Below, one piece after another: positions 1 to 39,409 of a stretch of DNA of 39,409 nucleotides. Origin of the DNA: a virus. The notes below the pieces were generated by a model, which saw only the letters and a list, made by a program, of their open reading frames with translations, did not search any database and was not told the origin of the DNA. A program made the position numbers and the translations under genes. Positions within the stretch are counted from its first letter, which is position 1. Each line of letters opens with the position of its first letter. Location of the stretch: positions 1 through 39,409 of IMG/VR virus record IMGVR_UViG_3300027386_000002; one strand, given 5' to 3'.

Positions 1-99
1 CTAACCAGCGGCGTGGATACGTGGATAGTGATGTGGATAAGCGGCGCTATTATGCCCGACTCGACGGGGGCTTGTTCCATATCCCTCGACAGCAATAGT
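1..99. repeat. Terminal 99-bp overlap identical to 39311-39409; circular or terminally redundant genome with a true unit of about 39310 bp
   Basis: The first 99 nt (ctaaccagcggcgtggatacg...cagcaatagt) recur exactly at the window end. An exact fixed-length overlap is typical of a circularised assembly. Confidence 0.9.
13..40 (+). repeat. Three direct GTGGATA heptamers upstream of conserved element copy A
   Basis: gtggatac at 13-20, gtggatag at 21-28 and gtggataa at 33-40. A related pair (gtggatgg, gtggataa) precedes copy C at 23340-23365. Confidence 0.7.
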
Positions 100-138
100 C
101 CCGTACGGGGCGGAGTAAGGGGCCTGTAATCCAGACCT
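55..138 (+). repeat. Conserved approximately 83-nt element, copy A (CCCGACTCGACGGGGGC-N14-TCGACAGCAATAGTCCCGTACGGNGCGGAGTAAGGGGCCT-N1-2-AATCCAGACCT)
   Basis: By manual alignment it is near-identical to 10457-10539 and 23379-23461. All three copies lie on the plus strand. Variation is confined to a 14-nt internal segment. Confidence 0.85.
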
Positions 139-170
139 ACCAGAGAGCTTGTGGTGAAGGGGCTTGGAGA

Positions 171-256
171 ATCGGCGCTACTGGGAGCGTATTGGGGGCG
201 TCCCTGTGAGATCGGCGCATAGGCCTTGTTGCTGGGCCTATTGGCCAGATCGGCGC
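171..256 (+). repeat. Three direct ATCGGCGC octamers spaced 40 and 38 bp apart
   Basis: atcggcgc occurs at 171-178, 211-218 and 249-256. Two of the three are preceded by G, which creates GATC. Confidence 0.7.
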
Positions 257-287
257 TTAGAATGGCGTACAGCGGCTCGTATCAAGA

Positions 288-791
288 GGCTGCGCTGCCG
301 GTTGTTTTGGCCCGTACGGGCTTATCGGTGATGCTGGCTCGCCGTCCTGCCCGCCCTTCCTAGTCTTGTGCCCCCTTCCCCTGCTGCCTCTTCGTCCGGC
401 GAAGGAAGAGAGCCTAAGCGGCTGTGCTGGTCGCTTTGTCTTGGTCGTGGCTGGTAGGGTAGTGGACTGGGGCCCGGTCTCCTGCGCTCCGCCTTGGCCT
501 TAGCGCCCGTCGTCTGTTGCCTTGGCCTTGTCCTACCTCCGTTGCGCCTATATCCCGTCGCGGCTCGGGTGGTGCGCCCCTTGCCGCTGACGGCCTAGTA
601 GGCCCTACGGGCTGTACGGGGGTAGGGGGCGGCACTCTAACGGTGTGAGCTTAGCGGGCCGCGCTCCCCTTTCCCGTTTCCCCCCAGCGCCGCCCTCGTG
701 CGTCGGAACGGGGCCGCTGGCCTCCCCGGCCCTCCTTCCCCCCATCGCCGCCCGGCATTGCTGCGTTCTCATCGGGCCGATGGGCAATGAG
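288..791 (+). repeat. Macro-repeat unit 1 (about 504 bp) of the A-depleted array
   Basis: It starts ggctgcgctgccggttgttttggcccgtacgggcttatcggtgatgctggctcgcc. The segment 437-640 aligns to 941-1144 with only 13 substitutions. Confidence 0.8.
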
Positions 792-1191
792 GGCTGCGCT
801 GACGGTTGTTTTGGCCCGTACGGGCTTGTCGGTGATGCTGGCTCGCCGTCCTGCCCACCCTTCCTAGTCTTGTGCCCCCGGCCCCTTCGGTCGTGGTGGT
901 GGTGGCGATGGCGGCTTGGAGCCGTGGCGACTTTGTTCTTTGTCTTGGTCGTGGCTGGTAGGGTAGTGGACTGCGGCCCGGTCTCCTACGCTCCGCCTTG
1001 GCCTTAGCGCCCGTCGTGTGTTGCCTTGGCGTTGTCCTACCTCCGTTGCGCCTATATCCCGTCGCGGCTCGGGTGGTGCGGCCCTTGCCGCTGACGGGCT
1101 GGTCGGCCCTACGGGCTGTACGGGGGCGAGGGGCGGCGCTCCAACGGCGGGAATCGTCGTAATTGGCTGGGTGGGCTGCGGCGTCGAGACA
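792..1191 (+). repeat. Macro-repeat unit 2 (about 400 bp)
   Basis: It has the same start motif (ggctgcgctgacggttgttttggcccgtacgggcttgtcggtgatgctggctcgcc) and the same internal order as unit 1. Confidence 0.8.
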
Positions 1192-1470
1192 GGCTGCGCC
1201 AACGGTCCTCTTGGCCCTACGGGCTTGGCGGTGGTGCTGGCTCGCCTTTCTGCCCACCCTTCCTAGTCTTGTGCCCCCGACCCCTTCTGTCGTGGTGGTG
1301 GTGATGGTGGGAGCATGGGAGCACAGTGGCTTTGTTCTCTGTCTTGGTCGTGGCGGGTAGGCCAGTGGCTTGGGGCCCGGTCTCCTGCGCTCCGCCTTAG
1401 CCGCTCGGCCCGTCGTGTGATGGCTGGGGCCTTGGCCTTGTGTAGTGCGCGGTGGCCTCCTTAGCGGGCG
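1192..1470 (+). repeat. Macro-repeat unit 3 (partial, more diverged)
   Basis: It starts ggctgcgccaacggtcctcttggccctacgggcttggcggtggtgctggctcgcc. It continues with the ccttcctagtcttgtgccccc and gtcttggtcgtggc blocks seen in units 1 and 2. Confidence 0.7.
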
Positions 1471-1720
1471 GCTGACGGTTCGGTATGATAGCGGTTGTTT
1501 TGGCCGCCTTGTCCGGGGGGTAGTCTCTTGGGCGCTCGTCGTAGTTGGCTGGGTGGACTCAGACGCCGCTGCGGCAGCGCTTCGCGGGCCTTCGCTGGGG
1601 CAATCGTAGTAGTTGGCTGGGTGGACTCAGGCGCCGCTGCGGCAGCGCTTCGCGGGCCTTCGCTGGGGGCGGCTGACGCGTCGGTATGATAGCGGTTCTC
1701 TTGGCCGCCCTGTCCGGGGG
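1469..1720 (+). repeat. Pair of 52-nt direct repeats about 200 bp apart (cggctgacgNNtcggtatgatagcggttNtNttggccgccNtgtccggggg)
   Basis: 1469-1520 and 1669-1720 differ at only a few positions. Confidence 0.75.
1536..1669 (+). repeat. Tandem duplication of a 68-nt unit, two copies
   Basis: The unit tcgtNgtagttggctgggtggactcagNcgccgctgcggcagcgcttcgcgggccttcgctgggg occurs back to back. A third partial copy lies at 1151-1190. Confidence 0.8.
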
Positions 1721-2501
1721 CTGTCGCCCACCCAACTGCGCTGCTCCCCCATCCCCCCGGGTACCTCCCCGTCCGCTGCTCGCCCCCCCCCGTGCTCTTC
1801 TGATGGGCCGTGTGCTCACCAGCGATGTGACGGGAGCGTACGCGATACTGGCTTGGATGTTGTTCGCGGGGGTCTGCGCGTCGTGTGCTTGTCCGGTGTG
1901 TGCCGTCTGCCCTGTCTCGGTATCGTCAGCTCATCGTCGCTGGTTTCCCGCGTCATTCTGTAGCGGCTCTGCTGCGTCGGTTGACGGGCCGTGTGCGTCC
2001 CAGCCCGCCCCGTGCGCTGTTCGGCCTTCGCTCGCTCCCCCGCTCGGCCTGTCCTTCCTCTCCGCACCGAAGGGCGGCACTGTTCGATCTGCGGTCACGG
2101 TGGGGTCGTGGCGGCCTCTCGTTCGTTGTTTTGCGCTGTGTCCGTCTGCGTCGGCGTCGGGCTGTTGTTGTGCATGCCTAACGGTGGTCGCCTCCTCTCC
2201 TTACGGTGATGGCTGCGTTGGCCGCCCGCTCCTGAGTTGCCAGCTTGAGGCCCCGTCTTGGTCGCTGGGTCCGTCTCTGCCCCCCCCCGTCCCCTCGCGT
2301 TCGGCCTCCTGCGATTGTGTGGGTTTTGCTTTGCCGAGCGTTCCTGTCCGTTTCTCGGGGGGGCCACCCCCCCAGTCCGCTGCTCCCCCTTCCCTTCCCC
2401 TCCTCCCCGTCCGCTGCTCCCCCCACCCCGATGGGGCTTCTTTTGCCGCTGCGCCGACGTGTGATGTGTGCCCTACGGGCTTAGCGGTAATGCTGGCTCG
2501 C

Positions 2502-2575
2502 GGGAGGGCTTCAGCGGCTCGCGCCATCGGTGCAGTTGCAAGGAGAGTCGGCGGTGATGTGGCGCTGCGCTGATG
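2502..2575 (+). repeat. Left copy of an approximately 75-nt direct repeat bracketing the AT-rich block
   Basis: gggagggcttcagcggctcgcgccatcggtgcagttgcaaggagagtcggcggtgatgtggcgctgcgctgatgg aligns with 2814-2888. Confidence 0.7.
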
Positions 2576-3059
2576 GAAAATGCTTACACGCTCCTCCAAT
2601 TTCCAATTTTCACATCATTTGCCTCGAAATCGGGGCTGAGCGTCGTGAAATCTTGACGGAGAGCCTTGTTTTCGCGACGGAGAGCCTTGAAAACCGTTCA
2701 AATTTGACGAGAAATCGCGTCAAAAAAAATTTCTGTCGGAATTTTTGGAGAGACGAGAAATCAACGCAGATTTGCCATGATCGCGTCAAAAAAATTTCTC
2801 ATAGTAAAGTTTTGGAGAGGGCTTCAGCGGCTCGTGCCATCGGTGATTTTGCAAAGAATGTCAACGGTAGCGTGGCACTGCGCTCAGGCGAGAAACAGAC
2901 GCGGCGCAGCGGGAAACTAAAACGGGAGCACGGGATTTAAAGAGAGGGAGCACGCGGGAGCATGGCGGAGCGGAGCATTGCTGAAATCGGGTCAGAAAAA
3001 AATTTATCGGAAGTGAAGCCCTAAACGCGTCCCGTCGTCGTCGCCACCAACCCGAACCA
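2576..3059. promoter_or_regulatory. AT-rich non-coding block with iteron-like repeats; candidate replication origin or regulatory region
   Basis: gaaatcgNgtcaNaaaaaaatttNt occurs 3 times (about 2714-2734, 2780-2800, 2988-3008), ttttggagag twice and gacggagagccttg twice. Composition drops sharply in GC relative to both flanks. Confidence 0.35.
2814..2888 (+). repeat. Right copy of the approximately 75-nt direct repeat
   Basis: ggagagggcttcagcggctcgtgccatcggtgattttgcaaagaatgtcaacggtagcgtggcactgcgctcagg is roughly three-quarters identical to 2502-2575. Confidence 0.7.
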
Positions 3060-3088
3060 ATTATACTTGACAGTCTCCATCAAGTCAA
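3060..3088 (-). promoter_or_regulatory. Near-consensus sigma70-type promoter (TTGACT-17 nt-TATAAT) firing toward lower coordinates into the non-coding region
   Basis: The minus strand reads tgccTTGACTtgatggagactgtcaagTATAATtgg. The -35 box is at 3088-3083 and the -10 box at 3065-3060. No ORF of 60 aa or more lies downstream on the minus strand. Confidence 0.6.
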
Positions 3089-3156
3089 GGCATCACGCAT
3101 GGCGTCAACCGTCGCATCTGTTGCCGTGGTATCCCTTGCCTTGTCGGCCTTCTCGG

Positions 3157-3909
3157 TTACACCACCAGCGTTTCTCGTATCGTCAGGGACGCATTAATCA
3201 GCTTGGAGAACCTCTCTTCGGCAATATTGAGTCCCCCTCCTCCTTCCTGTCCTCCCCCCAGTTGCCCATAGATCCACACATCGTCATCATTGACCATCAC
3301 CGTCCCATATTCGCCTGCTTCGAGCACCACCGTTTCAATCTCATCGCGCTGTCCATCCCTGAGCTTCTCCCACTGTATCTGCATCGTTCTCCAGACCCCG
3401 ATGGCGGCGGCTCCATCCTGCAGCCCTTCCCTTGTCGGCGCGAAGCCCAGCAGCGAGTTAAACACATTGACGCGTGCCGGTTGTGCGTTCAGCTCCACCA
3501 GCCTCCCCGTCACCACTCGGGCGCACTCCAGCCGTCCCCCCTCATCCGTTTGCGGGAACGCGATACGCACCTCATCGACAGCGCTCCTCGTCCGGACCGT
3601 AGCCACAAAGACGCGCCTTGAGTCATCGACCGTCAGGATGAGCGTTTCGATGATCCTGTTATTGTTGAGCAGCATCACCGTCGCGTCTCCCAGCAGGTTA
3701 CAGCCCACGATCCCGACGAAGTCGATCACGTTTCGCCCTCTCTTCAGCATCGTGGCCGTATAGACTCGTTGTTCATCGGCGTGCCGTGTGATCATCTTCC
3801 TTCTGAGGCTTGGCGTGGCCAGATTATCGGCCAGGCTGCCCGTAGCCAGCTCATTAGGCGTCAGCGTCACCCTTTGGAATGGGAAGACCGTACCAAAGGC
3901 CAGTGCCAT
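3157..3909 (-). CDS. Virion/tail structural protein (250 aa), paralog of the 37486-38256 product
   Basis: The track ORF starts at TTG 3927, whereas ATG 3909 has GGAG 8 nt upstream. The blocks MALAFGTVFPF, LRRKMIT, IDFVGIV, RLECARVVTGRLV and W..L...QRDEI align with MAISLATSFPF, LRRRLIT, INFVSII, RLETALIIAGELV and W..L...ERDEL of the paralog. Confidence 0.75.
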   Translation of the reverse strand: MALAFGTVFPFQRVTLTPNELATGSLADNLATPSLRRKMITRHADEQRVYTATMLKRGRNVIDFVGIVGCNLLGDATVMLLNNNRIIETLILTVDDSRRVFVATVRTRSAVDEVRIAFPQTDEGGRLECARVVTGRLVELNAQPARVNVFNSLLGFAPTREGLQDGAAAIGVWRTMQIQWEKLRDGQRDEIETVVLEAGEYGTVMVNDDDVWIYGQLGGGQEGGGGLNIAEERFSKLINASLTIRETLVV

Positions 3910-3925
3910 GTCATCATCTCCATAC

Positions 3926-3996
3926 AAAAAGGCCGCGCAACCATCTTCCTCTGACGTCTCTCCCCAGACACCATCGAGATAGAATTGCGCGGCCTT
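3926..3996 (-). terminator. Hairpin plus T5 run downstream of the capsid gene; possible attenuator or terminator
   Basis: The minus strand carries TTGCGCGGCC paired with GGCCGCGCAA (10 bp), followed by TTTTTG. The loop is long at about 44 nt. Confidence 0.4.
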
Positions 3997-4020
3997 GTAT
4001 CTTATCGAGCCGGAGCGTTA

Positions 4021-4971
4021 TCAGCTAACAGCGGCGGTGAACAGGAATCCCGCGTTCTGTTCGGTCACGTTGTGGTCGTAGTCCAGCCCCACATAGACCG
4101 CATCCGCTTCTGGGTTCTCGACCTTGTACTGGCGCACATAGCGATTACGCTGGTATTCGAAGGAGCGCCCGAACCCTATCTGCAGTGCTTGGTTCATCGC
4201 GGCGTTAGACATGCCCGCTTCTCTCCGGAAGACCAGGCAGTTATCCTGCCAGATCAGCTCGTTATCGGCGTCCGCGCCCTCGTTTGCTTCATCGAAGACC
4301 ATATCACCGACGAAGACGTTCTCGGGCGACAGCCACGTGAACAGCCCGGCGAACTGCTCGGTCGTCAGGTCCCCTTCTCGCACGTACTGGAAGCGGTTGA
4401 CGATCTTTGGGTTGCTCACCAGCGCCGTCCAGACGTTGCCGGCTAGAAGCACGGCGTTGGCCCTCATGCCGCACCCGATGAGCACCTGGAGTGCCGCGTC
4501 GTTGAGGTCGCTGATGGGGTCTCCGTTGTCGGCGTCCCACTTATTAGCCGGCACAGAGGTATAGTTAGCGTTGAACGCGCCAGCCGCAAAGCACTTATCG
4601 CGCGCATCGACCTCAGCCGAGATCATCAGTTGCCCCGTCATGGTCATGGTCATCGCTTCGGACGGGTCGAGCACCTCATCCATATCGAACATGGCGTGGT
4701 TGACATCGATCAGGTCATAGAGGCTGTGGTGGTCGAGGCTGTAGGGGTGGGGCTCCGGCACCCAGTGGCTGCGTTCGGCCGGCTCGAGGTAGGCCCTGGG
4801 GCCGGTATTGACGTGGCGCAGGTTCTCGGGCCGCATGATGTACACGCTGCTCTTTTTCTTCGTCACGTACTTGACGGGGAAGGGTCCGTTACGCACGGAC
4901 ATCGGGTTGTTGTAGGCCAGCGACAGATCGCTCAGTGGCCTACTTACATAGGTCGTGCCTTCGGCTGGCAT
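4021..4971 (-). CDS. Major capsid protein (316 aa), lambda gpE-like / HK97 fold
   Basis: AGGAG lies 8 nt upstream of the ATG. The gene follows the protease, scaffold and decoration genes. Its size and sequence character resemble the Phage_cap_E family, but homology could not be searched. Confidence 0.75.
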   Translation of the reverse strand: MPAEGTTYVSRPLSDLSLAYNNPMSVRNGPFPVKYVTKKKSSVYIMRPENLRHVNTGPRAYLEPAERSHWVPEPHPYSLDHHSLYDLIDVNHAMFDMDEVLDPSEAMTMTMTGQLMISAEVDARDKCFAAGAFNANYTSVPANKWDADNGDPISDLNDAALQVLIGCGMRANAVLLAGNVWTALVSNPKIVNRFQYVREGDLTTEQFAGLFTWLSPENVFVGDMVFDEANEGADADNELIWQDNCLVFRREAGMSNAAMNQALQIGFGRSFEYQRNRYVRQYKVENPEADAVYVGLDYDHNVTEQNAGFLFTAAVS

Positions 4972-4993
4972 AGTCTATTCTCCTATATGGCCG

Positions 4994-5368
4994 CTATCGT
5001 TCGAGGGTAAGGATCTGCGCTACTTCGCCGTTGGCCGCGCCACCGATGCACCTACCGATGCTGTTGGCGGTGGCCGCCGCGCCGTCGGATACGACCTTAG
5101 CGGCGTTGTTGGCGCGGACGAAGTGACCGTCCGCGATGGCCCCGGCCGCGGCCACGCGCACCGTCTGCGAGTGTCTCCAGTCGGCAATCGGCACCACATC
5201 ACCCGCGGCCCGGGGCGCCTCGTAGAAGACACCGTCGGGCTTGGCGTTGTTGCCCGTGGCGATCATGCGGCGGTTGGCCGAGATGTTGCAGAGGGTGAAG
5301 GCCTCAGCGGCGGCGGCAGCGCCCCCGGAGGCATAGCTGACATATACAACTCCAGAATCAAGGGCCAT
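4994..5368 (-). CDS. Head decoration / cement protein (124 aa), DUF2190-like
   Basis: It is a small Ala/Gly-rich protein encoded immediately upstream of the capsid gene. GAGGGG precedes the ATG. Confidence 0.55.
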   Translation of the reverse strand: MALDSGVVYVSYASGGAAAAAEAFTLCNISANRRMIATGNNAKPDGVFYEAPRAAGDVVPIADWRHSQTVRVAAAGAIADGHFVRANNAAKVVSDGAAATANSIGRCIGGAANGEVAQILTLER

Positions 5369-5371
5369 GGG

Positions 5372-5899
5372 TTAGGTTCCCCTCTGCCAGTCGGCCACAC
5401 CGATCTCTTCGGCCTCGTAGGCTTTGCGCTCGTCGTCTTTGAGTTCGGCGACGGCTTGGTTGTAGGCGTCCACGCGGTTGAGGGTCGGGTCTTCCTTGAC
5501 CAGCACGGCCACGCGTTCGCCGATCTTACCGCTGACGGATTCCGCGTCTTGGCTATCATCGTTGCCTTCTCTTTGCGATCCGTTCGTTTTCTGCGCGACC
5601 AGGCCGTCCGGCAACAGGCACCAGCTATCGTCGTTTTGGTCGGCCAGCTGTTTGCGTGCCTGGGCGCTGTCGGCTTTCTCGATCCGATCCATGATGGCAT
5701 CGAGCGAGGCCACCGGCACCGCGCCGCGCTCGGCGTGCTTGCTGAGCCTCTCGCGCGCTTGCACCAAAGCGGCCTCATGCTCGGCCTTATCGTTGGCCTG
5801 ACGCGACTCCACCAAGGCGGCAATGACGGCATCCACGGACACCTCTTCCGGAGCGATGCCGAGCATTTCGGCTACTTGCTTCCTCTGTTCTTCGTTCAT
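5372..5899 (-). CDS. Probable scaffolding protein (175 aa)
   Basis: It is acidic and looks helical, and it lies between the prohead protease and decoration genes. The call is positional. Confidence 0.5.
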   Translation of the reverse strand: MNEEQRKQVAEMLGIAPEEVSVDAVIAALVESRQANDKAEHEAALVQARERLSKHAERGAVPVASLDAIMDRIEKADSAQARKQLADQNDDSWCLLPDGLVAQKTNGSQREGNDDSQDAESVSGKIGERVAVLVKEDPTLNRVDAYNQAVAELKDDERKAYEAEEIGVADWQRGT

Positions 5900-5972
5900 G
5901 GTTTCCCCTTTGTTGGTGGGAAAGGGTTTACGGTAAAGATAGTTTCAATCCACGCCAACGCAAGCGAGGCGA

Positions 5973-6674
5973 CTAGGGTCTGAAAATAGAATCGGCAAAT
6001 CCCTTGTCAACAGCCATGCTGGCGGACATGTAGGTCTCTGCGGTCATCATGCGGCGGCACTGCAACACCGACAGGCCGGTCGACTCGGCATAGATGGAGG
6101 CCATCATGGCGTTCTTCTCCACGACGTATTCGGCCAGCGCGGTCGCTTTCTGGGCCACTTTCTTCAGGCCGTTCTCGTCGTAGTAGCCGTACGCATCAAG
6201 CGGGTATCGCACCTCGTGGATCATCATGGATCCCATGTCCGCAATCTGCCTTTGGTCGGCCAACTGCGTCAACAGGGTCGATCCGCTGGCGTCCATACCC
6301 TCCACCAGCGCATTGATCCTGCCGCCCTCCTGCTGATACATCTGCAGGCGCAGCCGGCAGCGTGCCGCCTCATCTATCTGGCCACCCGGCGAGTTGATAC
6401 GCAGCATCAGCTCGTTACCCGTGACACGGGCCATCTGCTCCTCGAACACGCCGTAGGTCATGTAGTTCGACTCACCGTAATAGCGCATCATATCGCCCAC
6501 CCTCTCGGAGACGAACGGGCCATAGATGAAGATGGTGTTCTCGGCGTACTCCCTTGGCCTAAAAGGCATGGGCCGGTCTTCGTCCCTCTCTTCGGACATC
6601 TCGGCCACGGCGCCCTTGTAGCAGGCGGCCCACAGCGCGGCGACTGGGTCTTTATTCTTCGGTTGGTTCGTCAT
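5973..6674 (-). CDS. ClpP/S49-like prohead maturation protease (233 aa)
   Basis: It carries the motifs INSPGG, GMDASGSTLL (serine nucleophile context) and MMIHEV (histidine). It overlaps the end of the portal gene. Confidence 0.8.
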   Translation of the reverse strand: MTNQPKNKDPVAALWAACYKGAVAEMSEERDEDRPMPFRPREYAENTIFIYGPFVSERVGDMMRYYGESNYMTYGVFEEQMARVTGNELMLRINSPGGQIDEAARCRLRLQMYQQEGGRINALVEGMDASGSTLLTQLADQRQIADMGSMMIHEVRYPLDAYGYYDENGLKKVAQKATALAEYVVEKNAMMASIYAESTGLSVLQCRRMMTAETYMSASMAVDKGFADSIFRP

Positions 6675-7965
6675 CGGATTCCTCGTTTGGTTGGTCGTCC
6701 GGCTGATCGATTGGCGGCTGTCTGGGTATGCCCTTCTCCACGAGCTTCATATCAGCCCTAAGCTGGGCCTCGAGGTCGTCGTCCGGGACGATGAAGCCAC
6801 CGCGCCCGAGGCGCTCGATGTGCTCGGCGATGCGAAAGACGCGGGTGGCGTCGAGGTTGGCCCACCGCATCAGCGGCCTAGGCGCCGCATCCCCGAAGTT
6901 GAAGGCCACCAGCTTCTTTATGATATCAATATTAATGGCATCGACCACCTCGTCGAGCAGCGAGCCGAGCACGTTGAACAGTATCTCGTAGAGGTCGGAG
7001 GACAAGGAGCGGTTGGCCGTTTCACTTTCAGACAGGTCGAGGATATGGCTGAACAGCGAGCGGCTGATCTCTAGGTTGTAGTACCGGAAGCGGCCCAGTA
7101 TGTCCACCTCCGGGCGGGCCGACTGCAAGTACTCGAGCTCGAGCCGGTCCTTGGGCAGCAGCAGGTAGGACGACTGATGGGAGGTCATGCGACTAAGCAG
7201 CCCACGGAAAACGTTGCGCTCCGCCAGAGAGACCTCTTCCTCGTAGCGTCCCACCGGCAGGGGCATCAGTTGCCGTCGCGTCCCCAGCAGGTCGGCGTAG
7301 AACAGTTGCAGCTTGGCGAACCAAGGGCGATAACAGGAGCGCAACAGGCTGCGGCCGCGGTGGCTGTCGCCGATGGAGTAGGGCGAGAAGTAGCAGAGCC
7401 GGTCGCGTAGCAGTGTTATCTGTTGGGGCATGTCGTTGTCGTCGTTGACCTGCTGGACGACACTCGTGACGTGGCCCCTATCGTCGTTAAATTCCTCGAT
7501 ACTGTTCTGCCACCGGAACTCAGTCGACAGGGTGTTAGCGCCGTCCATGAACGGATAGGCCAGCTCGTGGATCGAGAAGCCATGCTCCAGCGAGGTGAGC
7601 ATTTCCCTGAGCAGCTTGCGGAAGTTGGCGCGCGGGTTGGGGTCGACAGCGTCGTCGAGGCCCAACTCGTTGGCGACGAAGGAGCGGACCGTCTCGTCGC
7701 CACCCTCCAGCGTGAACGTCGAGCTGAGCAAAGGGGACTTGAGCAGCAGCAGGTCGGACGCCACCTGGCTGTCGTCGCGGGCCATGAACCCATAAATGAG
7801 ATTCGAGCGGCGACCGGCCAGACTACTGGTGTCGTAGTCCCCGAGGTTATCGTCTATAGGCGGTATCGGCGAGGCGTCGGCGAACGGTGCCCAAGCGATG
7901 GGGCTCAGGTCGTAGTCGTAATCACCTTGCGAGTAGAAGTTGCCCAGCGAGTTGAATAGTCCCAT
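6652..7965 (-). CDS. Portal protein (437 aa from ATG 7965)
   Basis: It is a large ORF directly upstream of the protease gene. The track start at 8016 is TTG, and alternative ATG starts lie at 8007 and 7965. ATG 7965 lies 8 nt after a TAAGTT -10-like box and avoids overlap with the divergent gene. Confidence 0.7.
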   Translation of the reverse strand: MGLFNSLGNFYSQGDYDYDLSPIAWAPFADASPIPPIDDNLGDYDTSSLAGRRSNLIYGFMARDDSQVASDLLLLKSPLLSSTFTLEGGDETVRSFVANELGLDDAVDPNPRANFRKLLREMLTSLEHGFSIHELAYPFMDGANTLSTEFRWQNSIEEFNDDRGHVTSVVQQVNDDNDMPQQITLLRDRLCYFSPYSIGDSHRGRSLLRSCYRPWFAKLQLFYADLLGTRRQLMPLPVGRYEEEVSLAERNVFRGLLSRMTSHQSSYLLLPKDRLELEYLQSARPEVDILGRFRYYNLEISRSLFSHILDLSESETANRSLSSDLYEILFNVLGSLLDEVVDAINIDIIKKLVAFNFGDAAPRPLMRWANLDATRVFRIAEHIERLGRGGFIVPDDDLEAQLRADMKLVEKGIPRQPPIDQPDDQPNEESDDEPTEE

Positions 7966-7969
7966 GGTG

Positions 7970-7998
7970 TTGAAACTTACAGATTCTTTCGCTAAAAT
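7970..7998 (+). promoter_or_regulatory. sigma70-type promoter TTGAAA-17 nt-TAAAAT for the packaging operon
   Basis: The -35 box is at 7970-7975 and the -10 box at 7993-7998. The ATG at 8006 lies 7 nt after the -10 box and has no SD, which implies a leaderless or near-leaderless mRNA. Confidence 0.55.
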
Positions 7999-8002
7999 AC
8001 AA
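7974..8002 (-). promoter_or_regulatory. Candidate divergent promoter TTGTAT-17 nt-TAAGTT for the head operon
   Basis: The minus-strand -35 box is at 8002-7997 and the -10 box at 7979-7974, followed by 8 nt and then ATG 7965. The match to consensus is weaker than for the plus-strand partner. Confidence 0.35.
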
Positions 8003-8005
8003 ACC

Positions 8006-8386
8006 ATGAGATTCAAGAGCGAGGCCGCGTTTCAGAAGCACGTCATAGCCATAGCCAAGCTGGGCGGCTGGGAGGTCTTCCATCAGGGGGACATGCGCCA
8101 CATCCTCTCGGGCGTGGGCTATCCCGACCTAACGCTCATCAGCCAGCGTGAGCCGCGCGTGATTTTCGCTGAGTTGAAGACGGACAAAGGCGAGAGGAGC
8201 GCGGAGCAGGTCAGATACGCCGCAGTAATCTCGTCGTTGGGCATCCGGGGCGTCGAGTACTATCTATGGAGGCCCAAGCACCTTGAGAAGATCAAGCAGG
8301 TGCTCAAAGGAACGGGCGATCCGGAGCGAAGACGACGCTTCACCGCCACGCTGGGACTCATGCTAAAGGAGAGCAACAAGAGATGA
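8006..8386 (+). CDS. VRR-NUC family PD-(D/E)XK nuclease (126 aa)
   Basis: It carries GYPDLTLI...VIFAELKTDKGERSAEQ, the classic VRR-NUC D...E.K...Q pattern. The track ORF begins upstream at 7940, but ATG 8006 fits the promoter. Confidence 0.75.
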   Translation: MRFKSEAAFQKHVIAIAKLGGWEVFHQGDMRHILSGVGYPDLTLISQREPRVIFAELKTDKGERSAEQVRYAAVISSLGIRGVEYYLWRPKHLEKIKQVLKGTGDPERRRRFTATLGLMLKESNKR

Positions 8387-8667
8387 ACATATGCGGAGCA
8401 CCATGCTCACGGACGGGCAACGGGATATGTAAAAACAAGGTTAGGCGCAAGGGCCAACTATGCTATGCCCACAAAGACCTCAAGCACTTCACTCAGTTGG
8501 ACATAGCCGAAGTCGTCCAGCTCCTCATCGTAGAGGGCCGCAGAGGGCTTGACAGCTTGGATACGATAGAAGACCCAAGCGCTCGCGCTCTGGCCACCAG
8601 AGAGGCTTGCCGCTGCTTCTCGACGATGGCGGCCTTATGCAAGCAATTCCAGGTCAAGTTCGAGTAA
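8383..8667 (+). CDS. Small zinc-ribbon protein (94 aa); possible small terminase by position
   Basis: AAGGAGAG precedes the ATG, and its start forms an ATGA overlap with the upstream stop. The N-terminus is CGAPC...C.N.V..KGQLCYAH. It lies directly upstream of the packaging ATPase. Confidence 0.6.
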   Translation: MNICGAPCSRTGNGICKNKVRRKGQLCYAHKDLKHFTQLDIAEVVQLLIVEGRRGLDSLDTIEDPSARALATREACRCFSTMAALCKQFQVKFE

Positions 8668-8668
8668 C

Positions 8669-9682
8669 ATGGCAATAAAGGTCAACGCATCGGGAGGGGA
8701 GCACGACCTGTGGCTGCCCGGCGACGAGCGCATCGAGGACTTGGAGCTGTTCACCAGCCAGCAGTTGGGCATGAACATCACGCCGGAGATGGTCCTTTCC
8801 CGCAGCAAGAAGAACCAGCAGTACAAGCGGGCCACGGCGCTGACCCGGCAGCAGGTCGACACCATCCTGTCGGTCAAGGAGCACCGGCGCACCGTCGTCC
8901 GGGGAGCGCACAGCCTGGGCAAGTCCGTGGCCATAGGCGTCTTGGGCTGTTGGTGGCTGACGCGCAAACGCGACAACATGGTGCTGATGGCGTCCGCCAA
9001 AGAGGATCAGGTGTCCAAGGTGCTGTTCCCCAACATGTTGGGCCACTACGTCCGGGCGTTCGGTAGGCGCGGCAAGCTGGGCGCACTGCAGGTCTATCCC
9101 GACCAGCTCGCCCATCCCAAGTGGTGCGCCATAGGCATCAGCGGCCAGAACACCGAGGCTTTCGCCAGCTACCACCCGCACGGCGACGGCGAGGTCTTGC
9201 TGGTAATCGATGAGGGCAGCGCCATGACCGACGCGCTGGCGCAGGCGGCCGAGGGGCTGATAAGCAGCGAGGCGGCGCGGATAGTGGTGCTGGGCAACCC
9301 GCTCAACACCCAGCCGCGCGATCCCTTCCGCGCCTTGTTCACCGACAAGCAGTACAATAGGATTCACTGGAAGACCAGCGAGCATCCCAACATCCAGCAT
9401 CAGAGGCCGATCTATCCTGGTTGCATCTCCCAAAAATGGATCAACGAGATGATTGAACGGCACGGGTTAGAGTCCGACCAGGTTCAGGCGCGTTGCTTCG
9501 GGGAGTTCCCGCCCATCAAGACCGACTCCGAGAAGGGCAAGCTCATCGACGTGAATGCCGTTGCCCAGTCATCGGGCTTGACCGTCGAGGAGATATTGGC
9601 CGAGATGCACAGCGAGGAACCGGAAGTAAAGGACCTGTTCCATTTCGTGGGGCAGGGACACACCTACTCACAGGGGGTATGA
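8669..9682 (+). CDS. Terminase large subunit, ATPase domain only (337 aa)
   Basis: It has Walker A VRGAHSLGKS and Walker B VLLVIDEGS, plus a linker-like motif FGEFP. The ORF stops about 60 aa later, with no RNaseH-like nuclease domain. Confidence 0.7.
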   Translation: MAIKVNASGGEHDLWLPGDERIEDLELFTSQQLGMNITPEMVLSRSKKNQQYKRATALTRQQVDTILSVKEHRRTVVRGAHSLGKSVAIGVLGCWWLTRKRDNMVLMASAKEDQVSKVLFPNMLGHYVRAFGRRGKLGALQVYPDQLAHPKWCAIGISGQNTEAFASYHPHGDGEVLLVIDEGSAMTDALAQAAEGLISSEAARIVVLGNPLNTQPRDPFRALFTDKQYNRIHWKTSEHPNIQHQRPIYPGCISQKWINEMIERHGLESDQVQARCFGEFPPIKTDSEKGKLIDVNAVAQSSGLTVEEILAEMHSEEPEVKDLFHFVGQGHTYSQGV

Positions 9683-10500
9683 TGAGACTACTATCGAACG
9701 ACGAGATCAAGGCCGGGTGTCAGGCGGCCAACATCATCCAGATGAGAGGTTGGGGCATCCGCGCCAACAGTCCCTTGGTCGGCAAGGGCGCGTTGGTCGA
9801 GGTGAAGGTGCAGGGCGGTGAGTGGTCCAACGCCAAAACGGGCGAGTCCGGGCAGATATGGAACATAGAGGCTTCATTCGTTCAGGAGATAGACGACCGC
9901 TCCGAGATCATGAACGTGCTCGACCGGATCATGGGCGAGGGGCCGATAGGGTTGTATGAGGATATATTCGCTCAGGGGTTTCGCAACCAGTTCGCCGCGA
10001 TATGCTGCCAAGGCAACATGCCAAGGGCACGGACGTTGATGCCGGCGTTCAAGCCCGAGGCGGAAGCATCGACCAGCGCCGCCAAGCGCGGATGCGCCAA
10101 CAGGGAGACCGAGGTAGCGGTGGAGTTTCAGGACATAATGAGCAATGCGACGACGAAGTGGTCGCCCTTCCAGCGACGCAACTATGCCAGGCCGAGGGAC
10201 AAGGCCGCGATCCACGGGCGCGAGTTGGCCAAGGCTACTACCATAGCCGTGGCGACGCATCCGACGCAACAGGGGATTAGTAGGATCAACCGCAGCAAAG
10301 GGGAGCAGCCCGCTCTGGATGCGCTATTGGCCGGTTGTTGGATACTCAATCGGGAGATCCAGAGGAGGTCGTTCAGGCCAAAGGCGGGGCCCAGAGCCGA
10401 CGAGCGTGGGGCATCACTGGACAGCGCCACGATGGCGCGATCGGTAGCAGAATCATCCCGACTCGACGGGGGCATCCTCCGTTTTCCTCGACAGCAATAG
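9679..10500 (+). CDS. Hypothetical protein (273 aa)
   Basis: Its start forms an ATGA overlap with the preceding stop. The N-terminal 110 aa or so look globular (KGALVEVKVQGGEWSNAKTGESGQIWNIEA has a weak OB-fold flavour). The C-terminal half is low complexity. The last 20 codons are read out of conserved element copy B. Confidence 0.5.
   Translation: MMRLLSNDEIKAGCQAANIIQMRGWGIRANSPLVGKGALVEVKVQGGEWSNAKTGESGQIWNIEASFVQEIDDRSEIMNVLDRIMGEGPIGLYEDIFAQGFRNQFAAICCQGNMPRARTLMPAFKPEAEASTSAAKRGCANRETEVAVEFQDIMSNATTKWSPFQRRNYARPRDKAAIHGRELAKATTIAVATHPTQQGISRINRSKGEQPALDALLAGCWILNREIQRRSFRPKAGPRADERGASLDSATMARSVAESSRLDGGILRFPRQQ
10421..10437 (+). repeat. Left copy of a perfect 17-bp direct repeat (acagcgccacgatggcg) flanking element copy B
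   Basis: The identical 17-mer recurs at 10542-10558. It contains the mini-hairpin cgcca-cga-tggcg. Confidence 0.9.
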
Positions 10501-10539
10501 TCCCGTACGGCGCGGAGTAAGGGGCCTCAATCCAGACCT
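10457..10539 (+). repeat. Conserved approximately 83-nt element, copy B
   Basis: It aligns with copies A and C. It lacks the upstream GTGGATA heptamers and sits inside a 104-nt segment (10438-10541) bounded by the 17-bp direct repeats. Confidence 0.85.
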
Positions 10540-10541
10540 GA

Positions 10542-10558
10542 ACAGCGCCACGATGGCG
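10542..10558 (+). repeat. Right copy of the 17-bp direct repeat
   Basis: acagcgccacgatggcg is identical to 10421-10437. Confidence 0.9.
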
Positions 10559-10635
10559 TGGTTGTAAGTTTAGCTTGGCTTAGGCGGCCAAAAAGAGGGC
10601 CGCCACGCCATAGCTTGAGTTATAGGATAGCACAC

Positions 10636-10687
10636 GGGCCGCCCTCGTCGCGCTGACGCGCGTTTTCGGGCGGCCCTTCTCTTTGTT
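10636..10687 (+). terminator. Rho-independent-type terminator after the packaging block
   Basis: The stem GGGCCGCCC / GGGCGGCCC encloses an inner cgcg hairpin and is followed by TTCTCTTTGTT. Confidence 0.5.
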
Positions 10688-11063
10688 CGGACGTCTTAGA
10701 TTTGAACTTAGGTAGTAGTCGCGTTTTGCCCCTCCCCACCCCCCGGGCCTTCCATTCTTGATAATCGTTATTTAAGGAGTAAAAACAGCAGATAGGGAGC
10801 GGGTGGTTGGTGGCGGGTTGGTCTGGCGTGGTTGGGCTTGGGTGCTGGAGAGCGCACAGTCTGGTGTGTGTAGTGGGCGGGTGCGCTGGCAGTCTCTACC
10901 GTCTTGTGTAGTTGTCCCCTTTAGGTGTTACCTTCTGTTCCCTTTGGGTATCAGTGCGCGTGCCGGTTGTGGCCGCGTGGCTGGGTGCATGTTTTGCACG
11001 TTGTAAGCAATTGTCTTGCAACGAGTTATGGGCAAGTTAATTGTTTCACATGGAACAATAGTT

Positions 11064-11080
11064 TGGCATGGTTTTTGCAT
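11064..11080 (+). promoter_or_regulatory. sigma54 (RpoN)-type -24/-12 promoter upstream of the first early gene
   Basis: TGGCATG-GTTT-TTGCAT matches the consensus TGGCACG-N4-TTGCW at 11 of 12 specified positions with exact spacing. It lies 41 nt upstream of ATG 11121. Confidence 0.6.
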
Positions 11081-11120
11081 ATATAGGGGTAACAGCAGTT
11101 CACTTCTCAGGAGGCTTGAG

Positions 11121-11486
11121 ATGAGAGTTATAGTTTGCGGTGGCAGAGATTATCACGATAGCGAGCGGGTCTGGCGGGTGCTGGACGGTATCCATGCGAG
11201 GGAGTGCATCCACGTCGTAGGGCATGGAGCGGCGCGGGGAGCGGATAGCTTGGCGGGAGCGTGGGCGAGGGAGCGCGGCGTGATGGAGTTCGCACGTCCA
11301 GCGCAGTGGACGGAGTATGGTAGAGCGGCGGGGCCAAGGCGCAATAGCGAGTTGCTCAGGGAAGTGAAGCCAGCGCTGGTGGTGGTGTTCCCCGGCGGAG
11401 CAGGCACGGCGGATATGCGGAGGAAGGCGCAGCGGCAGCGGGGCGTGAAGGTGGTGACGGTCGCCGAGTCGGGAGGTTCGTCGTGA
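11121..11486 (+). CDS. SLOG-superfamily DUF2493-like protein (121 aa)
   Basis: AGGAGG precedes the ATG. The blocks MRVIVCGGRDY...GHGAARGADSLAGAWARERGV...GPRRNSELL...VVVFPGGAGTADM match the DUF2493 pattern as I know it. Confidence 0.8.
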   Translation: MRVIVCGGRDYHDSERVWRVLDGIHARECIHVVGHGAARGADSLAGAWARERGVMEFARPAQWTEYGRAAGPRRNSELLREVKPALVVVFPGGAGTADMRRKAQRQRGVKVVTVAESGGSS

Positions 11487-11635
11487 ACCGCTTGGCGGTG
11501 GTGGCTTGGTGGGTATTGGTGGCCCTCGTCGTGGCGTCCGGCGGCCTGCTCGCGCCGCTGTTGTTGGTCGGGCTGGCATGGAAGAACCGGCCCGACCACG
11601 TACACCAGCCCGAATGGCTGAAGTGGTTGTGGTGA
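11483..11635 (+). CDS. Small membrane protein (50 aa)
   Basis: It starts at a GTG that forms a GTGA overlap with the upstream stop, with GGGAGG 7 nt upstream. It has one hydrophobic helix, VAWWVLVALVVASGGLLAPLLLVGLAW. It falls below the track cutoff. Confidence 0.5.
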   Translation: MNRLAVVAWWVLVALVVASGGLLAPLLLVGLAWKNRPDHVHQPEWLKWLW

Positions 11636-11723
11636 TAGTGCGTCCCCTCGTGGGACGCGGAGTGTTACCCAAGGGTTTGGGGGCCAGCACATAACCGCGC
11701 ACACGCGCAGGAGGATTGAGAAG

Positions 11724-11870
11724 ATGAAGACCTACGTCATAAGAACATGCGAAGGCGATGAGGAGGTCGCGTTACTCATAGAGAAGTGGGAAAGCTACGG
11801 ATGCTATCTGCACAGTTGGCAGTACGACAGAGAACACAACGAATGGATTATGGTATTTAAGGAGGGCTGA
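11724..11870 (+). CDS. Hypothetical small protein (48 aa)
   Basis: AGGAGG precedes ATG 11724, and the ORF is tightly packed against the next gene. It falls below the track cutoff. Confidence 0.5.
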   Translation: MKTYVIRTCEGDEEVALLIEKWESYGCYLHSWQYDREHNEWIMVFKEG

Positions 11871-11871
11871 C

Positions 11872-12066
11872 ATGAAACTCTGTTCAGACTTCGCCAGTGG
11901 GCCGCGGTTCGATGAGGCGCGGCACGAATTCGAGCGGCTGGAATCCGACCCCGACGCCACGCCGAGGCAGAGGGCCAGCGCATACAAGCGAATGATGAAG
12001 GCGCATAGGGCGCTACGAGTAGAGGCGACGGGCAAGGCCAAGCGACAGACGAAGGCATGGGAGTAG
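11872..12066 (+). CDS. Hypothetical protein (64 aa)
   Basis: The ORF has GGAGGG upstream and sits in the co-directional early block. Confidence 0.6.
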   Translation: MKLCSDFASGPRFDEARHEFERLESDPDATPRQRASAYKRMMKAHRALRVEATGKAKRQTKAWE

Positions 12067-12070
12067 GGCC

Positions 12071-12382
12071 ATGACCAACGCGCAAGAAACCTTCCTAGAG
12101 CGATTGCTTTTGAGCTCCGCCATCCCGCCAGCCGTTCGCAAGGATGCCCGTCGAGTCATGGCAGACCCGGAGGTGGGCGTTGAGCAGGTGACCATGTTGA
12201 TTGACCGAGTCAAGCAGATCATGGACGAAGCCCCACCGAAGGACCAGAGACCGGCAGCGTGGCGCGTGGCCAGCTTGCAAGCCAAGGTGAAGTATTACAA
12301 CCGGCGCGGCAGCAAGGCCAGCATCAAGCCGCTGGTGGCCGACATTGAATGGCTCGCAGAGCAGAAGGAGGTAGCACAATGA
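12071..12382 (+). CDS. Hypothetical protein (103 aa)
   Basis: The ORF is tightly spaced in the operon. Confidence 0.65.
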   Translation: MTNAQETFLERLLLSSAIPPAVRKDARRVMADPEVGVEQVTMLIDRVKQIMDEAPPKDQRPAAWRVASLQAKVKYYNRRGSKASIKPLVADIEWLAEQKEVAQ

Positions 12383-12798
12383 AGACTCGCATGAGATGGA
12401 ACTGCCAAAGCGACGGCTGCTTTTTCGACAAGAAGGTCGCAAGACTCGAAGACTTTGATGACTGCTTTGGTGGCAAGATAGGCATGACGGACGTCGATGG
12501 ACTGGTCGAGCGCAACGGGCACTTCCTGTTCGTTGAATGGAAAGCACCGGAAGAGAAGCTGCCAATGGGCCAACGCATTCTATTTGAGCAACTGACGAAG
12601 TTGTCAGACAAGGTCGTCGTCGTAGTGATACATGGTCATTCATCCATGAGCCAAGGATCGCACCCAGTTCAATACCAGACAGCCTACAAGGGAAGATGGT
12701 CGGCAGTGGAAGAAACCAACATAGACCGGCTAAGAGGATTCCTAAAGCGGTGGTACACGTGGGCAGACAACCAAGGAGACTTTCAATGGCACATGTAG
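12379..12798 (+). CDS. PD-(D/E)XK nuclease, VRR-NUC-like (139 aa)
   Basis: Its ATG forms an ATGA overlap with the upstream stop and GAAGGAGG lies upstream. The pattern GMTDVDGLVERNGHFLFVEWKAPEEKLPMGQ fits D...E.K...Q. Confidence 0.6.
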   Translation: MKTRMRWNCQSDGCFFDKKVARLEDFDDCFGGKIGMTDVDGLVERNGHFLFVEWKAPEEKLPMGQRILFEQLTKLSDKVVVVVIHGHSSMSQGSHPVQYQTAYKGRWSAVEETNIDRLRGFLKRWYTWADNQGDFQWHM

Positions 12799-13313
12799 CT
12801 AAAAACTCGGGCAACAATGAATGGTACACGCCACCAGAGATAATCGAGGCGGCGCGTAGGACGATGGGGAGGATAGACCTTGATCCGGCTTCAAACGAAG
12901 TAGCGCAACGCTGGATAGATGCGGGGAGCTACTACACGAAAGAGGACGACGGATTGCTCTTGTCGTGGGGAGGGCGCGTCTGGTTGAATCCGCCATACGA
13001 AGCGAAGCTGATCGGCCAGTTCGTGGACAAGCTGATCTCCTCAACTGGCATAGAGCAGGCCATCACCTTGACCAACAATGCCACCGAGACCAAGTGGGGT
13101 CAGAAGATATTGGCCAGCGCCAACGCCATCTGCTTCCCAAGCCAGCGCGTCAAGTTCCTCCGCCCCGAAGGCGAAAAGGGCAGCCCATTGCAGGGACAAA
13201 TGATAGCTGGTTTTGGCGTGGACAGAGTGCGCTTTGAGCAGGAGTTTGCACCACTGGGCGCGGTAGTCTTCACCTTGGTTCACTTGGGTAACAGTGATGT
13301 TTCCTTTAGGTAA
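12786..13313 (+). CDS. Phage Dam-type DNA N6-adenine methyltransferase (175 aa)
   Basis: It carries NEWYTPPEII, DLDPAS and WLNPPY (the catalytic NPPY), which match the phage N6A methylase family layout. Confidence 0.85.
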   Translation: MAHVAKNSGNNEWYTPPEIIEAARRTMGRIDLDPASNEVAQRWIDAGSYYTKEDDGLLLSWGGRVWLNPPYEAKLIGQFVDKLISSTGIEQAITLTNNATETKWGQKILASANAICFPSQRVKFLRPEGEKGSPLQGQMIAGFGVDRVRFEQEFAPLGAVVFTLVHLGNSDVSFR

Positions 13314-13356
13314 CACTTAGACGAAGGGGTTCATTGTGCCACAACAAGTTACAAGG

Positions 13357-13373
13357 TGGCACGGATTTTGCAA
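13357..13373 (+). promoter_or_regulatory. sigma54 (RpoN)-type -24/-12 promoter, perfect consensus
   Basis: TGGCACG-GATT-TTGCAA lies in the 116-nt gap between genes, 57 nt upstream of ATG 13430. Its -24 box is the right arm of the inverted repeat GTGCCAC-N13-GTGGCAC (13336-13362). Confidence 0.7.
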
Positions 13374-13429
13374 CGTAGTAGGACAACAGCAGAAGGGCAA
13401 TCCAGCCCACCAAACGAAGGAGAAGTGAG

Positions 13430-13837
13430 ATGGAAAGTCAGAAGGAAAGAATCCTAATGGCAGTGCTTGACCGGCTGCTAAGCTCGGACGACGAGGGCCA
13501 AGCCGAACGGGAGCGGCCAACCATAGCCACCAGAATCCCCATCGGTTCATACGTGGTGGTTCGTTGCCGCGACGCTGGCGTCCATGCCGGTGAGTTGGTC
13601 GCGTGGAGTGGGCGGACGGCGGAGTTGAAGGAGTCGCGCCGGCTGTGGCGTTGGCATCAGGCGCGTGGCGGACTACTAAGCGGCGTGGCCAACTACGGTC
13701 TCAACCACGAAAAGAGCATAGTCGGCTCCCCGTGCGACATCATCTTGACCGAGACGTGCGAGATAATCGCTTGCACCCACGAGGCGGCGCAGTCAATCGC
13801 CAATGCTCCCAACTCGCACGAGGAAGAGCAGGAGTAA
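13430..13837 (+). CDS. Hypothetical protein (135 aa)
   Basis: GAAGGAG precedes the ATG. The sequence looks globular. Confidence 0.7.
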   Translation: MESQKERILMAVLDRLLSSDDEGQAERERPTIATRIPIGSYVVVRCRDAGVHAGELVAWSGRTAELKESRRLWRWHQARGGLLSGVANYGLNHEKSIVGSPCDIILTETCEIIACTHEAAQSIANAPNSHEEEQE

Positions 13838-13838
13838 A

Positions 13839-14108
13839 ATGGTTGATCCAGTAAGGCGCGGCGACGGCTATAGCAAGGGAGATGGCAACGGCAGCGGAAG
13901 GGGATGGGGAGACGGTAGCGGATTCGGTTCGGGATTCGGTTCGGGATTTGGCAACGGCGAGGGCAACGGAGGAGGTTGGGGAGACGGTAGCGGGAGCGAT
14001 GACGGTAGCGGTAGCGGTAGCGGTTCGGGATTTGGCAACGGCGAGAGCGACGGAGGAGGTTGGGGAGACGGTAGCGGGAGCGGGAGGGATGACGGTAGCG
14101 GAGACTAA
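13839..14108 (+). CDS. (Gly-X)n repeat protein with W/F at X positions (89 aa), cassette copy 1
   Basis: The sequence is MVDPVRRGDGYSKGDGNGSGRGWGDGSGFGSGFGSGFGNGEGNGGGWGDG... The SD is gcaggag. Its paralog lies at 15786-16145. Confidence 0.65.
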   Translation: MVDPVRRGDGYSKGDGNGSGRGWGDGSGFGSGFGSGFGNGEGNGGGWGDGSGSDDGSGSGSGSGFGNGESDGGGWGDGSGSGRDDGSGD

Positions 14109-14135
14109 CCACCACCAACCAACGGAGGAAGCACG

Positions 14136-14303
14136 ATGTCACGAGCAACATTGAACCACAAGCGCACAAGCTGGCGCAGACCATACCGGCCAAGGAAGTC
14201 GCTATGGAAGTGCCAAGGGTGCGGGAACGTGTATGACAGGTGGCGCGGGGATGTCCCCCAAGAGAACCGGCAGTGCGTCAATTGCCAGAAAGGAGGTGAG
14301 TGA
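14136..14303 (+). CDS. Zinc-ribbon protein (55 aa), cassette copy 1
   Basis: GGAGG precedes the ATG. The segment KSLWKCQGCGNVYDRWRGDVPQENRQCVNCQKGG is conserved in the paralog at 16138-16269, with many synonymous differences between the two copies. Confidence 0.7.
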   Translation: MSRATLNHKRTSWRRPYRPRKSLWKCQGCGNVYDRWRGDVPQENRQCVNCQKGGE

Positions 14304-15214
14304 TGAAGGAGAAACAGCAGGACGTAATCGTCGTCGATCCGTCCGAGGTCGAAGTAGTGCAGACCCGTCCAGCGACCAAGGAAGAGATTCAGCAGATCCA
14401 GGCCGACGAGTTCAACAAGCAGGCGATGGACCCGCGCACCTTTGAGCTGGCGGTCAACCAGAACGGCCACCTATCCGCCGAGGAAAACATGCTCATCAAG
14501 GTGGACGCACTGCGCGGTCTCATCTCGGTGACGATGGGCGCAGCCGAGCGCGTTCAAGCCGAGGCCACCTTGGAAGGCATCAAGGCACTGGCGCGGAAGC
14601 TCAAGTTGCCCAAGCTGGAAAAGGAATGCGCGACCATGATCTTGGATTGCAAGCGGGTGCTGGTGTTGCAGAATCCGCCCATGCCGAAGAAGGAGAGCGC
14701 GAAGAAGGCCAGAGAGATCAATCATGGAAATTCTTCGACTAGTCCTAACATTCAAGTCGAAGAATCCGAGCCGGACGAGAAGCCCACGCCACAGATGCGA
14801 GCAGCCTTTCGCGACGAGCACGGCAAAGACCTAACCGACGTCGAATGGGAGGAGGTCAAGACCGAGAACCTGAGCGACGAGACCGCGAGACCGATGACCG
14901 TATCCGGCCTACGCGACAGGCGAGCAAAGCGCAAGAACGAACTCGACGGCGGCCAGCGCAAGACCAAAGTAGAGCACAACGAAGAGCGACGCGAGAGCAT
15001 CAACAACCACGTCTTAGTCATCCAGCGCGGCAAGGAGGTACCGGCACTGGGTGGAATCTTGAGAGTAACGCGCGACCAGTTCAAGAATGAAGGAGCACGG
15101 GGCCACGACCAAGCCCAATACGAGGCCGTGGCCACCGTGTATCGACTCAAGGGCAACGACACCCCTGCGACCGACGTAGAGGAGACCATGCCCATGTTTC
15201 CAGAAGGAGCCTAA
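14303..15214 (+). CDS. Hypothetical protein (303 aa)
   Basis: Its start forms a TGATG overlap with the upstream stop. It has a charged, Lys/Glu-rich central region. Confidence 0.7.
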   Translation: MKEKQQDVIVVDPSEVEVVQTRPATKEEIQQIQADEFNKQAMDPRTFELAVNQNGHLSAEENMLIKVDALRGLISVTMGAAERVQAEATLEGIKALARKLKLPKLEKECATMILDCKRVLVLQNPPMPKKESAKKAREINHGNSSTSPNIQVEESEPDEKPTPQMRAAFRDEHGKDLTDVEWEEVKTENLSDETARPMTVSGLRDRRAKRKNELDGGQRKTKVEHNEERRESINNHVLVIQRGKEVPALGGILRVTRDQFKNEGARGHDQAQYEAVATVYRLKGNDTPATDVEETMPMFPEGA

Positions 15215-15215
15215 C

Positions 15216-15611
15216 ATGGCACTACGAGGAATCGCCATCAATCAACGCACGTGCGCCAACACGGGTTGCACCAACACCGTCAGCGGACGGCGCATCTTCT
15301 GCTCAACCACATGCTGCAATGAGCACAACGCCTTTGGTGACGCAATCAGCAAAGGCAAGTACGCCATCTGCTCGATACCCGAGTGCAAGATGCCCTTCCG
15401 CACCAATCGTAGGAAAACCGGGCAGATCGGTCAACATGGCCTATGCGACCAGCACAACGACAAGCTGGCCCAGCTCGACAAAGCCAAGCCCGGTTTGTTA
15501 CCAGCATGGGGCGACAAGAACAACGCGCAGATCCTCTTGTTTGACGACGAGACGCCGCTGATGCTGGGAGAGGGCAACGGACACACAGACAACGGAAAGG
15601 AAGGTGAGTAA
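15216..15611 (+). CDS. Cys-rich zinc-finger protein (131 aa)
   Basis: It carries CANTGCTNTVSGRRIFCSTTCCNEHN and CSIPECKMPF...GLCDQHN. The FCS-type motif is related to those in 38814-39314. Confidence 0.7.
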   Translation: MALRGIAINQRTCANTGCTNTVSGRRIFCSTTCCNEHNAFGDAISKGKYAICSIPECKMPFRTNRRKTGQIGQHGLCDQHNDKLAQLDKAKPGLLPAWGDKNNAQILLFDDETPLMLGEGNGHTDNGKEGE

Positions 15612-15780
15612 TGAACGCAGCATATGGCATCATAGTAACGGCACTACTGGCCCTATCGGAACTCCCCGAGGGATAAACCGAATGCACCATTACCCGCGTC
15701 CCGCATTCGGCCGGCGAGGAGTTCGCGCCAAGCTGGATCGTAGAAGACAGCGACGGCTGCGGAATCAACAGAAAGGTAAG
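15611..15780 (+). pseudogene. Interrupted paralog of the 16337-16624 secreted Cys-rich protein, with an in-frame TAA at codon 22
   Basis: Both copies share the same SD and start context (ggaaggtgagtaATG). The sequence MNAAYGIIVTALLALSELPEG* compares with MKAAYGIIVTALLALSALPEGS..., where TAA replaces TCA. Downstream differences are mostly synonymous in this frame. Confidence 0.6.
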
Positions 15781-15785
15781 CGACA

Positions 15786-16145
15786 ATGGAAGGTTCCGAG
15801 CGCAGAGAAGCAATGCTAAACGGCGACGGCGACGGCGAGGGCAACGGGAGCGGTTGGGGTAACGGCTATGGAGACGGCAGCGGTTGGGGCAGCGGATACG
15901 GCGACGGATGCGGCAACGGATGCGGCAACGGATGCGGCAACGGGATAGGCGCAGGCAACGGGCGCGGTGACGGCTATGCCAGTGGCGCAGGAGACGGTCA
16001 CGGAGCCGGTTGGGGTAAAGGCGCAGGAGAAGGCGACGGCAAGGGAGACGGCTACGGAGAAGGCAACGGGTGGGGAGACGGATACGGCAGCGGCAGCGGC
16101 ATCAGCAACAGCATCAGCAACCCAAGGAGAGACAACGTTGAATAG
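15786..16145 (+). CDS. (Gly-X)n repeat protein with W/Y/C at X positions (119 aa), cassette copy 2
   Basis: The sequence contains GDGDGEGNGSGWGNGYGDGSGWGSGYGDGCGNGCGNGCGNG...GWGDGYGSGSG. Confidence 0.65.
   Translation: MEGSERREAMLNGDGDGEGNGSGWGNGYGDGSGWGSGYGDGCGNGCGNGCGNGIGAGNGRGDGYASGAGDGHGAGWGKGAGEGDGKGDGYGEGNGWGDGYGSGSGISNSISNPRRDNVE
15906..15941 (+). repeat. Perfect 3 x 12-nt tandem repeat (ggatgcggcaac) inside the Gly-X gene
   Basis: Three exact copies encode GCGN three times. Confidence 0.9.
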
Positions 16146-16269
16146 CAGGCGCAAAAAGTCGTTGTGGAAGTGCCCCGAATGCAAACACGTCTATGACCGT
16201 TGGCGCGGAGACGTTCCGCAGAAAGATAGAAAATGTGTTCACTGTCAAGCGAAGGGAGGTAATAAGTAG
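16138..16269 (+). CDS. Zinc-ribbon protein (43 aa from TTG), cassette copy 2
   Basis: AAGGAGA lies 7 nt upstream of TTG 16138. The sequence KSLWKCPECKHVYDRWRGDVPQKDRKCVHCQAKGG is conserved with copy 1. The start codon is uncertain. Confidence 0.6.
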   Translation: MNSRRKKSLWKCPECKHVYDRWRGDVPQKDRKCVHCQAKGGNK

Positions 16270-16336
16270 AGCAGAAAAGTAGTGTCTCCCCCGGCACTAG
16301 GTCGGGGGAGCACATCAACCAGAAGGAAGGTGAGTA

Positions 16337-16624
16337 ATGAAAGCAGCATATGGCATCATAGTAACGGCACTACTGGCCCTATCGGCACTCCCCGAGGGCT
16401 CAACCGAATGCACCATTACCCGCGTCCCGCATTCGGCCGGCGAGGAGTTCGCGCCGAGTTGGATAGTAGAAGACAGCGACGGGTGCGGATACAACAGAGG
16501 AGTTGATCCGTTCTACGTCACCCGGTGCTGGATTGAGTGCGAGAGCAATGGCGGCTACCAGTCCAGTGACCCCGAGTGCGAGGCGTTCGGCATCGTCAAG
16601 GAAGACGACGAGGAAGACGAATGA
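16337..16624 (+). CDS. Small secreted Cys-rich acidic protein (95 aa)
   Basis: It has a signal-peptide-like N-terminus (MKAAYGIIVTALLALSALPEG), five Cys and an acidic tail (KEDDEEDE). Confidence 0.65.
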   Translation: MKAAYGIIVTALLALSALPEGSTECTITRVPHSAGEEFAPSWIVEDSDGCGYNRGVDPFYVTRCWIECESNGGYQSSDPECEAFGIVKEDDEEDE

Positions 16625-16800
16625 AATACTATTACAGCGTATTCAGAGACGCCGACAAGAACGGACGCCAGCAATGGGGATACTCAATCACGTACGGAGG
16701 AACGCAAGTGAGGGAATCGGGGAAGCGATACGATTCTCAAGCGGAAGCGTCATTAGAAGCGACAAGAATAGTCGAGCAGTACAATGACAATTTGGACTAA
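16621..16800 (+). CDS. Hypothetical protein (59 aa)
   Basis: Its start forms an ATGA overlap with the upstream stop. The track ORF is 16576-16800. Confidence 0.55.
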   Translation: MKYYYSVFRDADKNGRQQWGYSITYGGTQVRESGKRYDSQAEASLEATRIVEQYNDNLD

Positions 16801-16957
16801 GCTGTCATGGACAACCTCCGGCTGGAAGCTGTGGAAGTCCGGCACGGAGAGATTCATTCAATCGCCCACCGGCCAGTCGTTGGCCATCCCGTCGAGCCGA
16901 ATGGCTTGGCGGGTATGGGGGGCATTAATCGAGAAGGAGCAGCAACATGGCACGTAA
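16784..16957 (+). CDS. Possible small Trp-rich protein (57 aa)
   Basis: The ORF fills the gap between neighbours and overlaps both ends. There is no clear SD. Confidence 0.3.
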   Translation: MTIWTKLSWTTSGWKLWKSGTERFIQSPTGQSLAIPSSRMAWRVWGALIEKEQQHGT

Positions 16958-17408
16958 AAGGACGAAGAACCCGAGTCCCATCAAGGCGCGAGTCCCCGAA
17001 GACTGGTGGGTCGTTCACTACATGGACGTGGAGAGCCACTTGTCGAAGGCCGGCAACGTCAGCATCCGCGTTGACTACTCGGTCAAAGAGCGCGAGTTCC
17101 CGGTATCGGTGTACTACACGCCGGAACATCCCAACGAGTTCGCACGCAAGCGGTGGCGGAAGTTCAAGGAGGAGATGGCCAAGGAGGGCCACGAGATCAA
17201 GGGCAAGAAGATCGACAGCATAGTCGAGTTGTCGGAGGACTGGTTGATGCCCGGTCGAATCGGCGTGATAGTAGAAGAAGACGGAGAGTACGAAAACATT
17301 GAAGTTGTCGCGCTCGACTGGGATGAAGTGAAGATCGAAGACGAGGAGGAGGAGGAAGCCAAGGCGAAGAAGGACGAGCAGGAAGACCAAGACGAGTTGC
17401 CGTTCTAA
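16947..17408 (+). CDS. Hypothetical protein with an SSB-like acidic C-terminal tail (153 aa); possible ssDNA-binding protein
   Basis: GAAGGAG precedes the ATG. The C-terminus EDEEEEEAKAKKDEQEDQDELPF resembles the acidic D-D-D-I-P-F type tail of SSBs. The gene lies upstream of the helicase and primase genes. Confidence 0.6.
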   Translation: MARKRTKNPSPIKARVPEDWWVVHYMDVESHLSKAGNVSIRVDYSVKEREFPVSVYYTPEHPNEFARKRWRKFKEEMAKEGHEIKGKKIDSIVELSEDWLMPGRIGVIVEEDGEYENIEVVALDWDEVKIEDEEEEEAKAKKDEQEDQDELPF

Positions 17409-17603
17409 GGGGCGGTGGCTCGACATCCGGGGCGGTGGCTTCGTCTAGTCCGCCAGTCATCGCCCCGGCCTCATTGAAGCGACGGGCACCGCAGATGGGT
17501 CGTTCTGGCTGCATTTTCTTTCCGGGGTGGAAACGCCCCGGCCTCATTGAAGCAAGCAAGCAAGCACCAACGAACTGGCGAGGGTCCACCTGTGCTCTTG
17601 CCT

Positions 17604-17648
17604 GGGCCGGGTAGGCAGGAGAGACCTGTCGCCCGGCCCGCACTTTTC
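17604..17648 (+). terminator. Hairpin plus T run between the SSB-like and helicase genes
   Basis: GGGCCGGG...CCCGGCCC forms a stem with an extended inner stem (aggcagg / cctgtc), followed by gcaCTTTTc. Confidence 0.45.
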
Positions 17649-17665
17649 AGGAAAGGGACAGAGTG

Positions 17666-19189
17666 ATGGTAGAACTAACGAAGCACCAGCGCGAGCAGAT
17701 GGACATCGTAATCGACGCCATCGACGCCGGAGAAAGCCCGGCTGTGCTCGCGGGCGCAGCGGGAACCGGCAAGACGACGTGCATGGGCATCTTGGCAGGA
17801 CAGTGGCCAAAGGTGCTGTTCCTTGCACCCACCAACCGCGCAGCGCTCGTGCTGCGCTCCAAGCTACAACAAGGTGCGCGCGTATCCACCATTCACTCCG
17901 CTTGCATGAGGGTCAAGCGCGAGACGCACGAACAGGAGATAAAGCTACTCAGGGCCCTTGTCCGGCAGGCCGAAGACTTGGAGGTATTGGCCGAGGGCAT
18001 CGGGAAGGCGACCGAGGAGAAGAAGGCACGCGCCGAAGTGCTCAAGGGACTGGTGGGGATTGACCTTGACGCGCCGGACAAGATAGTTCGCCAGAAGCTC
18101 GTCAGGATGTTGAGACAAGCGGAGCGCGACAACGAGATAATCTTCGAGGGCGCGAGCGAGAAAGACGAAGAGACAGTCAGCCATATCGTCATAGACGAGG
18201 CGAGCATGGTAACAAACGAGATGGTCGAGCACGTCGAAGCGAAGTTTGCGACCATCCCGATATTGCTTGTCGGCGACGACCACCAGCTTGAGCCGGTCAT
18301 CTCGGACCAAGAGCGCGGCAAGGGTATCGTACCGGCCATGACGGGCGAGCCAACGGCGCGACTGGACGAGGTGATGAGGCAGGCCGAGGGCAGCCGGATA
18401 CTGCGGTTTGCCACGTGGATACGCAAGCAGAAGACCGCGCTCAAGTTGGTACGCTTCGCCGACAAGGGGGAAGCGGACGAGCAGCTACGCATCACGCGGC
18501 GGCCCAAGTCGGGCATCACCAAGGGGCTGTTGCGGCAGTTAGACGAGATCATTGGCCCTCAGTTCTCCGGCGTGGTCTTGTCGCGGCGCAACGACACCAG
18601 GCGCACCATCAACAGAGGCTTGCGCCAGCTCAGGGGATGGGACGAAGGGGAGCCTAAATGGCTACCGGCGGACGGGGAGCGTTTGGTGTGCGTAACCGCG
18701 CCCTCTCGTAGGGCGCTCGAAGAGGAACAGGCCATTGACCCAATCGAGGGCGAGGCGGTAGCATGGGATTCGCCGTTGAACCGGGTGGTCAAGGGAACCA
18801 TCGTATTCGTCGAGAGCACACAGATGGTCGGCGATGCGCGTGGCTACCAGTTCGTGCGGCTGGCAGCGCGGGTTGAGGGCGAGGAGACAGTATTCACAGC
18901 GCACGTGGCCGCCGGGGAGTTCCTGCGAACATACCAGCTCGACGAGGGACGGGATTATGGATTCTCCCCGAGAGGTTGGTACGGTTTTGATTATGGCATG
19001 GCGATGAGTGTTCACAAGGCGCAGGGCAGCGAGTTCGATAACGTGGCCGTGTACGAGCAGGCCGCGCCGTGGCAGCCGGATGAGAACGGCAAGTGGTTGA
19101 GGCCGTCGAGGGAGGAGCATAGGAAGTGGGCCTACACCGCAGCGACGAGGGCCAAGGAGAAACTTTTGTGGGTTAGCATGCCACTGTGA
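17666..19189 (+). CDS. RecD/Dda-like SF1B DNA helicase (507 aa)
   Basis: It has Walker A GAAGTGKT, motif II VIDEASMV and the C-terminal motif SVHKAQGSEFDNVAV. Confidence 0.85.
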   Translation: MVELTKHQREQMDIVIDAIDAGESPAVLAGAAGTGKTTCMGILAGQWPKVLFLAPTNRAALVLRSKLQQGARVSTIHSACMRVKRETHEQEIKLLRALVRQAEDLEVLAEGIGKATEEKKARAEVLKGLVGIDLDAPDKIVRQKLVRMLRQAERDNEIIFEGASEKDEETVSHIVIDEASMVTNEMVEHVEAKFATIPILLVGDDHQLEPVISDQERGKGIVPAMTGEPTARLDEVMRQAEGSRILRFATWIRKQKTALKLVRFADKGEADEQLRITRRPKSGITKGLLRQLDEIIGPQFSGVVLSRRNDTRRTINRGLRQLRGWDEGEPKWLPADGERLVCVTAPSRRALEEEQAIDPIEGEAVAWDSPLNRVVKGTIVFVESTQMVGDARGYQFVRLAARVEGEETVFTAHVAAGEFLRTYQLDEGRDYGFSPRGWYGFDYGMAMSVHKAQGSEFDNVAVYEQAAPWQPDENGKWLRPSREEHRKWAYTAATRAKEKLLWVSMPL

Positions 19190-19203
19190 AAGGAGGCGAG
19201 GAA

Positions 19204-19419
19204 ATGGCAAAGAGGAAGTTCAAAGCAAAGAGCAGCATCGTCCGCAAATACCGTTCAGAGATAGACAAAGCGGCCAGTTGGGAGCGGCTGGAGGATATAG
19301 TAGTAAGCATAGACAACGCCTTTGAGCAGAGGGCCATAGGAGGAGAGCACGTGGACCGGCTATGCGAGCGGGTGGCCAAACGGGCCAGAGAAATTGACCG
19401 ACGCAAGCGGCGCAAGTAG
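19204..19419 (+). CDS. Hypothetical basic protein (71 aa)
   Basis: AGGAGG lies upstream of ATG 19204. Confidence 0.6.
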   Translation: MAKRKFKAKSSIVRKYRSEIDKAASWERLEDIVVSIDNAFEQRAIGGEHVDRLCERVAKRAREIDRRKRRK

Positions 19420-19450
19420 GTTGGTAGGCCCACCAAATGGAGCTATTACA

Positions 19451-21427
19451 ATGCTGACATCCCAACACCGAGAGTATTTAGAGCGCCGCGCCGTTGATCC
19501 AGACCAGTTTCCGGGCCGGTTCCGGTCCGTAGAGGGCAGCGACACACGTCTCGCCAACTTCGCGCCGCACAACAAACGGGCGGGGCTGTTGATTCAGTCC
19601 GGCGACAGGTACCAGCTCAGACCGGATTCGCCACCGCACAGCAACGGCAAGACAGCTAAATTCGTCTGCGAATCTGGACTTGCGCCCATCATCGACCTAC
19701 CAGACAGCGAGGTGCTCGAAGGCGACGGGCCGGTCGCAATCGTCGAAGGTCTCGTGAAGGCGGACGCGGTGCGGATGTGTTGGCCGGACGCTTGCGTCAT
19801 CGGTATCACCGGCTGTTCGACATGGGCAGAGCAGGGAACGCGCTACGGGCGATTACAAGGCGCGTTAGAGCGAGTACCGTGGAAGGGCCGCGACACCTAC
19901 ATCATCTTTGACGCAGACGCCGAGACGAACGGGAACGTCAAGCGAGCGGAAAAGGCATTCAGCCAAAGGTTGCGCGAGCAGGGCGCGGCGGTGCACGTGG
20001 TCAAAGTGCCGGTGCTCGAAGGCGACGAGACCGCCGGTATAGACGACGTGCTCGCATCACACCAACCGAAGCACCGGGCCAGCGCGTTGGCCAAGCTCAT
20101 CGAGGAAGCGCCCGTGATGCAGGGGCGCGGGGGGCCAAGGAAGAGGGCTGGCAGGCCCAGCGAGGACAAGCGCCCCGACTCGCCCCACGAGCTTGCCGTC
20201 GTGTGCTGCGGCTCCGGCAACTGGACGACGATGGACGGCCAGACAGCCCACTACGAGCGCAATGCGGGGCTATGGACGAAGTTGTCGCGGGAGTCGGTAG
20301 GGGAGGTGGCCTGTTACCCGGAATACACCGAGCCCATCAACTTGGAGCCAACCAGCGGGATTAGAAAGATGGTTCCAAGCTGCATCTTGGGGATTCTCAA
20401 TTTGCGAGGGCCAGCACCGGCAGCGCCTCGTAGGTTGTGGCCGTTCGCTTCCGAGGTCATGGACGTGGACACCGGCGACATGATGGACTACGAGCGCGGC
20501 CACTACTTCACCGAGAAGCTCGACTACGATCCAGACCCCAACGCGGACGGCAGGCCGGAGCTATTCGGCCAGTTCCTATACAGCGCGTTCCAGTCCAGCG
20601 AGATGGTCCATTGGGCCGAGCGACTGTTGACATACATCCTGTTCGAGCACAACCGCCACCAGCGTCTAATCGTCTGGCAGGGCGTCCCAGGCAGCGGCAA
20701 GGGCGTGCTGATGGGTCTGCTTGGCGACATGATGGGGAGCCAGCACTTGGCGACGCTAAACGAGCGACTGGCGTGGGAGGAAGCAACCTGGGCGTTGATG
20801 CCGTTGGCCGGTGCCAGGGTGGCCATCCTTCCAGAGACCAACAGAGGCTTGCCAGCGCACACGGCCAAGGCGATAACCGGCCACGACCAGATTGCCGCTG
20901 CGCCGAAGGGCGGCCACCAGATTTCATTCGTCTATCGCGGACACCTGATCTACTCCACCAACAAGCAGCTTAGCATGTCAGACCCGGGCATGGAAAGGAG
21001 GCTGTTGACGCTGCCATTCACCGGAAAGCCAGCCGTGGTGGACACCGAGTTACCGGCCAAGCTAAGGGAACTCAGGCCACAGATATGGACGCACTTGTGG
21101 GAGTTGTGGCAGGAGGTCAAAGACGACCCATTAGAGCCGCCAGCAATGGCACAGGATGCCAGCCGGGCCACCACCGGCGGCGACTGGGAGGAATGGGCCG
21201 AGGAGCGACTTGAGATAGACCTACAAGACGGCAACACCGAGACAACCGCTATGCTCGTATGGGATTATCTGGTATGGAAAGGGGAGGACGCGACCGACGA
21301 GAAGGAGAAAAGGAACGCAGCCAACAAGATGAGGCGCAAGGCTCCGGGGCTTGGGTTGATAGCGGCGGGGCGTGGCGCGTGGCGATGCAAACTGAAAGAA
21401 GAGGAGGCCAATGGCAACGTACAATAA
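19451..21427 (+). CDS. Primase-helicase: Toprim-like (DUF3854-type) N-domain plus P4/D5-family SF3 NTPase (658 aa)
   Basis: The N-domain has VAIVEGLVKADA and YIIFDADAETNGNV, a Toprim-like acidic pattern. The C-domain has the P-loop GVPGSGKGVL. GGAG lies 8 nt before ATG 19451. Confidence 0.7.
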   Translation: MLTSQHREYLERRAVDPDQFPGRFRSVEGSDTRLANFAPHNKRAGLLIQSGDRYQLRPDSPPHSNGKTAKFVCESGLAPIIDLPDSEVLEGDGPVAIVEGLVKADAVRMCWPDACVIGITGCSTWAEQGTRYGRLQGALERVPWKGRDTYIIFDADAETNGNVKRAEKAFSQRLREQGAAVHVVKVPVLEGDETAGIDDVLASHQPKHRASALAKLIEEAPVMQGRGGPRKRAGRPSEDKRPDSPHELAVVCCGSGNWTTMDGQTAHYERNAGLWTKLSRESVGEVACYPEYTEPINLEPTSGIRKMVPSCILGILNLRGPAPAAPRRLWPFASEVMDVDTGDMMDYERGHYFTEKLDYDPDPNADGRPELFGQFLYSAFQSSEMVHWAERLLTYILFEHNRHQRLIVWQGVPGSGKGVLMGLLGDMMGSQHLATLNERLAWEEATWALMPLAGARVAILPETNRGLPAHTAKAITGHDQIAAAPKGGHQISFVYRGHLIYSTNKQLSMSDPGMERRLLTLPFTGKPAVVDTELPAKLRELRPQIWTHLWELWQEVKDDPLEPPAMAQDASRATTGGDWEEWAEERLEIDLQDGNTETTAMLVWDYLVWKGEDATDEKEKRNAANKMRRKAPGLGLIAAGRGAWRCKLKEEEANGNVQ

Positions 21428-21734
21428 CAGGCAACCGAAGGTCGACCAATTCGCCATAGCAACCAGCGGCGAGCAGAAGCAGAGGCGAATGTTGAAAGTT
21501 GACGAGAAAAGGGTGACGGGACCGCGCAAGAAATATGACGTGAGATCCGCGTCAGTAGATCAGGGGATAGAGCACCTTGCTGCGGACATAGTAGCCGGGG
21601 CCATACGGGAATTTGAAAGGAGCGGAGACAAGGCAACAGAGCTGTATTTGAGGAGCAATTGGTGCAAGCTCCATTGTAACCTCGTGGGGGTGAACCACCA
21701 GATCGTGCTGGACAAGATAGAAGGACGCATTTAA
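21411..21734 (+). CDS. Hypothetical protein (107 aa)
   Basis: GAGGAGG precedes the ATG. The ORF overlaps the end of the primase gene. Confidence 0.65.
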   Translation: MATYNNRQPKVDQFAIATSGEQKQRRMLKVDEKRVTGPRKKYDVRSASVDQGIEHLAADIVAGAIREFERSGDKATELYLRSNWCKLHCNLVGVNHQIVLDKIEGRI

Positions 21735-21751
21735 CCGAAAGGAGATCGGCC

Positions 21752-21937
21752 ATGAAGCTGATATATCTGAAAGAACCCGGCCAAGTAGCATACGAAGCGT
21801 ATAGAGAGGTATGTCCAGAATCGAAGTTCACCGGCGACAAGCTACCCACTTGGCAAGACATAGATGAAGAGCTCAAGCCATACTGGGAGGCCGTAGAGAC
21901 GGCCGTAACCAATCGCGTCATCAATAAGGGGGTATGA
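21752..21937 (+). CDS. Hypothetical protein (61 aa)
   Basis: AAGGAGA precedes the ATG. Confidence 0.6.
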   Translation: MKLIYLKEPGQVAYEAYREVCPESKFTGDKLPTWQDIDEELKPYWEAVETAVTNRVINKGV

Positions 21938-21940
21938 GGA

Positions 21941-22132
21941 ATGATGGACGAAAAGGAAAAGAAGGGAAGGCAGCAGATCGAGAGCGCAATGAAGGTGCTC
22001 AAGGAAAAAGGCATCCGCATCTATGCGGGTAGTTGCGGGTGCTGCGATTCGCCGTGGCTTAAGGTCGAAGTAGAAGGGGAGGTCATATTGGATGTAGATG
22101 GGATAAACTTAGACATGTTCGGGGAAGGGTAA
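21941..22132 (+). CDS. Hypothetical protein (63 aa) with a CGCCDSPW motif
   Basis: The ORF is tightly spaced in the operon. Confidence 0.55.
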   Translation: MMDEKEKKGRQQIESAMKVLKEKGIRIYAGSCGCCDSPWLKVEVEGEVILDVDGINLDMFGEG

Positions 22133-22140
22133 TAGGAACG

Positions 22141-22740
22141 ATGCGGGTCTTAGTTGCTTGCGAGTGCTCAGGGCGCGTCAGGGATGCGTTTAGGGCGCGT
22201 GGCCACGACGCTGTCAGTTGCGATCTAAAGCCATCCGCGACGGACGGACCGCACATACAAGGCGACTGCTTGAAGGTCTTGAATACCGACTTTTGGGACA
22301 TGCTGATTGCGTTCCCGCCATGCACCTACTTGAGTTGTGCTACGCCATTGAACCATGATCCAGACCCAGAAAGGGCGATATTGCAACATGAGGCGGTCAA
22401 GTTCTTCTTCGCGCTCTACCACGCACCAATTGACCGGATATGCGTTGAGAATCCGCAAGGGATGATTAATGGGATCAAGAAGCCGACACAGCGCATTGAC
22501 CCATTTCTCTTCGGAGAGCCAATTTGCAAGCGGACATACCTATGGTTGCGGGGATTGCCGCCACTGTATCCCACCAAGGTTGTCAGGCCGTGCCAGGACA
22601 AGACGGAGCGGTGGTGGAACTCGGGCGGGCGAAAGGGAAGGCAGGCCAGTAGGGCCGTAACGTTCCAAGGGGTGGCCGAGGCCATGGCAGAGCAGTGGGG
22701 CCAGATCAAACAGCCGTGGCTTTCACCGTTGGGGATTTAG
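22141..22740 (+). CDS. DNA cytosine-C5 methyltransferase-like protein (199 aa, compact)
   Basis: It has FPPC (a motif IV Pro-Cys), VENP (motif VI ENV-like) and an N-terminal VLVACECSG in place of motif I. It is short for a full C5 methylase. Confidence 0.5.
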   Translation: MRVLVACECSGRVRDAFRARGHDAVSCDLKPSATDGPHIQGDCLKVLNTDFWDMLIAFPPCTYLSCATPLNHDPDPERAILQHEAVKFFFALYHAPIDRICVENPQGMINGIKKPTQRIDPFLFGEPICKRTYLWLRGLPPLYPTKVVRPCQDKTERWWNSGGRKGRQASRAVTFQGVAEAMAEQWGQIKQPWLSPLGI

Positions 22741-22828
22741 CCGGGCGAGCGTGGGTACACGTCAGAGCGGCGTGGCCCAAAAATAGAGTGGAACATCTGC
22801 TCGCCCGGCTTAACTAAGGAGGCAAGAA

Positions 22829-23044
22829 ATGAAGCGAAGCGAGGCACTTGCAGCACTCAACAAGATCGCGGAAGTATTAGACATTGACGGCGAACTAACG
22901 ATTGACGAAGAAGCATTGATATACTCGACTTTAATAGTCATAGCCGGATGGACGGGAGAAGAATGGGAGGCCGCGCTGAACGGCGTCAGGATGGTGCAAT
23001 GCACAAAAGCAATCAGAAACATCAGATTAGGAGACGCAACATGA
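22829..23044 (+). CDS. Hypothetical protein (71 aa)
   Basis: AAGGAGG precedes the ATG. Confidence 0.6.
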   Translation: MKRSEALAALNKIAEVLDIDGELTIDEEALIYSTLIVIAGWTGEEWEAALNGVRMVQCTKAIRNIRLGDAT

Positions 23045-23322
23045 GTCGACGAGACAAGCGAATCCGGGTGAGCGAGAGGACGCTGGGGCTAATCCGGGAG
23101 GAGCACCCCAACGTCATGGACACCATAGCGCTCGAAGAGTTGGTTCAACACTATTTCCGGTTGAAAGATCGGAACAAGCTCATCGAGGAGGCGCTCGAGG
23201 AAGAGGTTAGGAGGAGCCGGAGGTTCAAGAACAAGTCGGACAAGCGCGACAAGGTCATAGCGTGGATGATCGTTTCGGCGGTCGCGACGGCGTTGTTCGC
23301 ATTGTTTGCCGCTTTCGCTTAG
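23041..23322 (+). CDS. Hypothetical protein with a C-terminal transmembrane helix (93 aa)
   Basis: Its start forms an ATGA overlap with the upstream stop. The C-terminus is VIAWMIVSAVATALFALFAAFA. Confidence 0.6.
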   Translation: MSRRDKRIRVSERTLGLIREEHPNVMDTIALEELVQHYFRLKDRNKLIEEALEEEVRRSRRFKNKSDKRDKVIAWMIVSAVATALFALFAAFA

Positions 23323-23339
23323 TCGTATATTAGTTTCAA

Positions 23340-23365
23340 GTGGATGGTATGGTATTGTGGATAAG
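23340..23365 (+). repeat. GTGGAT(A/G) heptamer pair upstream of element copy C
   Basis: gtggatgg at 23340-23347 and gtggataa at 23358-23365. The arrangement is the same as upstream of copy A. Confidence 0.65.
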
Positions 23366-23378
23366 CAACCCTGTTATG

Positions 23379-23461
23379 CCCGACTTGACGGGGGCATATT
23401 CCATTTCCATCGACAGCAATAGTCCCGTACGGCGCGGAGTAAGGGGCCTCAATCCAGACCT
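23379..23461 (+). repeat. Conserved approximately 83-nt element, copy C
   Basis: It aligns with copies A and B. It ends 23 nt before the tail-fibre ATG and 9 nt before its AAGGAGA SD. Confidence 0.85.
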
Positions 23462-23484
23462 AAAAGGCAAAAGGAGAACGTACC

Positions 23485-26400
23485 ATGCAGCAGTTTCTTT
23501 CTCTTCTAATGATGGCTTGGGCTTTGTCCTATGGCCTCGTGGCAGTCAACGCCCAATCATATGCGCCAGGAACCGGCCAGAAGGCGGAGTATCAGCCAAT
23601 CAGGCAGGCATACCAGGAGACCGGCCCGGGCGACAAGCTCATAACGGTAGCCGATCTGGATGGCGCATTCCTCAAGTCCATCGAAGTGTCGGCCAACGCC
23701 GAGGGGCTGCGGACGATCAGGATCGTCTATCAGGACGAGAACAACCAAGAGGGGACGCTGATCTATACCGAGCGCACCGGCGGGGAGCTGGCCGGGGCGC
23801 TCGACAGGACGCTGGGCACCGGCTGGCGCACCGGCGGCGGCAGCGGCGGAGGTGGATCGGCACCGACCAACCTGTCCACGTCGCCAGCGGCCAGCAGCGT
23901 GGTGATACGGTCCTCGACCGGCACGGACGCGACCATACCGGCGGCCACCACCTCGCAGGCCGGTGTGATGACATCGGCGGACAGGACGAAGCTCAATGGC
24001 ATATCCGCTAACGCCATAGCCGCCGCGCAGGCCACCACCATCGCCGACGCACGGGCGCAACTGCGCTTCACCAACGCCGAGAAGTCCAAGCTATCGCAGA
24101 TATTGGTCAGCCGTCAGTTGCCATCGGGCGGCAGCACGGGGCAGATACTGACCAAGCAGTCCGGCACCGACTTCGATGTGACATGGCTGGACGCACCCGA
24201 GGGCGGGGGCGACGGCACGACCAACCTGAGCGTCACGCGCACGTCCGACGACGTGACCGTTGGGTCGTCCACGGGAAGAAGCGCGGTCATAACGGCAGCG
24301 ACCACCACGCAGGCCGGTGTGATGAGCGCAGCCGACAAGTCCAAGCTCAATGGCATCGAGACGGGGGCCACGGCAGACCAGACCGGCGCGGAGATGGTCA
24401 CGGCACTCTCGGGGCTGTCGGGCAGTGCGAGGCTACCAGCCAGCGCCGTGCGCGATCTGCCGACGGGCGGGGGAGGCGACACCGACGGGACGCCAGCGCG
24501 GACGGAGCGGCTGCTGTTCGCCAACCTGACCAACATCGGCAACACGCCCGTAGCCTTGACCACGAGGGCGACGGGCTTCTCGCAAGTGGTCTTCCCGGCA
24601 GGCCAGACGACGACGGAATTGGTGACGGCGACCGCGTCGGCCACATCGTTCGCGGTGGCCAAGGCCGGAACCTACTTGCTCGACTTGACGGGCTTGGTGC
24701 AGCGCGGCAACCCGGACAACAACCGCGTCAATTTTCAGGGCGACATACGCGACGCCAGCAACGCCGTCGTGGGGCGCATATCGGGCTTCTACCAGCGCAC
24801 CGTGCCCAACGCGGGTATCGATGAGGTCTTGGTCGGCTACTTGACCACCACGGCCGACAATTCGGCTGTCACCGTCAGGCTGTTCACGCCGACATCGCCG
24901 AGCGGTAGCGGATCGGCCACCAGCGCCGTCAACTTCTCAAACGTAGCCCTCAACATCACGCCCTTGCTCAACGTCGAGGGCACCGGCGGAGGGGGCACGG
25001 CAGCGCCGACCAACCTATCCATCCAGCGCACGTCGAACAACGTGGTCATCGAGTCGTCCACCGGCACCAACGCGACGATTCCACCGGCCACATCTTCGTT
25101 GGCAGGCACCATGTCGGCCAGCGACAAGGCGACGCTCTCGGCCACCCTGTCGCGCACGGCGGTTGCTCAGGTAGCGGCGGGGGCGGCCAGCAGCCGGTTC
25201 ACCGACGCGGAGAAGTCCAAGCTCAACGGTATCGAGACGGGAGCCACGGCAGACCAGACCGGCGCGGAGATGGTCGCGGCACTATCCGGTCTCGCAGGCA
25301 GTGCGAGGCTACCAGCCAGCGCCGTGCGCGATCTGCCGACGGGCGGGAGCGGGGCCGACGCCACGGCCAGAGCGGCAACGGTGGTCAACAGGGACAGCAT
25401 CAACGCAATGCGCCCGAGGATAGCCGACAACAGCCGAGAGTTCCTGATCATCCCCAACGAATGGGTCAGAACCACCGACGCCCGTTCGTTCGTGCTGCAT
25501 CTGGATGCAGGCGCATTTCCAAGTGGCGCAACGCAGATCCAAGTGACCATTCACGGCGTCAACGTCAATCGACAAGCACTGACGGCGGATGATACCGACT
25601 ACACCATAGCCATCAACGCATCCAATGCCGGAACGATAGCACGCGCAATACGCAGCACGACAACAGTGCTCAAGGTCGAGGTGCACTATCAGAACGCGAG
25701 TGCGGTAACGCTCGCCGAGCACGACTTCTTGATTCCGGTGGTCTCGGCGGCCACGCCGGGGGGCATCACGGCAGCGGAGCGGACGAAGCTATCGGGTATC
25801 GAATCGGGGGCCATAGGGCCAGCGGCGGCCACGGCCATAGCCAACGCACGAGCCGCAGCCCGGTTCACGGACGCGGAGAAGACCAAGCTCAACGGCGTCG
25901 AGTCCGGAGCGACCGCCGACCAGACCGGCACCGAGATTGTGGGATTGCTTGAGGGACTGTCAGGCAATGCGCGGTTGCAGGCCAGCGCCATCCGCGACCT
26001 ACCCAGCGGCGGGGGGAGCGGAGAAGACGCCACGGCCAGAGCAGCGGCGCAGGTAAACCTCGACAGCATCAACGCGATGCGACCGAGGGTAACCGCCAAC
26101 AGCCGCGATTTCCTGATGAGTCCAAACGAATGGATAGCAGGAAGCACAGGCATTCAACTCTATAGGCTGCATCTGGATGACACCGCCATTCCGACGGGCG
26201 CAACGCAGATACAGATATTATTTCAAGGCATAACCTTTGGTCGCAGACCAATAGTCGCTAGCGATACCGATTACCTTATAACAATCAACTCAGGTAATAC
26301 GGCAAGAATAGAAACAGCCATCAGCGGGCTGACGGCGCTTAGGGTAGAGGTGCGATTTGATAACGCGTTAGGGCAAGCGCTTGCAAGGCACGACTTCCTG

Positions 26401-27405
26401 ATTCCGATTCTATCGGAGCTCACGGCGCGTCCGGGCTACACGTTCGCCGAGCGGATGAAGCTCCAAGGCGTCGAGGCGGGGGCCACAGCAGACCAGACCG
26501 GCGCGGAGATGGTCACGGCACTATCGGCACTATCGGGCAACGACAGGCTACCAGCGTCCGCCGTGCGCGACCTACCCAGCGGCGGGGGCAGCGGAGGCGG
26601 GGCCGTCCTGCAGGACGTGGTGGAGTTCCCCACAACCGTCTCGCGATTGGAGTTCACCGAGAACCCGGATGCCACCTATGGCACGGCGGGAAGTACGCAC
26701 AGGGAGCGCTACACCGAGATAAACGGCAAGACGTTCGTCTTCACGGGAACAACGACCAAAACGGTCTTTCTCGCAGACCTCATCTTCATCAACAGCGAGG
26801 GGGTGCGCGACGACGTAGCCGGGTCGGTCTTCTACGTAATGAACTATGGGAACTCGGGCAACGTAACATTCGGAGGCGGTGGCATAGCGGACATACGGCC
26901 CACCACCGCACAGGGCGGGGCGACGATTCTACCGGGCTACGGCGCGTTCATCTTCCTGAATCCGCACCAGAGCACGCGCTTCTTTCTCCAGGTGGTGGCG
27001 TGGAACAGGGACTTCTTGCCGGAATCACCGGAAACGCTAATAGGAACACCTACGAGCGACGTGACGTACACAAATGACGCTTGGAACCTAATGTCTGGTA
27101 GCGTTAGGGCTATATCTTCAGCGGATGACAGGAAGACGTTGGAGTTGTCGCTTTTGGGGGATGGGGGGATATGGGTTTCCGCTTATTTCCCGGCAGACCT
27201 GTTTAGAAATGCGGGGAACATAACATCCGGAGGCACTTCGACAACTAATGCAATAGCTCTAACGTTCCCAGCCGCTGAGACCGGTTTTGACATTTCAGAT
27301 TCGGGAAGGGAAACGGTCTATATGGGGCGCGTGAACAACGCATGGTATATAGCTTCATCGGCATTGAGTAACTACGCCCGCCACAGGGTGAGGCTAAGGC
27401 CGTAA
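23485..27405 (+). CDS. Tail fibre / receptor-binding protein with modular repeats (1306 aa)
   Basis: It has a signal-like N-terminus. Motifs of the form TNLS..SSTG..ATIP.ATT.QAGVMSA.DKSKLNGIE and ADQTGAEMV.ALSGL.G.ARLPASAVRDLP.GG recur, which is typical of phage fibre repeats. It also contains two tandem modules of about 200 aa. Confidence 0.75.
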   Translation: MQQFLSLLMMAWALSYGLVAVNAQSYAPGTGQKAEYQPIRQAYQETGPGDKLITVADLDGAFLKSIEVSANAEGLRTIRIVYQDENNQEGTLIYTERTGGELAGALDRTLGTGWRTGGGSGGGGSAPTNLSTSPAASSVVIRSSTGTDATIPAATTSQAGVMTSADRTKLNGISANAIAAAQATTIADARAQLRFTNAEKSKLSQILVSRQLPSGGSTGQILTKQSGTDFDVTWLDAPEGGGDGTTNLSVTRTSDDVTVGSSTGRSAVITAATTTQAGVMSAADKSKLNGIETGATADQTGAEMVTALSGLSGSARLPASAVRDLPTGGGGDTDGTPARTERLLFANLTNIGNTPVALTTRATGFSQVVFPAGQTTTELVTATASATSFAVAKAGTYLLDLTGLVQRGNPDNNRVNFQGDIRDASNAVVGRISGFYQRTVPNAGIDEVLVGYLTTTADNSAVTVRLFTPTSPSGSGSATSAVNFSNVALNITPLLNVEGTGGGGTAAPTNLSIQRTSNNVVIESSTGTNATIPPATSSLAGTMSASDKATLSATLSRTAVAQVAAGAASSRFTDAEKSKLNGIETGATADQTGAEMVAALSGLAGSARLPASAVRDLPTGGSGADATARAATVVNRDSINAMRPRIADNSREFLIIPNEWVRTTDARSFVLHLDAGAFPSGATQIQVTIHGVNVNRQALTADDTDYTIAINASNAGTIARAIRSTTTVLKVEVHYQNASAVTLAEHDFLIPVVSAATPGGITAAERTKLSGIESGAIGPAAATAIANARAAARFTDAEKTKLNGVESGATADQTGTEIVGLLEGLSGNARLQASAIRDLPSGGGSGEDATARAAAQVNLDSINAMRPRVTANSRDFLMSPNEWIAGSTGIQLYRLHLDDTAIPTGATQIQILFQGITFGRRPIVASDTDYLITINSGNTARIETAISGLTALRVEVRFDNALGQALARHDFLIPILSELTARPGYTFAERMKLQGVEAGATADQTGAEMVTALSALSGNDRLPASAVRDLPSGGGSGGGAVLQDVVEFPTTVSRLEFTENPDATYGTAGSTHRERYTEINGKTFVFTGTTTKTVFLADLIFINSEGVRDDVAGSVFYVMNYGNSGNVTFGGGGIADIRPTTAQGGATILPGYGAFIFLNPHQSTRFFLQVVAWNRDFLPESPETLIGTPTSDVTYTNDAWNLMSGSVRAISSADDRKTLELSLLGDGGIWVSAYFPADLFRNAGNITSGGTSTTNAIALTFPAAETGFDISDSGRETVYMGRVNNAWYIASSALSNYARHRVRLRP
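24337..24471 (+). repeat. Intragenic 135-nt repeat, copy 1
   Basis: It aligns with 25213-25347. The last 51 nt (24421-24471) are identical to 25297-25347. Confidence 0.85.
25213..25347 (+). repeat. Intragenic 135-nt repeat, copy 2
   Basis: See copy 1. Confidence 0.85.
26458..26588 (+). repeat. Intragenic repeat, copy 3 (more diverged)
   Basis: gccacagcagaccagaccggcgcggagatggtcacggcactatcggc...ccgccgtgcgcgacctacccagcggcggggg. A fourth diverged copy lies at about 25870-26005. Confidence 0.7.
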
Positions 27406-27422
27406 ACGAAAGGAGGCGCATC

Positions 27423-27572
27423 ATGGCGTTAGAGATAGTCGACAAGTGCGAGCATTGCGAATCCGAAGACATCGACATCACCGAATGCGAATTATGCGGA
27501 TTCGTATTGCGCGTCAAGTGCATGACCTGCGGAAGCGAAGACGAAAGTTTCCACTGCGTCTGCGAGGATTAA
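27423..27572 (+). CDS. Small zinc-ribbon protein (49 aa)
   Basis: AAAGGAGG precedes the ATG. The Cys pattern is CEHC...CELC...CMTC...CVC. It falls below the track cutoff. Confidence 0.55.
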   Translation: MALEIVDKCEHCESEDIDITECELCGFVLRVKCMTCGSEDESFHCVCED

Positions 27573-27644
27573 GTTGCAAGCGATAAGCGGGTTGCATAGC
27601 TTCAACAGCTCAGCCACCAACAACATCCAGAAGGGAGACCCACC

Positions 27645-27860
27645 ATGAACGTCAAAGATCATTTGCACCACATCTTGGGCCCGATCGTCGGCGACATCGA
27701 GCATTATGTACAGTTGGGCTTGGACGCCAAGCAGGTCGTCTCCGCCGTCGTACACACGCACGAGCGGGCCGGTCATCCGCCCGACAAGCTCAAGGCCATC
27801 GAGGACGTAGCGGTCGCGCTGCTCAACGCACGGGATGCCTTCTTTCCGCAAGTGATATAG
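27645..27860 (+). CDS. Hypothetical protein (71 aa)
   Basis: AAGGGAG precedes the ATG. It is co-directional with its neighbours, so I prefer it to the antisense ORF at 27492-27881. Confidence 0.55.
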   Translation: MNVKDHLHHILGPIVGDIEHYVQLGLDAKQVVSAVVHTHERAGHPPDKLKAIEDVAVALLNARDAFFPQVI

Positions 27861-27864
27861 GGGC

Positions 27865-28377
27865 ATGATGACCAGGTTCATTCTACTGTCGTTGCTCCTG
27901 TTCGCGTCTTGTCGGCCCTATGACGTGTTCGACAAGTGGGCCAACCATTATTTCAAAGACGAGCCGGCGGTGTCCGGAGACCTGCTGCGGCGGATAGCTC
28001 AGGTCGAGTCGTCCATGGACGCGAGGGCCATATCACCAGCCGGTGCGCGTGGCATAATGCAGATAGAGCCGGAGACGTTCAGATGGATCCAGAGCAAGGA
28101 ACCGGCGCTGGCGGGGCTGCACGTCGATGAGCTCTTTAACGTTGACGTGAACGTGAGGGCCGCGACGTGGTATCTGCGTTGGCTGTGGGATCAGTGGCCC
28201 AACAGACCGGCCAGAGAGCGGCTAAAATACGTTTTGGGCAGCTACAACGCCGGTATTGGCCACATCAGGCGCGCCGACAAGGATACGTGGGCGCGGACGG
28301 AGATAGCGCTGTGCGCGGAGACAAGCTCAGCGTCATGCCACCAGACGCAGAAGTATGTCAGGGAGATACTGCCATGA
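27865..28377 (+). CDS. Lytic transglycosylase (SLT domain) endolysin with a lipoprotein-type signal (170 aa)
   Basis: It has the lipobox-like LLFASC, the catalytic context QVESSMD...GARGIMQI, and YNAG. Confidence 0.8.
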   Translation: MMTRFILLSLLLFASCRPYDVFDKWANHYFKDEPAVSGDLLRRIAQVESSMDARAISPAGARGIMQIEPETFRWIQSKEPALAGLHVDELFNVDVNVRAATWYLRWLWDQWPNRPARERLKYVLGSYNAGIGHIRRADKDTWARTEIALCAETSSASCHQTQKYVREILP

Positions 28378-28679
28378 GCTTACTGATGGAATTCTTCCTA
28401 ATCGAGTACGCCATCCTGTTGCTGTTGGGCATCATCTTCGGGGTGGGCAGCTCGTTGGCGTGGTTCAGGATGGGCGGCAAGCCGGTCAAGAAGCTGCTGT
28501 TGACCACAGCCGTCAGCGAGCGCGACAGGATCAGGCTGCAGCTGCGCGACGAGGATGGGGAGCTACTGCTTCAATCGCCGGCCGGGTTCACTCACGTGGA
28601 CGAATTGAAAAAGAGGGCCGAGGAGATAGCTCAGCGGGTGATTGTGATCGACGAGAACGCGGAGGGCTTGAAGGGGTGA
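28374..28679 (+). CDS. Membrane-anchored protein with a DUF1508/YegP-like C-domain (101 aa); possible lysis accessory protein
   Basis: Its start forms an ATGA overlap with the upstream stop. It has an N-terminal TM helix (FFLIEYAILLLLGIIFGVGSSLAWF). The segment RIRLQLRDEDGELLLQSPAGFTHVDELKKRAEEI resembles YegP repeats. Confidence 0.6.
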   Translation: MSLLMEFFLIEYAILLLLGIIFGVGSSLAWFRMGGKPVKKLLLTTAVSERDRIRLQLRDEDGELLLQSPAGFTHVDELKKRAEEIAQRVIVIDENAEGLKG

Positions 28680-28707
28680 AGCGATTGAAACTGAAGTAGA
28701 GCCAATA

Positions 28708-28752
28708 GAAAGGCCCCGGTGATAGAGGAGAATCACCGGGGCCTTTCTCTGT
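28708..28752. terminator. Bidirectional terminator between convergent transcription units
   Basis: A 16-bp perfect stem (gaaaggccccggtgat / atcaccggggcctttc) with an 8-nt loop is followed by tctctgtt. Confidence 0.7.
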
Positions 28753-28764
28753 TCAGCGCGGAGG

Positions 28765-29490
28765 CTATTCGCCGCCGCCACCAGCATCACCACCGCCATC
28801 GGGCGCTTGCTCACCGCTGCCATCAGCCTCGATGGCCTTGGCTGCGGACTCACCGGCCTGCTCAACCGCCTTAGAGTCGCTGAGCGCCTTCTGCTTCATG
28901 ACCTCAACCTGAGCGCCATAGATCATCATGCGGGCCTCGTTGGCCATGCGCGAGAACTCGGAGGCTTGGTCGATGGCTTTGGCCAGTCCCTCCGGCAAAG
29001 CGCCCCTCTTCATTTTGAGGTTCATAGAGATCTTAGCCGTCATATCCGTGGTTCTGGTTTGCTCGGATTTGTGGGTGACCTCACAGGACATAGAGGCATG
29101 AGCCGAGACGGGGCCCCAGCCACCGGAGACACCAGCTTCTGTCTTAGCATTGACGCCGGTCTCGGACTTGTCTTCGGTGTGGGATCCGATGTTCATTTCA
29201 AAATCGAATTCGGCAGTGTCGTACTCAAAGCGTTGCGCCTCCACCGCTTCAATGGGCGGCAGCGATGAAATGCGGTGCAAGTCGTTAAACGGCTCAGGCA
29301 TCGACTCGATCTGATGGATCTCGATATTCGGCGCCTTGAGAAGCGGCTGAATGAAATTCGCTAAGTGTCTGATCTGACCGTTAGTGTCGGAGTCCTGCAG
29401 CGCTCCGCTTATCTCAGCTATCTTGGCAGCCAGCGTGCCGAAGGCGGTGGACATGTTATCAACAAGTGCCTCATTGCTTGGCCCGGCCAT
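28765..29490 (-). CDS. Hypothetical virion-operon protein (241 aa) with a Gly/Asp-rich C-terminus
   Basis: AGGAGA precedes the ATG. It is the last gene of the minus-strand late operon. Confidence 0.65.
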   Translation of the reverse strand: MAGPSNEALVDNMSTAFGTLAAKIAEISGALQDSDTNGQIRHLANFIQPLLKAPNIEIHQIESMPEPFNDLHRISSLPPIEAVEAQRFEYDTAEFDFEMNIGSHTEDKSETGVNAKTEAGVSGGWGPVSAHASMSCEVTHKSEQTRTTDMTAKISMNLKMKRGALPEGLAKAIDQASEFSRMANEARMMIYGAQVEVMKQKALSDSKAVEQAGESAAKAIEADGSGEQAPDGGGDAGGGGE

Positions 29491-29914
29491 CGTCTTTCTC
29501 CTGTTTAGCCACCCTAGCGCGGTGGTCGTTTATATGCTCTCTATTCACTTCGTTGGCACGTTCACGCGCCAGCTCAAGCGACTCAAGTGGATTCGTAGCC
29601 TCAAAGCTAACTTCTACGTCTATCTCTGGCAACTTACGAAAAAGACCATTCTTGAGGTGCACCCACATGTCGCCATCCTCGTCTTCTTCGAGGTAGGCTT
29701 TGGTCTGCAACGTAACCTCAGAAGGGCGCATGGAGGAGTTGGGCAGGTTGGCCGCGCCCTCCACCTTGAGCGGCTGTCCGGCTATGTCTATCTCGCAGCC
29801 GAGTTCTTCGGGTGCTCGTTTGGCAGAGCCAACGGTATGGCGCGTCGTATCGTGGACGGCATGCTCGACACTTTGACAGAGAGTCGAGAGGAATCTGGAG
29901 AGGGAGAGGGCCAT
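29471..29914 (-). CDS. Hypothetical protein (147 aa)
   Basis: The ORF is tightly packed in the late operon. Confidence 0.65.
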   Translation of the reverse strand: MALSLSRFLSTLCQSVEHAVHDTTRHTVGSAKRAPEELGCEIDIAGQPLKVEGAANLPNSSMRPSEVTLQTKAYLEEDEDGDMWVHLKNGLFRKLPEIDVEVSFEATNPLESLELARERANEVNREHINDHRARVAKQEKDDGRAKQ

Positions 29915-29916
29915 GA

Positions 29917-30918
29917 TTATCCGTAGCGGAAAGAGATGGTTTGACCGGCAAGGTTAGTGGGCATGCGACGTCGCGAGACACCGATAATGTAGCCTTGGCC
30001 GTCCACCACAAGACTGGCACCGCCTTGCGGCACGAAAGCACCGGCGGCGGAGCTGTCGTCCAAGAACACATCACGCGGGTAGCCGCGTGGCGACTCGACA
30101 CCGAAGAACAGGTAGCCGGTATCGGTGCCGAGCGTAGAGACGGGTATGCGCGTCGATTCGTCCGTAGAGCGCGTGGAAATCTGAAACTCAGCTTGAGTGA
30201 CCATGTTGTCGGCAGACCAGCCCACGTACACGACGTGCTCAACCGGCTCCAGCGCCGCCACGCGGTCTTCCAGCGCGGTGAGCTCCATCGGGCTGGCGAG
30301 CCTGTAGTTGACGCCGTTGATGGTGATGGAAGAGAGTTGACCGTCTTGGTCGTCCGTGGCCGGGTTGGCTTCCACCTGCAGGTCGGCGTTGATGGTGATG
30401 CGTTCGGTCACGTCGTCGTGGTCGAGGTCGATGCGGTTGCCTTGGTGGATTATCGCTTTGACCAGCAGGTAAATGTCATCGACGGTGATGGGCAGGGCCG
30501 AGCCGGGGACACTACCAAAGCCACCAGTAGTGCCGAAGCTGCCATAAGCGAGCTGGCTTTCCGATTCGGCAGAGGCAGCCAAGCGCAGGCCACCCTCAGC
30601 GCCGACCTGGTCGAGTAGTTTTTCCGCTTGCTCGAAGTAGGCTTGTCCGCGTTCAACGTCTCCTTCACCGAAAAGAAGCTGTGAGGCGGCCAAGCGCGAC
30701 GAGATGGGCCGAGCCAACGAGAGCAGGTTGTCGTCGTCGTACGGCCCTTCGCCCAGTCCGATGGCAACGAAGCGGGCCGAGATGATGGCGAAGGCGTCAC
30801 CGATGGCTTCTTCCACTTCGTCCAGTGTGGGCGTCGTATCAGCCGAGTACTGAGCGCCGGTGAGCCGGGTTATATCGGTCGCGACGGAAAAGCCATCTAC
30901 TCCGATGGTGATTGCCAT
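29917..30918 (-). CDS. Tail or fibre-associated structural protein (333 aa)
   Basis: GAAGG precedes the ATG. It has a beta-rich C-terminal half. The call is positional. Confidence 0.6.
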   Translation of the reverse strand: MAITIGVDGFSVATDITRLTGAQYSADTTPTLDEVEEAIGDAFAIISARFVAIGLGEGPYDDDNLLSLARPISSRLAASQLLFGEGDVERGQAYFEQAEKLLDQVGAEGGLRLAASAESESQLAYGSFGTTGGFGSVPGSALPITVDDIYLLVKAIIHQGNRIDLDHDDVTERITINADLQVEANPATDDQDGQLSSITINGVNYRLASPMELTALEDRVAALEPVEHVVYVGWSADNMVTQAEFQISTRSTDESTRIPVSTLGTDTGYLFFGVESPRGYPRDVFLDDSSAAGAFVPQGGASLVVDGQGYIIGVSRRRMPTNLAGQTISFRYG

Positions 30919-30984
30919 GAGAAAAACCTTCTTTCGTTAGTTTCAATCGTTCCAAAGATACCAATACAGCGCAGTAGCAACAAA

Positions 30985-33900
30985 TTAAATGCCAAGGAAG
31001 TTAAAGAAGCGCCTAATGATTCCCTGAAGTGCCGGGTCGAATTCAAAATCGCCAAAGAAGCCGTCGTCGTTCCTCGGGGCCAAAGAAACCAGTATGCCGG
31101 TGCCGACAGTCGAGAAGGTGTTGGCTTCATGGGGAGCGAGCAAGATGGTAGTGACGCTGAGGCTGACGGGAACGGGTAGCTGAGCAAACTGCGCTTCAAA
31201 CGATTGGATGGTCTGATCGACGGCAGCCCTGTAAGAGCCAACGAACTGCTGGTAGTAGATACGCGCACCCACCTCATAGCCCTGGAAAGAGCCTTGGGGC
31301 TGGCGCAGTTGGGTGTCAATCGAATCGCGCATGCGGCCGGTTACGACTGGACAAAGCTCGCGCAACCGCTGTTCAACCAGCGCGGTGATCTGCATGAGGA
31401 ACTCGAGATTACTGCCTTCGAGGTGCGGCGGCACGAACTCAGTGGTGTTGGGCAAGAACCATACCTCAACGGAAGGGATGCTTTGGCCGTTATCATCGGC
31501 GGGACTTATCGCGGGGACGACGTTGAGGAAGCCCCCGTGGGTGAGGTTCTCTTTGAGGGCGTTTCCTTCCGCGATGGCCGTTGGGATGACGCTGTTGTAG
31601 TCGTCGTCGTCAATCGCGTCAGAGTGGTTCGATCCGATGATGAGGCCGAAGCGTTCGCCTTCTTGATAGGAGTAGATGCCAATGGTGACGTGGAGCAGGC
31701 TACCGGTCACGCCCCCTTGGATGATGCCGAGGATGGAGTTGGCGAGGTTTAGCGCGTCCGTAGCAATAGGGGTGTCGAAGTCGGCCGGGTCCAGCGATGG
31801 GCGAGGGTCGTAGTCTCTGTAGTTGTCCGTATCCGCATCGTCCGGGTCGCCACCAATGATATTGCCGTCTATGTCGTACACGGTGAACTCGCCGGTAGTC
31901 TCGTCCAAGACGGTGAAGTATCCAGTGGCCGGGTCATACGAGAAGTCAGGAGCACCTTCCATCAGGAAGAAGACGCCGTTGCGGTCGATGCCTATCCAGC
32001 GGTCGCCTATCGCGTCGTAGAAGTAGGGGAAGAACCGCTGCCCTATGTCGATGGGGCCCTGATCAACGCGGCCACCGGGCCTCTGACGGGGAACGCCCAT
32101 TTGCGGGGGGATGATGTTGAGGTCTTCGAGCGGGATGGGGTAGCCCTCCTCATCGACGATGACCGGGCGGCCATGCTGATCGAGTCCAATCCAATGGCCA
32201 ATCGTATCGTCGTAATAGATATCGCCGACGTAGGTGTCCGGATCATATTCATCGATGCCGCCGTCGCCAGTTCGGTCTTCCGGGCGGGTTATGTTGGCCC
32301 ATATCGGGTTGCCATTGTCGTCCGTGCCCACCTGTTCGCCGCCGGGGAAGTAGCCTTCGAGGTTCGCTTGGACGACGTGGCGGCCACCGGACTGTTCCTG
32401 GACGAAGTGCCCAATCTCCGGGTCGTAATACATGTTATCGGGCAGCGTGGCGAACATCTGGGCGAGGCGTTGGCGTCCATTGGGCGTCGAGTCGTCCGGC
32501 AGCTCGGTAATGGGTATCGGCGGAGTGCCGTCCGTGAACTCCGCCCGGTCTATCTCGACATAGCCCCGGTTAGAGTCGTAGAAGTAGAGCGTCGGATCTG
32601 ATCCGCCGAGCGGGTTCCTTGGGCTGTCGAATGCACCCCGGGGCGGACGGCCTTCGGTATCGAAGTGGTCTGAGAAGTCCGCTTGAATGACGTGGCGGCC
32701 TTGTGAGTCTATCTCAATGAAGTGCCCAATCTCCGGATCGTAATAGACGTTATCCGGCAGGCTGGAGAACAGGTTGGCGAGGGCGCGGCGTCCGGCGGGC
32801 GTGCTGGCGTCCGGCAACTCCGTGCGGGGGATGGGGCCTTCGCCGTCGGAAAACTCACTGCGATCTATCCTGTAGAGTCCGACGTTCGGGTCGTAGTAGT
32901 AGAGGTCGGGCTGGGCCGGGGAGGCGTCGAAAGAAGGATCGGGCCGATCTTCGTCAACCGGAGTGCCGCCACCGCCACCGGTATCGCCAGTGCCACCGGT
33001 ATCGCCGCTACCAGGAACATCGCTCCTGCCAGTGCCACCGGTATCACCGCTGCCAGTACCGCCCGGGTCGCCGTAATCGTATATGATGACCACGTTGCGG
33101 GGATCAATATCCAAATGGAGGATTTGGAGATAAAGAACAATGACATATTCAATCTCGCTCTCGTGGACTGGCCAGTCGGGGCGACCATAGACGGTGGAAA
33201 CAAGGTCAGAATAGCGTACCTGTAATTCAACGTCGTCGTCGTCATCTACTGTCGTGGGCTTGGCCGCGATGAAGCCAGCGGGATTGGCACCCGGGCTCTC
33301 ATCCTCGTCGTCATCATCGTCGTCCGAGGGGGTCTGGCCTAACGTTCCTCCTTGCTGAATCTCGATCTGACGGCGACGTTCATCCTCTTCACGCTGTCTG
33401 CGCCGCCGATCCTCTTCCTCTTGTTGACGCCGTAGAATCTCTTGCTCTATAAGCTCCTGTCGGCGTCGTTCCTCTTCGGCGCGCCGCCGGTCTTCTTCCG
33501 CTTGGCGGCGTCGTTCGGCCTCCGCTGCTTGGCGGCGTCGTATCTCATCTTCCAGCGCTTGCAGGCGACGCCGTTCTTCTTCGGCCTCCTCTTCGCGCCT
33601 GCGTTCTTCTTCCTCGCGACGCCGCCGTTCCTCTTCTTCTTCCTGTTCACGCCGCCGGCGGTCCGCCTCCTCCTGTGCCCGTCGTTCGCGCCGCCGTCTA
33701 TCCGCCTCCTGCTGTGCACGTCGTCGCCGGTCGGCCTCTTCCTGTGCACGTCGTTCGCGCTCTTCTTGTTCGCGTTGCTCTCGTTCGCGCCGGCGGCGGT
33801 CGGCCTCCTCCTGGATCAGTCTATCCCGCTCCTCCCGGTCTCGGTCGCGCTGTTCTTGTTCGCGACGCTCTCGTTCCTCTTGTTCGCGCCGCCGCCGTTC

Positions 33901-34581
33901 CGCTTCTTGTTCGCGCCGTTCCCGCTCTTCTTCCTCGCGCCGTTCCCGTTCCTCGCGCCGCCGCCGTTCCTCAATCTGACGGCGCATCTCCTCTTCGCGC
34001 CGACGACGATCCTCTAATTCGCGGTCTTCGCGTTCCTGCTCCGCTTCCCGCCGCCGGTCTTCTTCCTCCTCAGCCTCAAGACGTCGCCGTTCCTCTTCGG
34101 CTTCCCGTCGCTCCCGTTCAGCTTCGCGCTCCTCTTCCTCCCGTTCGCGCCGTTCATCTTCCTCTTCTTGACGCTGACGTTCCTCCTCATCATCATCGTC
34201 ATCACCAGAAGGGGTGCGGGGCTGGCCCAGTGTTCGCCGTTGTTCCGCTTCGATTCGACGCCGACGTTCTTCGGCCTCTCTTCGCGCCCTCAGTTCGCGT
34301 TGTCTGCGCTCCTGTTCCTCGTAGGCTTCTATAGCCGCACGGCGACGACGGTCGGCCTCATTTCGACGCCTATCTTCCGCCTGGCGCCTCTGAATCTCAA
34401 GGATAGGGTTAGAACCGCCGGCCGCTTCGTCCGAGTCGAAGCGCTCAAGGTCATCACCACCGGCGGGCTCGTCCGAGTCGAAGCGCTCAAGGTCATTGAG
34501 TTGACCGCCGCCAACGTCATCGGGGTCTTGGCCACTCGAACGGGTGATAATCACCTCGTTGGGATGAAACCAACGGGCCAT
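30985..34581 (-). CDS. Large virion protein (1198 aa): Glu/Arg-only helical segment, Gly-rich linker, tandem beta-hairpin repeat modules and a C-terminal globular domain; possible internal/ejection or tail-needle protein
   Basis: Its start forms a TGATG overlap with the upstream stop. Residues about 62-430 are almost exclusively E/R/Q/A/D. GDTGGTG repeats follow, then YYDPEIGHF-type repeats. The gene order does not fit a canonical tape measure. Confidence 0.7.
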   Translation of the reverse strand: MARWFHPNEVIITRSSGQDPDDVGGGQLNDLERFDSDEPAGGDDLERFDSDEAAGGSNPILEIQRRQAEDRRRNEADRRRRAAIEAYEEQERRQRELRARREAEERRRRIEAEQRRTLGQPRTPSGDDDDDEEERQRQEEEDERREREEEEREAERERREAEEERRRLEAEEEEDRRREAEQEREDRELEDRRRREEEMRRQIEERRRREERERREEEERERREQEAERRRREQEERERREQEQRDRDREERDRLIQEEADRRRREREQREQEERERRAQEEADRRRRAQQEADRRRRERRAQEEADRRRREQEEEEERRRREEEERRREEEAEEERRRLQALEDEIRRRQAAEAERRRQAEEDRRRAEEERRRQELIEQEILRRQQEEEDRRRRQREEDERRRQIEIQQGGTLGQTPSDDDDDDEDESPGANPAGFIAAKPTTVDDDDDVELQVRYSDLVSTVYGRPDWPVHESEIEYVIVLYLQILHLDIDPRNVVIIYDYGDPGGTGSGDTGGTGRSDVPGSGDTGGTGDTGGGGGTPVDEDRPDPSFDASPAQPDLYYYDPNVGLYRIDRSEFSDGEGPIPRTELPDASTPAGRRALANLFSSLPDNVYYDPEIGHFIEIDSQGRHVIQADFSDHFDTEGRPPRGAFDSPRNPLGGSDPTLYFYDSNRGYVEIDRAEFTDGTPPIPITELPDDSTPNGRQRLAQMFATLPDNMYYDPEIGHFVQEQSGGRHVVQANLEGYFPGGEQVGTDDNGNPIWANITRPEDRTGDGGIDEYDPDTYVGDIYYDDTIGHWIGLDQHGRPVIVDEEGYPIPLEDLNIIPPQMGVPRQRPGGRVDQGPIDIGQRFFPYFYDAIGDRWIGIDRNGVFFLMEGAPDFSYDPATGYFTVLDETTGEFTVYDIDGNIIGGDPDDADTDNYRDYDPRPSLDPADFDTPIATDALNLANSILGIIQGGVTGSLLHVTIGIYSYQEGERFGLIIGSNHSDAIDDDDYNSVIPTAIAEGNALKENLTHGGFLNVVPAISPADDNGQSIPSVEVWFLPNTTEFVPPHLEGSNLEFLMQITALVEQRLRELCPVVTGRMRDSIDTQLRQPQGSFQGYEVGARIYYQQFVGSYRAAVDQTIQSFEAQFAQLPVPVSLSVTTILLAPHEANTFSTVGTGILVSLAPRNDDGFFGDFEFDPALQGIIRRFFNFLGI

Positions 34582-36731
34582 CAGGTTGTCTCATAGGTCA
34601 CATCGAGCTGCATCCGGCCATCCCTCGAGCTGGCCGTAGCACCGGATTGCCAGTCGCAGGTCAGCCAGAGGTACGCACCGTCGAGGCCGTTGGCTTGGGC
34701 GGGCGTGAGGGTGTAATCGAAGGAGACATCGCCGGCGGGCTGGAAGCTGCCGCTGTCTCTGAGCAGGGTCGCTCCGGACACGCTGTTCCATCCCGGCCAA
34801 GGGGAGGCGGGTTGCGGCGGGGCGTTTTGAGACGAGAAGAGGCGAAACCGGCAGCCTCTGTTAGTGTTGGCCGTCATCCTAACGCGCAGTCCAGAGATGC
34901 GGTGTCCGTCCAGGGCCAAGAGGCGGTAGTAGGAGGCCAACAGGCGGTCGTACACGCGGGCGTGGCCAGTGACCAGGTCGGAGGCCAGCGGGGTGGCGAC
35001 GATGATGTTCTCGGTGCGGAGCGGGTAGTTGTCGCGAGTCTGGAAGAGCTGACCGGCCTGAGAGACCTGAGAGAAATAGGTCTCGGTGAAGGTGGCCTCC
35101 TCCCGGTCTTTGATGCGGGCGGCCACCACCGCGAGGCTGCGCGAGCCCCAGTCCAGTTGCGTCTCCTCGACGAGGTAGTAGCGTTCATCGGCGACGGAGC
35201 CGAAGTCAATTAGGTCGCCCGGCAGCACGTCGCCCATCGGCAGGCGCAGCGAGAATCCAAACAGCGCGACCGGGTCCTCTTCCGTCCAGCGCGACCAGCG
35301 CTCGGAGCCGAGGCCCTCGACGAAGCGCGTGCGGGCGAGCTGGCGGTCGGGCTGGGAGCACCAGCGGAAGCGCCGCTCATCCTCGATGATGCCGAATTCT
35401 TCTTGGTCGGCGGCATTGTCGATGGTGGTGCTGTTGGCGTAGAGCTGCCGCCTTTCGGCGTTGAGGACCAAGGGGTACTGTCCGAAGGGCGCGTTGACGC
35501 GGTTGGCGTACAGCGGGTGGGGGCCGAGGATGCGTATGTCATCACCACCGGCGGGATTCTTCAAAAGCCAGCCCGGGTCAACGGGTCGGCGCAGGTCATC
35601 GGCGGACGGCTCGAGGACAAAGCGGTCGGCCACCGACCAGACGGGTTCCTCCCCGGCGGGGGTGTTGGCTTGGCCGTGCCTCCTGTTGCCGTCTATCTGG
35701 CGGATGATGACCCCGTACTCGTCGGCTATCTCCCCGGCGGCCACCCCGACTTCCTCCGGTCCTTCGATGAAGGTGTAGATGTTGACGCCGCCGCGAAACT
35801 GGAAAGGGGCCGCGGCAATAAGGCCGTGGGCGTCGAGCGCCGCGGCGGGTTGGTTGGCCTTGTAGCGCAAGAGCCAGTAGATGACCTGTCCGGCCTCGCC
35901 GACGAGCTCGTTGGCGGCCAGCCCGGGCAGTGGGCGAGCCGCCGTGGTGGTGATGCCGCTGCCGGCGTACCACAAAAGCGTCTCCTCGTTATGCTCGATC
36001 CTGTCGCCTTGGCTGTCCTCGCGGTGCGCCCCGATCCACAGCGCCCTGTCCTCGTCCACGTCATCCGAGTAGCTGTCCTCGGCGGTGTAGGGATTGAAGA
36101 AGACTTCCCCGAAGATGTTGGGGCCGCCGGTGAGGGGCAGGTTGCCCAGCGCCCAGCTCAGCGCCCCGCCGACGCGCCCTATGCAGTTCATGGGGAACAG
36201 CTCCGCGGAGATGGAGCGGGCGGCGCTGTCGCCGAACAGGATGGGGTACGGAAGGCCGCGGGTGCTTTCCGGCGCGCTATCGGAGTCAATCAGGTCCGTG
36301 AGGATGGGGAAGGACTGGTAGGACAGCGGCCCGGACAGGAACAGGCGGCAGCGGCTGCCGTCGCGGCTGGGCGACGGCGTCCAGTTGGTGGGGACGAAGC
36401 CCCGCCAGGTATAGACGGAGCTGGCGTGGTTGCCGACGGTGGATTTGCGATAATCATCCGGGCTGTTGCCCTGCCCGATGCGGACCGTAACGGCCTTGCC
36501 GGACAGGTCGTAGGTGTCGTGGAGGGCGTCTATGTCCGCGAACGAGACGTCGAGCCAGTCGGTGGGGCGACGGCCGGGACGCCCGAACTCGTTGGCCGAC
36601 TGGCGCAGGGAGGCGTCGTGGACGGTGAAGTTGCCGTAGTTGGTGCCGTCTTCGAGCACCTTGCGGCGGTCGGAGCCCCGGAGCGTGACATTGGGCGTGG
36701 CGGCTATCTCAACGAGTATCTCGACGGTCAC
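34581..36731 (-). CDS. Large tail structural protein (716 aa from a GTG that overlaps the upstream stop as GTGA); nozzle or host-specificity-like
   Basis: The track ORF extends to 36863 but overlaps the upstream gene. The GTG at 36731 forms a GTGA overlap with the stop of 36728-37486. The call rests on size and position only. Confidence 0.65.
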   Translation of the reverse strand: MTVEILVEIAATPNVTLRGSDRRKVLEDGTNYGNFTVHDASLRQSANEFGRPGRRPTDWLDVSFADIDALHDTYDLSGKAVTVRIGQGNSPDDYRKSTVGNHASSVYTWRGFVPTNWTPSPSRDGSRCRLFLSGPLSYQSFPILTDLIDSDSAPESTRGLPYPILFGDSAARSISAELFPMNCIGRVGGALSWALGNLPLTGGPNIFGEVFFNPYTAEDSYSDDVDEDRALWIGAHREDSQGDRIEHNEETLLWYAGSGITTTAARPLPGLAANELVGEAGQVIYWLLRYKANQPAAALDAHGLIAAAPFQFRGGVNIYTFIEGPEEVGVAAGEIADEYGVIIRQIDGNRRHGQANTPAGEEPVWSVADRFVLEPSADDLRRPVDPGWLLKNPAGGDDIRILGPHPLYANRVNAPFGQYPLVLNAERRQLYANSTTIDNAADQEEFGIIEDERRFRWCSQPDRQLARTRFVEGLGSERWSRWTEEDPVALFGFSLRLPMGDVLPGDLIDFGSVADERYYLVEETQLDWGSRSLAVVAARIKDREEATFTETYFSQVSQAGQLFQTRDNYPLRTENIIVATPLASDLVTGHARVYDRLLASYYRLLALDGHRISGLRVRMTANTNRGCRFRLFSSQNAPPQPASPWPGWNSVSGATLLRDSGSFQPAGDVSFDYTLTPAQANGLDGAYLWLTCDWQSGATASSRDGRMQLDVTYETT

Positions 36732-37486
36732 ACCAGTATCTCCGTGAAGGTGAAGTCGACGTCCGAGCGCAGTCCAGCCCGCTCCGTGCCGCTGATGGCC
36801 ACCGAGCCCATGCGCCAGTCGCCGCGCTCTATCTCGAACATGAGGATGGGAAGCGACGCCCATTGCTCGATGAGCTGTTGGTCGGCGGCAGCCGCGTCCA
36901 AGGCCACGTAGCGGAAGACGGAGTACTCGCCCTGGCGGATGGGCGGCGCATAAGGGTCGACGACGCGGGAGCGGTTCTGGCGGCGCTCGAGCGAGCCGCG
37001 TATCTCGCGCCCGAGCTGCTGTACTTGGCCGGGCTGGACGAAGCCGACGACGGTGCGGAAGGAGCGGGGCTGGGCTATCTGGTAGCGGATGGTCCGGAGG
37101 TCTCTGGTCTGTGTGGCCTCGTCAACGCGCAGGGAGGGGATGCCGGAAAGGTCGAGCTGGACGATGGGGACGGTCTCTTCCACGGCACCGGTGCTGCTGC
37201 GGAGGCGCACGGCGACGGCCTGCGCGGACAGCCGGTAGAACAGGGAGGCGATGGCGTTGATGGGCCGGTCGGTGGTTGACAGGTGCTCTATGTTCCACGT
37301 GATGGCGTTGGCTACGTCCAGGCCGGAGGTGTAGAAGCGCAGCAGCGGGTCGAAGTTGGCCAGGTTCTCCTTGACGGACGGCTCCTCCCCATCGACGGTC
37401 TCGGTCAAGGAGCCGCTGGACAGGGTCGAGGTGACGACACTAAAGGCCCGGTCCGGGATGAACGCGCGGGGGTAGTGGTCGGCCAT
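36728..37486 (-). CDS. Tail structural protein (252 aa), possibly a distant paralog of its neighbour
   Basis: Its start forms a TGATG overlap with the upstream stop. It has a similar length and beta-rich character. Confidence 0.65.
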   Translation of the reverse strand: MADHYPRAFIPDRAFSVVTSTLSSGSLTETVDGEEPSVKENLANFDPLLRFYTSGLDVANAITWNIEHLSTTDRPINAIASLFYRLSAQAVAVRLRSSTGAVEETVPIVQLDLSGIPSLRVDEATQTRDLRTIRYQIAQPRSFRTVVGFVQPGQVQQLGREIRGSLERRQNRSRVVDPYAPPIRQGEYSVFRYVALDAAAADQQLIEQWASLPILMFEIERGDWRMGSVAISGTERAGLRSDVDFTFTEILV

Positions 37487-38256
37487 CAGGTTGAGGGTAC
37501 CACTTCCTGCAAGCGGAGCCGGGCGTCGCTGTAGTCGCTGAACTGACGGTCCGTGATCACCAGCGGCCCGTCCACGAACCCGTACACGACATCATCGGAC
37601 TGGGTGTCGTCGTAGAAGACTATCGAGGAGGTGGCGTTGGTGGCCCGGTAGAGGTCGCGAAGCTCGTCGCGCTCGATCCGGGAAAGGGCCGTCCAGGTGA
37701 TGTTGACCTCGCGGAACAGGGCGCGGCTGCTGGAGGGTATCTGGATGCCGCGCGGAAGGCGCTCGAAGCGCAAGCGGCCGAGGTTAATGCGGACGGACTG
37801 GGGAAGGGCCTGCGGGCTGACGAGCTCACCAGCGATGATGAGCGCCGTCTCGAGGCGACGGCTGGCCGCGACCTGGGGAAAGACGACCTGTATGCGGCGA
37901 ACGCCGGTGTAGGTCTGCGCGAACAGCCGGTGGGCCGACTGGCCAGAGACGAGAGCCTGTGCGGTCTGACCGTTGTTGATGACCTGGTTGCCAGCGGTCG
38001 GCAGCAGGTTGATGGTGGCCTGACCGGTGACGTTGGGGTCGATGATGGAGACGAAGTTAATCCGCTGGTCGGCTCCGGCGGTGAGCGTGACGGTATAAGC
38101 CTGAGCCGCGGCGCGGGCGTTGGTGATGAGGCGACGGCGGAGGTTGACGTCCCGTATGTCAGCAGCGCGAGAGGATTCGGATAGGTCGTCCGGCGTGACG
38201 ACGACGGCGACCCCATCGGCGTTGAAGGGGAAAGAGGTTGCGAGTGAGATGGCCAT
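37486..38256 (-). CDS. Tail structural protein (256 aa), paralog of the 3157-3909 product
   Basis: It is the first gene of the tail operon. The conserved blocks are listed under 3157-3909. Confidence 0.7.
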   Translation of the reverse strand: MAISLATSFPFNADGVAVVVTPDDLSESSRAADIRDVNLRRRLITNARAAAQAYTVTLTAGADQRINFVSIIDPNVTGQATINLLPTAGNQVINNGQTAQALVSGQSAHRLFAQTYTGVRRIQVVFPQVAASRRLETALIIAGELVSPQALPQSVRINLGRLRFERLPRGIQIPSSSRALFREVNITWTALSRIERDELRDLYRATNATSSIVFYDDTQSDDVVYGFVDGPLVITDRQFSDYSDARLRLQEVVPST

Positions 38257-38353
38257 GGATTCTCTGTCCTGTTAGAGGTTCCTCTAATATAATGAGTGAT
38301 TTAGAACAGAAAAGGAGCGAAACAGGGTGACAAGGCTGCAAGAGAGGCGCGAA

Positions 38354-38429
38354 TTTTATCAGTTTTCGTCGATTTTGGCGATGTTTTGAGAGAATTCGGC
38401 CATCTTTTTGGCCAAAATATCGCCGTTTT
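38354..38429. other. Helically phased T4-5 tracts (predicted intrinsic DNA bend)
   Basis: T tracts occur at 38354, 38363, 38373, 38384, 38404 and 38426, with the first four spaced 9-11 bp apart. They lie upstream of the tail operon start. Confidence 0.5.
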
Positions 38430-38599
38430 GGCAACGGAATGGGCCGAGAATGGCCGCACGTCTAGTGCATATCTACGAATTTTGATGTAGATATCGGGGA
38501 TTTTTCCTGTATATGAATCGTATATACAATCTTGGTGGAGAGAAGCGGAGGAGGGGCTGTGGGGACAAAGATACACTGGTTAGTGTCGGATTTAGGCTA

Positions 38600-38759
38600 T
38601 TAACGCCCGTTTTGTTTCACTAGGCATATGATACCCTACGCACGCACGCGTATAGAAAAGCAAAATGGTAAATTACACAATATTGTGTATATAACGCGCA
38701 CGCGCACGCGCAGGGAAAGCACCTGGGCAATATGCCTAGTGAAGCAAGATGGGCGTTAA
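38600..38759. promoter_or_regulatory. Nested dyad-symmetry element: 30-bp imperfect inverted repeat arms around (CG/CA)n tracts and a central perfect 16-bp palindrome
   Basis: The arms are ttaacgcccgttttgtttcactaggcatat (38600-38629) and atatgcctagtgaagcaagatgggcgttaa (38730-38759). The centre is TACACAATATTGTGTA (38674-38689). The flanking tracts are acgcacgcacgcg and acgcgcacgcgcacgcgc. Confidence 0.8.
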
Positions 38760-38788
38760 TTGCTGGATTACGTTAGATTACGTAGTAT
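38760..38788 (+). promoter_or_regulatory. Candidate sigma70-type promoter TTGCTG-17 nt-TAGTAT for the zinc-finger gene
   Basis: It abuts the right arm of the dyad element. Its spacer contains gattacgt twice. Confidence 0.4.
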
Positions 38789-38813
38789 TATGTCCATTAA
38801 TAGGAGGCGTCTA

Positions 38814-39314
38814 ATGATGACCCAATGCGAAGGATGTAGCGTTCTAATAAGCCAGCCAGCAAAGGGAAGGCGTAGGAGATTCTGTAGCGATGCTTGTAGG
38901 AAAAGACTGCGTCGTATAGAGAACGGTCCTAACTATCCCGTAATAGAGTGCGCCAATGAAGGATGCACAGAGCGCTTTGAGAAGTGGAGCCATAACCACC
39001 GATTCTGTTCGGCTACCTGTAGGAATGCGGCCCAGTATCGGCGCAATAAGCCCCCATCAGAGGAAGTATGGATAGAGTGCGCTTCTGAATGGTGCAATGA
39101 GCATTTCAAGCGCGTCCACCCAAACCAGCGCTATTGTAGCGCTTCTTGTAGAGGCGGCGATATATCCATGTTCGGCGATCCATTGCCAGAAGATTGGGGA
39201 GAGCGGCTGGAGGAGAAGGCTAATCAGCGGCGAGCGTCTAATGGAAGACCCATAAAGCCCGGACAAGGATACTCTTTACCCTATCCGGGGCGAGCGGCTA
39301 ATGGAGAAGACTAA
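38814..39314 (+). CDS. Triple FCS/TRASH-like zinc-finger protein (166 aa)
   Basis: AGGAGG lies 5 nt before ATG 38814. It has three repeats of C-x2-C-x11-13-(F/Y)CS-x2-CR: CEGC...RFCSDACR, CANEGC...RFCSATCR and CASEWC...RYCSASCR. Confidence 0.7.
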   Translation: MMTQCEGCSVLISQPAKGRRRRFCSDACRKRLRRIENGPNYPVIECANEGCTERFEKWSHNHRFCSATCRNAAQYRRNKPPSEEVWIECASEWCNEHFKRVHPNQRYCSASCRGGDISMFGDPLPEDWGERLEEKANQRRASNGRPIKPGQGYSLPYPGRAANGED

Positions 39315-39409
39315 CCAGCGGCGTGGATACGTGGATAGTGATGTGGATAAGCGGCGCTATTATGCCCGACTCGACGGGGGCTTGTTCCATATCCCTCGAC
39401 AGCAATAGT
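39311..39409. repeat. Terminal 99-bp overlap identical to 1-99
   Basis: It is an exact duplicate of the window start and includes the first 45 nt of element copy A. Confidence 0.9.

Follow-up and report, generated by a model that had tools for sequence, protein, structure and literature searches.

The nut sites of lambda and the ops sites of RfaH are short cis signals that lie in the transcribed leader after a promoter, occur only a few times per genome and are oriented with transcription. They are read largely by sequence via a dedicated factor, and they serve long or terminator-containing units. The put RNA of phage HK022 is a cis element of approximately 70 nt, present in more than one copy per phage, that lies 3' of promoters and 5' of terminators and needs two defined stem-loops. 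The stoperators and start-associated sequences of mycobacteriophages are lineage-specific, orientation-biased short repeats of 13-17 bp, found in many copies at gene boundaries and with roles that are regulatory or unknown; the repressor that binds stoperators is known. In T4-type phages, PeSLs open with a stem-loop and continue with a sigma-70-type early promoter, a Shine-Dalgarno sequence and a start codon; they are repeated boundary motifs, arranged as direct repeats along transcription and tied to insertions and deletions, and they have been proposed to mediate modular shuffling (PMC2839356, PMC4122927). As an analogy only, the leader of a CRISPR array is also a conserved non-coding unit at the transcription-start end of a long array, and carries its promoter.

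Here we describe an element of 82-83 nt that recurs three times in the genome of an uncultured tailed phage (the window, by which we mean the whole 39,409-nt stretch of DNA that was analysed) and that belongs to no catalogued family. Judged by analogy, it would seem to work most like the leader-embedded processivity signals nut, ops and put, and it is PeSL-like as a portable boundary motif, but it fails the defining features of each. Both nut and ops (approximately 12 nt for the latter) are far shorter than 83 nt, and the element has neither a boxA-like or ops consensus nor a covarying boxB-type hairpin; the sole boxB-like candidate, a CCCG/CGGG hairpin of 4 bp, shows no covariation and is broken in the related phage L014. 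No homologue of N, Q or RfaH was identified among the window ORFs. Size and multiplicity are shared with put, but stable or covarying structure is not, and with respect to position a -10 hexamer abuts copies A and C of the window and the copy of the related phage L035, with a clear downstream terminator at copy B only. Like a PeSL, the element is a repeated motif that is found at gene-block boundaries and oriented with transcription; in contrast to a PeSL, it contains no stem-loop or inverted repeats, has a -10 sequence only outside the core and only in some copies, is present in three copies that mostly precede non-coding DNA, is not called as a promoter in the window, and is followed by a start codon only at copy C. 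The window array that copy A precedes lacks the short regular repeats and the cas genes of a CRISPR locus, its modules being degenerate and approximately 500 nt long, and one copy of the element precedes a protein gene. At 83 nt and three copies, the element also differs from stoperators and start-associated sequences.

Because window positions 39311-39409 repeat positions 1-99, the genome is circular, with a length of approximately 39,310 bp (Table 1). Protein searches found its portal to be less than 27% identical to that of any cultured phage, and searches of cultured phages by DNA similarity returned nothing useful. This phage and the contigs of its relatives come from marine-sponge metagenomes; the source data sets include SRR8092756 with its sister runs, ERZ27241794-97, and JGI 3300002159 and 3300027391.

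Table 1. Coordinates of the element copies and of neighbouring features in the window
Feature	Position	Strand	Remarks
Upstream extension of copy A	13..54	+	GTGGATA three times (13, 21, 33); perfect DnaA-box 9-mer TGTGGATAA at 32-40; TATTAT at 48-53, then G54
Copy A core, 83 nt	55..137	+	CCCGACTCGACGGGGG ... CCAGACC; from alignment, repeat finder and profile
A-poor (8% A) non-coding array	141..2580	+	begins right after copy A; homologous modules in the L014, L036 and L037 arrays
Head genes: portal, protease, scaffold, major capsid protein	3157-8016	-	
HNH gene and terminase split in two ORFs	about 8006-10500	+	sigma-70-type promoter at 7970-7998
Left 21-nt direct repeat flanking copy B	10417..10437	+	CTGGACAGCGCCACGATGGCG
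Copy B core, 82 nt	10457..10538	+	within the 3' end of the terminase C-terminal ORF
Right 21-nt direct repeat flanking copy B	10538..10558	+	20/21 identical
Strong intrinsic terminator	10636..10687	+	approximately 95 nt 3' of copy B; z = -3.3, then U-tract
Short A-poor, GT-rich tract	10790..11000	+	3' of copy B, just before the sigma-54-type promoter 11064-11079
Early and replication genes	11122-23322	+	
Upstream extension of copy C	23340..23378	+	GTGGATGG; perfect TGTGGATAA at 23356-23364; TGTTAT at 23372-23377, then G
Copy C core, 82 nt	23379..23460	+	stops 24 nt short of ATG 23485 of the 1306-aa fibre-like gene
1306-aa fibre-like gene	23485-27405	+	
Lysin gene		+	
Tail-associated block	28765-38256	-	
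Gene for Arg-rich protein with three CGNR/FCS-type zinc fingers	38814..39314	+	directly upstream of copy A
Assembly duplicate of the first 45 nt of copy A	39365..39409	+	window end = window start; not a fourth copy

Several of the genes have features of their own. The large terminase is encoded by two adjacent ORFs (window 8669-9682 and about 9685-10500) with an HNH-like endonuclease gene just 5' of them; across the window, L011 and L014 the ATPase part measures 337-371 aa and the nuclease part 244-272 aa, and L013 has a homologue of the nuclease part and an unmatched ATPase-part ORF. The 1306-aa protein that is labelled as a fibre begins with a Sec-type signal-peptide-like N-terminus (MQQFLSLLMMAWALSYGLVAVNAQS, window 23485-23560) and has no Pfam match; it may be a secreted or surface protein, not a classical fibre. 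ORFs of the early region (13860-14095 and 15822-16111) contain GGN-rich repeats of 6-12 nt in long runs, which encode Gly/Asp/Ser/Trp-rich low-complexity peptides. Within an intergenic stretch, CGCCCCGGCCTCATTGAAGC occurs twice, 73 nt apart (window 17461-17483 and 17534-17556), and the Rfam family CRISPR-DR16 matches positions 17422-17480 with a score of 35.6 against a gathering threshold of 35. This pair may represent a small array carried by the phage, or a lone mimic of a CRISPR repeat.

Alignment and a repeat finder placed three copies of the element, all on the plus strand, with pairwise identities of 89-93% over an 83-column core. One 16-nt block occurs three times in the window against 0.08 expected, and an nhmmer profile found no further copy on either strand besides the assembly overlap. 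The core is GC-rich, its borders are sharp, and its conserved positions fall into three blocks (1-16, 32-45 and 56-82) that are separated by two variable spacers; read from the alignment, the block centers are approximately 30 bp apart, or roughly three helical turns. An earlier note on this DNA had described three near-identical copies on one strand, and so there are. It had also held that they differ only in a 14-nt internal segment: this segment is real (15 nt, element positions 17-31), but the copies also differ at position 8 (C/T), at position 55 (G/C) and by an extra 1-nt insertion close to the 3' end of copy A. The extent that had been given to the element left out approximately 30 more bases that copies A and C share upstream of the core.

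Copy A lies after the zinc-finger gene and before an A-poor array of 2.4 kb. Copy B sits at the 3' end of the plus-strand terminase operon and is followed by the terminator, the A-poor tract and a perfect sigma-54-type promoter. Copy C, the only one that directly precedes a gene, occupies most of the 162-nt gap before the fibre-like gene, a gap with no other recognizable promoter. In all genomes compared, every copy has the same direction as its neighbouring genes, and the minus-strand operons of the window have no copy. What the earlier note had placed after each copy (the array after A, the terminator and GT-rich tract after B, and the tail-fibre gene after C) lies there at the positions in Table 1, and its gene map and modules are essentially right, except that the minus strand encodes the head genes that come after copy A. 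Its statement that each copy starts a plus-strand region needs to be narrowed: C does precede a gene, but A is followed by a non-coding array and B is found at an operon's 3' end.

To follow the element beyond this phage we used three lineages of relatives that were reached via portal homologues and widened through cluster members: L011/L035, L014/L036 and L013/L037, with portals that are 85%, 50% and 55% identical, respectively, to that of the window. Outside the window phage, copies were found only in the first two of these lineages, both of them rare. Across the window, L011 and L014, 57 of the 83 core columns are invariant, and the flanking sequences could not be aligned even for L014 and L036, which are close to each other; the combination argues that the element is a discrete, selected unit. 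L011/L035 has one copy directly after the terminase stop codon and a second one, in L035, after the zinc-finger orthologue, with 21 nt visible before an assembly gap. The order of zinc-finger gene then element is therefore kept between the window and L035, and the two proteins are 71% identical; no zinc-finger homologue was seen in the partial L011 and L014 sequences examined. The copy of L014/L036 comes after the terminase genes, a strong terminator and approximately 150 nt of C-poor, TGGAT-rich repeats, and is followed by an A-poor tract of 1.3 kb. The earlier note had proposed the presence of the element in related phages with the same gene order as a check, and the outcome is divided: L011/L035 and L014/L036 have it, but a profile search of L013/L037 found no recognizable element, including at the same junction of terminase and early genes. 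L013/L037 has an A-poor array with modules homologous to those of the window, at the start of which there is a non-significant look-alike of the 5' half of the element only. The cassette is thus dispensable.

The three window copies are mutually closer (89-93%) than copy B is to its positional counterpart in L011 (78%), and they have in common derived states that the L011 and L014 counterparts lack, namely A at position 5, T at position 62 and the palindrome CCCGTACGG as second spacer. These common states suggest that copying or gene conversion took place recently in the window lineage. Exact-pattern scans found no further match in IMG/VR and none in 185,579 GTDB species genomes, and in JGI metagenomes returned only the same phage plus 12 chance matches. 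Portal-based IMG/VR scans gave nothing useful, phages with homologues of the fibre N-terminus were unrelated and had no copy of the element, and two window proteins had no exact match on record. In L035 we also observed two features that were not seen in the window: a tRNA-Gln(UUG) gene (1107-1203, plus strand) between the A-equivalent copy and the array, and a second, very basic single zinc-finger protein (2360-2650, minus strand) encoded upstream of the triple zinc-finger gene.

The element is conserved as sequence and not as an RNA fold. ARAGORN found no tRNA or tmRNA in the window, and Rfam, with its small ribozymes, riboswitches and HEARO/omega RNAs, gave no match to the element at gathering thresholds or at permissive ones (E<=10 for copy C, E<=1 for positions 1-3100 and E<=5 for the B region), in agreement with the initial failure to fit it to a tRNA or a known small ribozyme. 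It contains no inverted repeats, and its folding z-scores of +1.0 to +1.7 on both strands are worse than those of shuffled sequence. The RNAalifold consensus has only 14-22 weak pairs on either strand, with no convincing covariation. A helix scan returned one plus-strand helix of 4-5 bp, positions 5-9 with 58-62, in which an A-U pair is exchanged for G-C, and one minus-strand helix. When the columns were permuted, helices with one covarying pair arose in 27% of cases for a single strand and in 45% when either strand was allowed, so this covariation is not significant; a pair-count permutation control gave 46/500. The put-like antitermination RNA that the earlier note had suggested is consequently not borne out, there being no stable fold, a weak consensus structure and covariation within chance. 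Within the element, CUCGACGGGGG ... AAUAGU, together with a short frame that a UAA closes, resembles the 5' part of tmRNA. We rejected this look-alike, which has no ARAGORN or Rfam match and no acceptor arm and loses its frame in L011 and L014. A coding micro-ORF was rejected as well, on the basis of an in-frame TAG in L011 and of 1-nt indels in the second spacer and in copy A. Variable sites fall mostly at codon position 2 and are not third-position biased; the element is non-coding.

Promoter scans found no full sigma-70 promoter and no sigma-54 site within the core, as had been the first impression. Immediately outside it, a sigma-70 -10 hexamer ends one base 5' of the core in copies A and C and in L035 (TATAAT), and it is retained though the sequence farther upstream has diverged. 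The L035 copy is called as a promoter (TGGACG-16-TATAAT, score 10/12); the -35 regions of A and C are poor, and neither is called. The hexamer is not present at the B, L011, L014 and L036 copies. In L014 and L036, the element is preceded at approximately 190 nt by a strong terminator, and no sigma-70 promoter was called in the interval; the element there would be transcribed only by read-through or from an unrecognized promoter. Promoters for a phage polymerase were set aside, as no phage RNA polymerase was found.

Other DNA signals accompany some of the copies. The window genome has just two perfect TGTGGATAA sites, one 14 nt 5' of A and one 14 nt 5' of C, and upstream of the L014 copy we find TGTGGATAG and TGGAT-rich repeats. 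Genome-wide, DnaA-box matches are not above chance, and the box is absent at B and L011; the AT-rich repeat DNA that might be expected of an origin is 2.5 kb off, at the far end of the array. The 5' half of the element reads CTTGAC-N15-yTCCAT in C, L011 and L014 and is altered in both hexamers in A and B, and no site of this type occurs at any other operon start. The sigma-32 consensus is CTTGAA/CCCCAT (PMC10216364). Perfect sigma-54 sites (TGGCAC-N5-TTGCW) are found in the window only at 11064 and 13357, both outside the element. As a separate observation, perfect sigma-54-type promoters (TGGCAYN5TTGCA) at window 11064-11079 and 13357-13372 and at L011 6653, 5262 and 744 (minus strand) precede early genes, and a conserved TATATRGGGYAACAGCAGTTCACT stands behind each promoter. 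Early transcription that depends on sigma-54 would be surprising in a phage, and no enhancer-binding protein for sigma-54 was found in this one.

What the element heads, A-poor arrays on the kilobase scale, is a more unusual feature than the element itself. In five of the six full copies (A and B of the window, L011, L014 and L036) adenine makes up 0.23-0.35 of the sequence 5' of the element and drops to 0.07-0.17 on its 3' side, and the element thus marks the upstream end of A-poor tracts; no such drop is seen at copy C. The arrays are A-depleted on the strand of the early genes in the window and in its relatives (L014 5880-7120, L036 downstream of 7135, L037 950-2640 and L035 1-900). They are built from degenerate modules of approximately 500 nt each, and the lineages compared have in common motifs such as GTCTTGG.TGCGTGGCTG and GCGCTGACGG..GGTGRTGCTGGCTC. 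Beyond CCCGTACGG in the window, no motif is common to element and arrays. Folding indicated that the array is not thermodynamically structured, and window 1-3100 had no Rfam match at E<=1. A CsrA-type GGA sponge on the minus strand was considered and rejected, the GGA count being as expected and the hairpin-loop GGA being lost in L014.

The surroundings of the window array offer some observations in their own right. A near-consensus sigma-70 promoter at the end of the head operon (3088-3060, minus strand; TTGACT-17-TATAAT, 11/12) points into the array, so that convergent transcription may enter the array from its two ends. In the window (2580-3060) and in L037 (600-950), the far end of the array has an AT-rich region with short direct repeats, for example GACGGAGAGCCTTG and GCGTCAAAAAAATTTCT in the former and AAGCGGCCTAAATGGCGC in the latter; this region is a candidate origin or regulatory hub. 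Two paralogues (3157-3927 and 37486-38256, both on the minus strand; 28% identity, E = 1e-28) flank a block that comprises the AT-rich region, the array, copy A, the zinc-finger gene and a regulatory region. L013 and L014 each have a single homologue of the pair at the head-tail junction, where L014 has other cargo.

Copy B may bear traces of its arrival. It is flanked by two 21-nt direct repeats, with a score that 0/500 shuffles reach, and the stop codon of the terminase C-terminal ORF (TAG, 10498-10500) falls within the copy. Read in frame after 10416, the right repeat continues as ...LNSATMAWL to a TAA stop (10565-10567), and removal of the first repeat and the insert yields an intact terminase 3' end. 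Repeats at A are weak (20/500 shuffles reach the score), and none were found at C. The recombination cassette that the earlier note had listed among its possibilities gains some support from the duplication around B, but the likeness that had been drawn to PeSLs does not extend to their definition. As a MITE or IS end the element also fares poorly, with no inverted repeats, flanking repeats at B only and no match in GTDB; 21 nt is unusually long for a target-site duplication, and no transposase or integrase is present among the window ORFs scanned.

Taking these observations together, we tentatively favor the reading that the element is a portable transcribed leader or start cassette for plus-strand units, which would be read by its sequence and not by an extended RNA fold. 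Conservation of sequence without structure, the abutting -10 hexamer, the co-orientation with transcription and the position at the head of non-coding tracts make this the best of the explanations considered. The initial idea of a cis-acting RNA signal survives in this form, with -10 hexamers that abut the core in its favor, but its folded, put-like version is unsupported. In A-type copies, host RNA polymerase would start near element position 5-6, which corresponds to about 59-60 in A and about 23383-23384 in C, and at B-type copies transcription would read in from the upstream terminase operon. A factor would then recognize the first 80 nt or so, whether in the nascent RNA or in the non-template strand that the early elongation complex exposes; by adjacency alone, the Arg-rich triple zinc-finger protein encoded beside copy A is a candidate for it. 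Much as at nut or ops sites, this recognition would decide what becomes of transcription downstream, making transcripts processive, terminator-resistant or stabilized. Non-coding A-poor transcripts could then reach kilobase length, polymerase could pass the terminator that follows B, and the fibre and lysis genes 3' of C could be expressed. Several facts speak against a start cassette: the -10 hexamer is missing from four copies, A and C are not called as promoters, only B has a clear terminator downstream, L013/L037 has an array without the element, and the minus-strand operons do without a copy.

The conservation in blocks without an RNA fold would also suit a site of approximately 80 bp that proteins read as double-stranded DNA, and so would block centers spaced at three helical turns. 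Such a platform could be an alternative, sigma-32-like promoter, or a site for a regulator or replication initiator that, with TGGAT repeats and DnaA boxes, marks the edge of an origin-like region made up of the array and AT-rich, iteron-like DNA. The resemblance of CTTGAC-N15-yTCCAT in C, L011 and L014 to the sigma-32 consensus favors the former, but its spacing is one base longer than that of the dnaK P1 promoter, no operon start has another such promoter, and the most conserved part of the element is 3' of the putative -10, which is unexpected for a promoter. For an initiator site one may cite the two perfect TGTGGATAA sites 14 nt 5' of A and C, the TGTGGATAG and TGGAT-rich repeats of L014, and the AT-rich repeat DNA after the array in the window and L037; set against these are box matches that do not exceed chance genome-wide and are missing at B and L011, and a GC-rich core that is unlike a DNA-unwinding element. 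A double-stranded binding site does not need to be consistently co-oriented with transcription, and we regard a DNA-level platform as rather unlikely. An independent gene for a small RNA, or a put-like folded RNA able to modify RNA polymerase unaided by protein factors, would fit the size of approximately 83 nt, the sharp borders, the terminator after B and the A-U to G-C exchange in the helix 5-9/58-62, which is seen on the plus strand only. The element nevertheless folds worse than shuffled sequence on both strands, its consensus pairs are weak, its covariation is at chance level (comparable helices in 27% of permutations for one strand and 45% for either), Rfam has no match, and A and C have no terminator of their own; we find an RNA of this kind very unlikely.

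A further reading is that the element is mainly a selfish or recombination cassette, one that copies itself or is exchanged between co-infecting phages at insertion-tolerant or shuffled junctions and has no regulatory role of its own. Excision between the 21-nt repeats that leaves an intact terminase 3' end, the sharp borders, window copies that are closer to each other than B is to its L011 counterpart, the patchy distribution among relatives, and the location of the block of copy A, array and zinc-finger gene between two paralogous genes are all in keeping with such a cassette. It would nevertheless be one without terminal inverted repeats, without a transposase or integrase among the ORFs scanned, without consistent flanking repeats (weak at A, absent at C) and without a match in the 185,579 GTDB species genomes or IMG/VR. 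Invariant blocks beside freely varying spacers indicate selection on function, and essential genes would be lost if direct repeats 10-16 kb apart recombined. On balance we consider a mainly selfish or recombination cassette improbable. The readings are not fully exclusive, as a regulatory cassette can also spread by duplication, which is what the insertion at B suggests.

A bolder extension of the leader reading, which we consider quite improbable, is that the cassette is the signal of a new protein-dependent transcription-processivity system, read by the triple FCS/CGNR zinc-finger protein and launching kilobase A-poor non-coding transcripts that would act as origin-activating R-loop RNA or as a nuclease-resistant decoy. 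If so, the arrays would represent a new kind of phage non-coding RNA locus with a leader of its own. Should the element turn out to be only a recombination or insertion cassette, it would still mark junctions of genome rearrangement. In either event it offers a short and clean object for experiments with reporters, 5'-end mapping and protein binding. If the leader reading is right, a modular, copyable leader would switch on non-coding DNA that makes up approximately 7% of the genome together with a late gene block, and would provide an experimental way into the function of the conserved A-poor arrays. It would also be a case of a regulatory signal, read by its sequence, that spreads by duplication to new operon junctions.

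Follow-up and report, generated by a model that had tools for sequence, protein, structure and literature searches.

Phage genomes are tightly packed, and the window analyzed here (the whole 39,409-nucleotide stretch of IMG/VR virus record IMGVR_UViG_3300027386_000002) raises the question of why a phage family should spend 4–6% of its DNA on a non-coding block, one strand of which is nearly devoid of adenine. The depletion described in an earlier note on this DNA is genuine: base composition at positions 139–2575 is 8.0% A, 32.7% C, 34.5% G, and 24.9% T (194 A counted versus 529 expected, z=−16.5), as against about 21.7–21.8% A in the rest of the window, and it is only the figure of roughly 6% A given there that was slightly low. 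Maximum-likelihood limits place the A-poor block proper at 288–2533, where the plus strand has 7.1% A (equivalently, the minus strand has 7.1% T) and where the first GGCTGCGCT repeat unit begins exactly at base 288. Between 301 and 2520 we counted 0–10 A per 60 nt, and the first 150 nt of the longer interval (139–300) are mildly depleted, at 7–14 A per 60 nt. The block is the most base-depleted 2.4-kb stretch in the genome; its local G × C product lies below that of shuffled sequences (z=−7.6), and C-rich, G-poor patches occur at 660–760, 1741–1800, and 2341–2460. A second A-poor stretch in the window (33200–34100, 3.6–6% A) is ordinary coding sequence for an E/R-rich low-complexity domain of a minus-strand 1198-aa ORF, which the earlier note had no means of knowing. 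Genome-wide mutational skew was rejected as the cause of the A-depletion, since the four-fold sites of plus-strand genes have the opposite A/T skew to the block (A 18.6%, T 7.4%). G exceeds C along the whole plus strand, so cumulative GC skew is uninformative as to the location of an origin.

The A-poor region is non-coding in all four phages in which we found it, namely the present one and three relatives. The Fourier period-3 signal amounts to 1.8–3.8 times the median in the window block and 1.1–3.3 times in the blocks of the relatives, as against 11–76 times for genes, so that period 3 is absent from all four, and no ORF in 1–3156 reaches the cut-off of a codon-usage log-odds score; both results strengthen the previous claim that a coding signature is lacking. 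The many ORFs are a consequence of the stop-poor composition, again as had been proposed: a Pfam search of the block ORFs recovered nothing, a search of 1.84 billion representative proteins with the 295-aa ORF at 1686–2573 matched nothing but that ORF in a strain variant, and a natural C9→C8 variant, present in two assemblies, shifts the frame of the ORF. Repeat spacings likewise include 68 nt and 313 nt, neither of which is a multiple of 3. In the face of these observations we regard it as extremely improbable that the block encodes Pro/Arg/Ala/Cys-rich low-complexity products on the plus strand or U-poor hydrophilic ones on the minus strand, even though gene callers annotated the 295-aa ORF in several contigs as well as ORFs of 240 and 449 aa in the relative L014, and even though the other A-poor stretch of the window is a genuine coding domain. 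Proteins of 240–450 aa currently annotated in such blocks are, on this evidence, spurious. In L011/L012 the equivalent slot is occupied by two small secreted-protein genes, and tblastn found no homologues of these hidden in the block.

Together with an upstream conserved element and a downstream AT-richer cluster, the block makes up a non-coding, putatively cis-acting module of about 3.1 kb (Table 1). As the earlier note had observed, the region begins immediately beyond copy A of a conserved element. The three copies (1–140, 10457–10542, and 23325–23464) contain two invariant boxes, TCGACAGCAATAGT and AAGGGGCCT..AATCCAGACCT, and copy C ends 20 nt before the SD/ATG of a tail-fibre gene. Of the tandem repeats preceding copy A, the third (TGTGGATAA at 32–40) is the exact complement of the Escherichia coli DnaA-box consensus; exact matches of this type are confined to this region and position 23356, upstream of copy C, and the count of DnaA-box-like matches with one mismatch allowed is not above chance. 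We treat these repeats as a lead only.

Table 1. Features of the A-poor module and its surroundings in the window.
Feature	Position	Strand	Basis or remark
Three tandem GTGGATA repeats	13..40	+	Sequence read; just upstream of conserved element copy A
Conserved element copy A	41..140	+	Upstream boundary of module; three copies in window
Transition segment, three (G)ATCGGCGC repeats about 40 nt apart	165..260	+	Mildly A-depleted
Core A-poor non-coding block	288..2533	+	Composition, limits, no coding signal; mosaic of G/T-rich and C/T-rich patches
Three diverged repeat units, ~340–500 nt	289–650, 793–1152, 1192–1450	+	Repeat comparison
Family-conserved unit motif GCTGCGCyGaCGG ... GGCCC(GTAC/TAC)GGGCTT ... 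CGGTGnTGCTGGCTCGC	289..342 (copy 1)	+	
66-nt repeat pair	1454–1519, 1655–1720	+	Flanks 68-nt tandem duplication 1524–1659
Islands common to window and L020	1831..2052	+	CGGGAGCGTACGCGATACTGGCTT, TGCCCTGTCTCGGT, GAGCTyATCGTCGCT
C9 tract	2280..2288	+	Natural populations also have C8
Weak hairpin followed by CTTCTTTTG	2421..2446	+	Terminator-like site, right end of block
68-nt direct repeat pair, 81% identical	2504–2571, 2817–2884	+	Brackets AT-rich core
AT-richer origin-like cluster	2576..3056	.	GC 43–55%
Sigma70-type promoter TTGACT-17-TATAAT	3060..3088	−	11/12 positions; points through cluster into block
Element copy B, hairpins, and 190-nt G/T-rich, A-poor stretch (10800–10990)	10457..10990	+	Miniature of module

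The block itself is a non-coding repeat array that is evolving fast. The internal repeats recognized earlier are indeed present, as units spaced by 504 and 399 nt, a 68-nt tandem, and 66-nt repeats, and further copies of the unit motif lie at 793–846, 1192–1245, and 2448–2501. Strain variants show gene conversion between copies of the repeat units, and one natural variant has lost a copy of the 68-nt tandem. A sites turn over rapidly at equilibrium, with six lost and five gained, and 20 of the 43 differences between copies involve A. We rejected DGR-type or A-specific mutagenesis: there is no RT domain among the larger ORFs scanned, the repeat copies differ at all bases, and gains of A about equal losses. 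A search for a short dominant motif common to all blocks (e.g., Chi-like or primase sites) found none, the enrichments being modest. Beyond the block, GC content falls from the 60% of the genome to 43–45% at 2601–2900, within a cluster that holds one copy of the relatives' iteron (CATTTGCCTCGAAATCG at 2616), three dispersed copies of the 22-nt motif GAAATCGsGTCArAAAAAA(A)TTT, several other short repeat families, and A7–A8 tracts. The near-consensus minus-strand promoter that had been reported to point into the region stands as described; it is the only such match in 3.4 kb, where shuffles give 0.5 expected by chance.

The three relatives with a corresponding block (L014, L019, and L020; MCP 60–67% identical) show which of these features persist. 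Their blocks are 1.6–1.8 kb long, non-coding, and A-poor on the strand carrying the helicase gene, with 7.4% A in L014, 9.1% in L019, and 10.5% in L020. Apart from short islands the sequences can barely be aligned between phages, and their G:C ratios span 0.64 to 1.33 (the A-poor strand is 44% C and 28% G in L019; in L014 it is 39% G and 29% C and opens with a G/T-only tract), from which we conclude that A-depletion alone has been kept. Among the islands, CGGGAGCGTACGCGATACTGGCTT (1831–1854) is identical at 24 of 24 positions in L020, the best window–L020 island scores 53.6 bits versus a maximum of 31 in shuffled controls, and a CTTCTTTTG..GCTGCGC motif is common to the same two phages; the unit motif is also found in the blocks of all three relatives.

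The relatives further display a shared order of conserved element, A-poor block, GGCTGCGCT boundary motif, and 20-nt iterons with an A9T4 tract. For instance, L019 has a homologue of the conserved element directly upstream of its block; L014 has six tandem 20-nt iterons and L019 about 11–13 (11.4 by TRF); and in both of these phages an A9T4 tract is present and a VapE-like primase-helicase gene ends beside the iterons. The P0020 contig ends just upstream of the helicase gene. The A-poor strand always reads toward the iterons and coincides with the helicase sense strand. In the relatives the block separates the end of the terminase-side operon from the iterons, and in four of four phages it has the same orientation as the early and replication genes downstream. 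The flank of the L020 block and window positions 2576–3056 have colinear 10–14-mers in common. In the window, the primase gene (DUF3854-D5_N, 19451–21427) is 16 kb from the module, which occupies different genome positions here and in the relatives and thus moves as a unit. The recurrence of the blocks on the same strand, always next to origin-like repeats, suggests that it is the base composition itself that is maintained, and the trait is conserved in kind across the phage family, something that could not be known from the one sequence on which the earlier note was based.

Could such a composition nonetheless arise without being selected as such? A rather unlikely explanation in our estimate, this would make it a by-product, in which a weakly constrained spacer or filler has been shaped by avoidance of restriction sites and palindromes or by local mutational asymmetry, the latter due to single-strand exposure next to an origin or during transcription. 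A strand missing one base of a pair can contain no A/T-containing palindrome and no site that needs A on both strands, and GC-only hexamer palindromes are indeed scarce genome-wide (O/E 0.34 in the window, 0.44–0.56 in the relatives) and rarer still in the blocks (0.15 in the window, 0.33–0.34 in the relatives), with non-palindromic GC hexamers at 0.9–1.0. The mosaic of G/T-rich and C/T-rich patches amounts to locally non-self-complementary alphabets; turnover by duplication, gene conversion, and indels is fast; and A sites are the most mutable. The samples with this phage come from marine sponges, and sponge symbionts are rich in restriction systems. An excess of T over A with G at or above C is, moreover, reportedly (Lobry, 1996; Francino and Ochman) the classical signature of the leading or non-transcribed strand. 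If restriction pressure is the cause, the block shows its effect once coding constraint is removed. However, six-mer palindromes number 6.2 per kb in the block versus 4.3–5.9 per kb in several coding regions of normal composition; their density is not lower than in coding sequence, so A-depletion is not needed for site avoidance. Deamination asymmetry, for its part, predicts depletion of C, contrary to the C-rich A-poor strand of L019, and the opposite skew of the four-fold sites speaks against a mutational origin as well. Finally, that size-constrained phages of at least four lineages should retain the block at such a cost, with the same cis neighbors and orientation, calls for a function rather than filler.

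One function proposed earlier, a very long structured RNA, was not supported: in the window as in the three relatives, neither strand departs from dinucleotide shuffles in MFE (z about 0), an Rfam search of 1–3300 (gathering threshold and E≤1) gave no match, including to GOLLD, ROOL, and OLE, and the plus-sense RNA of 1700–2450 folds worse than 20 of 20 shuffles (z=+2.48). The latter does not reflect a general avoidance of RNA structure, a possibility we rejected because the deficit is restricted to window 1700–2450 and is absent in the relatives. The alternative put forward at the same time, a cis-acting array at the DNA level, fits better, the block being the larger part of a module with an origin-like cluster whose arrangement is kept in the relatives. 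An RNA as the product could still take another form, in which the block is a gene for a plus-sense A-poor RNA of about 2.3 kb, running from the conserved element to near 2440, that may titrate host nucleases or RNA-binding factors as a sponge or decoy; we judge this unlikely. An RNA without A would lack AUG, stop codons, and Shine-Dalgarno sequences and would offer few sites to A-specific endoribonucleases. The conserved element, which would act as promoter or leader, lies directly upstream of the block in the window and L019, and from its position before the tail-fibre gene it is oriented as a plus-strand expression signal; a terminator-like hairpin and T-tract, partly common to L020, closes the block; the co-orientation with downstream genes in the four phages would also be explained; and phages and satellites are known to make long non-coding RNAs in abundance (ICP1 and PLE transcriptomes). 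Yet the block shows no excess folding stability on either strand, no Rfam match, and no alignable RNA core beyond the short islands, its turnover is too fast for a defined fold, element copy B lacks promoter-like repeats nearby, and, without antitermination, Rho would target an untranslated RNA containing C-rich patches.

Rho is also central to a distinctly unlikely reading of the block as a transcriptional insulator, an untranslatable C-patch buffer in which Rho would stop read-through from the upstream operon before the origin; in a variant of this, only antiterminated polymerase would pass, thereby timing origin activation. Consistent with it are the location of the relatives' blocks between the terminase-side operon and the iterons, a plus-sense RNA with few start signals and no SD, the C-rich, G-poor patches of the window and the high C and low G of L019, and the reduced structure of window 1700–2450. 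The L014 block is, however, G-rich and starts with G/T only, Rho termination zones need neither 2 kb nor A-depletion, and the relatives have no structure deficit.

The neighborhood of the module in the relatives, where it follows the terminase genes, brings in a further reading as a packaging or genome-end region, with the block leading or trailing as the DNA enters the capsid or cell (e.g., as a dispensable leader that lacks restriction sites or abounds in Chi-like sequences). Beside the iterons stand G8-ATTATAA-G10 in L014 and L019 and G8-N9-G8 in L020, a G-tract/AT/G-tract layout that we take to resemble herpesvirus pac1, and non-coding repeat regions lie close to the genome ends of several phages, T5 and T7 among them. 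We nevertheless hold this to be very unlikely: the window lacks the G-tract motif, tandem 20-nt iterons by a primase-helicase gene are typical of origins, and the ends of the window are a 99-nt assembly overlap, the HiFi contigs being circular or concatemeric.

We tentatively prefer, as possible rather than probable, a reading of the block as a cis-acting, strand-specific accessory of a replication origin, which may form a stretch of stable RNA:DNA hybrid or of single-stranded DNA. From the arrangement described above we infer that the cluster of iterons and A-tracts is a replication origin and that the A-poor block works via single-stranded nucleic acid and not a fixed sequence. Of the hallmarks of iteron origins, an adjacent AT-rich stretch or A-tract is present in the window, L014, and L019, and tandem 17–22-bp repeats are carried by L014 and L019, the window having one iteron copy. 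Mechanistically, transcription from the 3088→3060 promoter would cross the origin core into the block and yield a U-poor minus-sense RNA with few start or stop codons, whose hybrid with the A-poor DNA strand would be free of weak rU:dA pairs. A persistent R-loop or opened zone by the origin could then expose the opposite strand, rich in G-runs, which might be used to load the phage helicase or primase, with the repeated GCTGCGC...TGCTGGCTC units as candidate protein-binding sites within the opened zone.

Nearest-neighbor calculations on the four phages gave a minus-sense hybrid minus duplex free energy of −0.16 to −0.27 kcal/mol per bp in the blocks, versus −0.055 to −0.074 (sd 0.04–0.05) outside them; the minus-sense hybrid is thus 2–4 SD more favorable than the genome background in all four blocks, and the plus-sense value equals the background. 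This result follows from U-poverty and is not independent evidence, and the sense strands of ordinary minus-strand genes reach −0.13 to −0.18 on the same measure. G4-type G-run motifs occur on the minus (would-be displaced) strand in three of the four blocks. That strand has a GC skew of about 0 in two phages (the window and L020), a positive one in L019, and a negative one in L014, and hence lacks the consistently positive skew expected of a switch-type R-loop zone. Also against an R-loop, the same scan found no comparable minus-sense promoter in L019, L020, or L014, and the location of the conserved element upstream, like the shared orientation with downstream genes, favors transcription in the plus sense instead. 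As to the origin, the single iteron copy of the window and the distance of its primase-helicase gene count against it; and, with a primase of their own, the phages have no obvious need for an RNA primer.

To place the module among known systems, R-loop zones are the natural comparison for the preferred reading: immunoglobulin class-switch regions, ColE1 RNA II/ori, the mitochondrial control region (CSB), and T4 oriF/oriG are all non-coding, strand-asymmetric, transcribed from a flanking promoter, and endowed with G-runs on one strand. Of these, the switch regions and the control region are repetitive and of kilobase scale, and all but the switch regions are linked to replication initiation. 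They are, however, defined by a G-rich non-template strand, whereas the phage blocks are defined by depletion of A (U in the antisense RNA), with a GC skew of varying sign, and the R-loop here is putative. A bolder claim, which we find rather unlikely, is that the block represents a new composition-defined, sequence-independent cis element kept by this phage family beside the origin, i.e., a kilobase-scale, nearly A-less strand (giving a U-less antisense RNA or a T-less displaced strand) that would create a long, stable R-loop or single-stranded zone where the replication machinery is loaded in a strand-specific manner; it would then be a viral, prokaryotic counterpart of the switch regions or the mitochondrial control region, based on A/T instead of G/C asymmetry.

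The origins of lambdoid phages, P4 (ori plus crr), SaPI/PICI, and theta plasmids resemble the module in having 19–22-bp tandem repeats by an AT-rich stretch or A-tract, and, as in L014 and L019, they lie near the initiator or primase-helicase gene. The activity of the lambda origin depends on nearby transcription, and in P4 a distant set of repeats forms a second cis site. Nevertheless, these origins measure 0.1–0.5 kb and lack a kilobase-scale flank depleted of a single base, and in the window the iteron is single-copy and the primase gene distant. GOLLD, ROOL, and the ~800-nt RNA of ICP1 are, like the block, long non-coding phage stretches, possibly highly transcribed; for GOLLD and ROOL there are conserved structures with covariation as well as Rfam models, whereas the block matches none of these and has no excess folding stability.

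The closest described analogue is the non-coding region (NCR) of the Vibrio cholerae PLE satellite, which spans about 2.7–3 kb with several repeat families (Barth et al., 2020; PMC7145576; 10.1101/2020.03.12.988147) and has an iteron origin with a poly-A tract at one end, the remainder being without assigned function (PMC7145576). It offers a precedent for a kilobase-scale non-coding origin region with multiple repeat families in a small mobile genome. The two are nevertheless not homologous in sequence or proteins, PLE uses RepA_N as its initiator as against the VapE/D5-type primase-helicase of this phage family, and descriptions of the PLE NCR report no base depletion of one strand. The non-origin parts of the PLE NCR, which make up most of it, are dispensable for replication (PMC7145576), a point that weighs against an accessory role of the phage block.

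The earlier note knew of no phage element with this composition, and our searches agree: we found no description of an adenine-poor or strand-asymmetric non-coding phage region in the literature, and blastn recovered nothing with 1–3300 from GenBank phages or with 1–3160 from PLSDB plasmids. A tRNA scan found none; exact-pattern scans of IMG/VR with the unit motif and the two boxes of the conserved element recovered nothing, and the iteron pattern gave one chance match there, inside a coding region. Searches for related loci, with MCP (as a single protein and as an alignment) and VapE alignments as queries, yielded no confirmed locus in viral, metagenome, or genome collections. The retention of composition despite a drifting sequence points to a function that responds to the base make-up of one strand, and such a function would escape homology search, covariance search, and gene finding alike. 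If the block opens or regulates the origin, it would be a new design among the few known origin architectures and, if so, would provide a compositional signature for locating origins in uncultured phages. The window also carries a miniature of the module around element copy B, which sits after the terminase genes, where the relatives carry the full block.

The plus strand at 139–2575, which the earlier note had described as A-poor and non-coding, proved to be both. Its composition is 8.0% A, 32.7% C, 34.5% G and 24.9% T, against 21.7–21.8% A elsewhere in the genome (194 A observed vs 529 expected, z = –16.5), and its best-fitting limits are 288–2533 (A 7.1%), the first repeat unit starting at position 288. 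Over 1–3156 the period-3 Fourier signal reaches 1.8–3.8 times the median (real genes: 14–76), and a codon-usage log-odds score, which elsewhere recovers 37 genes, accepts no ORF in this interval. Pfam searches with the largest block ORFs returned no significant match (one weak hit falls far below the Pfam threshold), and the 295-aa ORF at 1686–2573 has a single match among 1.84 billion representative proteins, namely the same ORF in a strain variant. In that strain variant, C9→C8 at 2280 shifts the frame of this ORF; in a further natural variant one copy of the 68-nt tandem is missing, and others bear traces of gene conversion among the repeat copies. That the block encodes a protein can thus practically be dismissed. 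The second A-poor plus-strand stretch of the window, 33200–34100 (3.6–6% A), is ordinary coding sequence with strong 3-base periodicity, lying in the minus-strand ORF 30985–34581 and encoding an E/R-rich low-complexity domain (ERRRRE-type repeats, ~300 aa) of a 1198-aa protein without a family match. Hence A-poverty alone is not special; what is special is A-poverty without coding.

The reading of the block as a very long structured RNA found no support: for either strand, its minimum free energy compared with dinucleotide shuffles gives z-scores scattered around 0, and an Rfam search of 1–3300 gave no match, even at E ≤ 1. As plus-sense RNA, 1700–2450 (751 nt) folds worse than 20 of 20 shuffles (z = +2.48), and its minus-sense counterpart gives an average value (z = +0.23); in the blocks of three related phages the mean folding z runs from –0.65 to +0.27. 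A long RNA product would accord with plus-sense transcription, for which the conserved element upstream of the block argues, its copy C ending 20 nt upstream of the tail-fibre SD/ATG; we nevertheless consider such a product quite unlikely.

Relatives were retrieved via homologues of the capsid protein and helicase; they share 60–69% identity with the window in the major capsid protein (MCP) and 47–54% in the helicase, and several are circular HiFi contigs. The block comparison covered the window and the three relatives whose corresponding genome part could be fetched (loci L014, L019 and L020), all three of which carry the same kind of non-coding block (Table). None of the three has 3-base periodicity, a check that the earlier note had proposed for related regions (signal 1.1–3.3 vs 11–35 in their own genes), and despite this gene callers place 240-aa and 449-aa "genes" inside the L014 block. 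In every phage compared, A is depleted on the strand that is sense for the helicase gene. The G:C ratio varies between blocks (L019, C 44%/G 28%; L014, G 39%/C 29%; window and L020, about equal). At ordinary thresholds blastn yielded no alignment between blocks, and a sensitive search recovered islands only: a unit island, GCGCyGACGG...hairpin...CGGTGnTGCTGGCTC, with four copies in the window and one or two per relative; a 24-nt identical island (window 1831–1854, L020 1005–1028); a ~150-nt stretch in which the window and L020 are 72% identical; and a further stretch aligning L019 with L014. Given the lack of alignment beyond these islands and the variable G:C ratio, what persists between blocks is the scarcity of a single base on one strand, together with a few short motifs.

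On its upstream side, the L019 block is immediately preceded by a homologue of the conserved element seen in the window, the invariant boxes of which are TCGACAGCAATAGT and AAGGGGCCT..AATCCAGACCT; hairpins predicted for the copies in the window have no counterpart in L019. GTGGATA repeats, which include an exact DnaA-box complement (TGTGGATAA), precede element copies A and C. At the other end, a GGCTGCGCT-type motif terminates all four blocks and an AT-richer cluster comes next. In L014 and L019 this comprises a tandem 20-nt iteron, CGCGGCATTTGCryCGAAAT (six and ~11–13 copies, respectively), followed by A9T4 and G8-ATTATAA-G10, adjoining the 3′ terminus of a gene for a VapE-like primase-helicase. 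The window cluster (43–45% GC) has the relatives' iteron once (2616), GAAATCGsGTCArAAAAAA(A)TTT three times and other short repeats, and has colinear 10–14-mers in common with the L020 flank. Such anatomy is as expected of an iteron-type origin, and on that ground we treat the cluster as a putative origin. The G8-ATTATAA-G10 motif, right of the iterons in L014, is also seen in L019 and in a variant form in L020; its layout recalls that of herpesvirus pac1. The contig carrying loci L014 and L015 (ERZ21830300 ctg711470c), a 67-kb 'circular' HiFi contig, holds ~1.5 copies of a ~43-kb genome and is accordingly a concatemer.

The first 99 bases of the window are identical to its last 99, so that it represents a complete, circularly assembled genome of ~39.3 kb (G+C 60%); the minus strand has further structural genes besides those in the Table. 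Contigs 99.6–100% identical to it occur in at least 10 assemblies, among the metagenome runs are SRR8092756, SRR8092710 and SRR8092709, two of the source runs are listed by a marine-sponge microbiome study, and cultured phages are distant kin only (MCP identity ≤ 27%). In the related loci L011 and L012, the homologue of window gene 37486–38256 (minus strand), a conserved structural-module gene of which L014 also has two, directly follows the capsid gene; at that capsid-side position the window carries ~5.7 kb extra (Table). In L014 the non-coding module lies after the terminase-side operon and before the replication genes, as it probably does in L019 and L020; of it the window retains, at that post-terminase position, just copy B of the element along with 190 nt of G/T-rich, A-poor sequence. 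The module is one that moves as a unit. The zinc-finger protein encoded in the extra segment partially matches phrog_1271, a PHROG family annotated as HNH endonuclease; its gene has atypical codon usage and is absent from this position in relatives, and the AT-rich region before it contains a 34-nt inverted repeat (38596–38629 and 38730–38763).

Table. Positions of the A-poor blocks, the conserved element and associated genes in the window and related phage loci
Feature	Genome or locus	Position	Strand	Remarks
A-poor block	L020	1–1790		A 10.5%
A-poor block	L019	106–1830		A 9.1%
A-poor block	L014	4180→2540	locus minus	A 7.4%
Repeat unit motif of block	window			GCTGCGC...TGCTGGCTC
Conserved element, ~100–140 nt	window	1–140; 10457–10542; 23325–23464		three copies
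Conserved element	L019	16–110		
Mu-type portal, ClpP-like prohead protease, HK97-type MCP	window	3157–8016	minus	
Split large terminase, Dam-like methyltransferase, Dda-like helicase, DUF3854-D5_N primase-helicase (19451–21427), tail fibre	window		plus	
Extra ~5.7 kb: paralogue gene	window	3157–3927	minus	28% identical to 37486–38256, E = 1e-28
Extra ~5.7 kb: non-coding module	window			3.1 kb
Extra ~5.7 kb: AT-rich promoter region	window	38257–38813		upstream of zinc-finger gene
Extra ~5.7 kb: 166-aa protein gene	window	38814–39314	plus	three CGNR/FCS-like zinc fingers
Adenine methyltransferase	window	12786–13313		
Adenine methyltransferase	L017/L018			MT-A70
Adenine methyltransferase	L019/L020			N6_N4_Mtase

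As to what could maintain the depletion, a genome-wide mutational bias is ruled out by the opposite skew at four-fold sites of plus-strand genes (A 18.6%, T 7.4%). Among three internal repeat copies A was lost six times and gained five times, and A is involved in 11 of 34 polarised changes and in 20 of the 43 differences that separate copy 1 from copy 2, while making up only 8% of the bases. With losses approximating gains and A-involving changes in excess, A sites turn over fast around a low equilibrium, which is compatible with selection against A or with a local mutation pressure directed at A; a scan of the window's larger ORFs revealed no reverse transcriptase. Each of the four blocks is a mosaic of patches rich either in G/T or in C/T, with a local G × C product below that of shuffles (z = –7.6, –5.9, –5.6 and –2.9), which is not the case in coding controls. 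GC-only hexamer palindromes have an observed/expected ratio of 0.34 in the window genome and 0.15 in its block (relatives: genome 0.44–0.56, blocks 0.33–0.34), with non-palindromic GC hexamers at ~0.9–1.0 in window and relatives alike; judged from these counts, the genome-wide depletion suggests that this phage family is under heavy restriction pressure. The composition might then be a by-product in filler DNA, but total hexamer palindromes in the block stand at 6.2 per kb, a density matched by some coding regions, so that restriction avoidance alone does not require A loss; we regard a by-product as unlikely.

The near-consensus minus-strand promoter that the earlier note had seen aimed toward the block is indeed present (3088→3060) and points through the origin-like cluster into it. 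By nearest-neighbour energies (Sugimoto RNA/DNA and SantaLucia DNA tables, Biopython), the stability of a minus-sense transcript's hybrid relative to duplex DNA lies 2–4 SD above the genome background in four of four phages; for a plus-sense transcript it is the same as background. G4-type G-run motifs are found on the would-be displaced strand in three of the four blocks. These observations suggest a stable R-loop or opened zone beside the origin: a U-poor minus-sense RNA from the promoter would cross the origin-like cluster into the block and pair with the A-poor strand as a stable hybrid, and the resulting zone, with G-runs on its displaced strand, would flank the origin. We propose a role for the block as an origin accessory tentatively, because the energy result follows from composition, an effect up to two thirds as large is seen on ordinary sense strands, an equivalent minus-sense promoter was looked for in the relatives and none was found, and the upstream conserved element favours the opposite direction of transcription. 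An action on transcription itself, as an insulator or Rho zone, appears improbable, and there is a slim chance that the block is a packaging-related end region.

The closest described case that we found is the 2.7-kb non-coding region of the Vibrio cholerae PLE satellites, which has four repeat families, with origin iterons in one part (PMC7145576; 10.1101/2020.03.12.988147); its remainder is not needed for replication and has no assigned function (PMC7145576). The PLE region shows no homology to the block and, unlike it, has no reported composition bias. The iteron origins of lambda, P4, SaPIs and plasmids have the same core anatomy as the module without a kb-scale flank. Switch regions, ColE1 RNA II and the mitochondrial control region resemble the block in combining strand asymmetry with a transcription/replication link; however, what defines those R-loop zones is G-richness, a trait not conserved in the blocks. 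We file the block as a kind of non-coding origin-region repeat array, the unusual property of which is an A-depletion kept without sequence conservation; we found no description of this.

Several further features of these phages were recovered. The large terminase is apparently split into adjoining ORFs of 337 and 273 aa (8669–10500, plus), with a terminase-family match in the first only. A GGN-rich ~56-nt repeat occurs in 17 copies in two places (13860–14095 and 15822–16111, plus), probably encoding Gly/Asp/Ser/Trp-rich repeat proteins, and a 175-nt repeat in four diverged copies (24331–26620, plus) lies within the 1293–1306-aa tail-fibre gene. An Rfam CRISPR-DR16 match in the gap before the helicase gene (17422–17480, plus; GGGGCGGTGGCTCGACATCCGGGGCGGTGGCTTCG; 35.6 bits, barely reaching the gathering score) is possibly no more than a direct repeat or hairpin arising by chance. 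All members fetched with their early region (the window and L017–L020) encode an adenine methyltransferase belonging to one of three different families. L012 encodes DpdA (7-deazaguanine modification; 1–460), and L020 a PAPS-reductase-like protein (5315–6109).

Follow-up and report, generated by a model that had tools for sequence, protein, structure and literature searches.

Among described systems, the one that the element studied here appears to resemble most closely in its behaviour is the promoter-early stem-loop (PeSL) of T4-type phages. PeSLs are short, repeated, non-coding regulatory cassettes of intergenic regions that combine a strong σ70-like promoter with a terminator stem-loop, and many copies of them lie inside hyperplastic regions (PMC2839356, PMC4122927). 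Both the PeSLs and the element are short repeats that mark the edges of indels and replacements by which close relatives differ, and both are thought to join regulatory signals to a portable homology for module swapping. The features that define a PeSL are absent from the element, however: it carries no promoter or terminator consensus, its hairpin is 4–5 bp long, and it occurs in three copies, two of which are fixed and coupled to iterons. The analogy would thus be positional only. Repeated regulatory or recombinogenic cassettes are already known in phage genomes, and the novelty of a further one is modest.

Three other groups of sequences invite comparison. MITEs and the REP/REPIN, Correia and ERIC repeats are ~80–100 nt long, multi-copy, intergenic or overlapping with gene ends, variable among strains, and able to extend an open reading frame (ORF). 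The element shares with them its size, its multiple copies, its location at gene ends, its presence or absence among strains and the extension of an ORF, but it has no terminal inverted repeats (TIRs), palindromes or target-site duplication, no cognate transposase was detected in the ORFs scanned, and it is found in one orientation at conserved loci. The nut sites of lambdoid phages and the put sites of HK022 need defined hairpins (boxB and two stem-loops, respectively). Like these sites, the element is present in a few near-identical copies along the direction of transcription, after a gene and before terminators, and putatively co-evolves with a phage factor; unlike them, it has no supported structure and one of its copies is dispensable. 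Finally, replication origin modules built of iterons and DnaA boxes, as known from plasmids and phages, resemble copies A and C of the element in their direct GTGGATA repeats with a perfect TGTGGATAA, conserved between clades, but the boxes are separable from the element core, copy B has no boxes and there is no AT-rich unwinding region. In a phage of 39 kb, three origin-like sites would also be an unusual arrangement.

The window, by which we mean the entire stretch of 39,409 nt of viral DNA that was analysed, is a contig of ~39.3 kb that is circularly closed or terminally redundant, its positions 1–99 being the same as 39311–39409. Repeat finding and a profile search located exactly three copies of the element in it, all on the + strand (Table 1). 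The core of the element was defined by aligning these copies (A, B and C) with two copies from a sister clade (relA and relB). It is 81–83 nt long, non-coding and non-palindromic, and consists of three conserved blocks. The first, CCCG[A/G]CT[C/T][G/T]ACGGGGG, is followed by a stretch of variable sequence whose length is always 16 nt; the second, TCGACAGCAATAGT, is followed by a variable stretch of ~10 nt; and the third reads GCGGAG[T/C]AAGGGGCCT(G)[T/C]AATCCAGACC. Copies A and C closely follow + strand genes on their 3′ side, and copy B overlaps the stop codon of its gene, which is on the + strand as well. The first 45 nt of copy A are repeated at 39365–39409, where the contig ends overlap, and copy C ends 24 nt before the start codon of the tail-fibre gene (23485).

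Table 1. Features of the three element loci in the window, in order of position.
Feature	Position	Strand	Description
Three GTGGATA iterons	13..40	+	Upstream of core A; include DnaA-type box TGTGGATAA at 32–40
Core copy A	55..137	+	83 nt; starts 50 nt after the stop codon of the HNH-endonuclease gene
Upstream gene P0001	9682..10500	+	272 aa, no known domain; directly after terminase-ATPase-like ORF 8669–9682
Left direct repeat	10417..10437	+	Perfect 17-mer at 10421–10437; 21 nt at 20/21 identity; 6-bp hairpin
Linker CGATCGGTAGCAGAATCAT	10438..10456	+	19 nt; unique in the window
Core copy B	10457..10538	+	82 nt: CCCGACTCGACGGGGG, 16-nt variable stretch, TCGACAGCAATAGT, ~10-nt variable stretch, GCGGAGTAAGGGGCCTCAATCCAGACC
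Right direct repeat	10538..10558	+	Perfect 17-mer at 10542–10558; hairpin; abuts the 3′ end of the core
Two strong hairpins 3′ of copy B	10583..10690	+	10583–10605 (z = −4.4) and 10636–10676
Second consensus DnaA-type box TGTGGATAA	23356..23364	+	15 nt upstream of core C
Core copy C	23379..23460	+	82 nt; starts 56 nt after the stop codon of the gene of a 93-aa membrane-anchored protein

The relatives with which the window was compared are contigs from metagenomes of the sponge Aplysina aerophoba, which represent several related strains. By DNA identity in the gene upstream of copy B they form two clades, W (the window and contig L031, 94%) and R (L010–L012, L032/L033 and L030). Within clade R this gene is 97% (L032/L033) and 92% (L030) identical to that of L010, and between W and R the identity is 78–81%. 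GenBank phages gave no DNA match, and their portal proteins are at most 26% identical. In IMG/VR, no relatives were reached via the terminase or the portal, and exact-pattern scans returned no further copies of the element. A scan of JGI metagenomes for the element recovered the same phage only, plus seven chance matches; the corresponding scan of GTDB gave three chance matches inside an unrelated bacterial gene; and tail-fibre homologues, the route to locus C of the sister clade, yielded matches only to a widespread repeat domain. The element is specific to an uncultured clade of sponge phages; in the Aplysina phage represented by the window, this small module marks three boundaries of transcription units.

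A first-pass annotation of the window had read copy B as a likely insertion, with flanking repeats that resemble a target-site duplication or a microhomology-mediated insertion. The repeats behind this reading are real and had been located exactly: the perfect 17-mer ACAGCGCCACGATGGCG occurs on the + strand at 10421–10437 and again at 10542–10558, and all its other matches in the window carry three mismatches (0.30 matches are expected, and none of 100 shuffles reached four). An exact repeat of this length arose in none of 1000 shuffles of the flanks. The repeat extends to 21 nt with 20 of 21 positions identical (CTG[G/A]ACAGCGCCACGATGGCG, 10417–10437 and 10538–10558), and beyond it no significant similarity was detected on either side (p = 0.20 and 0.94). 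The mini-hairpin that had been described for each 17-mer is also borne out, with 6 bp, a 3-nt loop and predicted energies of −10.1 and −8.6 kcal/mol. The 104 nt between the 17-mers are made up of the 19-nt linker (10438–10456), the 82-nt core of copy B (10457–10538) and TGA. A candidate partial remnant of the element 5′ of the left 17-mer was rejected, its similarity not being significant. The arrangement of repeat, core and repeat is also found in L001, L003 and L004, which are independent assemblies from other samples, and is therefore not an assembly artefact.

The question of a target-site duplication is decided by L031, a natural variant known from a single 1-kb contig, the upstream gene of which is 94% and the downstream flank 92% identical to the window. 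It contains both 17-mers, 19 nt apart and with only CGATCGGTAGTTAGGCTAG between them, and the core is absent. As the duplication exists without the element, the 17-mer pair is not an insertion scar and the claim that insertion of the element had produced it is contradicted; it arose by local duplication of a short sequence able to fold into a hairpin, at the 3′ end of the gene that comes after the terminase ATPase gene, and is independent of the element. The annotation had named homologues that always carry both 17-mers without the element as evidence against its own reading, and an allele of this kind is what L031, a single contig, provides. The first 10 nt of the linker are kept in this element-less allele, and the indel that separates it from the window is ~85 nt long, with ends that match the core boundaries within a few bases.

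What had been stated about the ORFs is correct: with 121 nt removed, the upstream ORF would end in …DSATMAWL followed by a stop codon, and as it stands this ORF (9682–10500) enters core B and ends in …DSATMARSVAESSRLDGGILRFPRQQ at the conserved TAG (10498–10500). That the removal would restore a short ORF end carries no weight, since the C-terminal tail of the upstream gene differs in every lineage. Homology of this gene to its relatives stops near 10410, the tail past this point, within which the left direct repeat is located, is lineage-specific, and removal of copy B restores no conserved sequence. An exact-sequence look-up of the protein of the predicted empty site (…DSATMAWL) among ~15 billion proteins gave no match, nor did a search of PDB sequences with the upstream gene product. 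A 288-aa variant of the upstream gene in L004 is an Illumina adapter chimera and was rejected.

Across the strains, the junction that follows the upstream gene was found in five states, the breakpoints of which are at or inside the element. The window displays the 17-mer, the linker, the core and the second 17-mer, and L031 the two 17-mers described above. In L010–L012, the core follows the stop codon of the upstream gene directly and the 17-mer is nowhere to be found. In L032/L033, the stop codon is as in L010 and is followed by a left half-core that has diverged by ~25% (nhmmer E = 3.5e-4) and then by an unrelated segment of ~590 nt that contains a small ORF and a terminator, after which the sequence rejoins the right flank of L010 at TTCACATTGGGCT. 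In L030, a CRISPR-like mini-array is located directly after the stop codon. Copy B is polymorphic among strains, yet always at one gene junction, and nowhere in the region is conservation lower than in its flanks; orthology of its right junction between the clades is weakly supported (p = 0.03–0.16). The junction is a recombination hot spot beside the terminase genes, at which close relatives carry different short cargos. The left core halves of L010 and L033 are ~25% apart while the gene before them is 97% identical, which argues that alleles of the element are exchanged as blocks between genomes. Downstream of copy B, both strong hairpins (10583–10605 and 10636–10676) are conserved in L031, and the second, a 9-bp GC stem followed by UUCUCUUUGUU, is terminator-like. 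With the hairpins at 10583–10690 behind it, copy B falls within the 3′ UTR that closes the operon on the terminase side.

Loci A and C show a different behaviour. Locus A is orthologous in both clades (the sister-clade contigs are L021–L023), with the core after the HNH gene in each. Upstream of the core, A and relA share the iteron block, which is 91% identical over 47 nt; downstream, the alignment of their tails is significant (p = 0.001), and this is the only pair of copies for which conserved tails 3′ of the core are significant. As the core is present at the copy B junction of L010–L012 and at locus A in both clades, the element was present there before the clades split. At locus C, 10 contigs that stem from at least nine samples do not differ at all, either in the copy or in the rest of the intergenic region. 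Both A and C are preceded by GTGGATA iterons, unlike copy B, and the only two consensus DnaA-type boxes of the genome (TGTGGATAA, identified as DnaA boxes by their consensus) are those before A and before C. Two perfect boxes against 0.94 expected are not strong evidence alone; GTGGATA is enriched in the genome, with nine occurrences against 2.6 expected. In the relative, 62 nt are inserted between the boxes and the core at locus A, so boxes and core are separable modules. We infer that A and C are constrained units coupled to DnaA-box-like iterons and that B is a dispensable solo copy. One contig of the sister clade, L021, contains a 207-nt iteron-plus-core junction at which …GGTGAGCGG is joined to CTAACCAGCGG…; this possible duplication or circle junction recalls the mini-circles of PeSLs.

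Each copy resembles the other copies of its genome more than it does its orthologue. In the window they are 89–93% identical to each other, and relA and relB are 85% identical, whereas the orthologous pairs A and relA (83.5%) and B and relB (78%) are less alike. The bases common to all copies of a genome also differ between the two genomes, being CCCGACT and GGAGTAAGG in the window and CCCGGCT and GGAGCAAGG in the relative. The copies of a genome thus evolve in concert, either through gene conversion or because all of them co-evolve with a single trans-acting factor, two processes that two clades and five full copies are too few to separate. As to the direction of the change at the copy B junction, the gene tree favours loss of B in L031 as the more parsimonious event, and the seemingly slightly longer repeat of L031 (…GGCG[CGATCG]GTAGTT against …GGCGTAGTT in the window) weakly suggests that the element-less state is the older one and that B was gained.

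A MITE-like or homing-like insertion with a 17-bp target-site duplication would explain why perfect 17-mers bracket the segment, why the element is multi-copy and why it is present or absent among close strains, and the HNH endonuclease gene that adjoins copy A fits the picture; L031 would then be the footprint of an imprecise excision that kept both repeats. The alleles make this highly improbable and largely refute it: the element-less allele retains both 17-mers, an allele with a single 17-mer was not found in the protein look-up, the sister clade has the core at the junction with no repeats around it, and the left edge of core B is 19 nt inside the left repeat. Flanking duplications of their own, which the insertion reading would require, were not detected at A, C, relA or relB, where the longest exact repeats are 0–8 nt and no better than in shuffled sequences. 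No copy has TIRs (the best end-to-end match is 4–5 against 5.4–6.0 in the null, p > 0.8). Domain scans of ORFs turned up no transposase, integrase or recombinase, and neither did the precomputed Pfam assignments; many ORFs are without any annotation. Copy B carries no ORF of its own and the HNH gene adjoins copy A only, contrary to what homing entails. There are only three copies, of which A is at a locus orthologous between the clades and C is invariant across samples. Of the mobility that had been proposed, the discreteness of the unit stands and its spread by recombination fits better; the MITE-like or homing-like part is not supported. Perfect direct repeats around a repeated element alone are therefore not proof of transposition, and here one natural allele overturned that reading. 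A recent copy-and-paste gain of B is a serious but doubtful alternative, in which the duplicated hairpins, spaced by 19 nt, were already present before the window and L031 diverged and the element was inserted later in the line of the window, from copy C or A or a co-infecting relative as the template, by illegitimate or short-homology recombination that replaced 9 nt. Under such a scheme the element would be mobile by recombination, with a preference for + strand operon ends. It agrees with the fit of the window/L031 indel to the element boundaries, with the L031 repeat seeming to run on (GTAGTT) where that of the window is cut at GTAG by the element, with B being nearest to C (92.7%), with the entry of unrelated cassettes at this junction in other strains, and with the left halves of L010 and L033 being ~25% apart next to a 97% identical gene, as expected if element alleles move between genomes. 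Yet the element is found at this junction in the sister clade as well, so that two independent arrivals or a loss and a regain would be needed; 94 nt replace 9 nt, which is no clean insertion; B and C differ at 6 of 82 positions, and B is thus no fresh copy; and no homology was found between the flanks of B and those of A or C.

A functional RNA, such as a small RNA, an antitermination site of the nut or put kind, or a processing or stability signal of the 3′ UTR, with the 17-mer hairpins as accessory stabilisers, would fit the orientation of the copies, which is strictly that of transcription, their position at stop codons, which they closely follow or overlap, and a concerted evolution that could reflect co-evolution with an RNA-binding factor. 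The position of copy B between a stop codon and a terminator-like hairpin also recalls that of nutR, which in phage lambda is located between cro and tR1. The one conserved fold is a small hairpin, CCCG-N6-CGGG, of 4–5 bp (−6.3 kcal/mol) and with a varying loop. Stable or covarying structure was otherwise not detected: the cores fold with z = +0.9 to +1.5 on both strands, that is, worse than shuffled sequence, and the 12 pairs that RNAalifold predicted from four copies include a single compensatory change, the only sizeable helix being broken in L010. The region of copy B matched no family of Rfam 15 at the gathering score or at E ≤ 10. A structured RNA was rejected after Rfam, single-sequence folds of both strands and RNAalifold had all come out empty, and so was a role of the variable stretch as a guide RNA, the antisense matches of its 16 nt across the genome being at chance level. 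Together with the fact that B can be absent, these results make a functional RNA a very doubtful reading, and the core is a non-coding module with low predicted RNA structure. No consensus of a σ70-type promoter or an intrinsic terminator was found in or beside A, B and C, although a promoter of a non-canonical type may be present. An appended peptide, with the left half of the core as a shared C-terminal module (…RLDGG-x5-RQQ-stop) of the upstream proteins, draws on a frame of 15 codons that stays open up to the invariant TAG in five of five full copies, carries several synonymous substitutions (CGA/CGG, CTC/CTT, GGC/GGG), continues the upstream ORF in the window and is in frame after the stop codon in L010. 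The same frame in the relatives effectively refutes it, and the coding peptide was rejected for their stops and indels: in L010 a stop codon directly precedes the frame, which has no start; copies A and C are out of register with the genes that precede them; 62 nt are inserted ahead of relA; 1-nt indels occur in the 3′ half of the core; and the L032 version has a stop inside the RLDGG frame. Moreover, codons 7–11 change non-conservatively (H/R/P, P/H), and the lineages show no constraint on how the upstream protein ends at its C-terminus.

Combining these findings, we favour, with somewhat more belief than doubt, a reading in which the element is a cis-regulatory module that is gained and lost by recombination, not by transposition, and in which the 17-mers are independent of it. 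The junction of copy B would be a site where related strains exchange short cassettes, namely the full element, a diverged half-element with 590 nt, a mini-CRISPR array, or nothing, and B would be acquired, lost or exchanged in one piece when co-infecting relatives recombine within the conserved flanks. Considering (i) the variable spacer of fixed length that separates two invariant blocks, (ii) the single orientation of all copies, (iii) their position after stop codons, (iv) the coding-like purifying selection and (v) the concerted change, the function of the core is most likely that of an orientation-dependent cis-regulatory signal, which is the weakest step of this reading. Such a signal, located at transcription-unit boundaries, would be recognised by a factor of the phage or its host, and all copies would co-evolve with this factor. 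Candidates for the signal are a promoter of a non-canonical type, a site of termination, antitermination or processing, and a component of an origin. As a repeated stretch of homology, the element could also promote modular exchange in the manner of the PeSL cassettes of T4-type phages. If it is both a regulatory signal and a recombination handle, the idea of mobile regulatory cassettes that stems from the PeSLs would extend beyond the T4-type phages, and there would be a concrete locus at which to study conflict between phages in a host-associated microbiome.

A more far-reaching proposal, which we consider unlikely, is that sponge-associated phages possess an undescribed system for exchanging cassettes, in which the element provides the site of recognition or homology, that its junctions serve to load and swap accessory cargo, including mini-CRISPR arrays directed against sibling phages, and that the 207-nt junction of L021 is a circular or tandem intermediate of this process.

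The clade also contains virus-borne CRISPR arrays. The spacers of the arrays in L010 and in the window have no match in the DNA examined here, and a CRISPR mini-array among the cargos of the hot spot is directed against the neighbouring gene in rival strains. These arrays may be of more interest than the element itself.

The 272-aa gene that precedes element copy B in the window has, in contig L030 of a third lineage, a mini-array directly downstream of it, and the 32-nt spacer of this array matches the same gene in rival strains. The array repeat has no match in Rfam but resembles a type I-E repeat, agreeing with the E. coli repeat at 24 of 29 positions. Against the sister-clade genome L010, the spacer is identical at 27 of 32 positions, with an intact seed, mismatches at third codon positions only and an AAG motif preceding the matched stretch; against the window, it agrees at 26 of 34 positions (about 10156-10190). 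The corresponding stretch of L030 itself is recoded, retaining only 22 of 34 identities, with mismatches at seed positions 4-5. The spacer looks like a device of phage-against-phage targeting, comparable to what has been described for archaeal viruses (PMC6858448).

The window carries a mini-CRISPR array of its own (17422-17553), which is intergenic and lies 5′ of the helicase gene. A full array occupies the orthologous position in L010, likewise upstream of the helicase gene, and is built of a 37-nt repeat, GTCTCCCCCTGCTTCGGTGGGGGGAGCGGATTGAAAC, the type of which differs from that of the window array. Targets of the L010 spacers were sought among the compared sequences and none was found. The window spacer GACGGGCACCGCAGATGGGTCGTTCTGGCTGCATTT also has no target among these sequences, save for a 12-nt reverse-complement match to the fifth spacer of L010, which is likely due to chance. 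The 171-aa ORF that overlies the L010 array was rejected as a spurious product of the database gene caller.

Coordinates of arrays, repeats and the repeat-rich ORF in the window and in contigs of related strains
Feature	Sequence	Position	Remarks
Intact CRISPR-DR16-type repeat, 37 nt	window	17517-17553	31.3 bits
Second repeat, with 22-nt loop expansion	window	17422-17480	35.6 bits (gathering score 35)
Spacer, 36 nt	window	between 17422-17480 and 17517-17553	GACGGGCACCGCAGATGGGTCGTTCTGGCTGCATTT
Full array, 6 repeats and 5 spacers of 34-36 nt	L010	17746-18140	
Mini-array	L030 (third lineage)	1317-1406	directly 3′ of the stop of the gene preceding copy B
ORF, 1198 aa	window	30985-34581, − strand	extensive internal Arg/Glu-rich repeats (families D2, D6, D7, D14)
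Tandem pair, 68 nt	window	1524-1659	
Isolated perfect 18-mer direct repeat	window	2504-2521 and 2817-2834	GAGGGCTTCAGCGGCTCG; 313 nt apart
Perfect short direct repeat, two copies	L032	about 1731 and 1935	GTCCCAAGAGTTCAAA; about 204 nt apart

The terminase large-subunit match in this region (window 8669-10500) is limited to the ATPase-like 337-aa ORF, the stop of which overlaps the start of the 272-aa ORF as ATGA. The latter has no match in Pfam, PHROG or PDB and may represent one half of a nuclease, either split or highly divergent. Further along, long glycine-rich tandem codon repeats (GGN-GAC-GGN…; 13860-14100 and 15800-16120) with periods of 12 nt to 84 nt lie within two early-region ORFs on the + strand. 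The repeat-rich 1198-aa ORF has no Pfam or PHROG match.

Most of the stretch from 140 to 3157 of the window is without a convincing gene, and its sister-clade counterpart is much shorter. One assembly's gene caller predicts a 295-aa ORF at 1686-2573, which has no match in Pfam or PHROG, whereas that of the other assembly places no gene between 4 and 3157. The GC content is 65-68% over positions 1-2000, where T strongly exceeds A. The stretch harbors long imperfect repeats spaced 504 nt and 399 nt apart and many palindromes of the GGCCCGTACGGGC type.

Illumina or Nextera adapters are found at the ends of contigs from public metagenomes (L004 5324-5388, L025 about 510-568, L033 about 1672-1705), where they give rise to false protein C-termini; the C-terminus of the 288-aa P0095 was discarded as such a product.

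The GTCCCAAGAGTTCAAA pair of the sister-clade contig L032 sits within a 590-nt cassette that takes the place of the right half of the element. On scaffold L021 (2504-2759), the sequence 3′ of the core returns to the iteron block, 207 nt upstream, with a GAGCGG microhomology at the junction, and the point at which it resumes (CTAACCAGCGG…) coincides exactly with the first base of the window. This junction could be a tandem duplication, the circular junction of a unit comprising the iterons and the core, or a scaffolding artefact.

Follow-up and report, generated by a model that had tools for sequence, protein, structure and literature searches.

Two sigma54-type promoters with tandem upstream repeats precede the SLOG and replication gene blocks of a sponge-associated phage

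The genome of a phage found in metagenomes of a marine sponge carries two sigma54-type -24/-12 elements (from here: P_A and P_B), one in front of a gene block that runs from a SLOG gene to a Dam methylase gene and one in front of a block that leads from a DUF6948 gene to a helicase and a primase gene. We propose, with a probability of about 0.65, that P_A and P_B are sigma54 (RpoN)-dependent promoters which would be opened by an NtrC-family enhancer-binding protein (EBP) of the host at tandem TGTTCCCTTTGGGTAACA sites and would drive both blocks. The sigma54-type reading is supported by the motif and its spacing, its placement, the presence of a second copy, the paired repeats upstream, a conservation that is confined to particular positions, and the lack of an EBP, a sigma factor and an RNA polymerase in the phage.

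Phages normally use sigma70 promoters at the start or a polymerase of their own. Sigma54 promoters, on the other hand, are silent until they are opened by a signal-activated ATPase.

Two sigma54-type elements in a complete phage genome

The window, i.e. the whole stretch of 39,409 nt that was analysed, represents the entire genome of a phage, assembled as a circle of ~39.3 kb with a GC content of 60%; completeness and circularity follow from an exact overlap of 99 nt between its two ends. The genes for a Mu-type portal, a ClpP-like protease, the major capsid protein and the tail block are located on the minus strand. On the plus strand, the terminase block is followed by a non-coding region and then by a long block in the order SLOG gene, small ORFs, VRR-NUC-like gene (12379–12798), Dam methylase gene (ending at 13313), P_B, DUF6948 gene, Dda-like helicase gene (17663–19189), primase gene (19394–21427), methylase, tail fibre and SLT lysozyme genes, with the P_B block extending to the helicase and the primase. 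There are no tRNA genes in the phage genome. Most small ORFs were without family match in Pfam and PHROG, as were two large proteins of 1198 and 760 aa, both encoded within the tail-gene block.

No close relatives were detected among the GenBank phages in INPHARED, nor in IMG/VR using the DUF6948 protein, the primase and the enhancer pattern as queries, and a comparison of the portal protein with 185,579 species genomes yielded no relative and no related prophage. Metagenomes of Aplysina aerophoba, a Mediterranean sponge, contain the same phage (runs SRR8092709, SRR8092710 and SRR8092756, which are A. aerophoba runs according to bioRxiv 10.1101/2024.01.09.574914).

The elements and the regions next to them are:

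10521 to 11120, no strand assigned: non-coding region of 600 nt from the terminase block to the SLOG gene
11064 to 11079, plus strand: P_A, sigma54-type -24/-12 element TGGCATGGTTTTTGCA, with the GG at 11065–66, the GC at 11077–78 and a T at 11080
11121 to 11486, plus strand: first gene after P_A, YAcAr/SLOG-domain protein of 121 aa (PF10686, E=3e-20)
13357 to 13372, plus strand: P_B, perfect sigma54 consensus TGGCACGGATTTTGCA (12 of 12 defined positions), in the next intergenic gap after P_A
13430 to 13837, plus strand: first gene after P_B, DUF6948 protein of 135 aa, heading the block to helicase and primase

The original prediction, made from the sequence of this phage, had described a sigma54-type match with exact spacing at 11064–11080, located 41 nt upstream of the SLOG gene. 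Both statements hold. P_A agrees with TGGCACG-N4-TTGCW at 11 of 12 defined positions, the single mismatch being a C to T exchange at -21 that the consensus tolerates, and 40–41 nt separate it from the ATG at 11121, with an AGGAGG ribosome-binding site in between (11109–11114). The second, perfect site at 13357–13372 and both enhancer pairs described below were absent from that prediction. The GG-N10-GC spacing of the two doublets is exact at both P_A and P_B.

With at most one mismatch to the consensus there are two matches in the window versus 0.36 expected, and at least two matches were obtained in 4 of 100 shuffles. When two mismatches were allowed, the number of matches (6) was at the chance level (6.5 expected), hence the signal is confined to the two best sites. 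Scoring of both strands with a position weight matrix (PWM), as had been suggested along with the original prediction, singled out the same two sites: using our own approximation of published sigma54 frequencies as the PWM, P_A reached 20.8 bits and P_B 20.7 bits, while the next best of ~79,000 positions reached 13.0 bits. In 200 shuffles, the maximum was 20.2 bits for the top score (never 20.8) and 17.8 bits for the second-best score (never 20.7). The third match of the PWM, TGGCATTTAATTTGTT on the minus strand (30979–30994, 13.0 bits), has neither the GC nor an enhancer, falls within the range of the shuffles and was rejected. The count at two mismatches is what one would expect if the elements were chance matches without function. 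Yet, the two sites are the top-scoring ones, they are associated with enhancers and they exhibit position-specific conservation over four lineages; by these statistics and this conservation, an origin by chance is effectively refuted.

Unrelated phage loci with a SLOG gene (445 kb) contained only two sites with at most one mismatch, neither of them upstream of the SLOG gene, and the motif was absent when sought upstream of the SLOG genes in 44 other phage loci. The promoter is not tied to the SLOG gene family.

P_A and P_B are both intergenic and co-oriented with the gene downstream. The distance from P_B to the start codon of the DUF6948 gene is 57 nt and includes a Shine-Dalgarno sequence. 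Judged from the motif, transcription would start near 11089–11091 at P_A and near 13383 at P_B. The predicted leaders have lengths of ~30 nt (P_A, ending with AGGAGG) and ~46 nt (P_B, ending with AAGGAG), and both predicted transcripts open with (U/C)AACAGCAG.

This arrangement bears on the idea that the sites bind the sigma54 holoenzyme without productive transcription and serve as roadblocks, as insulators or for the titration of sigma54. In PMC4591121, many E. coli sigma54 sites are described as intragenic and sigma54 closed complexes as stable without an activator, which is compatible with such a role. The placement in the phage is nevertheless that of promoters: the sites are intergenic and face the gene that follows, from which a proper leader and a ribosome-binding site separate them, and each has a paired enhancer of its own. 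A simple scan for sigma70-type promoters, which returned no site in 10300–13500, offered no alternative promoter for these operons. We consider non-productive binding very improbable.

Within the non-coding region in front of the SLOG gene, a GC-rich hairpin (10636–10676) with a T-rich tail is, as we read the sequence, likely to terminate the operon before it. The genome has its best sigma70-type promoter elsewhere:

3060 to 3088, minus strand: sigma70-type promoter TTGACT-17-TATAAT, 11 of 12 positions, facing small minus-strand ORFs

This promoter, read from 3088 to 3060, heads a regulatory stretch of 450 nt and a chain of small unannotated ORFs. The minus-strand block of small ORFs may be the true immediate-early region, in which case the sigma54-type SLOG block may be delayed-early. 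The site at P_A had originally been assigned to the first early operon; its position before the SLOG block stands, while the rank as first early operon is not established, given the possible immediate-early block behind the sigma70-type promoter.

Tandem upstream repeats and their conservation among relatives

A search for enhancer-like repeats 80–250 bp upstream had also been proposed with the original prediction. Such repeats exist, at a distance of ~50–150 bp: P_A and P_B are each preceded by a tandem pair of 18-nt near-palindromes with the consensus introduced above, the starts of which are 22–23 bp apart:

10913 to 10930, plus strand: A1, TGTCCCCTTTAGGTGTTA
10936 to 10953, plus strand: A2, TGTTCCCTTTGGGTATCA
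10984 to 11059, plus strand: P_A spacer, with GGTGCATGTTTTGCAC at 10984–10999 and imperfect palindromes, e.g. ATTGTTTCACATGGAACAAT at 11040–11059
13276 to 13293, plus strand: B1, TGGTTCACTTGGGTAACA
13298 to 13315, plus strand: B2, TGTTTCCTTTAGGTAACA

The pair belonging to P_A (10913–10953, starts 23 bp apart) is located ~110–150 bp upstream of the -24 element. The pair belonging to P_B (13276–13315) is located 42–81 bp upstream, overlaps the 3′ end of the Dam gene and, with B1 and B2 taken together, reads GTAACA-N16-GTAACA. The 18-nt motif does not occur elsewhere in the genome; three copies were found as pattern matches versus 0.03 expected, and the fourth copy came from a repeat finder. At the sequence level, these tandem pairs present the layout expected of an enhancer-dependent promoter.

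The elements in the P_A spacer possibly play a role in DNA bending or as operators. GGTGCATGTTTTGCAC is kept in the relatives L053 and L056 and absent at the P1 cassette of L064; it was considered as an NtrC site and rejected because its NtrC-like half-sites are in the wrong order and because of its absence at L064 P1. The P_B spacer comprises only 41 nt. A regular-expression search for the IHF consensus (WATCAANNNNTTR-like) in the P_A and P_B spacers gave no match, and neither did an Rfam search of the phage regulatory regions.

Contigs with homologues of the DUF6948 protein and of the portal, at graded degrees of identity, served as relatives. The system is common to three diverged relatives, the sample names of which point to sponge virome studies:

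L053: DUF6948 protein 92% identical, two cassettes
L056: DUF6948 protein 74% identical, two cassettes, TGGCACGATTATTGCT and TGGAACGGAATTTGCG
L064/L065: portal 85% identical, four cassettes, three of them perfect sites (TGGCACGGTTTTTGCA twice and TGGCACGGAATTTGCA)

Together with the two cassettes of the window, the eight cassettes of the relatives make ten in four lineages. The GG-N10-GC doublets are intact in nine of the ten, including the sites orthologous to P_A in L053, L056 and L064, all of which retain GG and GC. The exception is a paralogue, the fourth cassette of L064, which has TAGCAC at -24 with AG replacing GG and adjoins an inserted methylase-HNH gene. Conservation was expressed as the mean frequency of the commonest base over the ten cassettes anchored on TGG. 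It amounts to 0.94 at the 12 defined sigma54 positions and to 0.75 in the N4 spacer, compared with 0.54 over -30 to -1 and 0.51 over +16 to +49 in the flanks; as the cassettes include paralogues as well as orthologues, the conservation in part reflects shared ancestry. Substitutions sit at degenerate sigma54 positions, as in the first of the two L056 cassettes. Hence, as far as the alignment tells, selection falls precisely on the bases read by sigma54.

The enhancers show conservation too, the P_A pair in L053, L056 and L064 and the P_B pair in L056 and L064. The DNA between enhancer and promoter, in contrast, is non-homologous between lineages, with GGTGCATGTTTTGCAC and palindromes in the window and three copies of GGTTGCCCGTGTGCYGCG at L064 P1. 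The distance from enhancer to promoter varies from ~46 to 175 bp (GTAACA subsites at -46 to -148, and to about -175 at L064 P1). In these comparisons, a variable distance combined with an unconserved spacer is the behaviour of a position-flexible enhancer.

The sigma54 motif and the enhancer are absent from L057, L058, L060 and L061, with DUF6948 proteins 58–73% identical, and from L062 and L063, with portals 50–55% identical. L061 has a sigma70-like TTGACA-17-TACATT before the DUF6948 gene instead. Among the contigs compared, enhancer and promoter thus appear as a modular, duplicable cassette that is confined to one phage lineage.

The conservation pattern is also what separates a sigma54 promoter from a phage-specific promoter or operator, i.e. 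a 16-mer recognized by a phage-encoded factor whose likeness to a -24/-12 element is coincidental. Sequence past the -12 element (TATATAGGGGTAACAGCAGTTCAC) is likewise conserved among the P_A-type copies, over 20–30 nt, as in promoters of phage polymerases, and the 1198- and 760-aa proteins without family match could be counted in favour of such a factor. However, it is precisely at the 12 defining positions of sigma54 promoters that conservation is highest, each genome has only two copies, and the searches returned neither an RNA polymerase nor a sigma domain. In addition, both large proteins without annotation are encoded among the tail genes, and the enhancer linked to the motif corresponds to one that accompanies a sigma54 promoter in bacteria. 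This makes a phage-specific element quite improbable.

A proposed host activator and bacterial look-alike enhancers

If P_A and P_B are sigma54-dependent, an activator should exist in the phage or in the host. To our knowledge, all sigma54 activators are AAA+ ATPases with a GAFTGA loop. The original prediction had seen no AAA+ activator in the phage, and the complete circular genome bears this out: GAFTGA, GESGTGK (Walker) and RpoN-box motifs do not occur in any of the six frames, and Pfam and PHROG scans of ~60 selected ORFs, including all of at least 200 aa, yielded no EBP, sigma factor, RNA polymerase or recognisable transcription factor. One zinc-finger match at 38760–39314 was assigned to an HNH endonuclease and rejected as a transcription factor.

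It is conceivable that the promoters are sigma54-dependent while a phage protein, be it an unrecognised activator, a co-factor or a repressor modulating the host EBP, binds to the repeats, and that sigma70-driven immediate-early genes switch on the sigma54 block; the timing would then be under the phage's own control. A DNA-binding protein could be hidden among the many small ORFs without family match, the small ORFs of another block, which is preceded by the good sigma70 promoter, possibly encode early regulators, and between the enhancer and P_A there are further conserved elements as well as palindromes. Against this stand the absence from the complete genome of any AAA+ protein with a GAFTGA loop, a feature of all known sigma54 activators, and the close match of the repeats to an enhancer that accompanies a sigma54 promoter in bacteria. 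We regard this possibility as unlikely, and favour activation of P_A and P_B by a host EBP.

The bacterial enhancer was found with the enhancer-pair pattern TRGGTAACA-N4-TG-N7-TRGGTAACA, which was searched in IMG/VR, in JGI metagenomes and in a genome collection of 596 Gb. There was no match in IMG/VR. The JGI metagenomes contained eight unrelated repeats, none of them beside a sigma54 motif of at least 14 bits, which represent only the chance baseline. In the 596 Gb of genomes the pattern occurred at only two loci, which are homologous and belong to two MAGs labelled 'Proteobacteria bacterium':

JAJZUM010000011 (L066): MAG locus with enhancer pair
JAJZHM010000027 (L067): MAG locus with enhancer pair

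In a further IMG/VR contig (L077) a GTAACA-N16-GTAACA element adjoins two tandem sigma54 motifs of 17.8 bits each, which hints that the combination of enhancer and sigma54 motif is not unique to this phage lineage.

The enhancer of the MAG loci, TGTTACCTAAGGGTAACA-N4-TGTTACCTAA... (TGTTACC...), precedes a GG-N10-GC promoter in the correct orientation by 90–115 bp; this promoter reads TGGCATACTTCATGCT in one MAG and TGGCACAGTTCATGCT in the other (14.2–14.3 bits). As in the phage, there are tandem 18-nt palindromes 22 bp apart, with the reverse complement of the phage consensus matching at 15 of 18 positions, the enhancer is ~100 bp upstream of the promoter, and a TATATAG-like sequence follows the -12 element. 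Because the loci were found with the phage pattern, the likeness at the positions of the pattern is by construction. Unlike the phage, the MAG promoters have ATGCT instead of TTGCA in the -12 region, and what they drive is a non-coding RNA rich in A: downstream lies an RNA region of ~290 nt with 51–52% A, 16–25 AAnAAnAA motifs and a terminator. An A-rich composition and AAnAAnAA motifs are hallmarks of the CrcZ-type RNAs that act as Hfq/Crc sponges. An Rfam search did not recognise the MAG small RNA as CrcZ, and within the MAG loci there is no cbrB-like or other EBP gene next to the small-RNA gene. The MAG chromosomes have a GC content of 48–51% compared with 57–60% in the phage; the MAGs are therefore to be seen as analogues and not as the host.

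Transcription of crcZ and crcY in Pseudomonas depends on sigma54 together with CbrB, an activator of the NtrC family, the site of which upstream of the two sigma54 promoters is TGTTAC-N12-14-GTAACA-N15-19-GTAACA (PMC8871633; PMC6296734). PP2810 of Pseudomonas likewise has an enhancer of the CbrB type. Both types of subsite, TGTTAC and GTAACA, recur in the phage, where GTAACA is exact in most copies and the forward half reads TGTTCC, TGTTTC or TGTTAC. The phage GTAACA-N16-GTAACA is within the N15-19 range of the two reverse subsites of CbrB, the centres of which are 20–25 bp apart, and is present at P_B, in cassettes A and B of L056 and in cassette X of L064. The forward and the first reverse subsite, however, are 12–14 nt apart in the CbrB site, whereas they are separated by 6 nt in the phage (TGTTCC-N6-GTAACA, forming the 18-bp near-palindrome) and also in the MAG loci. 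Furthermore, the crcZ/crcY system employs IHF in addition to sigma54 and CbrB, while no IHF site was found in the phage spacers, and the phage targets are protein-coding operons, not a small RNA.

Thus, the phage enhancer most resembles the sites read by CbrB, the carbon-status regulator driving CrcZ in Pseudomonas. Because GTAACA-N16-GTAACA fits the CbrB spacing and because 15 of 18 positions agree between the reverse complement of the phage consensus and the MAG palindrome, we infer that the activator would be a CbrB-like, NtrC-family protein of the host, with a fit that is partial. CbrAB has been described as restricted to the Pseudomonadaceae (PMC8871633).

Comparison with known sigma54 systems and implications

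The glnAp2 (NtrC) and nifH (NifA) promoters are -24/-12 promoters with paired dimer sites on the same face of the helix, ~70–150 bp upstream. The architecture in the phage is the same, but the recognition sequences differ: TGCACC-N5-GGTGCA for NtrC and TGT-N10-ACA for NifA, compared with TGT-N12-ACA here. Both NifA and NtrC sites were rejected as an explanation of the phage repeats, as their spacing and half-sites do not fit.

A phage that uses sigma54 is already known. According to PMC10914365, which cites Ceyssens et al. 2008, the Pseudomonas phage YuA depends on both sigma70 and sigma54. The dependence of gene expression on a host signalling pathway had originally been called unusual for a phage, a fair description that has to be qualified by this precedent. 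In the YuA record (NC_010116), sigma54 promoters are annotated and no phage EBP is. YuA resembles the phage described here in being tailed, in having no RNA polymerase of its own and in the use of host sigma54 for part of its programme, which for our phage is the proposed reading; there is no sequence relationship between the two. The -24/-12 promoters of YuA are situated in the head, tail and lysis (late) region, whereas those reported here precede the DNA-metabolism and replication block. Scored with the same PWM, the YuA sites remain below 14 bits, and they are without TGTTAC/GTAACA subsites, whereas the sites here are of consensus grade with paired enhancers. What is new compared with YuA, as read from the sequences, are the consensus-grade promoters, their position at replication genes, the recognisable enhancer and the conservation over four lineages.

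In the course of events that we propose, the sigma54 holoenzyme of the host would bind to P_A and P_B as closed complexes. An AAA+ EBP of the NtrC family, also provided by the host, would bind to the tandem sites 50–150 bp upstream, loop to the promoter and open it with ATP. Transcripts from P_A, starting near 11090, would then express the SLOG-to-Dam block, and transcripts from P_B, starting near 13383, the block from DUF6948 to helicase and primase. Expression of both blocks would follow the activity state of the EBP and, if this is CbrB-like, would be high on poor carbon sources.

As a tentative extension that we would not yet bet on, a lineage of phages of sponge symbionts may have adopted a full CrcZ-type enhancer-promoter from a host (sigma54 plus a CbrB-like activator responding to carbon status) in two to four modular, duplicable cassettes ahead of its DNA-metabolism and replication genes, so that the infection programme would be gated, by way of sigma54, by the nutrition of the host with no regulator of the phage. 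If so, CbrB/CrcZ-like circuits would exist outside the Pseudomonadaceae.

If the main reading is true, the replication module of this phage is wired to host signalling, probably to the sensing of carbon or nitrogen status. Without a regulator of its own, the phage would then have a simple means of delaying or aborting its development when the host is in the wrong physiological state, which could matter in slow-growing sponge symbionts. The consensus promoters, the recognisable enhancer and the four diverged lineages would make this a sequence-defined case, in which the enhancer could be used to find the host.

Completeness and gene content of the phage genome

Since its two ends are identical over 99 nt (1-99 and 39311-39409), the window is a circular assembly and represents a complete circular phage genome of ~39.3 kb. 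On the plus strand of this genome (8669-10500), the large terminase subunit is apparently encoded by a split gene. The terminase ATPase part is encoded in the first ORF, and the ORF at 9493/9793-10500, which is in another frame and overlaps the first, had no family match. Two ORFs (371 and 244 aa) occupy the terminase position also in L064 and L065, which belong to the diverged phage relatives. Tandem repeats were found within several genes of the window.

8669-9682, plus strand: ORF with the terminase ATPase part (Walker A at 8903, PHROG 2)
13920-14125 and 15820-16121: small early genes carrying tandem repeats (12-84 nt)
33300-34150, minus strand: 15-69-nt tandem repeats, densely arrayed within a gene of 1198 aa

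At the protein level, the repeats in the small early genes seem to correspond to repeats rich in Gly, Asn and Ser; a weak TrAA12-like Pfam match was obtained for one of these genes. Overlapping ORFs at 33300-34150 are characterized by an extreme GC3 of 0.96-0.98.

Further promoter-like elements on the minus strand

The following features were noted on the minus strand of the window.

3088 to 3060, minus strand: near-consensus sigma70 promoter, TTGACT-17-TATAAT
2599 to 414, minus strand: chain of small unannotated ORFs
30979-30994, minus strand: weak sigma54-like match TGGCATTTAATTTGTT (13.0 bits on our approximate weight matrix)

The sigma70 promoter is followed by ~450 nt of non-coding sequence with repeated AAATTTTTTTGACGCGAT (2600-3100, minus strand), beyond which the chain of small ORFs begins. 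A role as an origin of replication is conceivable for this stretch; alternatively, it may be the actual immediate-early region. The sigma54-like match is located ~60 nt upstream of an ATG at 30918; it was rejected as a third sigma54 site because it lacks the -12 GC and a nearby enhancer, and its score falls inside the range of the shuffled window sequences.

Cassettes in phage relatives and sigma54-class motifs in an unrelated viral contig

On the minus strand of locus L064 (700-2300), an inserted N6/N4-methylase-HNH gene is flanked on both sides by a duplicated enhancer-promoter cassette, the upstream copy of which reads TAGCAC where TGGCAC is expected, at a run of N in the scaffold. In the relatives, CGCGCACACGCGCAGGAGG, a small motif combining a hairpin and a ribosome-binding site, recurs directly 5′ of the start codon in several early genes.

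L056, 328-346 and 636-654: CGCGCACACGCGCAGGAGG motif, present also in the L053 and L064 leaders

The motif was not found in the leader of P_A, the window's sigma54-type promoter at 11064-11079. At 12322-12440 in L077 (IMGVR_UViG_3300036985_004658), an unrelated viral contig, GTAACA-N16-GTAACA precedes two sigma54-class motifs arranged in tandem, TGGCATGGTAGTTGCA and TGGCATGGCCATTGCA, each scoring 17.8 bits. Two TGTTAC hexamers are also present, and all of these elements are located in a divergent intergenic region.

Putative small RNAs in bacterial MAGs

Two loci, both from 'Proteobacteria bacterium' MAGs, combine a sigma54 promoter, an enhancer and an A-rich RNA.

L066, 2470-2883, minus strand
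L067, 7525-7950, plus strand

The enhancer is a tandem TGTTACC-N4-GGTAACA, and the putative RNA driven by the promoter comprises ~290 nt, has an A content of 51% and contains many AAnAAnAA motifs; it is flanked by a BBP2 porin gene and aat. It was not recognised by Rfam. This element looks like a CrcZ-like small RNA, which would occur here outside the Pseudomonadaceae, the range described for it.

Follow-up and report, generated by a model that had tools for sequence, protein, structure and literature searches.

Genome organization of the phage

The window, i.e. the whole stretch of viral DNA analysed here (39,409 nt), has a G+C content of approximately 60%. Its terminal 99 nt (1-99 and 39311-39409) are identical and represent an assembly overlap, which indicates a complete circular genome of about 39.3 kb. 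Contigs identical or near-identical to the window originated from metagenomes of the marine sponge Aplysina aerophoba. The main gene units were the following:

4021-4971, minus strand: major capsid gene; with a protease gene and the portal gene, it forms the head genes recognized by PHROG/Pfam scans
6652-8016, minus strand: portal gene
about 8006-10500, plus strand: short unit containing VRR-NUC-like and terminase-like ATPase genes, preceded by a sigma-70-like site (7970-7998)
from 11121, plus strand: block of small genes, including VRR-NUC, Dam, DUF6948, Dda-like helicase, primase, methyltransferase, tail fibre and lysin genes

The minus strand also holds a long block of unannotated genes, which are presumably structural. 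The sigma-70-like site (plus strand; TTGAAA-17-TAAAAT, 10/12 positions) is located where the portal gene and the plus-strand VRR-NUC-like gene diverge. The ATG of the latter, at 8006, is only about 8 nt past the -10 element, and its mRNA may be leaderless.

No DNA near-identical to the window was found in the cultured-phage collection, and protein matches to cultured phages, which had mixed hosts, were limited to 24-30% identity. Queries of IMG/VR with the DUF6948 protein and with the primase returned no relatives, and the Dam relatives found there were at most 48% identical. Patterns for the P1 block and for P2 (both promoters are described below) had 0 matches in JGI metagenomes, this collection evidently being without these samples.

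A putative sigma-54 promoter upstream of the DUF6948 gene

Classical sigma-54 promoters combine upstream activator sites, a bend introduced by IHF, and a -24/-12 box of the form TGGCACG-N4-TTGCW. Such a box was found within the plus-strand block, in the 116-nt gap between the end of the Dam methyltransferase gene (13313) and the ATG of the DUF6948 gene (13430):

13357-13372, plus strand: putative sigma-54-type promoter P2, TGGCACGGATTTTGCA, with TGGCAC as the -24 element (GG at 13358-13359) and TTGCA as the -12 element (GC at 13370-13371)
13381-13391, plus strand: predicted start region, GGACAACAGCA, whose AACAGCA is kept at every promoter in the lineages of the window, L007, L012 and L065
13430-13837, plus strand: DUF6948 gene, the first downstream of P2 (135 aa; Pfam PF22253, E = 4.5e-23)

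An earlier, sequence-only reading of this DNA had described the box as a full consensus match that was hardly expected by chance. Indeed, it agrees with the consensus at 12/12 defined positions, with GG and GC exactly 10 nt apart. Perfect matches occurred in 0 of 100 dinucleotide-preserving shuffles of the window, and the composition-based expectation, about 0.01 per genome over both strands, is close to the value of 0.005 given previously. At the one-mismatch level, 2 sites were found in the window versus 1.18 expected, a count that is not significant alone.

The reported position of the box, 57 nt upstream of ATG 13430, proved correct, and the gene that follows is co-oriented and preceded by a ribosome-binding site (GAAGGAG, 13416-13422). 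The gap is not the only sizeable one of the early block, as had been stated: the plus-strand block also contains gaps of 88 nt (11636-11723) and 255 nt (17409-17662), with several more of about 200 nt beyond them. No sigma-70-like site was detected by a sigma-70 scan of the 116-nt gap, and an Rfam search returned nothing at the promoter or its leader. From the -24/-12 geometry, the P2 start (+1) is predicted near 13383.

Just before start codons, we also observed a leader motif, GCCCACCAAA(Y)-GRAGG, at 13405-13422 and 19428-19444 in the window, and at 2730-2752 and 2976-2999 in the related contig L012. It looks like a shared translation-initiation region.

A putative sister promoter and the remnant of a third module

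A second box, with a single mismatch (TGGCAT), precedes by 42 nt the gene for a SLOG/YAcAr protein (11121-11486) that opens the plus-strand replication block. The TGGCAT variant is frequent in genuine sigma-54 promoters.

11064-11079, plus strand: sister sigma-54-type promoter P1, TGGCATGGTTTTTGCA, followed by tatata
11636-11723, plus strand: remnant flanks of a third promoter module, with a hairpin (GCGTCCC..GGGACGC), GGAGTGTTACCC and a leader, TAACCGCGCACACGCGCAGGAGG

Transcription from P1 would start near 11090. We considered whether P1 could be a sigma-70 site (TTGGCA..TATATA) and rejected this possibility: the spacer would be 11 nt, and the sigma-70 scan found no such site. P1 was near-invariant across five lineages. 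The sequence-only reading had paired P2 with the site at 11064, and this pairing was borne out: both boxes are kept in relatives, and the same upstream module is found at both. It had also proposed that the two promoters organize early and middle genes, which is plausible as far as the replication block is concerned.

In the related contig L007, positions 310-560 contain a complete P1-type module between flanks homologous to window positions 11636-11723 (alignment A3). The window retains the hairpin, the TGTTACCC site and the leader there, and not the whole module. Since the module is complete in L007 and represented by its flanks alone in the window, the cassette has been gained or lost between near-identical phages.

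Upstream sites and an IHF-core-like element accompany both boxes

Upstream of each box, we found a pair of 18-bp near-palindromes of the form TGTTYCC-TTTR-GGTAACA, 22 bp apart at P2 and 23 bp apart at P1, followed by a conserved element with an IHF-core-like part:

13276-13293, plus strand: distal upstream site of P2, TGGTTCACTTGGGTAACA, a candidate enhancer (UAS) centred near -98, within the Dam gene at its 3' end (direct-repeat family D1)
13298-13315, plus strand: proximal upstream site of P2, TGTTTCCTTTAGGTAACA, centred near -76, 14/18 self-complementary, overlapping the Dam stop codon
13335-13351, plus strand: conserved element, TGTGCCACAACAAGTTA, of the form TGT-N4-CAAC-R-AGTTA, with an IHF-core-like CAA-N4-TTA at 13342-13351 (alignments A1 and A2)
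10913-10930 and 10936-10953, plus strand: upstream sites of P1, TGTCCCCTTTAGGTGTTA (TGTTAC at 10926-10931) and TGTTCCCTTTGGGTATCA, centred near -168 and -145
11012-11028, plus strand: P1 copy of the conserved element, TGTCTTGCAACGAGTTA, with the IHF-core-like part centred near -66 and invariant columns in alignment A1

Apart from one remnant, the near-palindrome motif occurred in the window only ahead of the two sigma-54 boxes. The proximal P2 site is conserved in the L007-type and L012-type relatives, and near-palindromes were always present at the promoters of relatives, their number, orientation and distance varying with the lineage. An unbiased k-mer count identified GTAACA/TGTTAC as the top hexamer upstream of 8/8 phage boxes, with 14 occurrences versus 0.45 expected (31-fold), and GGTAACA as the top heptamer. 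At P2, the two copies (13288-13293 and 13310-13315) form GTAACA-N16-GTAACA.

Of the IHF consensus, the element that separates these sites from the box has no more than the CAA-N4-TTR core; at P2, this core is centred near -36, nearer the polymerase footprint than in textbook cases. At P1, positions -10 to -5 are AT-rich and are followed by the conserved (GGT)AACAGCA start region. The module found at both window promoters and in relatives thus comprises the upstream sites, the IHF-core-like element, the -24/-12 box and the AACAGCA start region. Judging from the sequence comparisons, it behaves as a portable cassette, whose copies are gained, lost and swapped among close relatives.

Several known types of site were compared with the near-palindromes and rejected. 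NifA-type sites are TGT-N10-ACA, and the phage sites are TGT-N12-ACA instead; among the sites of NtrC, TyrR/PhhR, OmpR and P2 Ogr (TGT-N12-ACA), in the forms that we take them to have, none fits both the sequence and the position. Moreover, the proximal P2 site with its flank (13303-13325, TTTAGGTAACACTTAGACGAAG) matches 12 of the first 13 positions of ATTTAGGTGACACTATAGAAG, which we take to be the SP6 RNA polymerase promoter. This likeness was considered a coincidence, as no phage RNA polymerase gene was found.

Conservation of the boxes in related phages

The P2 region was present as three haplotypes: the window type (seven contigs including the window, all identical), a 92% type (five contigs, L007-L011) and a 74% type (one contig, L012), the percentages being the identity of the DUF6948 protein to that of the window. 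The earlier claim had been made to depend on conservation of the motif, and both the P2 and the P1 boxes were found in relatives. The P2 box is identical in L007-L011, although the upstream gene differs there. In L012, the box (TGGAACGGAATTTGCG) keeps GG-N10-GC with two other mismatches and seems to be a weakened version. Further boxes were found on the coding strand of relatives anchored by the helicase (contigs of about 41-67 kb, helicase 47-54% identical):

L065, 4241, coding strand: TGGCACGGGTATTGCT
L065, 5235, coding strand: TGGCACACGACTTGCT
L067, 2494, coding strand: TGGCACGGAATTTGCAtatata
L069, 5078 (5078-5093), coding strand: TGGCACGGAATTTGCAtatata
L157, 5051, coding strand: TGGCACGGAATTTGCAtatata

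These boxes have 0 or 1 mismatch, and all of them head the same early/replication small-gene operon. The more distant clade has P1 only, without P2. The GG/GC pair is retained in the box of every relative, L012 included. In alignments with a mean identity of 61-66%, it is the sigma-54 consensus positions that are invariant, the N4 spacer being variable; the relatives are homologous sequences, and part of the conservation of the box is shared ancestry.

Two contigs from the same sample with homologous flanks, L068 and L069, differ at this position. Exactly where L069 carries its sigma-54 module, L068 has a sigma-70 promoter (4399-4427, TTGACA-17-TATATT, 11/12), the GTAACA sites having been lost together with the box. 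This exchange marks the position as that of a promoter and indicates that the two promoter types are interchangeable there. The DUF6948 genes of other phages (L013-L016) are found in different contexts, and L013 and L014 appear, from their sequences, to carry a sigma-70-type promoter; the sigma-54 box is thus not tied to the DUF6948 family.

These comparisons bear on whether the box is a chance consensus match, or a conserved element other than a promoter, such as a replication or packaging site. High-GC genomes do give spurious sigma-54-like matches, and the one-mismatch count is not above chance. However, shuffling gave no perfect match, and the strand of the box, its intergenic location and its spacing from a gene preceded by a ribosome-binding site are as expected of a promoter. 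Across lineages, moreover, the consensus positions are selectively kept, and the sibling phage has a sigma-70 promoter at the same spot. We consequently regard such an explanation as highly improbable.

The inverted repeat overlapping the -24 element

The inverted repeat described in the sequence-only reading does exist, with 7-bp arms GTGCCAC (13336-13342) and GTGGCAC (13356-13362) separated by 13 nt. It had been proposed that a hairpin or a dimeric repressor could occlude the -24 box at this repeat and thereby regulate P2. The repeat is exact, and when the 53-nt upstream flank was shuffled, a 7-bp partner overlapping the -24 element arose in as few as 0.4% of the shuffles, or in 2.9% when a partner for any part of the box was counted, both figures being post hoc.

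However, of the three haplotypes, the window type alone retains the pairing. The 92% type (five contigs) has GTGCAGC as its left arm, and L012 has GTGCCGC together with a changed right arm (TGGAAC); no compensating change was seen, so that the arms are neither conserved nor co-varying. The left arm falls in the variable N4 of the conserved TGT-N4-CAAC-R-AGTTA element, and no equivalent repeat was found at P1 or at any promoter of the relatives. The folding energies are unremarkable (z = -1.32 as RNA and -1.16 as DNA, with 22-27 of 200 shuffles folding as well), a 7-bp stem with a 13-nt loop would make a poor cruciform, and the word GTGGCAC is not over-represented in the window (5 found versus 6.2 expected). 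The proposed occlusion was thus not upheld, and a regulatory role of the repeat is very improbable. Judging from these haplotypes, the repeat is probably a strain-specific coincidence outside the promoter mechanism. A divergent minus-strand sigma-54 promoter built on the left arm was also considered and rejected, with no TTGC at the right distance and no match at up to three mismatches.

Probable sigma-54 identity and proposed mechanism

The extended P1 core, TTTGGCAYGGNNWTTGCWTATAYA, was scanned against one genome per bacterial species. In the form TTTGGCAYGG-N2-WTTGCWTATAYA, it gave 82 matches on 81 stretches, versus about 1-3 expected. These stretches belonged to Clostridia, Bacilli, Bacteroidales, Planctomycetota, Alpha- and Betaproteobacteria, Poribacteria and others, and none was a relative of the phage. 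Matches spread across so many sigma-54-bearing phyla indicate that the phage core is an ordinary cellular form of sigma-54 promoter.

Overall, we consider it probable (roughly 70%), on sequence grounds, that 13357-13372 is a functional sigma-54 (RpoN) promoter, P2, which lies inside the plus-strand replication block of this phage of lytic type and copies the P1 module in compact form. On the same grounds, transcription from P2 is likely to depend on sigma-54. Host RNA polymerase with sigma-54 would bind GG (13358-59) and GC (13370-71) as a closed complex, while a host NtrC-family enhancer-binding ATPase would occupy the distal and proximal GGTAACA-type sites (about -98 and -76), which, being 22 bp apart, lie on the same face of the helix. 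A DNA bend at the CAA-N4-TTA element, a putative binding site of IHF on account of its core sequence, would then bring the activator to the polymerase. ATP hydrolysis would open the promoter, and transcription would proceed from near 13383 into the DUF6948 gene and the downstream genes.

GTAACA modules in unrelated viral contigs

IMG/VR was searched for a pattern in which a pair of GTAACA copies separated by 14-20 nt precedes TGGCAY-N5-TTGC by 30-60 nt. The pattern gave 19 matches, versus 0 for a control hexamer of the same composition (GACATA). About half of the 19 matches were inside coding sequence. Those that were intergenic formed five independent groups (L161; L159/L170/L174; L171/L173; L163; L165), with a G+C content of 33-57%. 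Three or four GTAACA copies were observed in three groups (L161, L159/L170/L174 and L171/L173), among which the following loci were delimited:

L161, 10990-11091: GTAACA locus
L171, 5907-6001: GTAACA locus
L173, 4667-4761: GTAACA locus

Perfect IHF consensus sites were found in L161 and L171, at the expected place in the module. At E < 1e-4, no protein was common to the window and these viral loci. The pattern would reflect either a widespread family of activators with GTAACA specificity or a phage-borne recognizer of GTAACA.

The search for an activator

Sigma-54 promoters require an AAA+ enhancer-binding protein and never fire without the activated ATPase. The motifs GAFTGA, ESELFGH and GE[ST]G[TSV]GK were absent from all six frames of the window and of the fragments of relatives. 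The Sigma54_activat Pfam profile had no match in the 29 window ORFs scanned, and Pfam and PHROG scans of 39 window ORFs revealed no activator gene. The ORF at 8669-9682, which shares 41% identity with a gene of a relative and in which the motifs GAHSLGKS and LLVIDEGS occur, was examined as a hidden ATPase activator; its weak PHROG similarity is to terminase large subunits (E = 1.4e-11), and this candidate was rejected. Since the phage has no recognisable activator ATPase gene, we infer that the activator is of host origin. Replication genes wholly reliant on a host signalling protein would be unusual.

Another factor might read the -24/-12-like box, such as a phage sigma factor, an unusual host sigma factor or an unrecognised phage polymerase, the GGTAACA repeats being sites of a phage-encoded DNA-binding protein, e.g. 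the zf-CGNR protein encoded at 38760-39314. The lack of an activator ATPase in the phage favours this explanation, as does the occurrence of GTAACA repeats with a box in unrelated viral contigs of 33-57% G+C, which would be hard to reconcile with one host-specific activator. A zinc-finger ORF does exist, and the proximal P2 site resembles what we take to be the SP6 polymerase promoter (12/13 positions). However, the box is indistinguishable from cellular sigma-54 promoters, including the flanking TTT and TATA, and no single-subunit polymerase or sigma gene was found by PHROG or Pfam scans, which included every ORF of at least 600 aa. The window and the other viral loci have no protein in common at the threshold given above, and the sites, 45-170 bp upstream, are placed like enhancers and unlike occluding operators. 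On balance, we consider the involvement of another factor unlikely, and sigma-54 with a host activator remains our preferred reading.

Comparison with known systems

Compared with the classical sigma-54 promoters glnAp2, nifH and Pu, the phage promoters have the same core consensus with the exact GG-N10-GC spacing, paired candidate activator sites on one helix face at about -75 to -170, and an IHF-core-like element lying between these and the box, with an AT-rich stretch at -10 to -5 in P1. They differ in belonging to a phage genome without an activator gene, in the compactness of the P2 module, and in their behaviour as a portable cassette.

The closest working analogue appears to be CbrB of Pseudomonas, the resemblance being one of mode of action and not of membership. 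CbrB-dependent sigma-N promoters (crcZ, crcY and PP2810) contain TGTTAC-N12-14-GTAACA-N15-19-GTAACA, IHF and GG-N10-GC, with TGTTAC/GTAACA subsites 20-25 bp apart, centre to centre (PMC6296734, PMC8871633). The TGTTAC/GTAACA hexamers of the phage are identical to the CbrB half-site, the GTAACA-N16-GTAACA of P2 is within the R1-R2 spacing, its centre-to-centre distance of about 22 bp also matches, and the IHF-type element is likewise located between the sites and the box. In contrast to the F1-N12-14-R1-N15-19-R2 arrangement, P2 has no F1 at N12-14 (best 3/6), and P1 is TGTTAC-N16-GTATCA with no R2. Moreover, the phage sites, unlike those of CbrB, are 18-bp near-palindromes with GG/CC flanks, and the phage comes from sponge microbiomes. 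Since CbrAB has been reported only in Pseudomonadaceae, naming CbrB as the activator is not justified.

A sigma-54-like promoter is used by the Pseudomonas phage YuA (Ceyssens et al. 2008, as cited in PMC10914365), and a sigma-54 promoter in a phage is thus of an already known kind, as far as the citing article describes it. By that account, both phages would rely on host sigma-54 for part of their transcription, a reliance that is here deduced from the promoter motifs. There is no sequence relationship between the two, with no near DNA match and protein matches of 24-30% only. Unlike in YuA, the promoter here heads the whole replication block, is conserved within the lineage and has a defined upstream module.

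We tentatively propose, as a possibility that we hold to be rather doubtful, that a lytic-type phage lineage of sponge symbionts, and apparently several unrelated groups too, place their early/replication genes under host sigma-54 by means of a portable enhancer cassette. In a phage without an activator, a host two-component or stress signal would then control the onset of development by way of a GTAACA-specific activator, undescribed outside Pseudomonas CbrB, and the cassette could be swapped for a sigma-70 promoter to escape this control. If this is true, development of the phage would require a particular host signalling pathway to be active, and host physiology would thus be sensed without lysogeny. 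A concrete, testable system is offered by the conserved module together with the sigma-54-to-sigma-70 swap that occurred naturally in siblings, and the module would be a ready-made part for signal-gated phages or synthetic circuits. For annotation, comparison within a lineage can validate a perfect consensus match, or dismiss an eye-catching inverted repeat.

Other features of the genome

Several additional features were observed in the window. The 255-nt gap before the helicase gene contains two CRISPR-repeat-like units, 36 nt apart, on the plus strand (17422-17480 and 17517-17553; Rfam CRISPR-DR16, 35.6 and 31.3 bits, for a gathering score of 35), and none was found in relatives at the gathering threshold. 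They could be a phage-borne mini-array or solitary repeats, and might act as an RNA anti-CRISPR or provide a clue to the host.

Positions 1-2600 have a G+C content of 60-68% (65-68% in the first 2 kb), a strongly negative AT skew and many direct repeats of 50-215 nt; the largest ORF of this region had no family match. At the other end, 38257-39314 has a low G+C content (about 50%) and is AT-rich, then contains a 184-aa ORF at 38760-39314 on the plus strand. This ORF has three C-x2-C...FCS-x2-C repeats, matches zf-CGNR exactly at the Pfam cut-off, and is a possible phage regulator.

The ORFs at 13839-14108 and 15786-16145 contain Gly-rich 12-nt repeats coding for GDG/GSG/GWG-type units (repeat family D3), and the latter ORF has a weak TrAA12-like Pfam match. 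Finally, three copies of a repeat (...CCCGACTYGACGGGGGC...TCGACAGCAATAGTCCCGTACGGCGCGGAGTAAGGGGCCTCAATCCAGACCT), about 86 nt long and extending to about 140 nt at most, are present at module boundaries: at the genome junction (55-140), after the ORF at 9493-10500 (10457-10542), and directly before the gene of the 1306-aa tail fibre (23379-23464).

Follow-up and report, generated by a model that had tools for sequence, protein, structure and literature searches.

Gly-X dipeptide-repeat genes in a viral contig belong to a widespread phage gene class that is paired with DUF6948 rather than with a zinc ribbon

The two (Gly-X)n genes found in the window, that is, the whole 39,409-nucleotide stretch of viral DNA analysed here, are members of a widespread and undescribed class of small phage proteins, hereafter GlyX. 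Each protein of this class opens with a short leader, which is conserved, and continues as an acidic (Gly-X)n core whose X positions are filled mostly by Tyr, Asp, Ser or Asn. In genome comparisons, the constant partner of the class is an immediately upstream DUF6948 gene, to which GlyX is usually translationally coupled, and not the zinc ribbon gene that follows each copy in the window.

The preliminary description of this DNA had reported two (Gly-X)n genes, each with a CxxC...CxxC gene after it, and both pairs are indeed present; all features given here lie on the plus strand. GlyX-1 (13839..14108) encodes 89 aa, of which 39 are Gly, with the leader MVDPVRRG preceding the (Gly-X)n core and a net charge of -9. 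It has an AGGAG ribosome-binding site, and its ATG lies 1 nt past the stop (13835-13837) of the upstream DUF6948 gene. GlyX-2 (15786..16145; 119 aa, 47 Gly, net charge -10) is composed of the leader MEGSERREAMLNG, the (Gly-X)n stretch and a short non-repeat tail. At one related locus (L210), the orthologous leaders are MTDPVEKG for GlyX-1 and MEGSECKEAILSG for GlyX-2. Six-frame translation of all 39.4 kb found alternating-Gly stretches in these two genes only.

Gly recurs strictly at every second position, giving a dipeptide period, in the window genes as well as in the wider class. The original picture of a Gly-X polymer with W, F, Y or C at X holds for the Gly-X backbone; for the X positions it needs revision, with Ser, Asp and Asn dominant and aromatics a minority (8-9 per protein). 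All four Gly codons are in use and the wobble position is variable, as expected if selection acts on the protein. Relative to the class, the window genes are atypical in having W/F instead of Y and in their mixed Gly codons. An AlphaFold2 (AF2) model of GlyX-1 from its single sequence contains neither secondary structure nor beta-sheet and has a pLDDT of 47, a low single-sequence score that is no proof of disorder and is uninformative on assemblies.

To describe the linkage with DUF6948, we define a DUF6948-GlyX module as a (Gly-X)n ORF whose start coincides with the stop of a DUF6948-like gene on the same strand or lies no more than a few nt from it. GlyX ORFs are present in 61/73 and 48/52 DUF6948-like loci from IMG/VR (together 109/125, about 87%), and in most of these loci the GlyX start lies at -3 to +8 relative to the DUF6948 stop. 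Conversely, loci selected for GlyX contain 15 DUF6948-like genes, and 13-14 of them are directly upstream of GlyX. GlyX-1 occupies the canonical position directly after DUF6948 and is part of such a module; GlyX-2 is not, as it lacks an upstream DUF6948 gene. Some GlyX arrays (L079, L102, L008) also have no DUF6948 gene within the DNA examined. Several of the loci apparently devoid of GlyX contain a short or frameshifted one. One natural fusion joins DUF6948 to a Gly-rich tail (P0061, n=1).

The repeat frames, whose loss in relatives would have spoken against the preliminary description, are in fact kept as ORFs in the relatives and in hundreds of other phages. The module is found in hundreds of phage contigs, and also in cultured phages that infect Pectobacterium, Dickeya, Ralstonia, Vibrio, Iodobacter, Rheinheimera and green sulfur bacteria; isolated phages with the pair include Pectobacterium phage Ymer, Iodobacter phiPLPE and the Rheinheimera Barba phages, among others. 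The GlyX gene of phiPLPE is unannotated in its record, and one GlyX gene in GenBank is labelled 'lamprin'.

Median length in the class is 85 aa and Gly content 40%; the proteins are acidic and rich in Tyr, Asp, Ser and Asn, Asp being far more frequent than Glu. Among 141 members, Tyr occupies 35% of X positions and makes up about 14% of residues, while Trp accounts for 0.7% of residues and of X positions, many members having none; Cys likewise amounts to 0.7% of residues in the class. The leaders (median 8-16 aa) are conserved, and their differences follow the DUF6948 subfamily. Repeat codons are strongly C-ending, with 77% GGC for Gly, 85% TCC+TCT for Ser and 77-81% for NAC codons. This bias could alternatively stem from slippage homogenisation rather than expression level.

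The DUF6948 gene of the window (13430..13837), the conserved upstream partner of GlyX, encodes 135 aa and matches Pfam PF22253 with E 4.5e-23 and 81.6 bits, above the gathering cutoff of 27. We found 137 homologues, and PF22253 was assigned to all of the 120 listed; the constant domain is a beta-barrel domain of 85 aa. An AF2 model based on a 59-sequence alignment (pLDDT 90.4) comprises a helix and five main strands, strands 3 and 4 being separated by an additional helix; the Sm fold itself consists of an N-terminal helix and a strongly bent beta-sheet of five strands. The nearest known folds to this predicted structure are Sm/LSm: the best 50 Foldseek matches in the PDB are all Sm/LSm-type or Sm-like and weak (E 0.007-0.04, TM 0.3-0.7). 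By sequence, DUF6948 has no relative in the PDB, including any solved Sm or Hfq protein. In a viral fold library, DUF6948 proper is connected with the Barba subfamily as well as with phage proteins of Sm-like and Hfq-like type. Against a firm Sm reading of DUF6948 stands the variety of roles that small beta-barrels can play.

Turning to the zinc ribbons, ZnR-1 (14136..14303) is a basic (+9) C4 zinc ribbon of 55 aa with the pattern CxxC-17-CxxC (C26-x2-C29-x17-C47-x2-C50), and the spacing is identical in ZnR-2 (16138..16269; also +9), whose length of 43 aa holds only with TTG 16138 as start. This TTG overlaps the GlyX-2 stop, is preceded by AAGGAG 8 nt upstream and agrees with an independent gene caller (P0002); compared with ZnR-1, ZnR-2 is 5'-truncated. 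The cores of the two genes have 63% protein and 74% DNA identity, and tblastn between them gives E about 1e-12 to 2e-13. Synonymous sites are saturated (pS > 0.75) and dN is 0.17-0.23. It was an overstatement that nearly every conserved codon differs: in 38 aligned codons with 25 conserved residues, 15 residues have different codons and 10 identical ones, as predicted by saturation. The ZnR-1 orthologue in related loci (L207, L208 and L209) has a TTG start, 87% aa identity and a dN/dS of 0.23. From these comparisons, ZnR-1 and ZnR-2 are true old paralogues under purifying selection, as had been proposed.

The second cassette has a different history from a simple copy. It is held in a 2.03-kb block (14304-16336) that is missing from the closest relative. 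The block begins with a 303-aa gene (14303..15214) without a family match, followed by a 131-aa Cys/His-rich gene (15216..15611) that has a marginal HNH PHROG match (E 0.009) and is absent from L207 and L210. A direct repeat of 183 nt with 93% identity (15590-15772 / 16316-16498) brackets cassette 2. Copy B (16316..16498) is the 5' end of an intact gene, SP (16337..16624), which encodes an acidic, Cys-rich protein of 95 aa with an N-terminal hydrophobic helix. Copy A (15590..15772) contains the ribosome-binding site and first 53 codons of SP; its codon 22 is an in-frame TAA, which disables it (ORF 15612-15677) and recurs in an independent sample (L006). In L207, SP directly follows the ZnR-1 orthologue, and an SP homologue is found near a distant ZnR relative (L005). 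Because the block is missing from the closest relative and is bracketed by a duplicated gene fragment, the second GlyX-ZnR pair must have been placed by recombination; the two GlyX paralogues are older than this event. The proposal of an old duplication is thus borne out for the ZnR paralogy, while duplication in place proves too simple for a mosaic block with a recombination scar. The 183-nt repeat, its TAA-truncated copy, the DUF6948 coupling, the minority status of aromatics and the 5' truncation of ZnR-2 had all been missed in the preliminary description.

Parts of this arrangement recall known systems. Eukaryotic SmD1, SmD3 and LSm4 carry Gly-Arg dipeptide tails, and Sm, LSm and Hfq proteins with Gly-rich tails have in common with DUF6948-GlyX a small Sm-like beta-barrel and a Gly-rich repeat with aromatic or charged residues. 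In Acinetobacter, the Sm core of Hfq bears GGFGGQ repeats that are functional, together with an acidic tip, and the C-terminal acidic tip of Hfq autoregulates RNA binding (PMC11617691). The acidic GlyX recalls this tip. However, the GlyX tail is encoded apart, by a translationally coupled gene that has a leader of its own, and its repeat is a strict, acidic, Tyr-rich dipeptide rather than basic GR or GGFGGQ; the module is phage-borne, and DUF6948 cannot be related to Hfq or Sm by sequence, the resemblance lying in its predicted fold. With FUS-type [G/S]Y[G/S] low-complexity domains, GlyX shares about 14% Tyr in a Gly/Ser matrix and predicted disorder. FUS-type prion-like domains are sticker-and-spacer condensate formers, and the likeness, which comes from composition alone, is to proteins unlike GlyX in other respects: GlyX strictly alternates Gly, is Asp/Asn-rich with almost no Gln, is strongly net negative, and is free-standing at about 85 aa. 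Silk fibroin (Gly-Ala/Ser/Tyr)n and lamprin also have Gly at every second residue and contain Tyr, whereas X in GlyX is polar, acidic or aromatic instead of Ala/Ser, the proteins are tiny, intracellular and phage-encoded, and the single-sequence AF2 model, unlike silk, is without beta-sheet.

The ZnR proteins were likewise compared with known families. TraR/DksA C4 zinc fingers, which occur in phages and plasmids, resemble ZnR in the CxxC-17-CxxC pattern, in ending with C-V-x-C-Q, in being small and in their phage setting. ZnR-1 matches TIGR02419 at E 2.9e-4 and 21.3 bits, below the cutoff of 59.7, and phrog_54 at E 0.0065; there was no match to Pfam zf-dskA_traR at E <= 0.1 for ZnR, no TraR-type match of any kind for ZnR-2, and no TraR or DksA chain in a PDB sequence search. 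We rejected membership of this family on the sub-cutoff profile scores, the basic N-termini (RRPYRPRK; SRRKK) and the net charge of +9. The acidic-tip N-terminal helix with which TraR/DksA enter the RNA polymerase secondary channel is missing, ZnR-2 being without that segment altogether. The first ZnR knuckle, W-x-C-x-x-C-G-x-x-Y-D-x-x-x-G-D, also aligns with rubredoxins (E 0.011-0.9, not significant); rubredoxin was discarded because the ZnR knuckles are 17 residues apart, compared with about 29, and the second half does not align.

The reading we prefer, which we regard as about evenly balanced between right and wrong, is that GlyX is a disordered, detachable low-complexity tail of the Sm-like DUF6948. 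More specifically, GlyX would be a heavily translated, intrinsically disordered polypeptide whose conserved leader docks on DUF6948. Its acidic, aromatic repeat might then mimic nucleic acid, or compete with it, on the Sm-like protein, or might provide multivalent sticker-and-spacer contacts that concentrate the complex. Such action would fall in the early, replication-phase part of infection. In the present lineage, the +9 zinc ribbon could be an extra component that binds the -9/-10 GlyX through its matching charge, or else binds nucleic acid. The earlier idea of a condensate or silk-like role for GlyX would be compatible with its composition. A net charge of -8 to -10 speaks against self-condensation of GlyX without a basic partner.

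A competing view, which we consider fairly unlikely, takes GlyX and the zinc ribbon as an obligate functional cassette (scaffold plus regulator, or effector plus neutraliser) that was duplicated, with both copies kept by selection. The pair is intact in both copies and in the orthologous L207 locus, at its start ZnR-2 overlaps the stop of GlyX-2, purifying selection acts on ZnR and the charges are complementary (GlyX -9 and -10 vs ZnR +9 and +9), an argument that draws on four genes in two lineages. Against this, L210 has both GlyX orthologues in tandem and no ZnR. ZnR is also almost an orphan: a full HMMER search of 1.8 billion representative proteins yielded, besides the window copies, one small relative (L005), which is preceded by a non-repeat acidic protein of pI 4.5, and tblastn added the ZnR-1 orthologue of a close relative. 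Searching IMG/VR module loci with the ZnR proteins by tblastn gave no match in any. Of 52 DUF6948-proper loci screened, three have a small CxxC...CxxC ORF after the GlyX gene(s); we take two of these for alternative-frame artefacts from a single sequence, and the one non-artefactual case (L253) is unrelated to ZnR. Contrary to the general two-gene unit originally envisaged, and by the refuting condition set out with it, co-occurrence was thus not found outside the lineage (L210, L005, DUF6948-proper loci), and the pairing of GlyX with a zinc ribbon is, across these loci, lineage-specific.

Other explanations concern GlyX itself. It might be a hypervariable decoy or inhibitor of a host factor, serving anti-defence or host takeover, with DUF6948 a mere chaperone or co-factor and no nucleic acid involved. 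GlyX does diverge much faster than its flanks (66% vs 87-92% nt identity between the window and L207), but slippage alone gives fast change in low-complexity repeats. It forms tandem arrays of 2-10 paralogues with common leaders, and lies in accessory, early regions beside methylases, Erf/Sak proteins and HNH genes, at one locus with an Acb2/Tad1-like gene; the pair can form a moron-like island, as in L211 and Ymer, where it stands isolated on the opposite strand among tail genes. As no match to known anti-defence or defence families was found and genomic context points to no target, we think this quite unlikely. The leader and repetitive core, the arrays of paralogues with conserved leaders and the Gly/Ser/Cys-rich cores (for example GCGNGCGNGCG in GlyX-2) would also suit precursors of ribosomally made, modified peptides (RiPPs) or bacteriocins resembling microcin B17, with its leader and Gly/Ser/Cys/Tyr core. 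This is highly improbable given the rarity of Cys in the class and a constant partner that is a beta-barrel domain and no enzyme; in a Pfam scan covering 148 neighbour proteins of about 85 loci, no modifying enzyme, protease or exporter came up repeatedly and there were just two marginal radical-SAM matches, and the window contains no modifying enzyme, protease or exporter. We hold it very unlikely, too, that the repeats function at the DNA or RNA level, whether as iterons, as an origin, as G-rich structures or as an mRNA platform for the Sm protein, with an incidental open frame. The GlyX repeats do contain tandem DNA repeats of 6/12/30/84 nt, sit in a replication-gene region and have a homogeneous GGC-NNC hexamer pattern across the class, but the ORFs are open and start at the upstream stop in about 87% of loci, the leader peptides are conserved, Gly wobble is variable in the window, and length changes among near-identical Barba phages (GlyX of 69, 79 and 83 aa) are frame-preserving; Ser is encoded by TCC/TCT and not by purine-rich AGY, so GlyX has no (RRN)n RNA motif. 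Finally, the suggestion of a GW/WG Argonaute-hook decoy is scarcely credible. GlyX-1 has 3 GWG motifs and GlyX-2 has 4, whereas across the 141 members Trp is rare (0.7%), Tyr is the dominant aromatic and W is unconserved; no link to pAgo was seen in any genomic context examined.

Extending the preferred reading of GlyX as a tail of DUF6948, one could envisage an unrecognised, widespread phage system in which an Sm-like ring and a separately encoded, hypervariable, highly expressed, acidic Tyr/Gly dipeptide-repeat polypeptide form a multivalent complex or condensate. Early in infection it would capture RNA or ssDNA, of the host or of the phage, or else a protein of the host, the charge-matched basic zinc ribbon being an extra component here. 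We regard this extension as doubtful; if true, bacterial viruses would have their own equivalent of Sm or LSm14 proteins that bear low-complexity tails.

Near-pure dipeptide-repeat proteins are usually dismissed as low-complexity noise and are often missed by gene callers and annotators. GlyX is a real conserved gene class, strongly codon-biased and tied to an Sm-like partner in about 87% of loci. The functional unit is corrected accordingly: GlyX pairs first with DUF6948, and the zinc ribbon would be a lineage-specific add-on. GlyX phages may thereby offer a tractable handle on whether disordered sticker-and-spacer polypeptides work with Sm-like proteins in phages.

The 99-bp terminal overlap of the window (1-99 = 39311-39409; GC 60%) indicates that it is a complete phage genome that was circularly assembled; a Dda-like helicase, a primase and a tail fibre are among its recognised products. 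The locus under study is a plus-strand series of small early/replication-region genes. More specifically, a VRR-NUC-like gene and a Dam methylase gene are followed by the DUF6948 (PF22253) gene (13430-13837), GlyX-1 (13839-14108, 89 aa), the zinc-ribbon gene ZnR-1 (14136-14303, 55 aa), a 303-aa gene, a 131-aa Cys/His-rich gene (15216-15611), a truncated gene fragment, GlyX-2 (15786-16145, 119 aa), the zinc-ribbon gene ZnR-2 (16138-16269, 43 aa, TTG start) and SP (16337-16624, 95 aa), whose product starts with a hydrophobic helix. A Shine-Dalgarno sequence precedes each of the four focal genes, the ATG of GlyX-1 lies one base beyond the DUF6948 stop, and the start codon of ZnR-2 overlaps the stop of GlyX-2. 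The preliminary description of two pairs, each comprising a (Gly-X)n gene and a zinc ribbon, is borne out: apart from GlyX-1 and GlyX-2, the six reading frames of the window contain no alternating-Gly segment, and each of the four Gly codons appears in these two.

Searches of PHROGs, Pfam, NCBIfam and PADLOC returned nothing significant for the GlyX, ZnR, SP, 303-aa and 131-aa proteins. Rfam holds no RNA family in the GlyX/ZnR region, and candidate promoter and terminator sites around the cassettes occur at the level of shuffled sequence, with no consistent element. The composition-driven match of GlyX-2 to Pfam TrAA12 was below the cutoff and was rejected. The 131-aa protein has a marginal PHROG match to HNH endonuclease (E 0.009); if this match is real, a homing-type endonuclease could explain the mobility of the 14304-16336 block in which its gene lies.

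GlyX genes, which encode a short leader and a (Gly-X)n core, are widespread in phages. Using blastn with the window region, the repeat region was matched in 128 GenBank phage records. Two were inspected, a "hypothetical protein" of Rheinheimera phage Barba31A and a "lamprin" of Myoviridae sp. ctGfd272 (L001 2958-3272); both translate as leader plus (GYGDGNG)n and neither adjoins a zinc ribbon. A further GlyX ORF follows gp84 of Iodobacter phage phiPLPE (L283, EU876853, ~1179-1409) and is absent from its annotation. Public annotation thus misses or misnames these genes. A degenerate DNA pattern for GWG[DN]GxG... matched at least 119 stretches in IMG/VR, and 26 of the loci fetched contain small ORFs with a short shared leader and a (Gly-X)n core, often as tandem arrays of 2-10 paralogues (10 genes in L079, 9 in L126, 7 in L100 and L075, 6-7 in L062 and L055, 5 in L102 and 4 in L008). 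Phages with long arrays include contigs of 120-180 kb; the paralogues of an array share a leader particular to it and, in some cases, a C-terminal tag (for example MSNPGNG...GNGKGGSE), and the DUF6948 gene is not always within the fetched DNA. A homology search with GlyX-2 gave just four weak, composition-driven matches, in which the repeat is a tail appended to some other domain, for instance DUF7666. Such (GYGDGxG)n tails end the small-domain proteins P0008 (181 aa, DUF7666), P0009 and P0010.

Across 141 GlyX proteins, the median length is 85 aa and the median net charge -8, and the repeat usually extends to the C-terminus. Gly accounts for 40% of residues, Tyr for 14%, Asp for 11%, Ser for 8% and Asn for 7%; the X positions are occupied by Tyr (35%), Asp (24%), Ser (15%), Asn (14%) and rarely Trp (0.7%). 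The window's own genes are atypical of the class, with W and F besides Y and mixed Gly codons. GlyX-1 alone is predicted by AF2 at pLDDT 47 with no secondary structure. Compared with the closest relative of the window, L207, nucleotide identity is 92% for DUF6948, 91% for SP, 87% for ZnR-1 and 66% for GlyX, whose alignment has 39 gap columns.

Codon usage in the repeats, set against long ORFs of the same contigs, is strongly skewed: GGC supplies 77% of Gly codons (background 42%), TCC and TCT 85% of Ser (29%), GAC 81% of Asp (50%), AAC 78% of Asn (55%) and TAC 77% of Tyr (53%). Together with an Asp:Glu ratio of 25:1, this bias points to selection acting on the protein. High expression is possibly part of the bias, and homogenisation by slippage could contribute to it. 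An alternative in which the mRNA itself carries an (RRN)n purine-rich motif of the Hfq type is ruled out because the Ser codons are TCC/TCT. Also considered and dropped were readings of GlyX as iterons or an origin, as RiPP precursors and as an Ago hook.

The conserved partner of GlyX is DUF6948. In loci selected for GlyX, the gene just before the first GlyX repeatedly resembled the DUF6948 protein of the window; an HMM built from eight such upstream proteins found 15 DUF6948-like proteins in these loci, 13-14 of them directly upstream of GlyX. We regard the reciprocal scan, from DUF6948-like proteins to GlyX, as the decisive test. In IMG/VR, the "WGTxKGLGELAxxGP" subfamily has 291 relatives; 73 of the loci fetched extend far enough downstream, and 61 of these have a GlyX ORF, which mostly starts between -3 and +8 relative to the stop codon. 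The DUF6948-proper subfamily has 63 relatives and 52 usable loci, 48 of which have a GlyX ORF at that position. Pooled, 109 of 125 loci (87%) carry GlyX, and several of the apparent exceptions are short or frameshifted GlyX genes. Furthermore, leader type tracks DUF6948 subfamily: GlyX leaders of one subfamily have a median of 16 aa, often contain E-[ED]-x-Q-x-S and precede Asn-rich cores, whereas those of the other have a median of 8 aa, never contain this motif and precede Ser-rich cores.

The pair also occurs in 5 of 7 loci from bacterial genome assemblies and in cultured phages, among them Pectobacterium phages (e.g. Ymer), Dickeya phage Setonix, Ralstonia NK-7, Vibrio IKEMa6-1, a Chlorobiaceae phage and Iodobacter phiPLPE. 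In Ymer and the metagenomic locus L211 it forms a two-gene, opposite-strand island amid tail genes, which argues that it acts as a self-contained module. Most of its neighbours encode small proteins of no recognised family. Genes for replication, recombination, methylases, HNH proteins and regulators occur sporadically among them, and no third conserved partner emerged. In the window, no second DUF6948 gene was found upstream of GlyX-2. Taken together, GlyX genes are real, conserved and fast-evolving.

The AF2 model of DUF6948, built from a 59-sequence alignment (pLDDT 90.4), starts with a helix, followed by a disordered linker and a small beta-barrel into which a further helix is inserted. 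The best 50 Foldseek matches in the PDB are all Sm/LSm-type or Sm-like chains, including the LSm domain of LSm14, archaeal SmAP, the Sm-like NatC subunit Naa38 and a metagenomic Sm-like protein, at modest scores (E 0.007-0.04, target-normalised TM <=0.69). No sequence relative was found among solved structures. In a viral structure library, DUF6948 proper is linked to the protein of the Barba subfamily and, less strongly, to phage proteins labelled "Sm-like" and "Hfq-like". One natural fusion, P0061, joins DUF6948 to a looser Gly-rich tail.

The two zinc ribbons share the core KSLWKC..C..VYDRWRGDVPQ..R.CV.CQ at 63% protein identity, and each has a net charge of +9 and a pI of ~10. Of 38 aligned codons, 13 carry replacements; among conserved residues, the codons differ at 15 and are identical at 10, so that the preliminary statement that nearly every conserved codon differs was too strong. 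The proportion of synonymous differences exceeds 0.75, indicating saturation, and dN is 0.17-0.23, which upholds an old duplication under purifying selection; between ZnR-1 and its orthologue in a related phage, dN/dS is 0.23. Family assignment is weak across all libraries. TraR-type C4 fingers are matched through TIGR02419 (E 2.9e-4; score 21 bits, cutoff 59.7) and phrog_54 (E 0.0065). ZnR resembles TraR/DksA in its CxxC-17-CxxC spacing and CVxCQ ending but differs in its basic N-terminus and sub-threshold profile scores; with rubredoxin, the first knuckle alone aligns.

By these searches, ZnR is almost an orphan. A word-indexed search of 5.8 billion proteins returned the query alone, and an exhaustive HMMER search of 1.84 billion representatives gave, besides ZnR-2, a single 63-aa relative (P0003); the large multi-finger proteins that it also matched were rejected as repeats of unrelated fingers. 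IMG/VR scanned with ZnR and SP alignments gave no match, and one metagenome scan yielded just the N-terminal zinc ribbon of a bacterial RadA, rejected as a generic match. On the 6.4-kb contig of P0003, an SP homologue, a 97-aa acidic non-repeat protein (pI 4.5), ZnR and a 67-aa gene follow one another; the travelling companions of ZnR are therefore SP and an acidic upstream neighbour rather than GlyX specifically. A small CxxC...CxxC ORF follows GlyX in 3 of the 52 DUF6948-proper loci screened; two of these ORFs seem to be artefacts of an alternative frame, and the remaining one bears no relation to ZnR.

Relatives of the window, located via DUF6948 homologues, give the history of the locus. 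L207, L208 and L209 (82-94% nucleotide identity) carry DUF6948, GlyX, an uncalled, TTG-started ZnR-1 orthologue and SP, and do not contain the 14304-16336 block. L210 (75-79%) carries DUF6948, a GlyX with the GlyX-2-type leader MEGSECKEAILSG, a GlyX with the GlyX-1-type leader MTDPVEKG, and SP, with no ZnR anywhere on the contig. In L211, DUF6948 precedes a 44-aa GlyX gene and in L212 a degenerate, uncalled GlyX-type repeat, both without ZnR. These gene orders imply that the two GlyX paralogues predate the present arrangement and that ZnR is facultative; with the non-repeat neighbour of P0003, they do not sustain GlyX and ZnR as a general pair. In L210, DUF6948 is separated from the first GlyX by 163 nt (3734-3896) containing two CCTCCCGCGCGGG...TTGAAA motifs and an (AAAC)n run, a possible regulatory element that the window lacks.

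Cassette 2 (543 nt) is flanked by 183-nt direct repeats of 93% identity. The upstream copy comprises the ribosome-binding site and codons 1-53 of SP, with a TAA at codon 22 that recurs in an independent sample. A direct count in the alignment of the fragment with intact SP gives five synonymous and three replacement changes. The fragment therefore derives from a functional, diverged allele, which suggests recombination between related phages and not duplication in place followed by decay. The second GlyX-ZnR pair was brought in by recombination. The TTG at which ZnR-2 starts matches codon 6 (Leu) of ZnR-1, and the former ZnR 5' end is overprinted by the non-repeat tail of GlyX-2.

Other features of the window were noted. 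Two Rfam CRISPR-DR16 (RF01330) matches lie on the plus strand (17422-17553), in the 254-nt gap that precedes the helicase gene: 17422-17480, which scores 35.6 bits (equal to the gathering score) and has 25 nt inserted in its loop, and 17517-17553, a canonical 37-nt repeat at 31.3 bits. They are 36 nt apart with a spacer-like segment between, and the identical 20-mers of repeat family D8 are their 3' halves. The pair is a phage-borne mini CRISPR array or solitary repeat units, possibly serving as an RNA anti-CRISPR or mini-array. Within the terminal overlap, 12-40 holds CGTGGATA twice in tandem and, at 32-40, a single perfect DnaA box (TTATCCACA); DnaA boxes occur genome-wide at chance frequency, so only this local clustering stands out. 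Dense 15-69-nt tandem repeats occupy 33620-34146 within a large, unassigned 1198-aa minus-strand ORF (30985-34581), and a 68-nt unit occurs twice at 1536-1668 (96% identity).

The anatomy described here for locus and module is very probably correct; the mechanism proposed for DUF6948 and GlyX is tentative, and we consider it rather doubtful. The zinc ribbon ZnR is basic, under constraint and specific to this lineage. Its charge match with GlyX and the acidic neighbour of its relative P0003 (locus L005) suggest, on the basis of four genes, that it may bind an acidic partner. The literature searched in full text mentions neither DUF6948/PF22253 nor the GlyX repeat strings and holds nothing relevant on phage Gly/Tyr-rich or Sm-like low-complexity proteins; as far as we checked, the DUF6948-GlyX module is undescribed.

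Eukaryotic Sm proteins bear Gly-Arg dipeptide tails. In Acinetobacter Hfq, GGFGGQ repeats and an acidic tip tune RNA binding and autoregulation (PMC11617691). With these precedents, DUF6948 and GlyX could together constitute an Sm-type protein with a detachable low-complexity tail, in which the GlyX leader would dock on the DUF6948 barrel and the acidic aromatic repeat would serve as a nucleic-acid mimic or multivalent scaffold. Of known systems, Sm/Hfq proteins that bear a Gly-rich tail come closest; the module would be a variant of these that is split, acidic, Tyr-rich and phage-borne.
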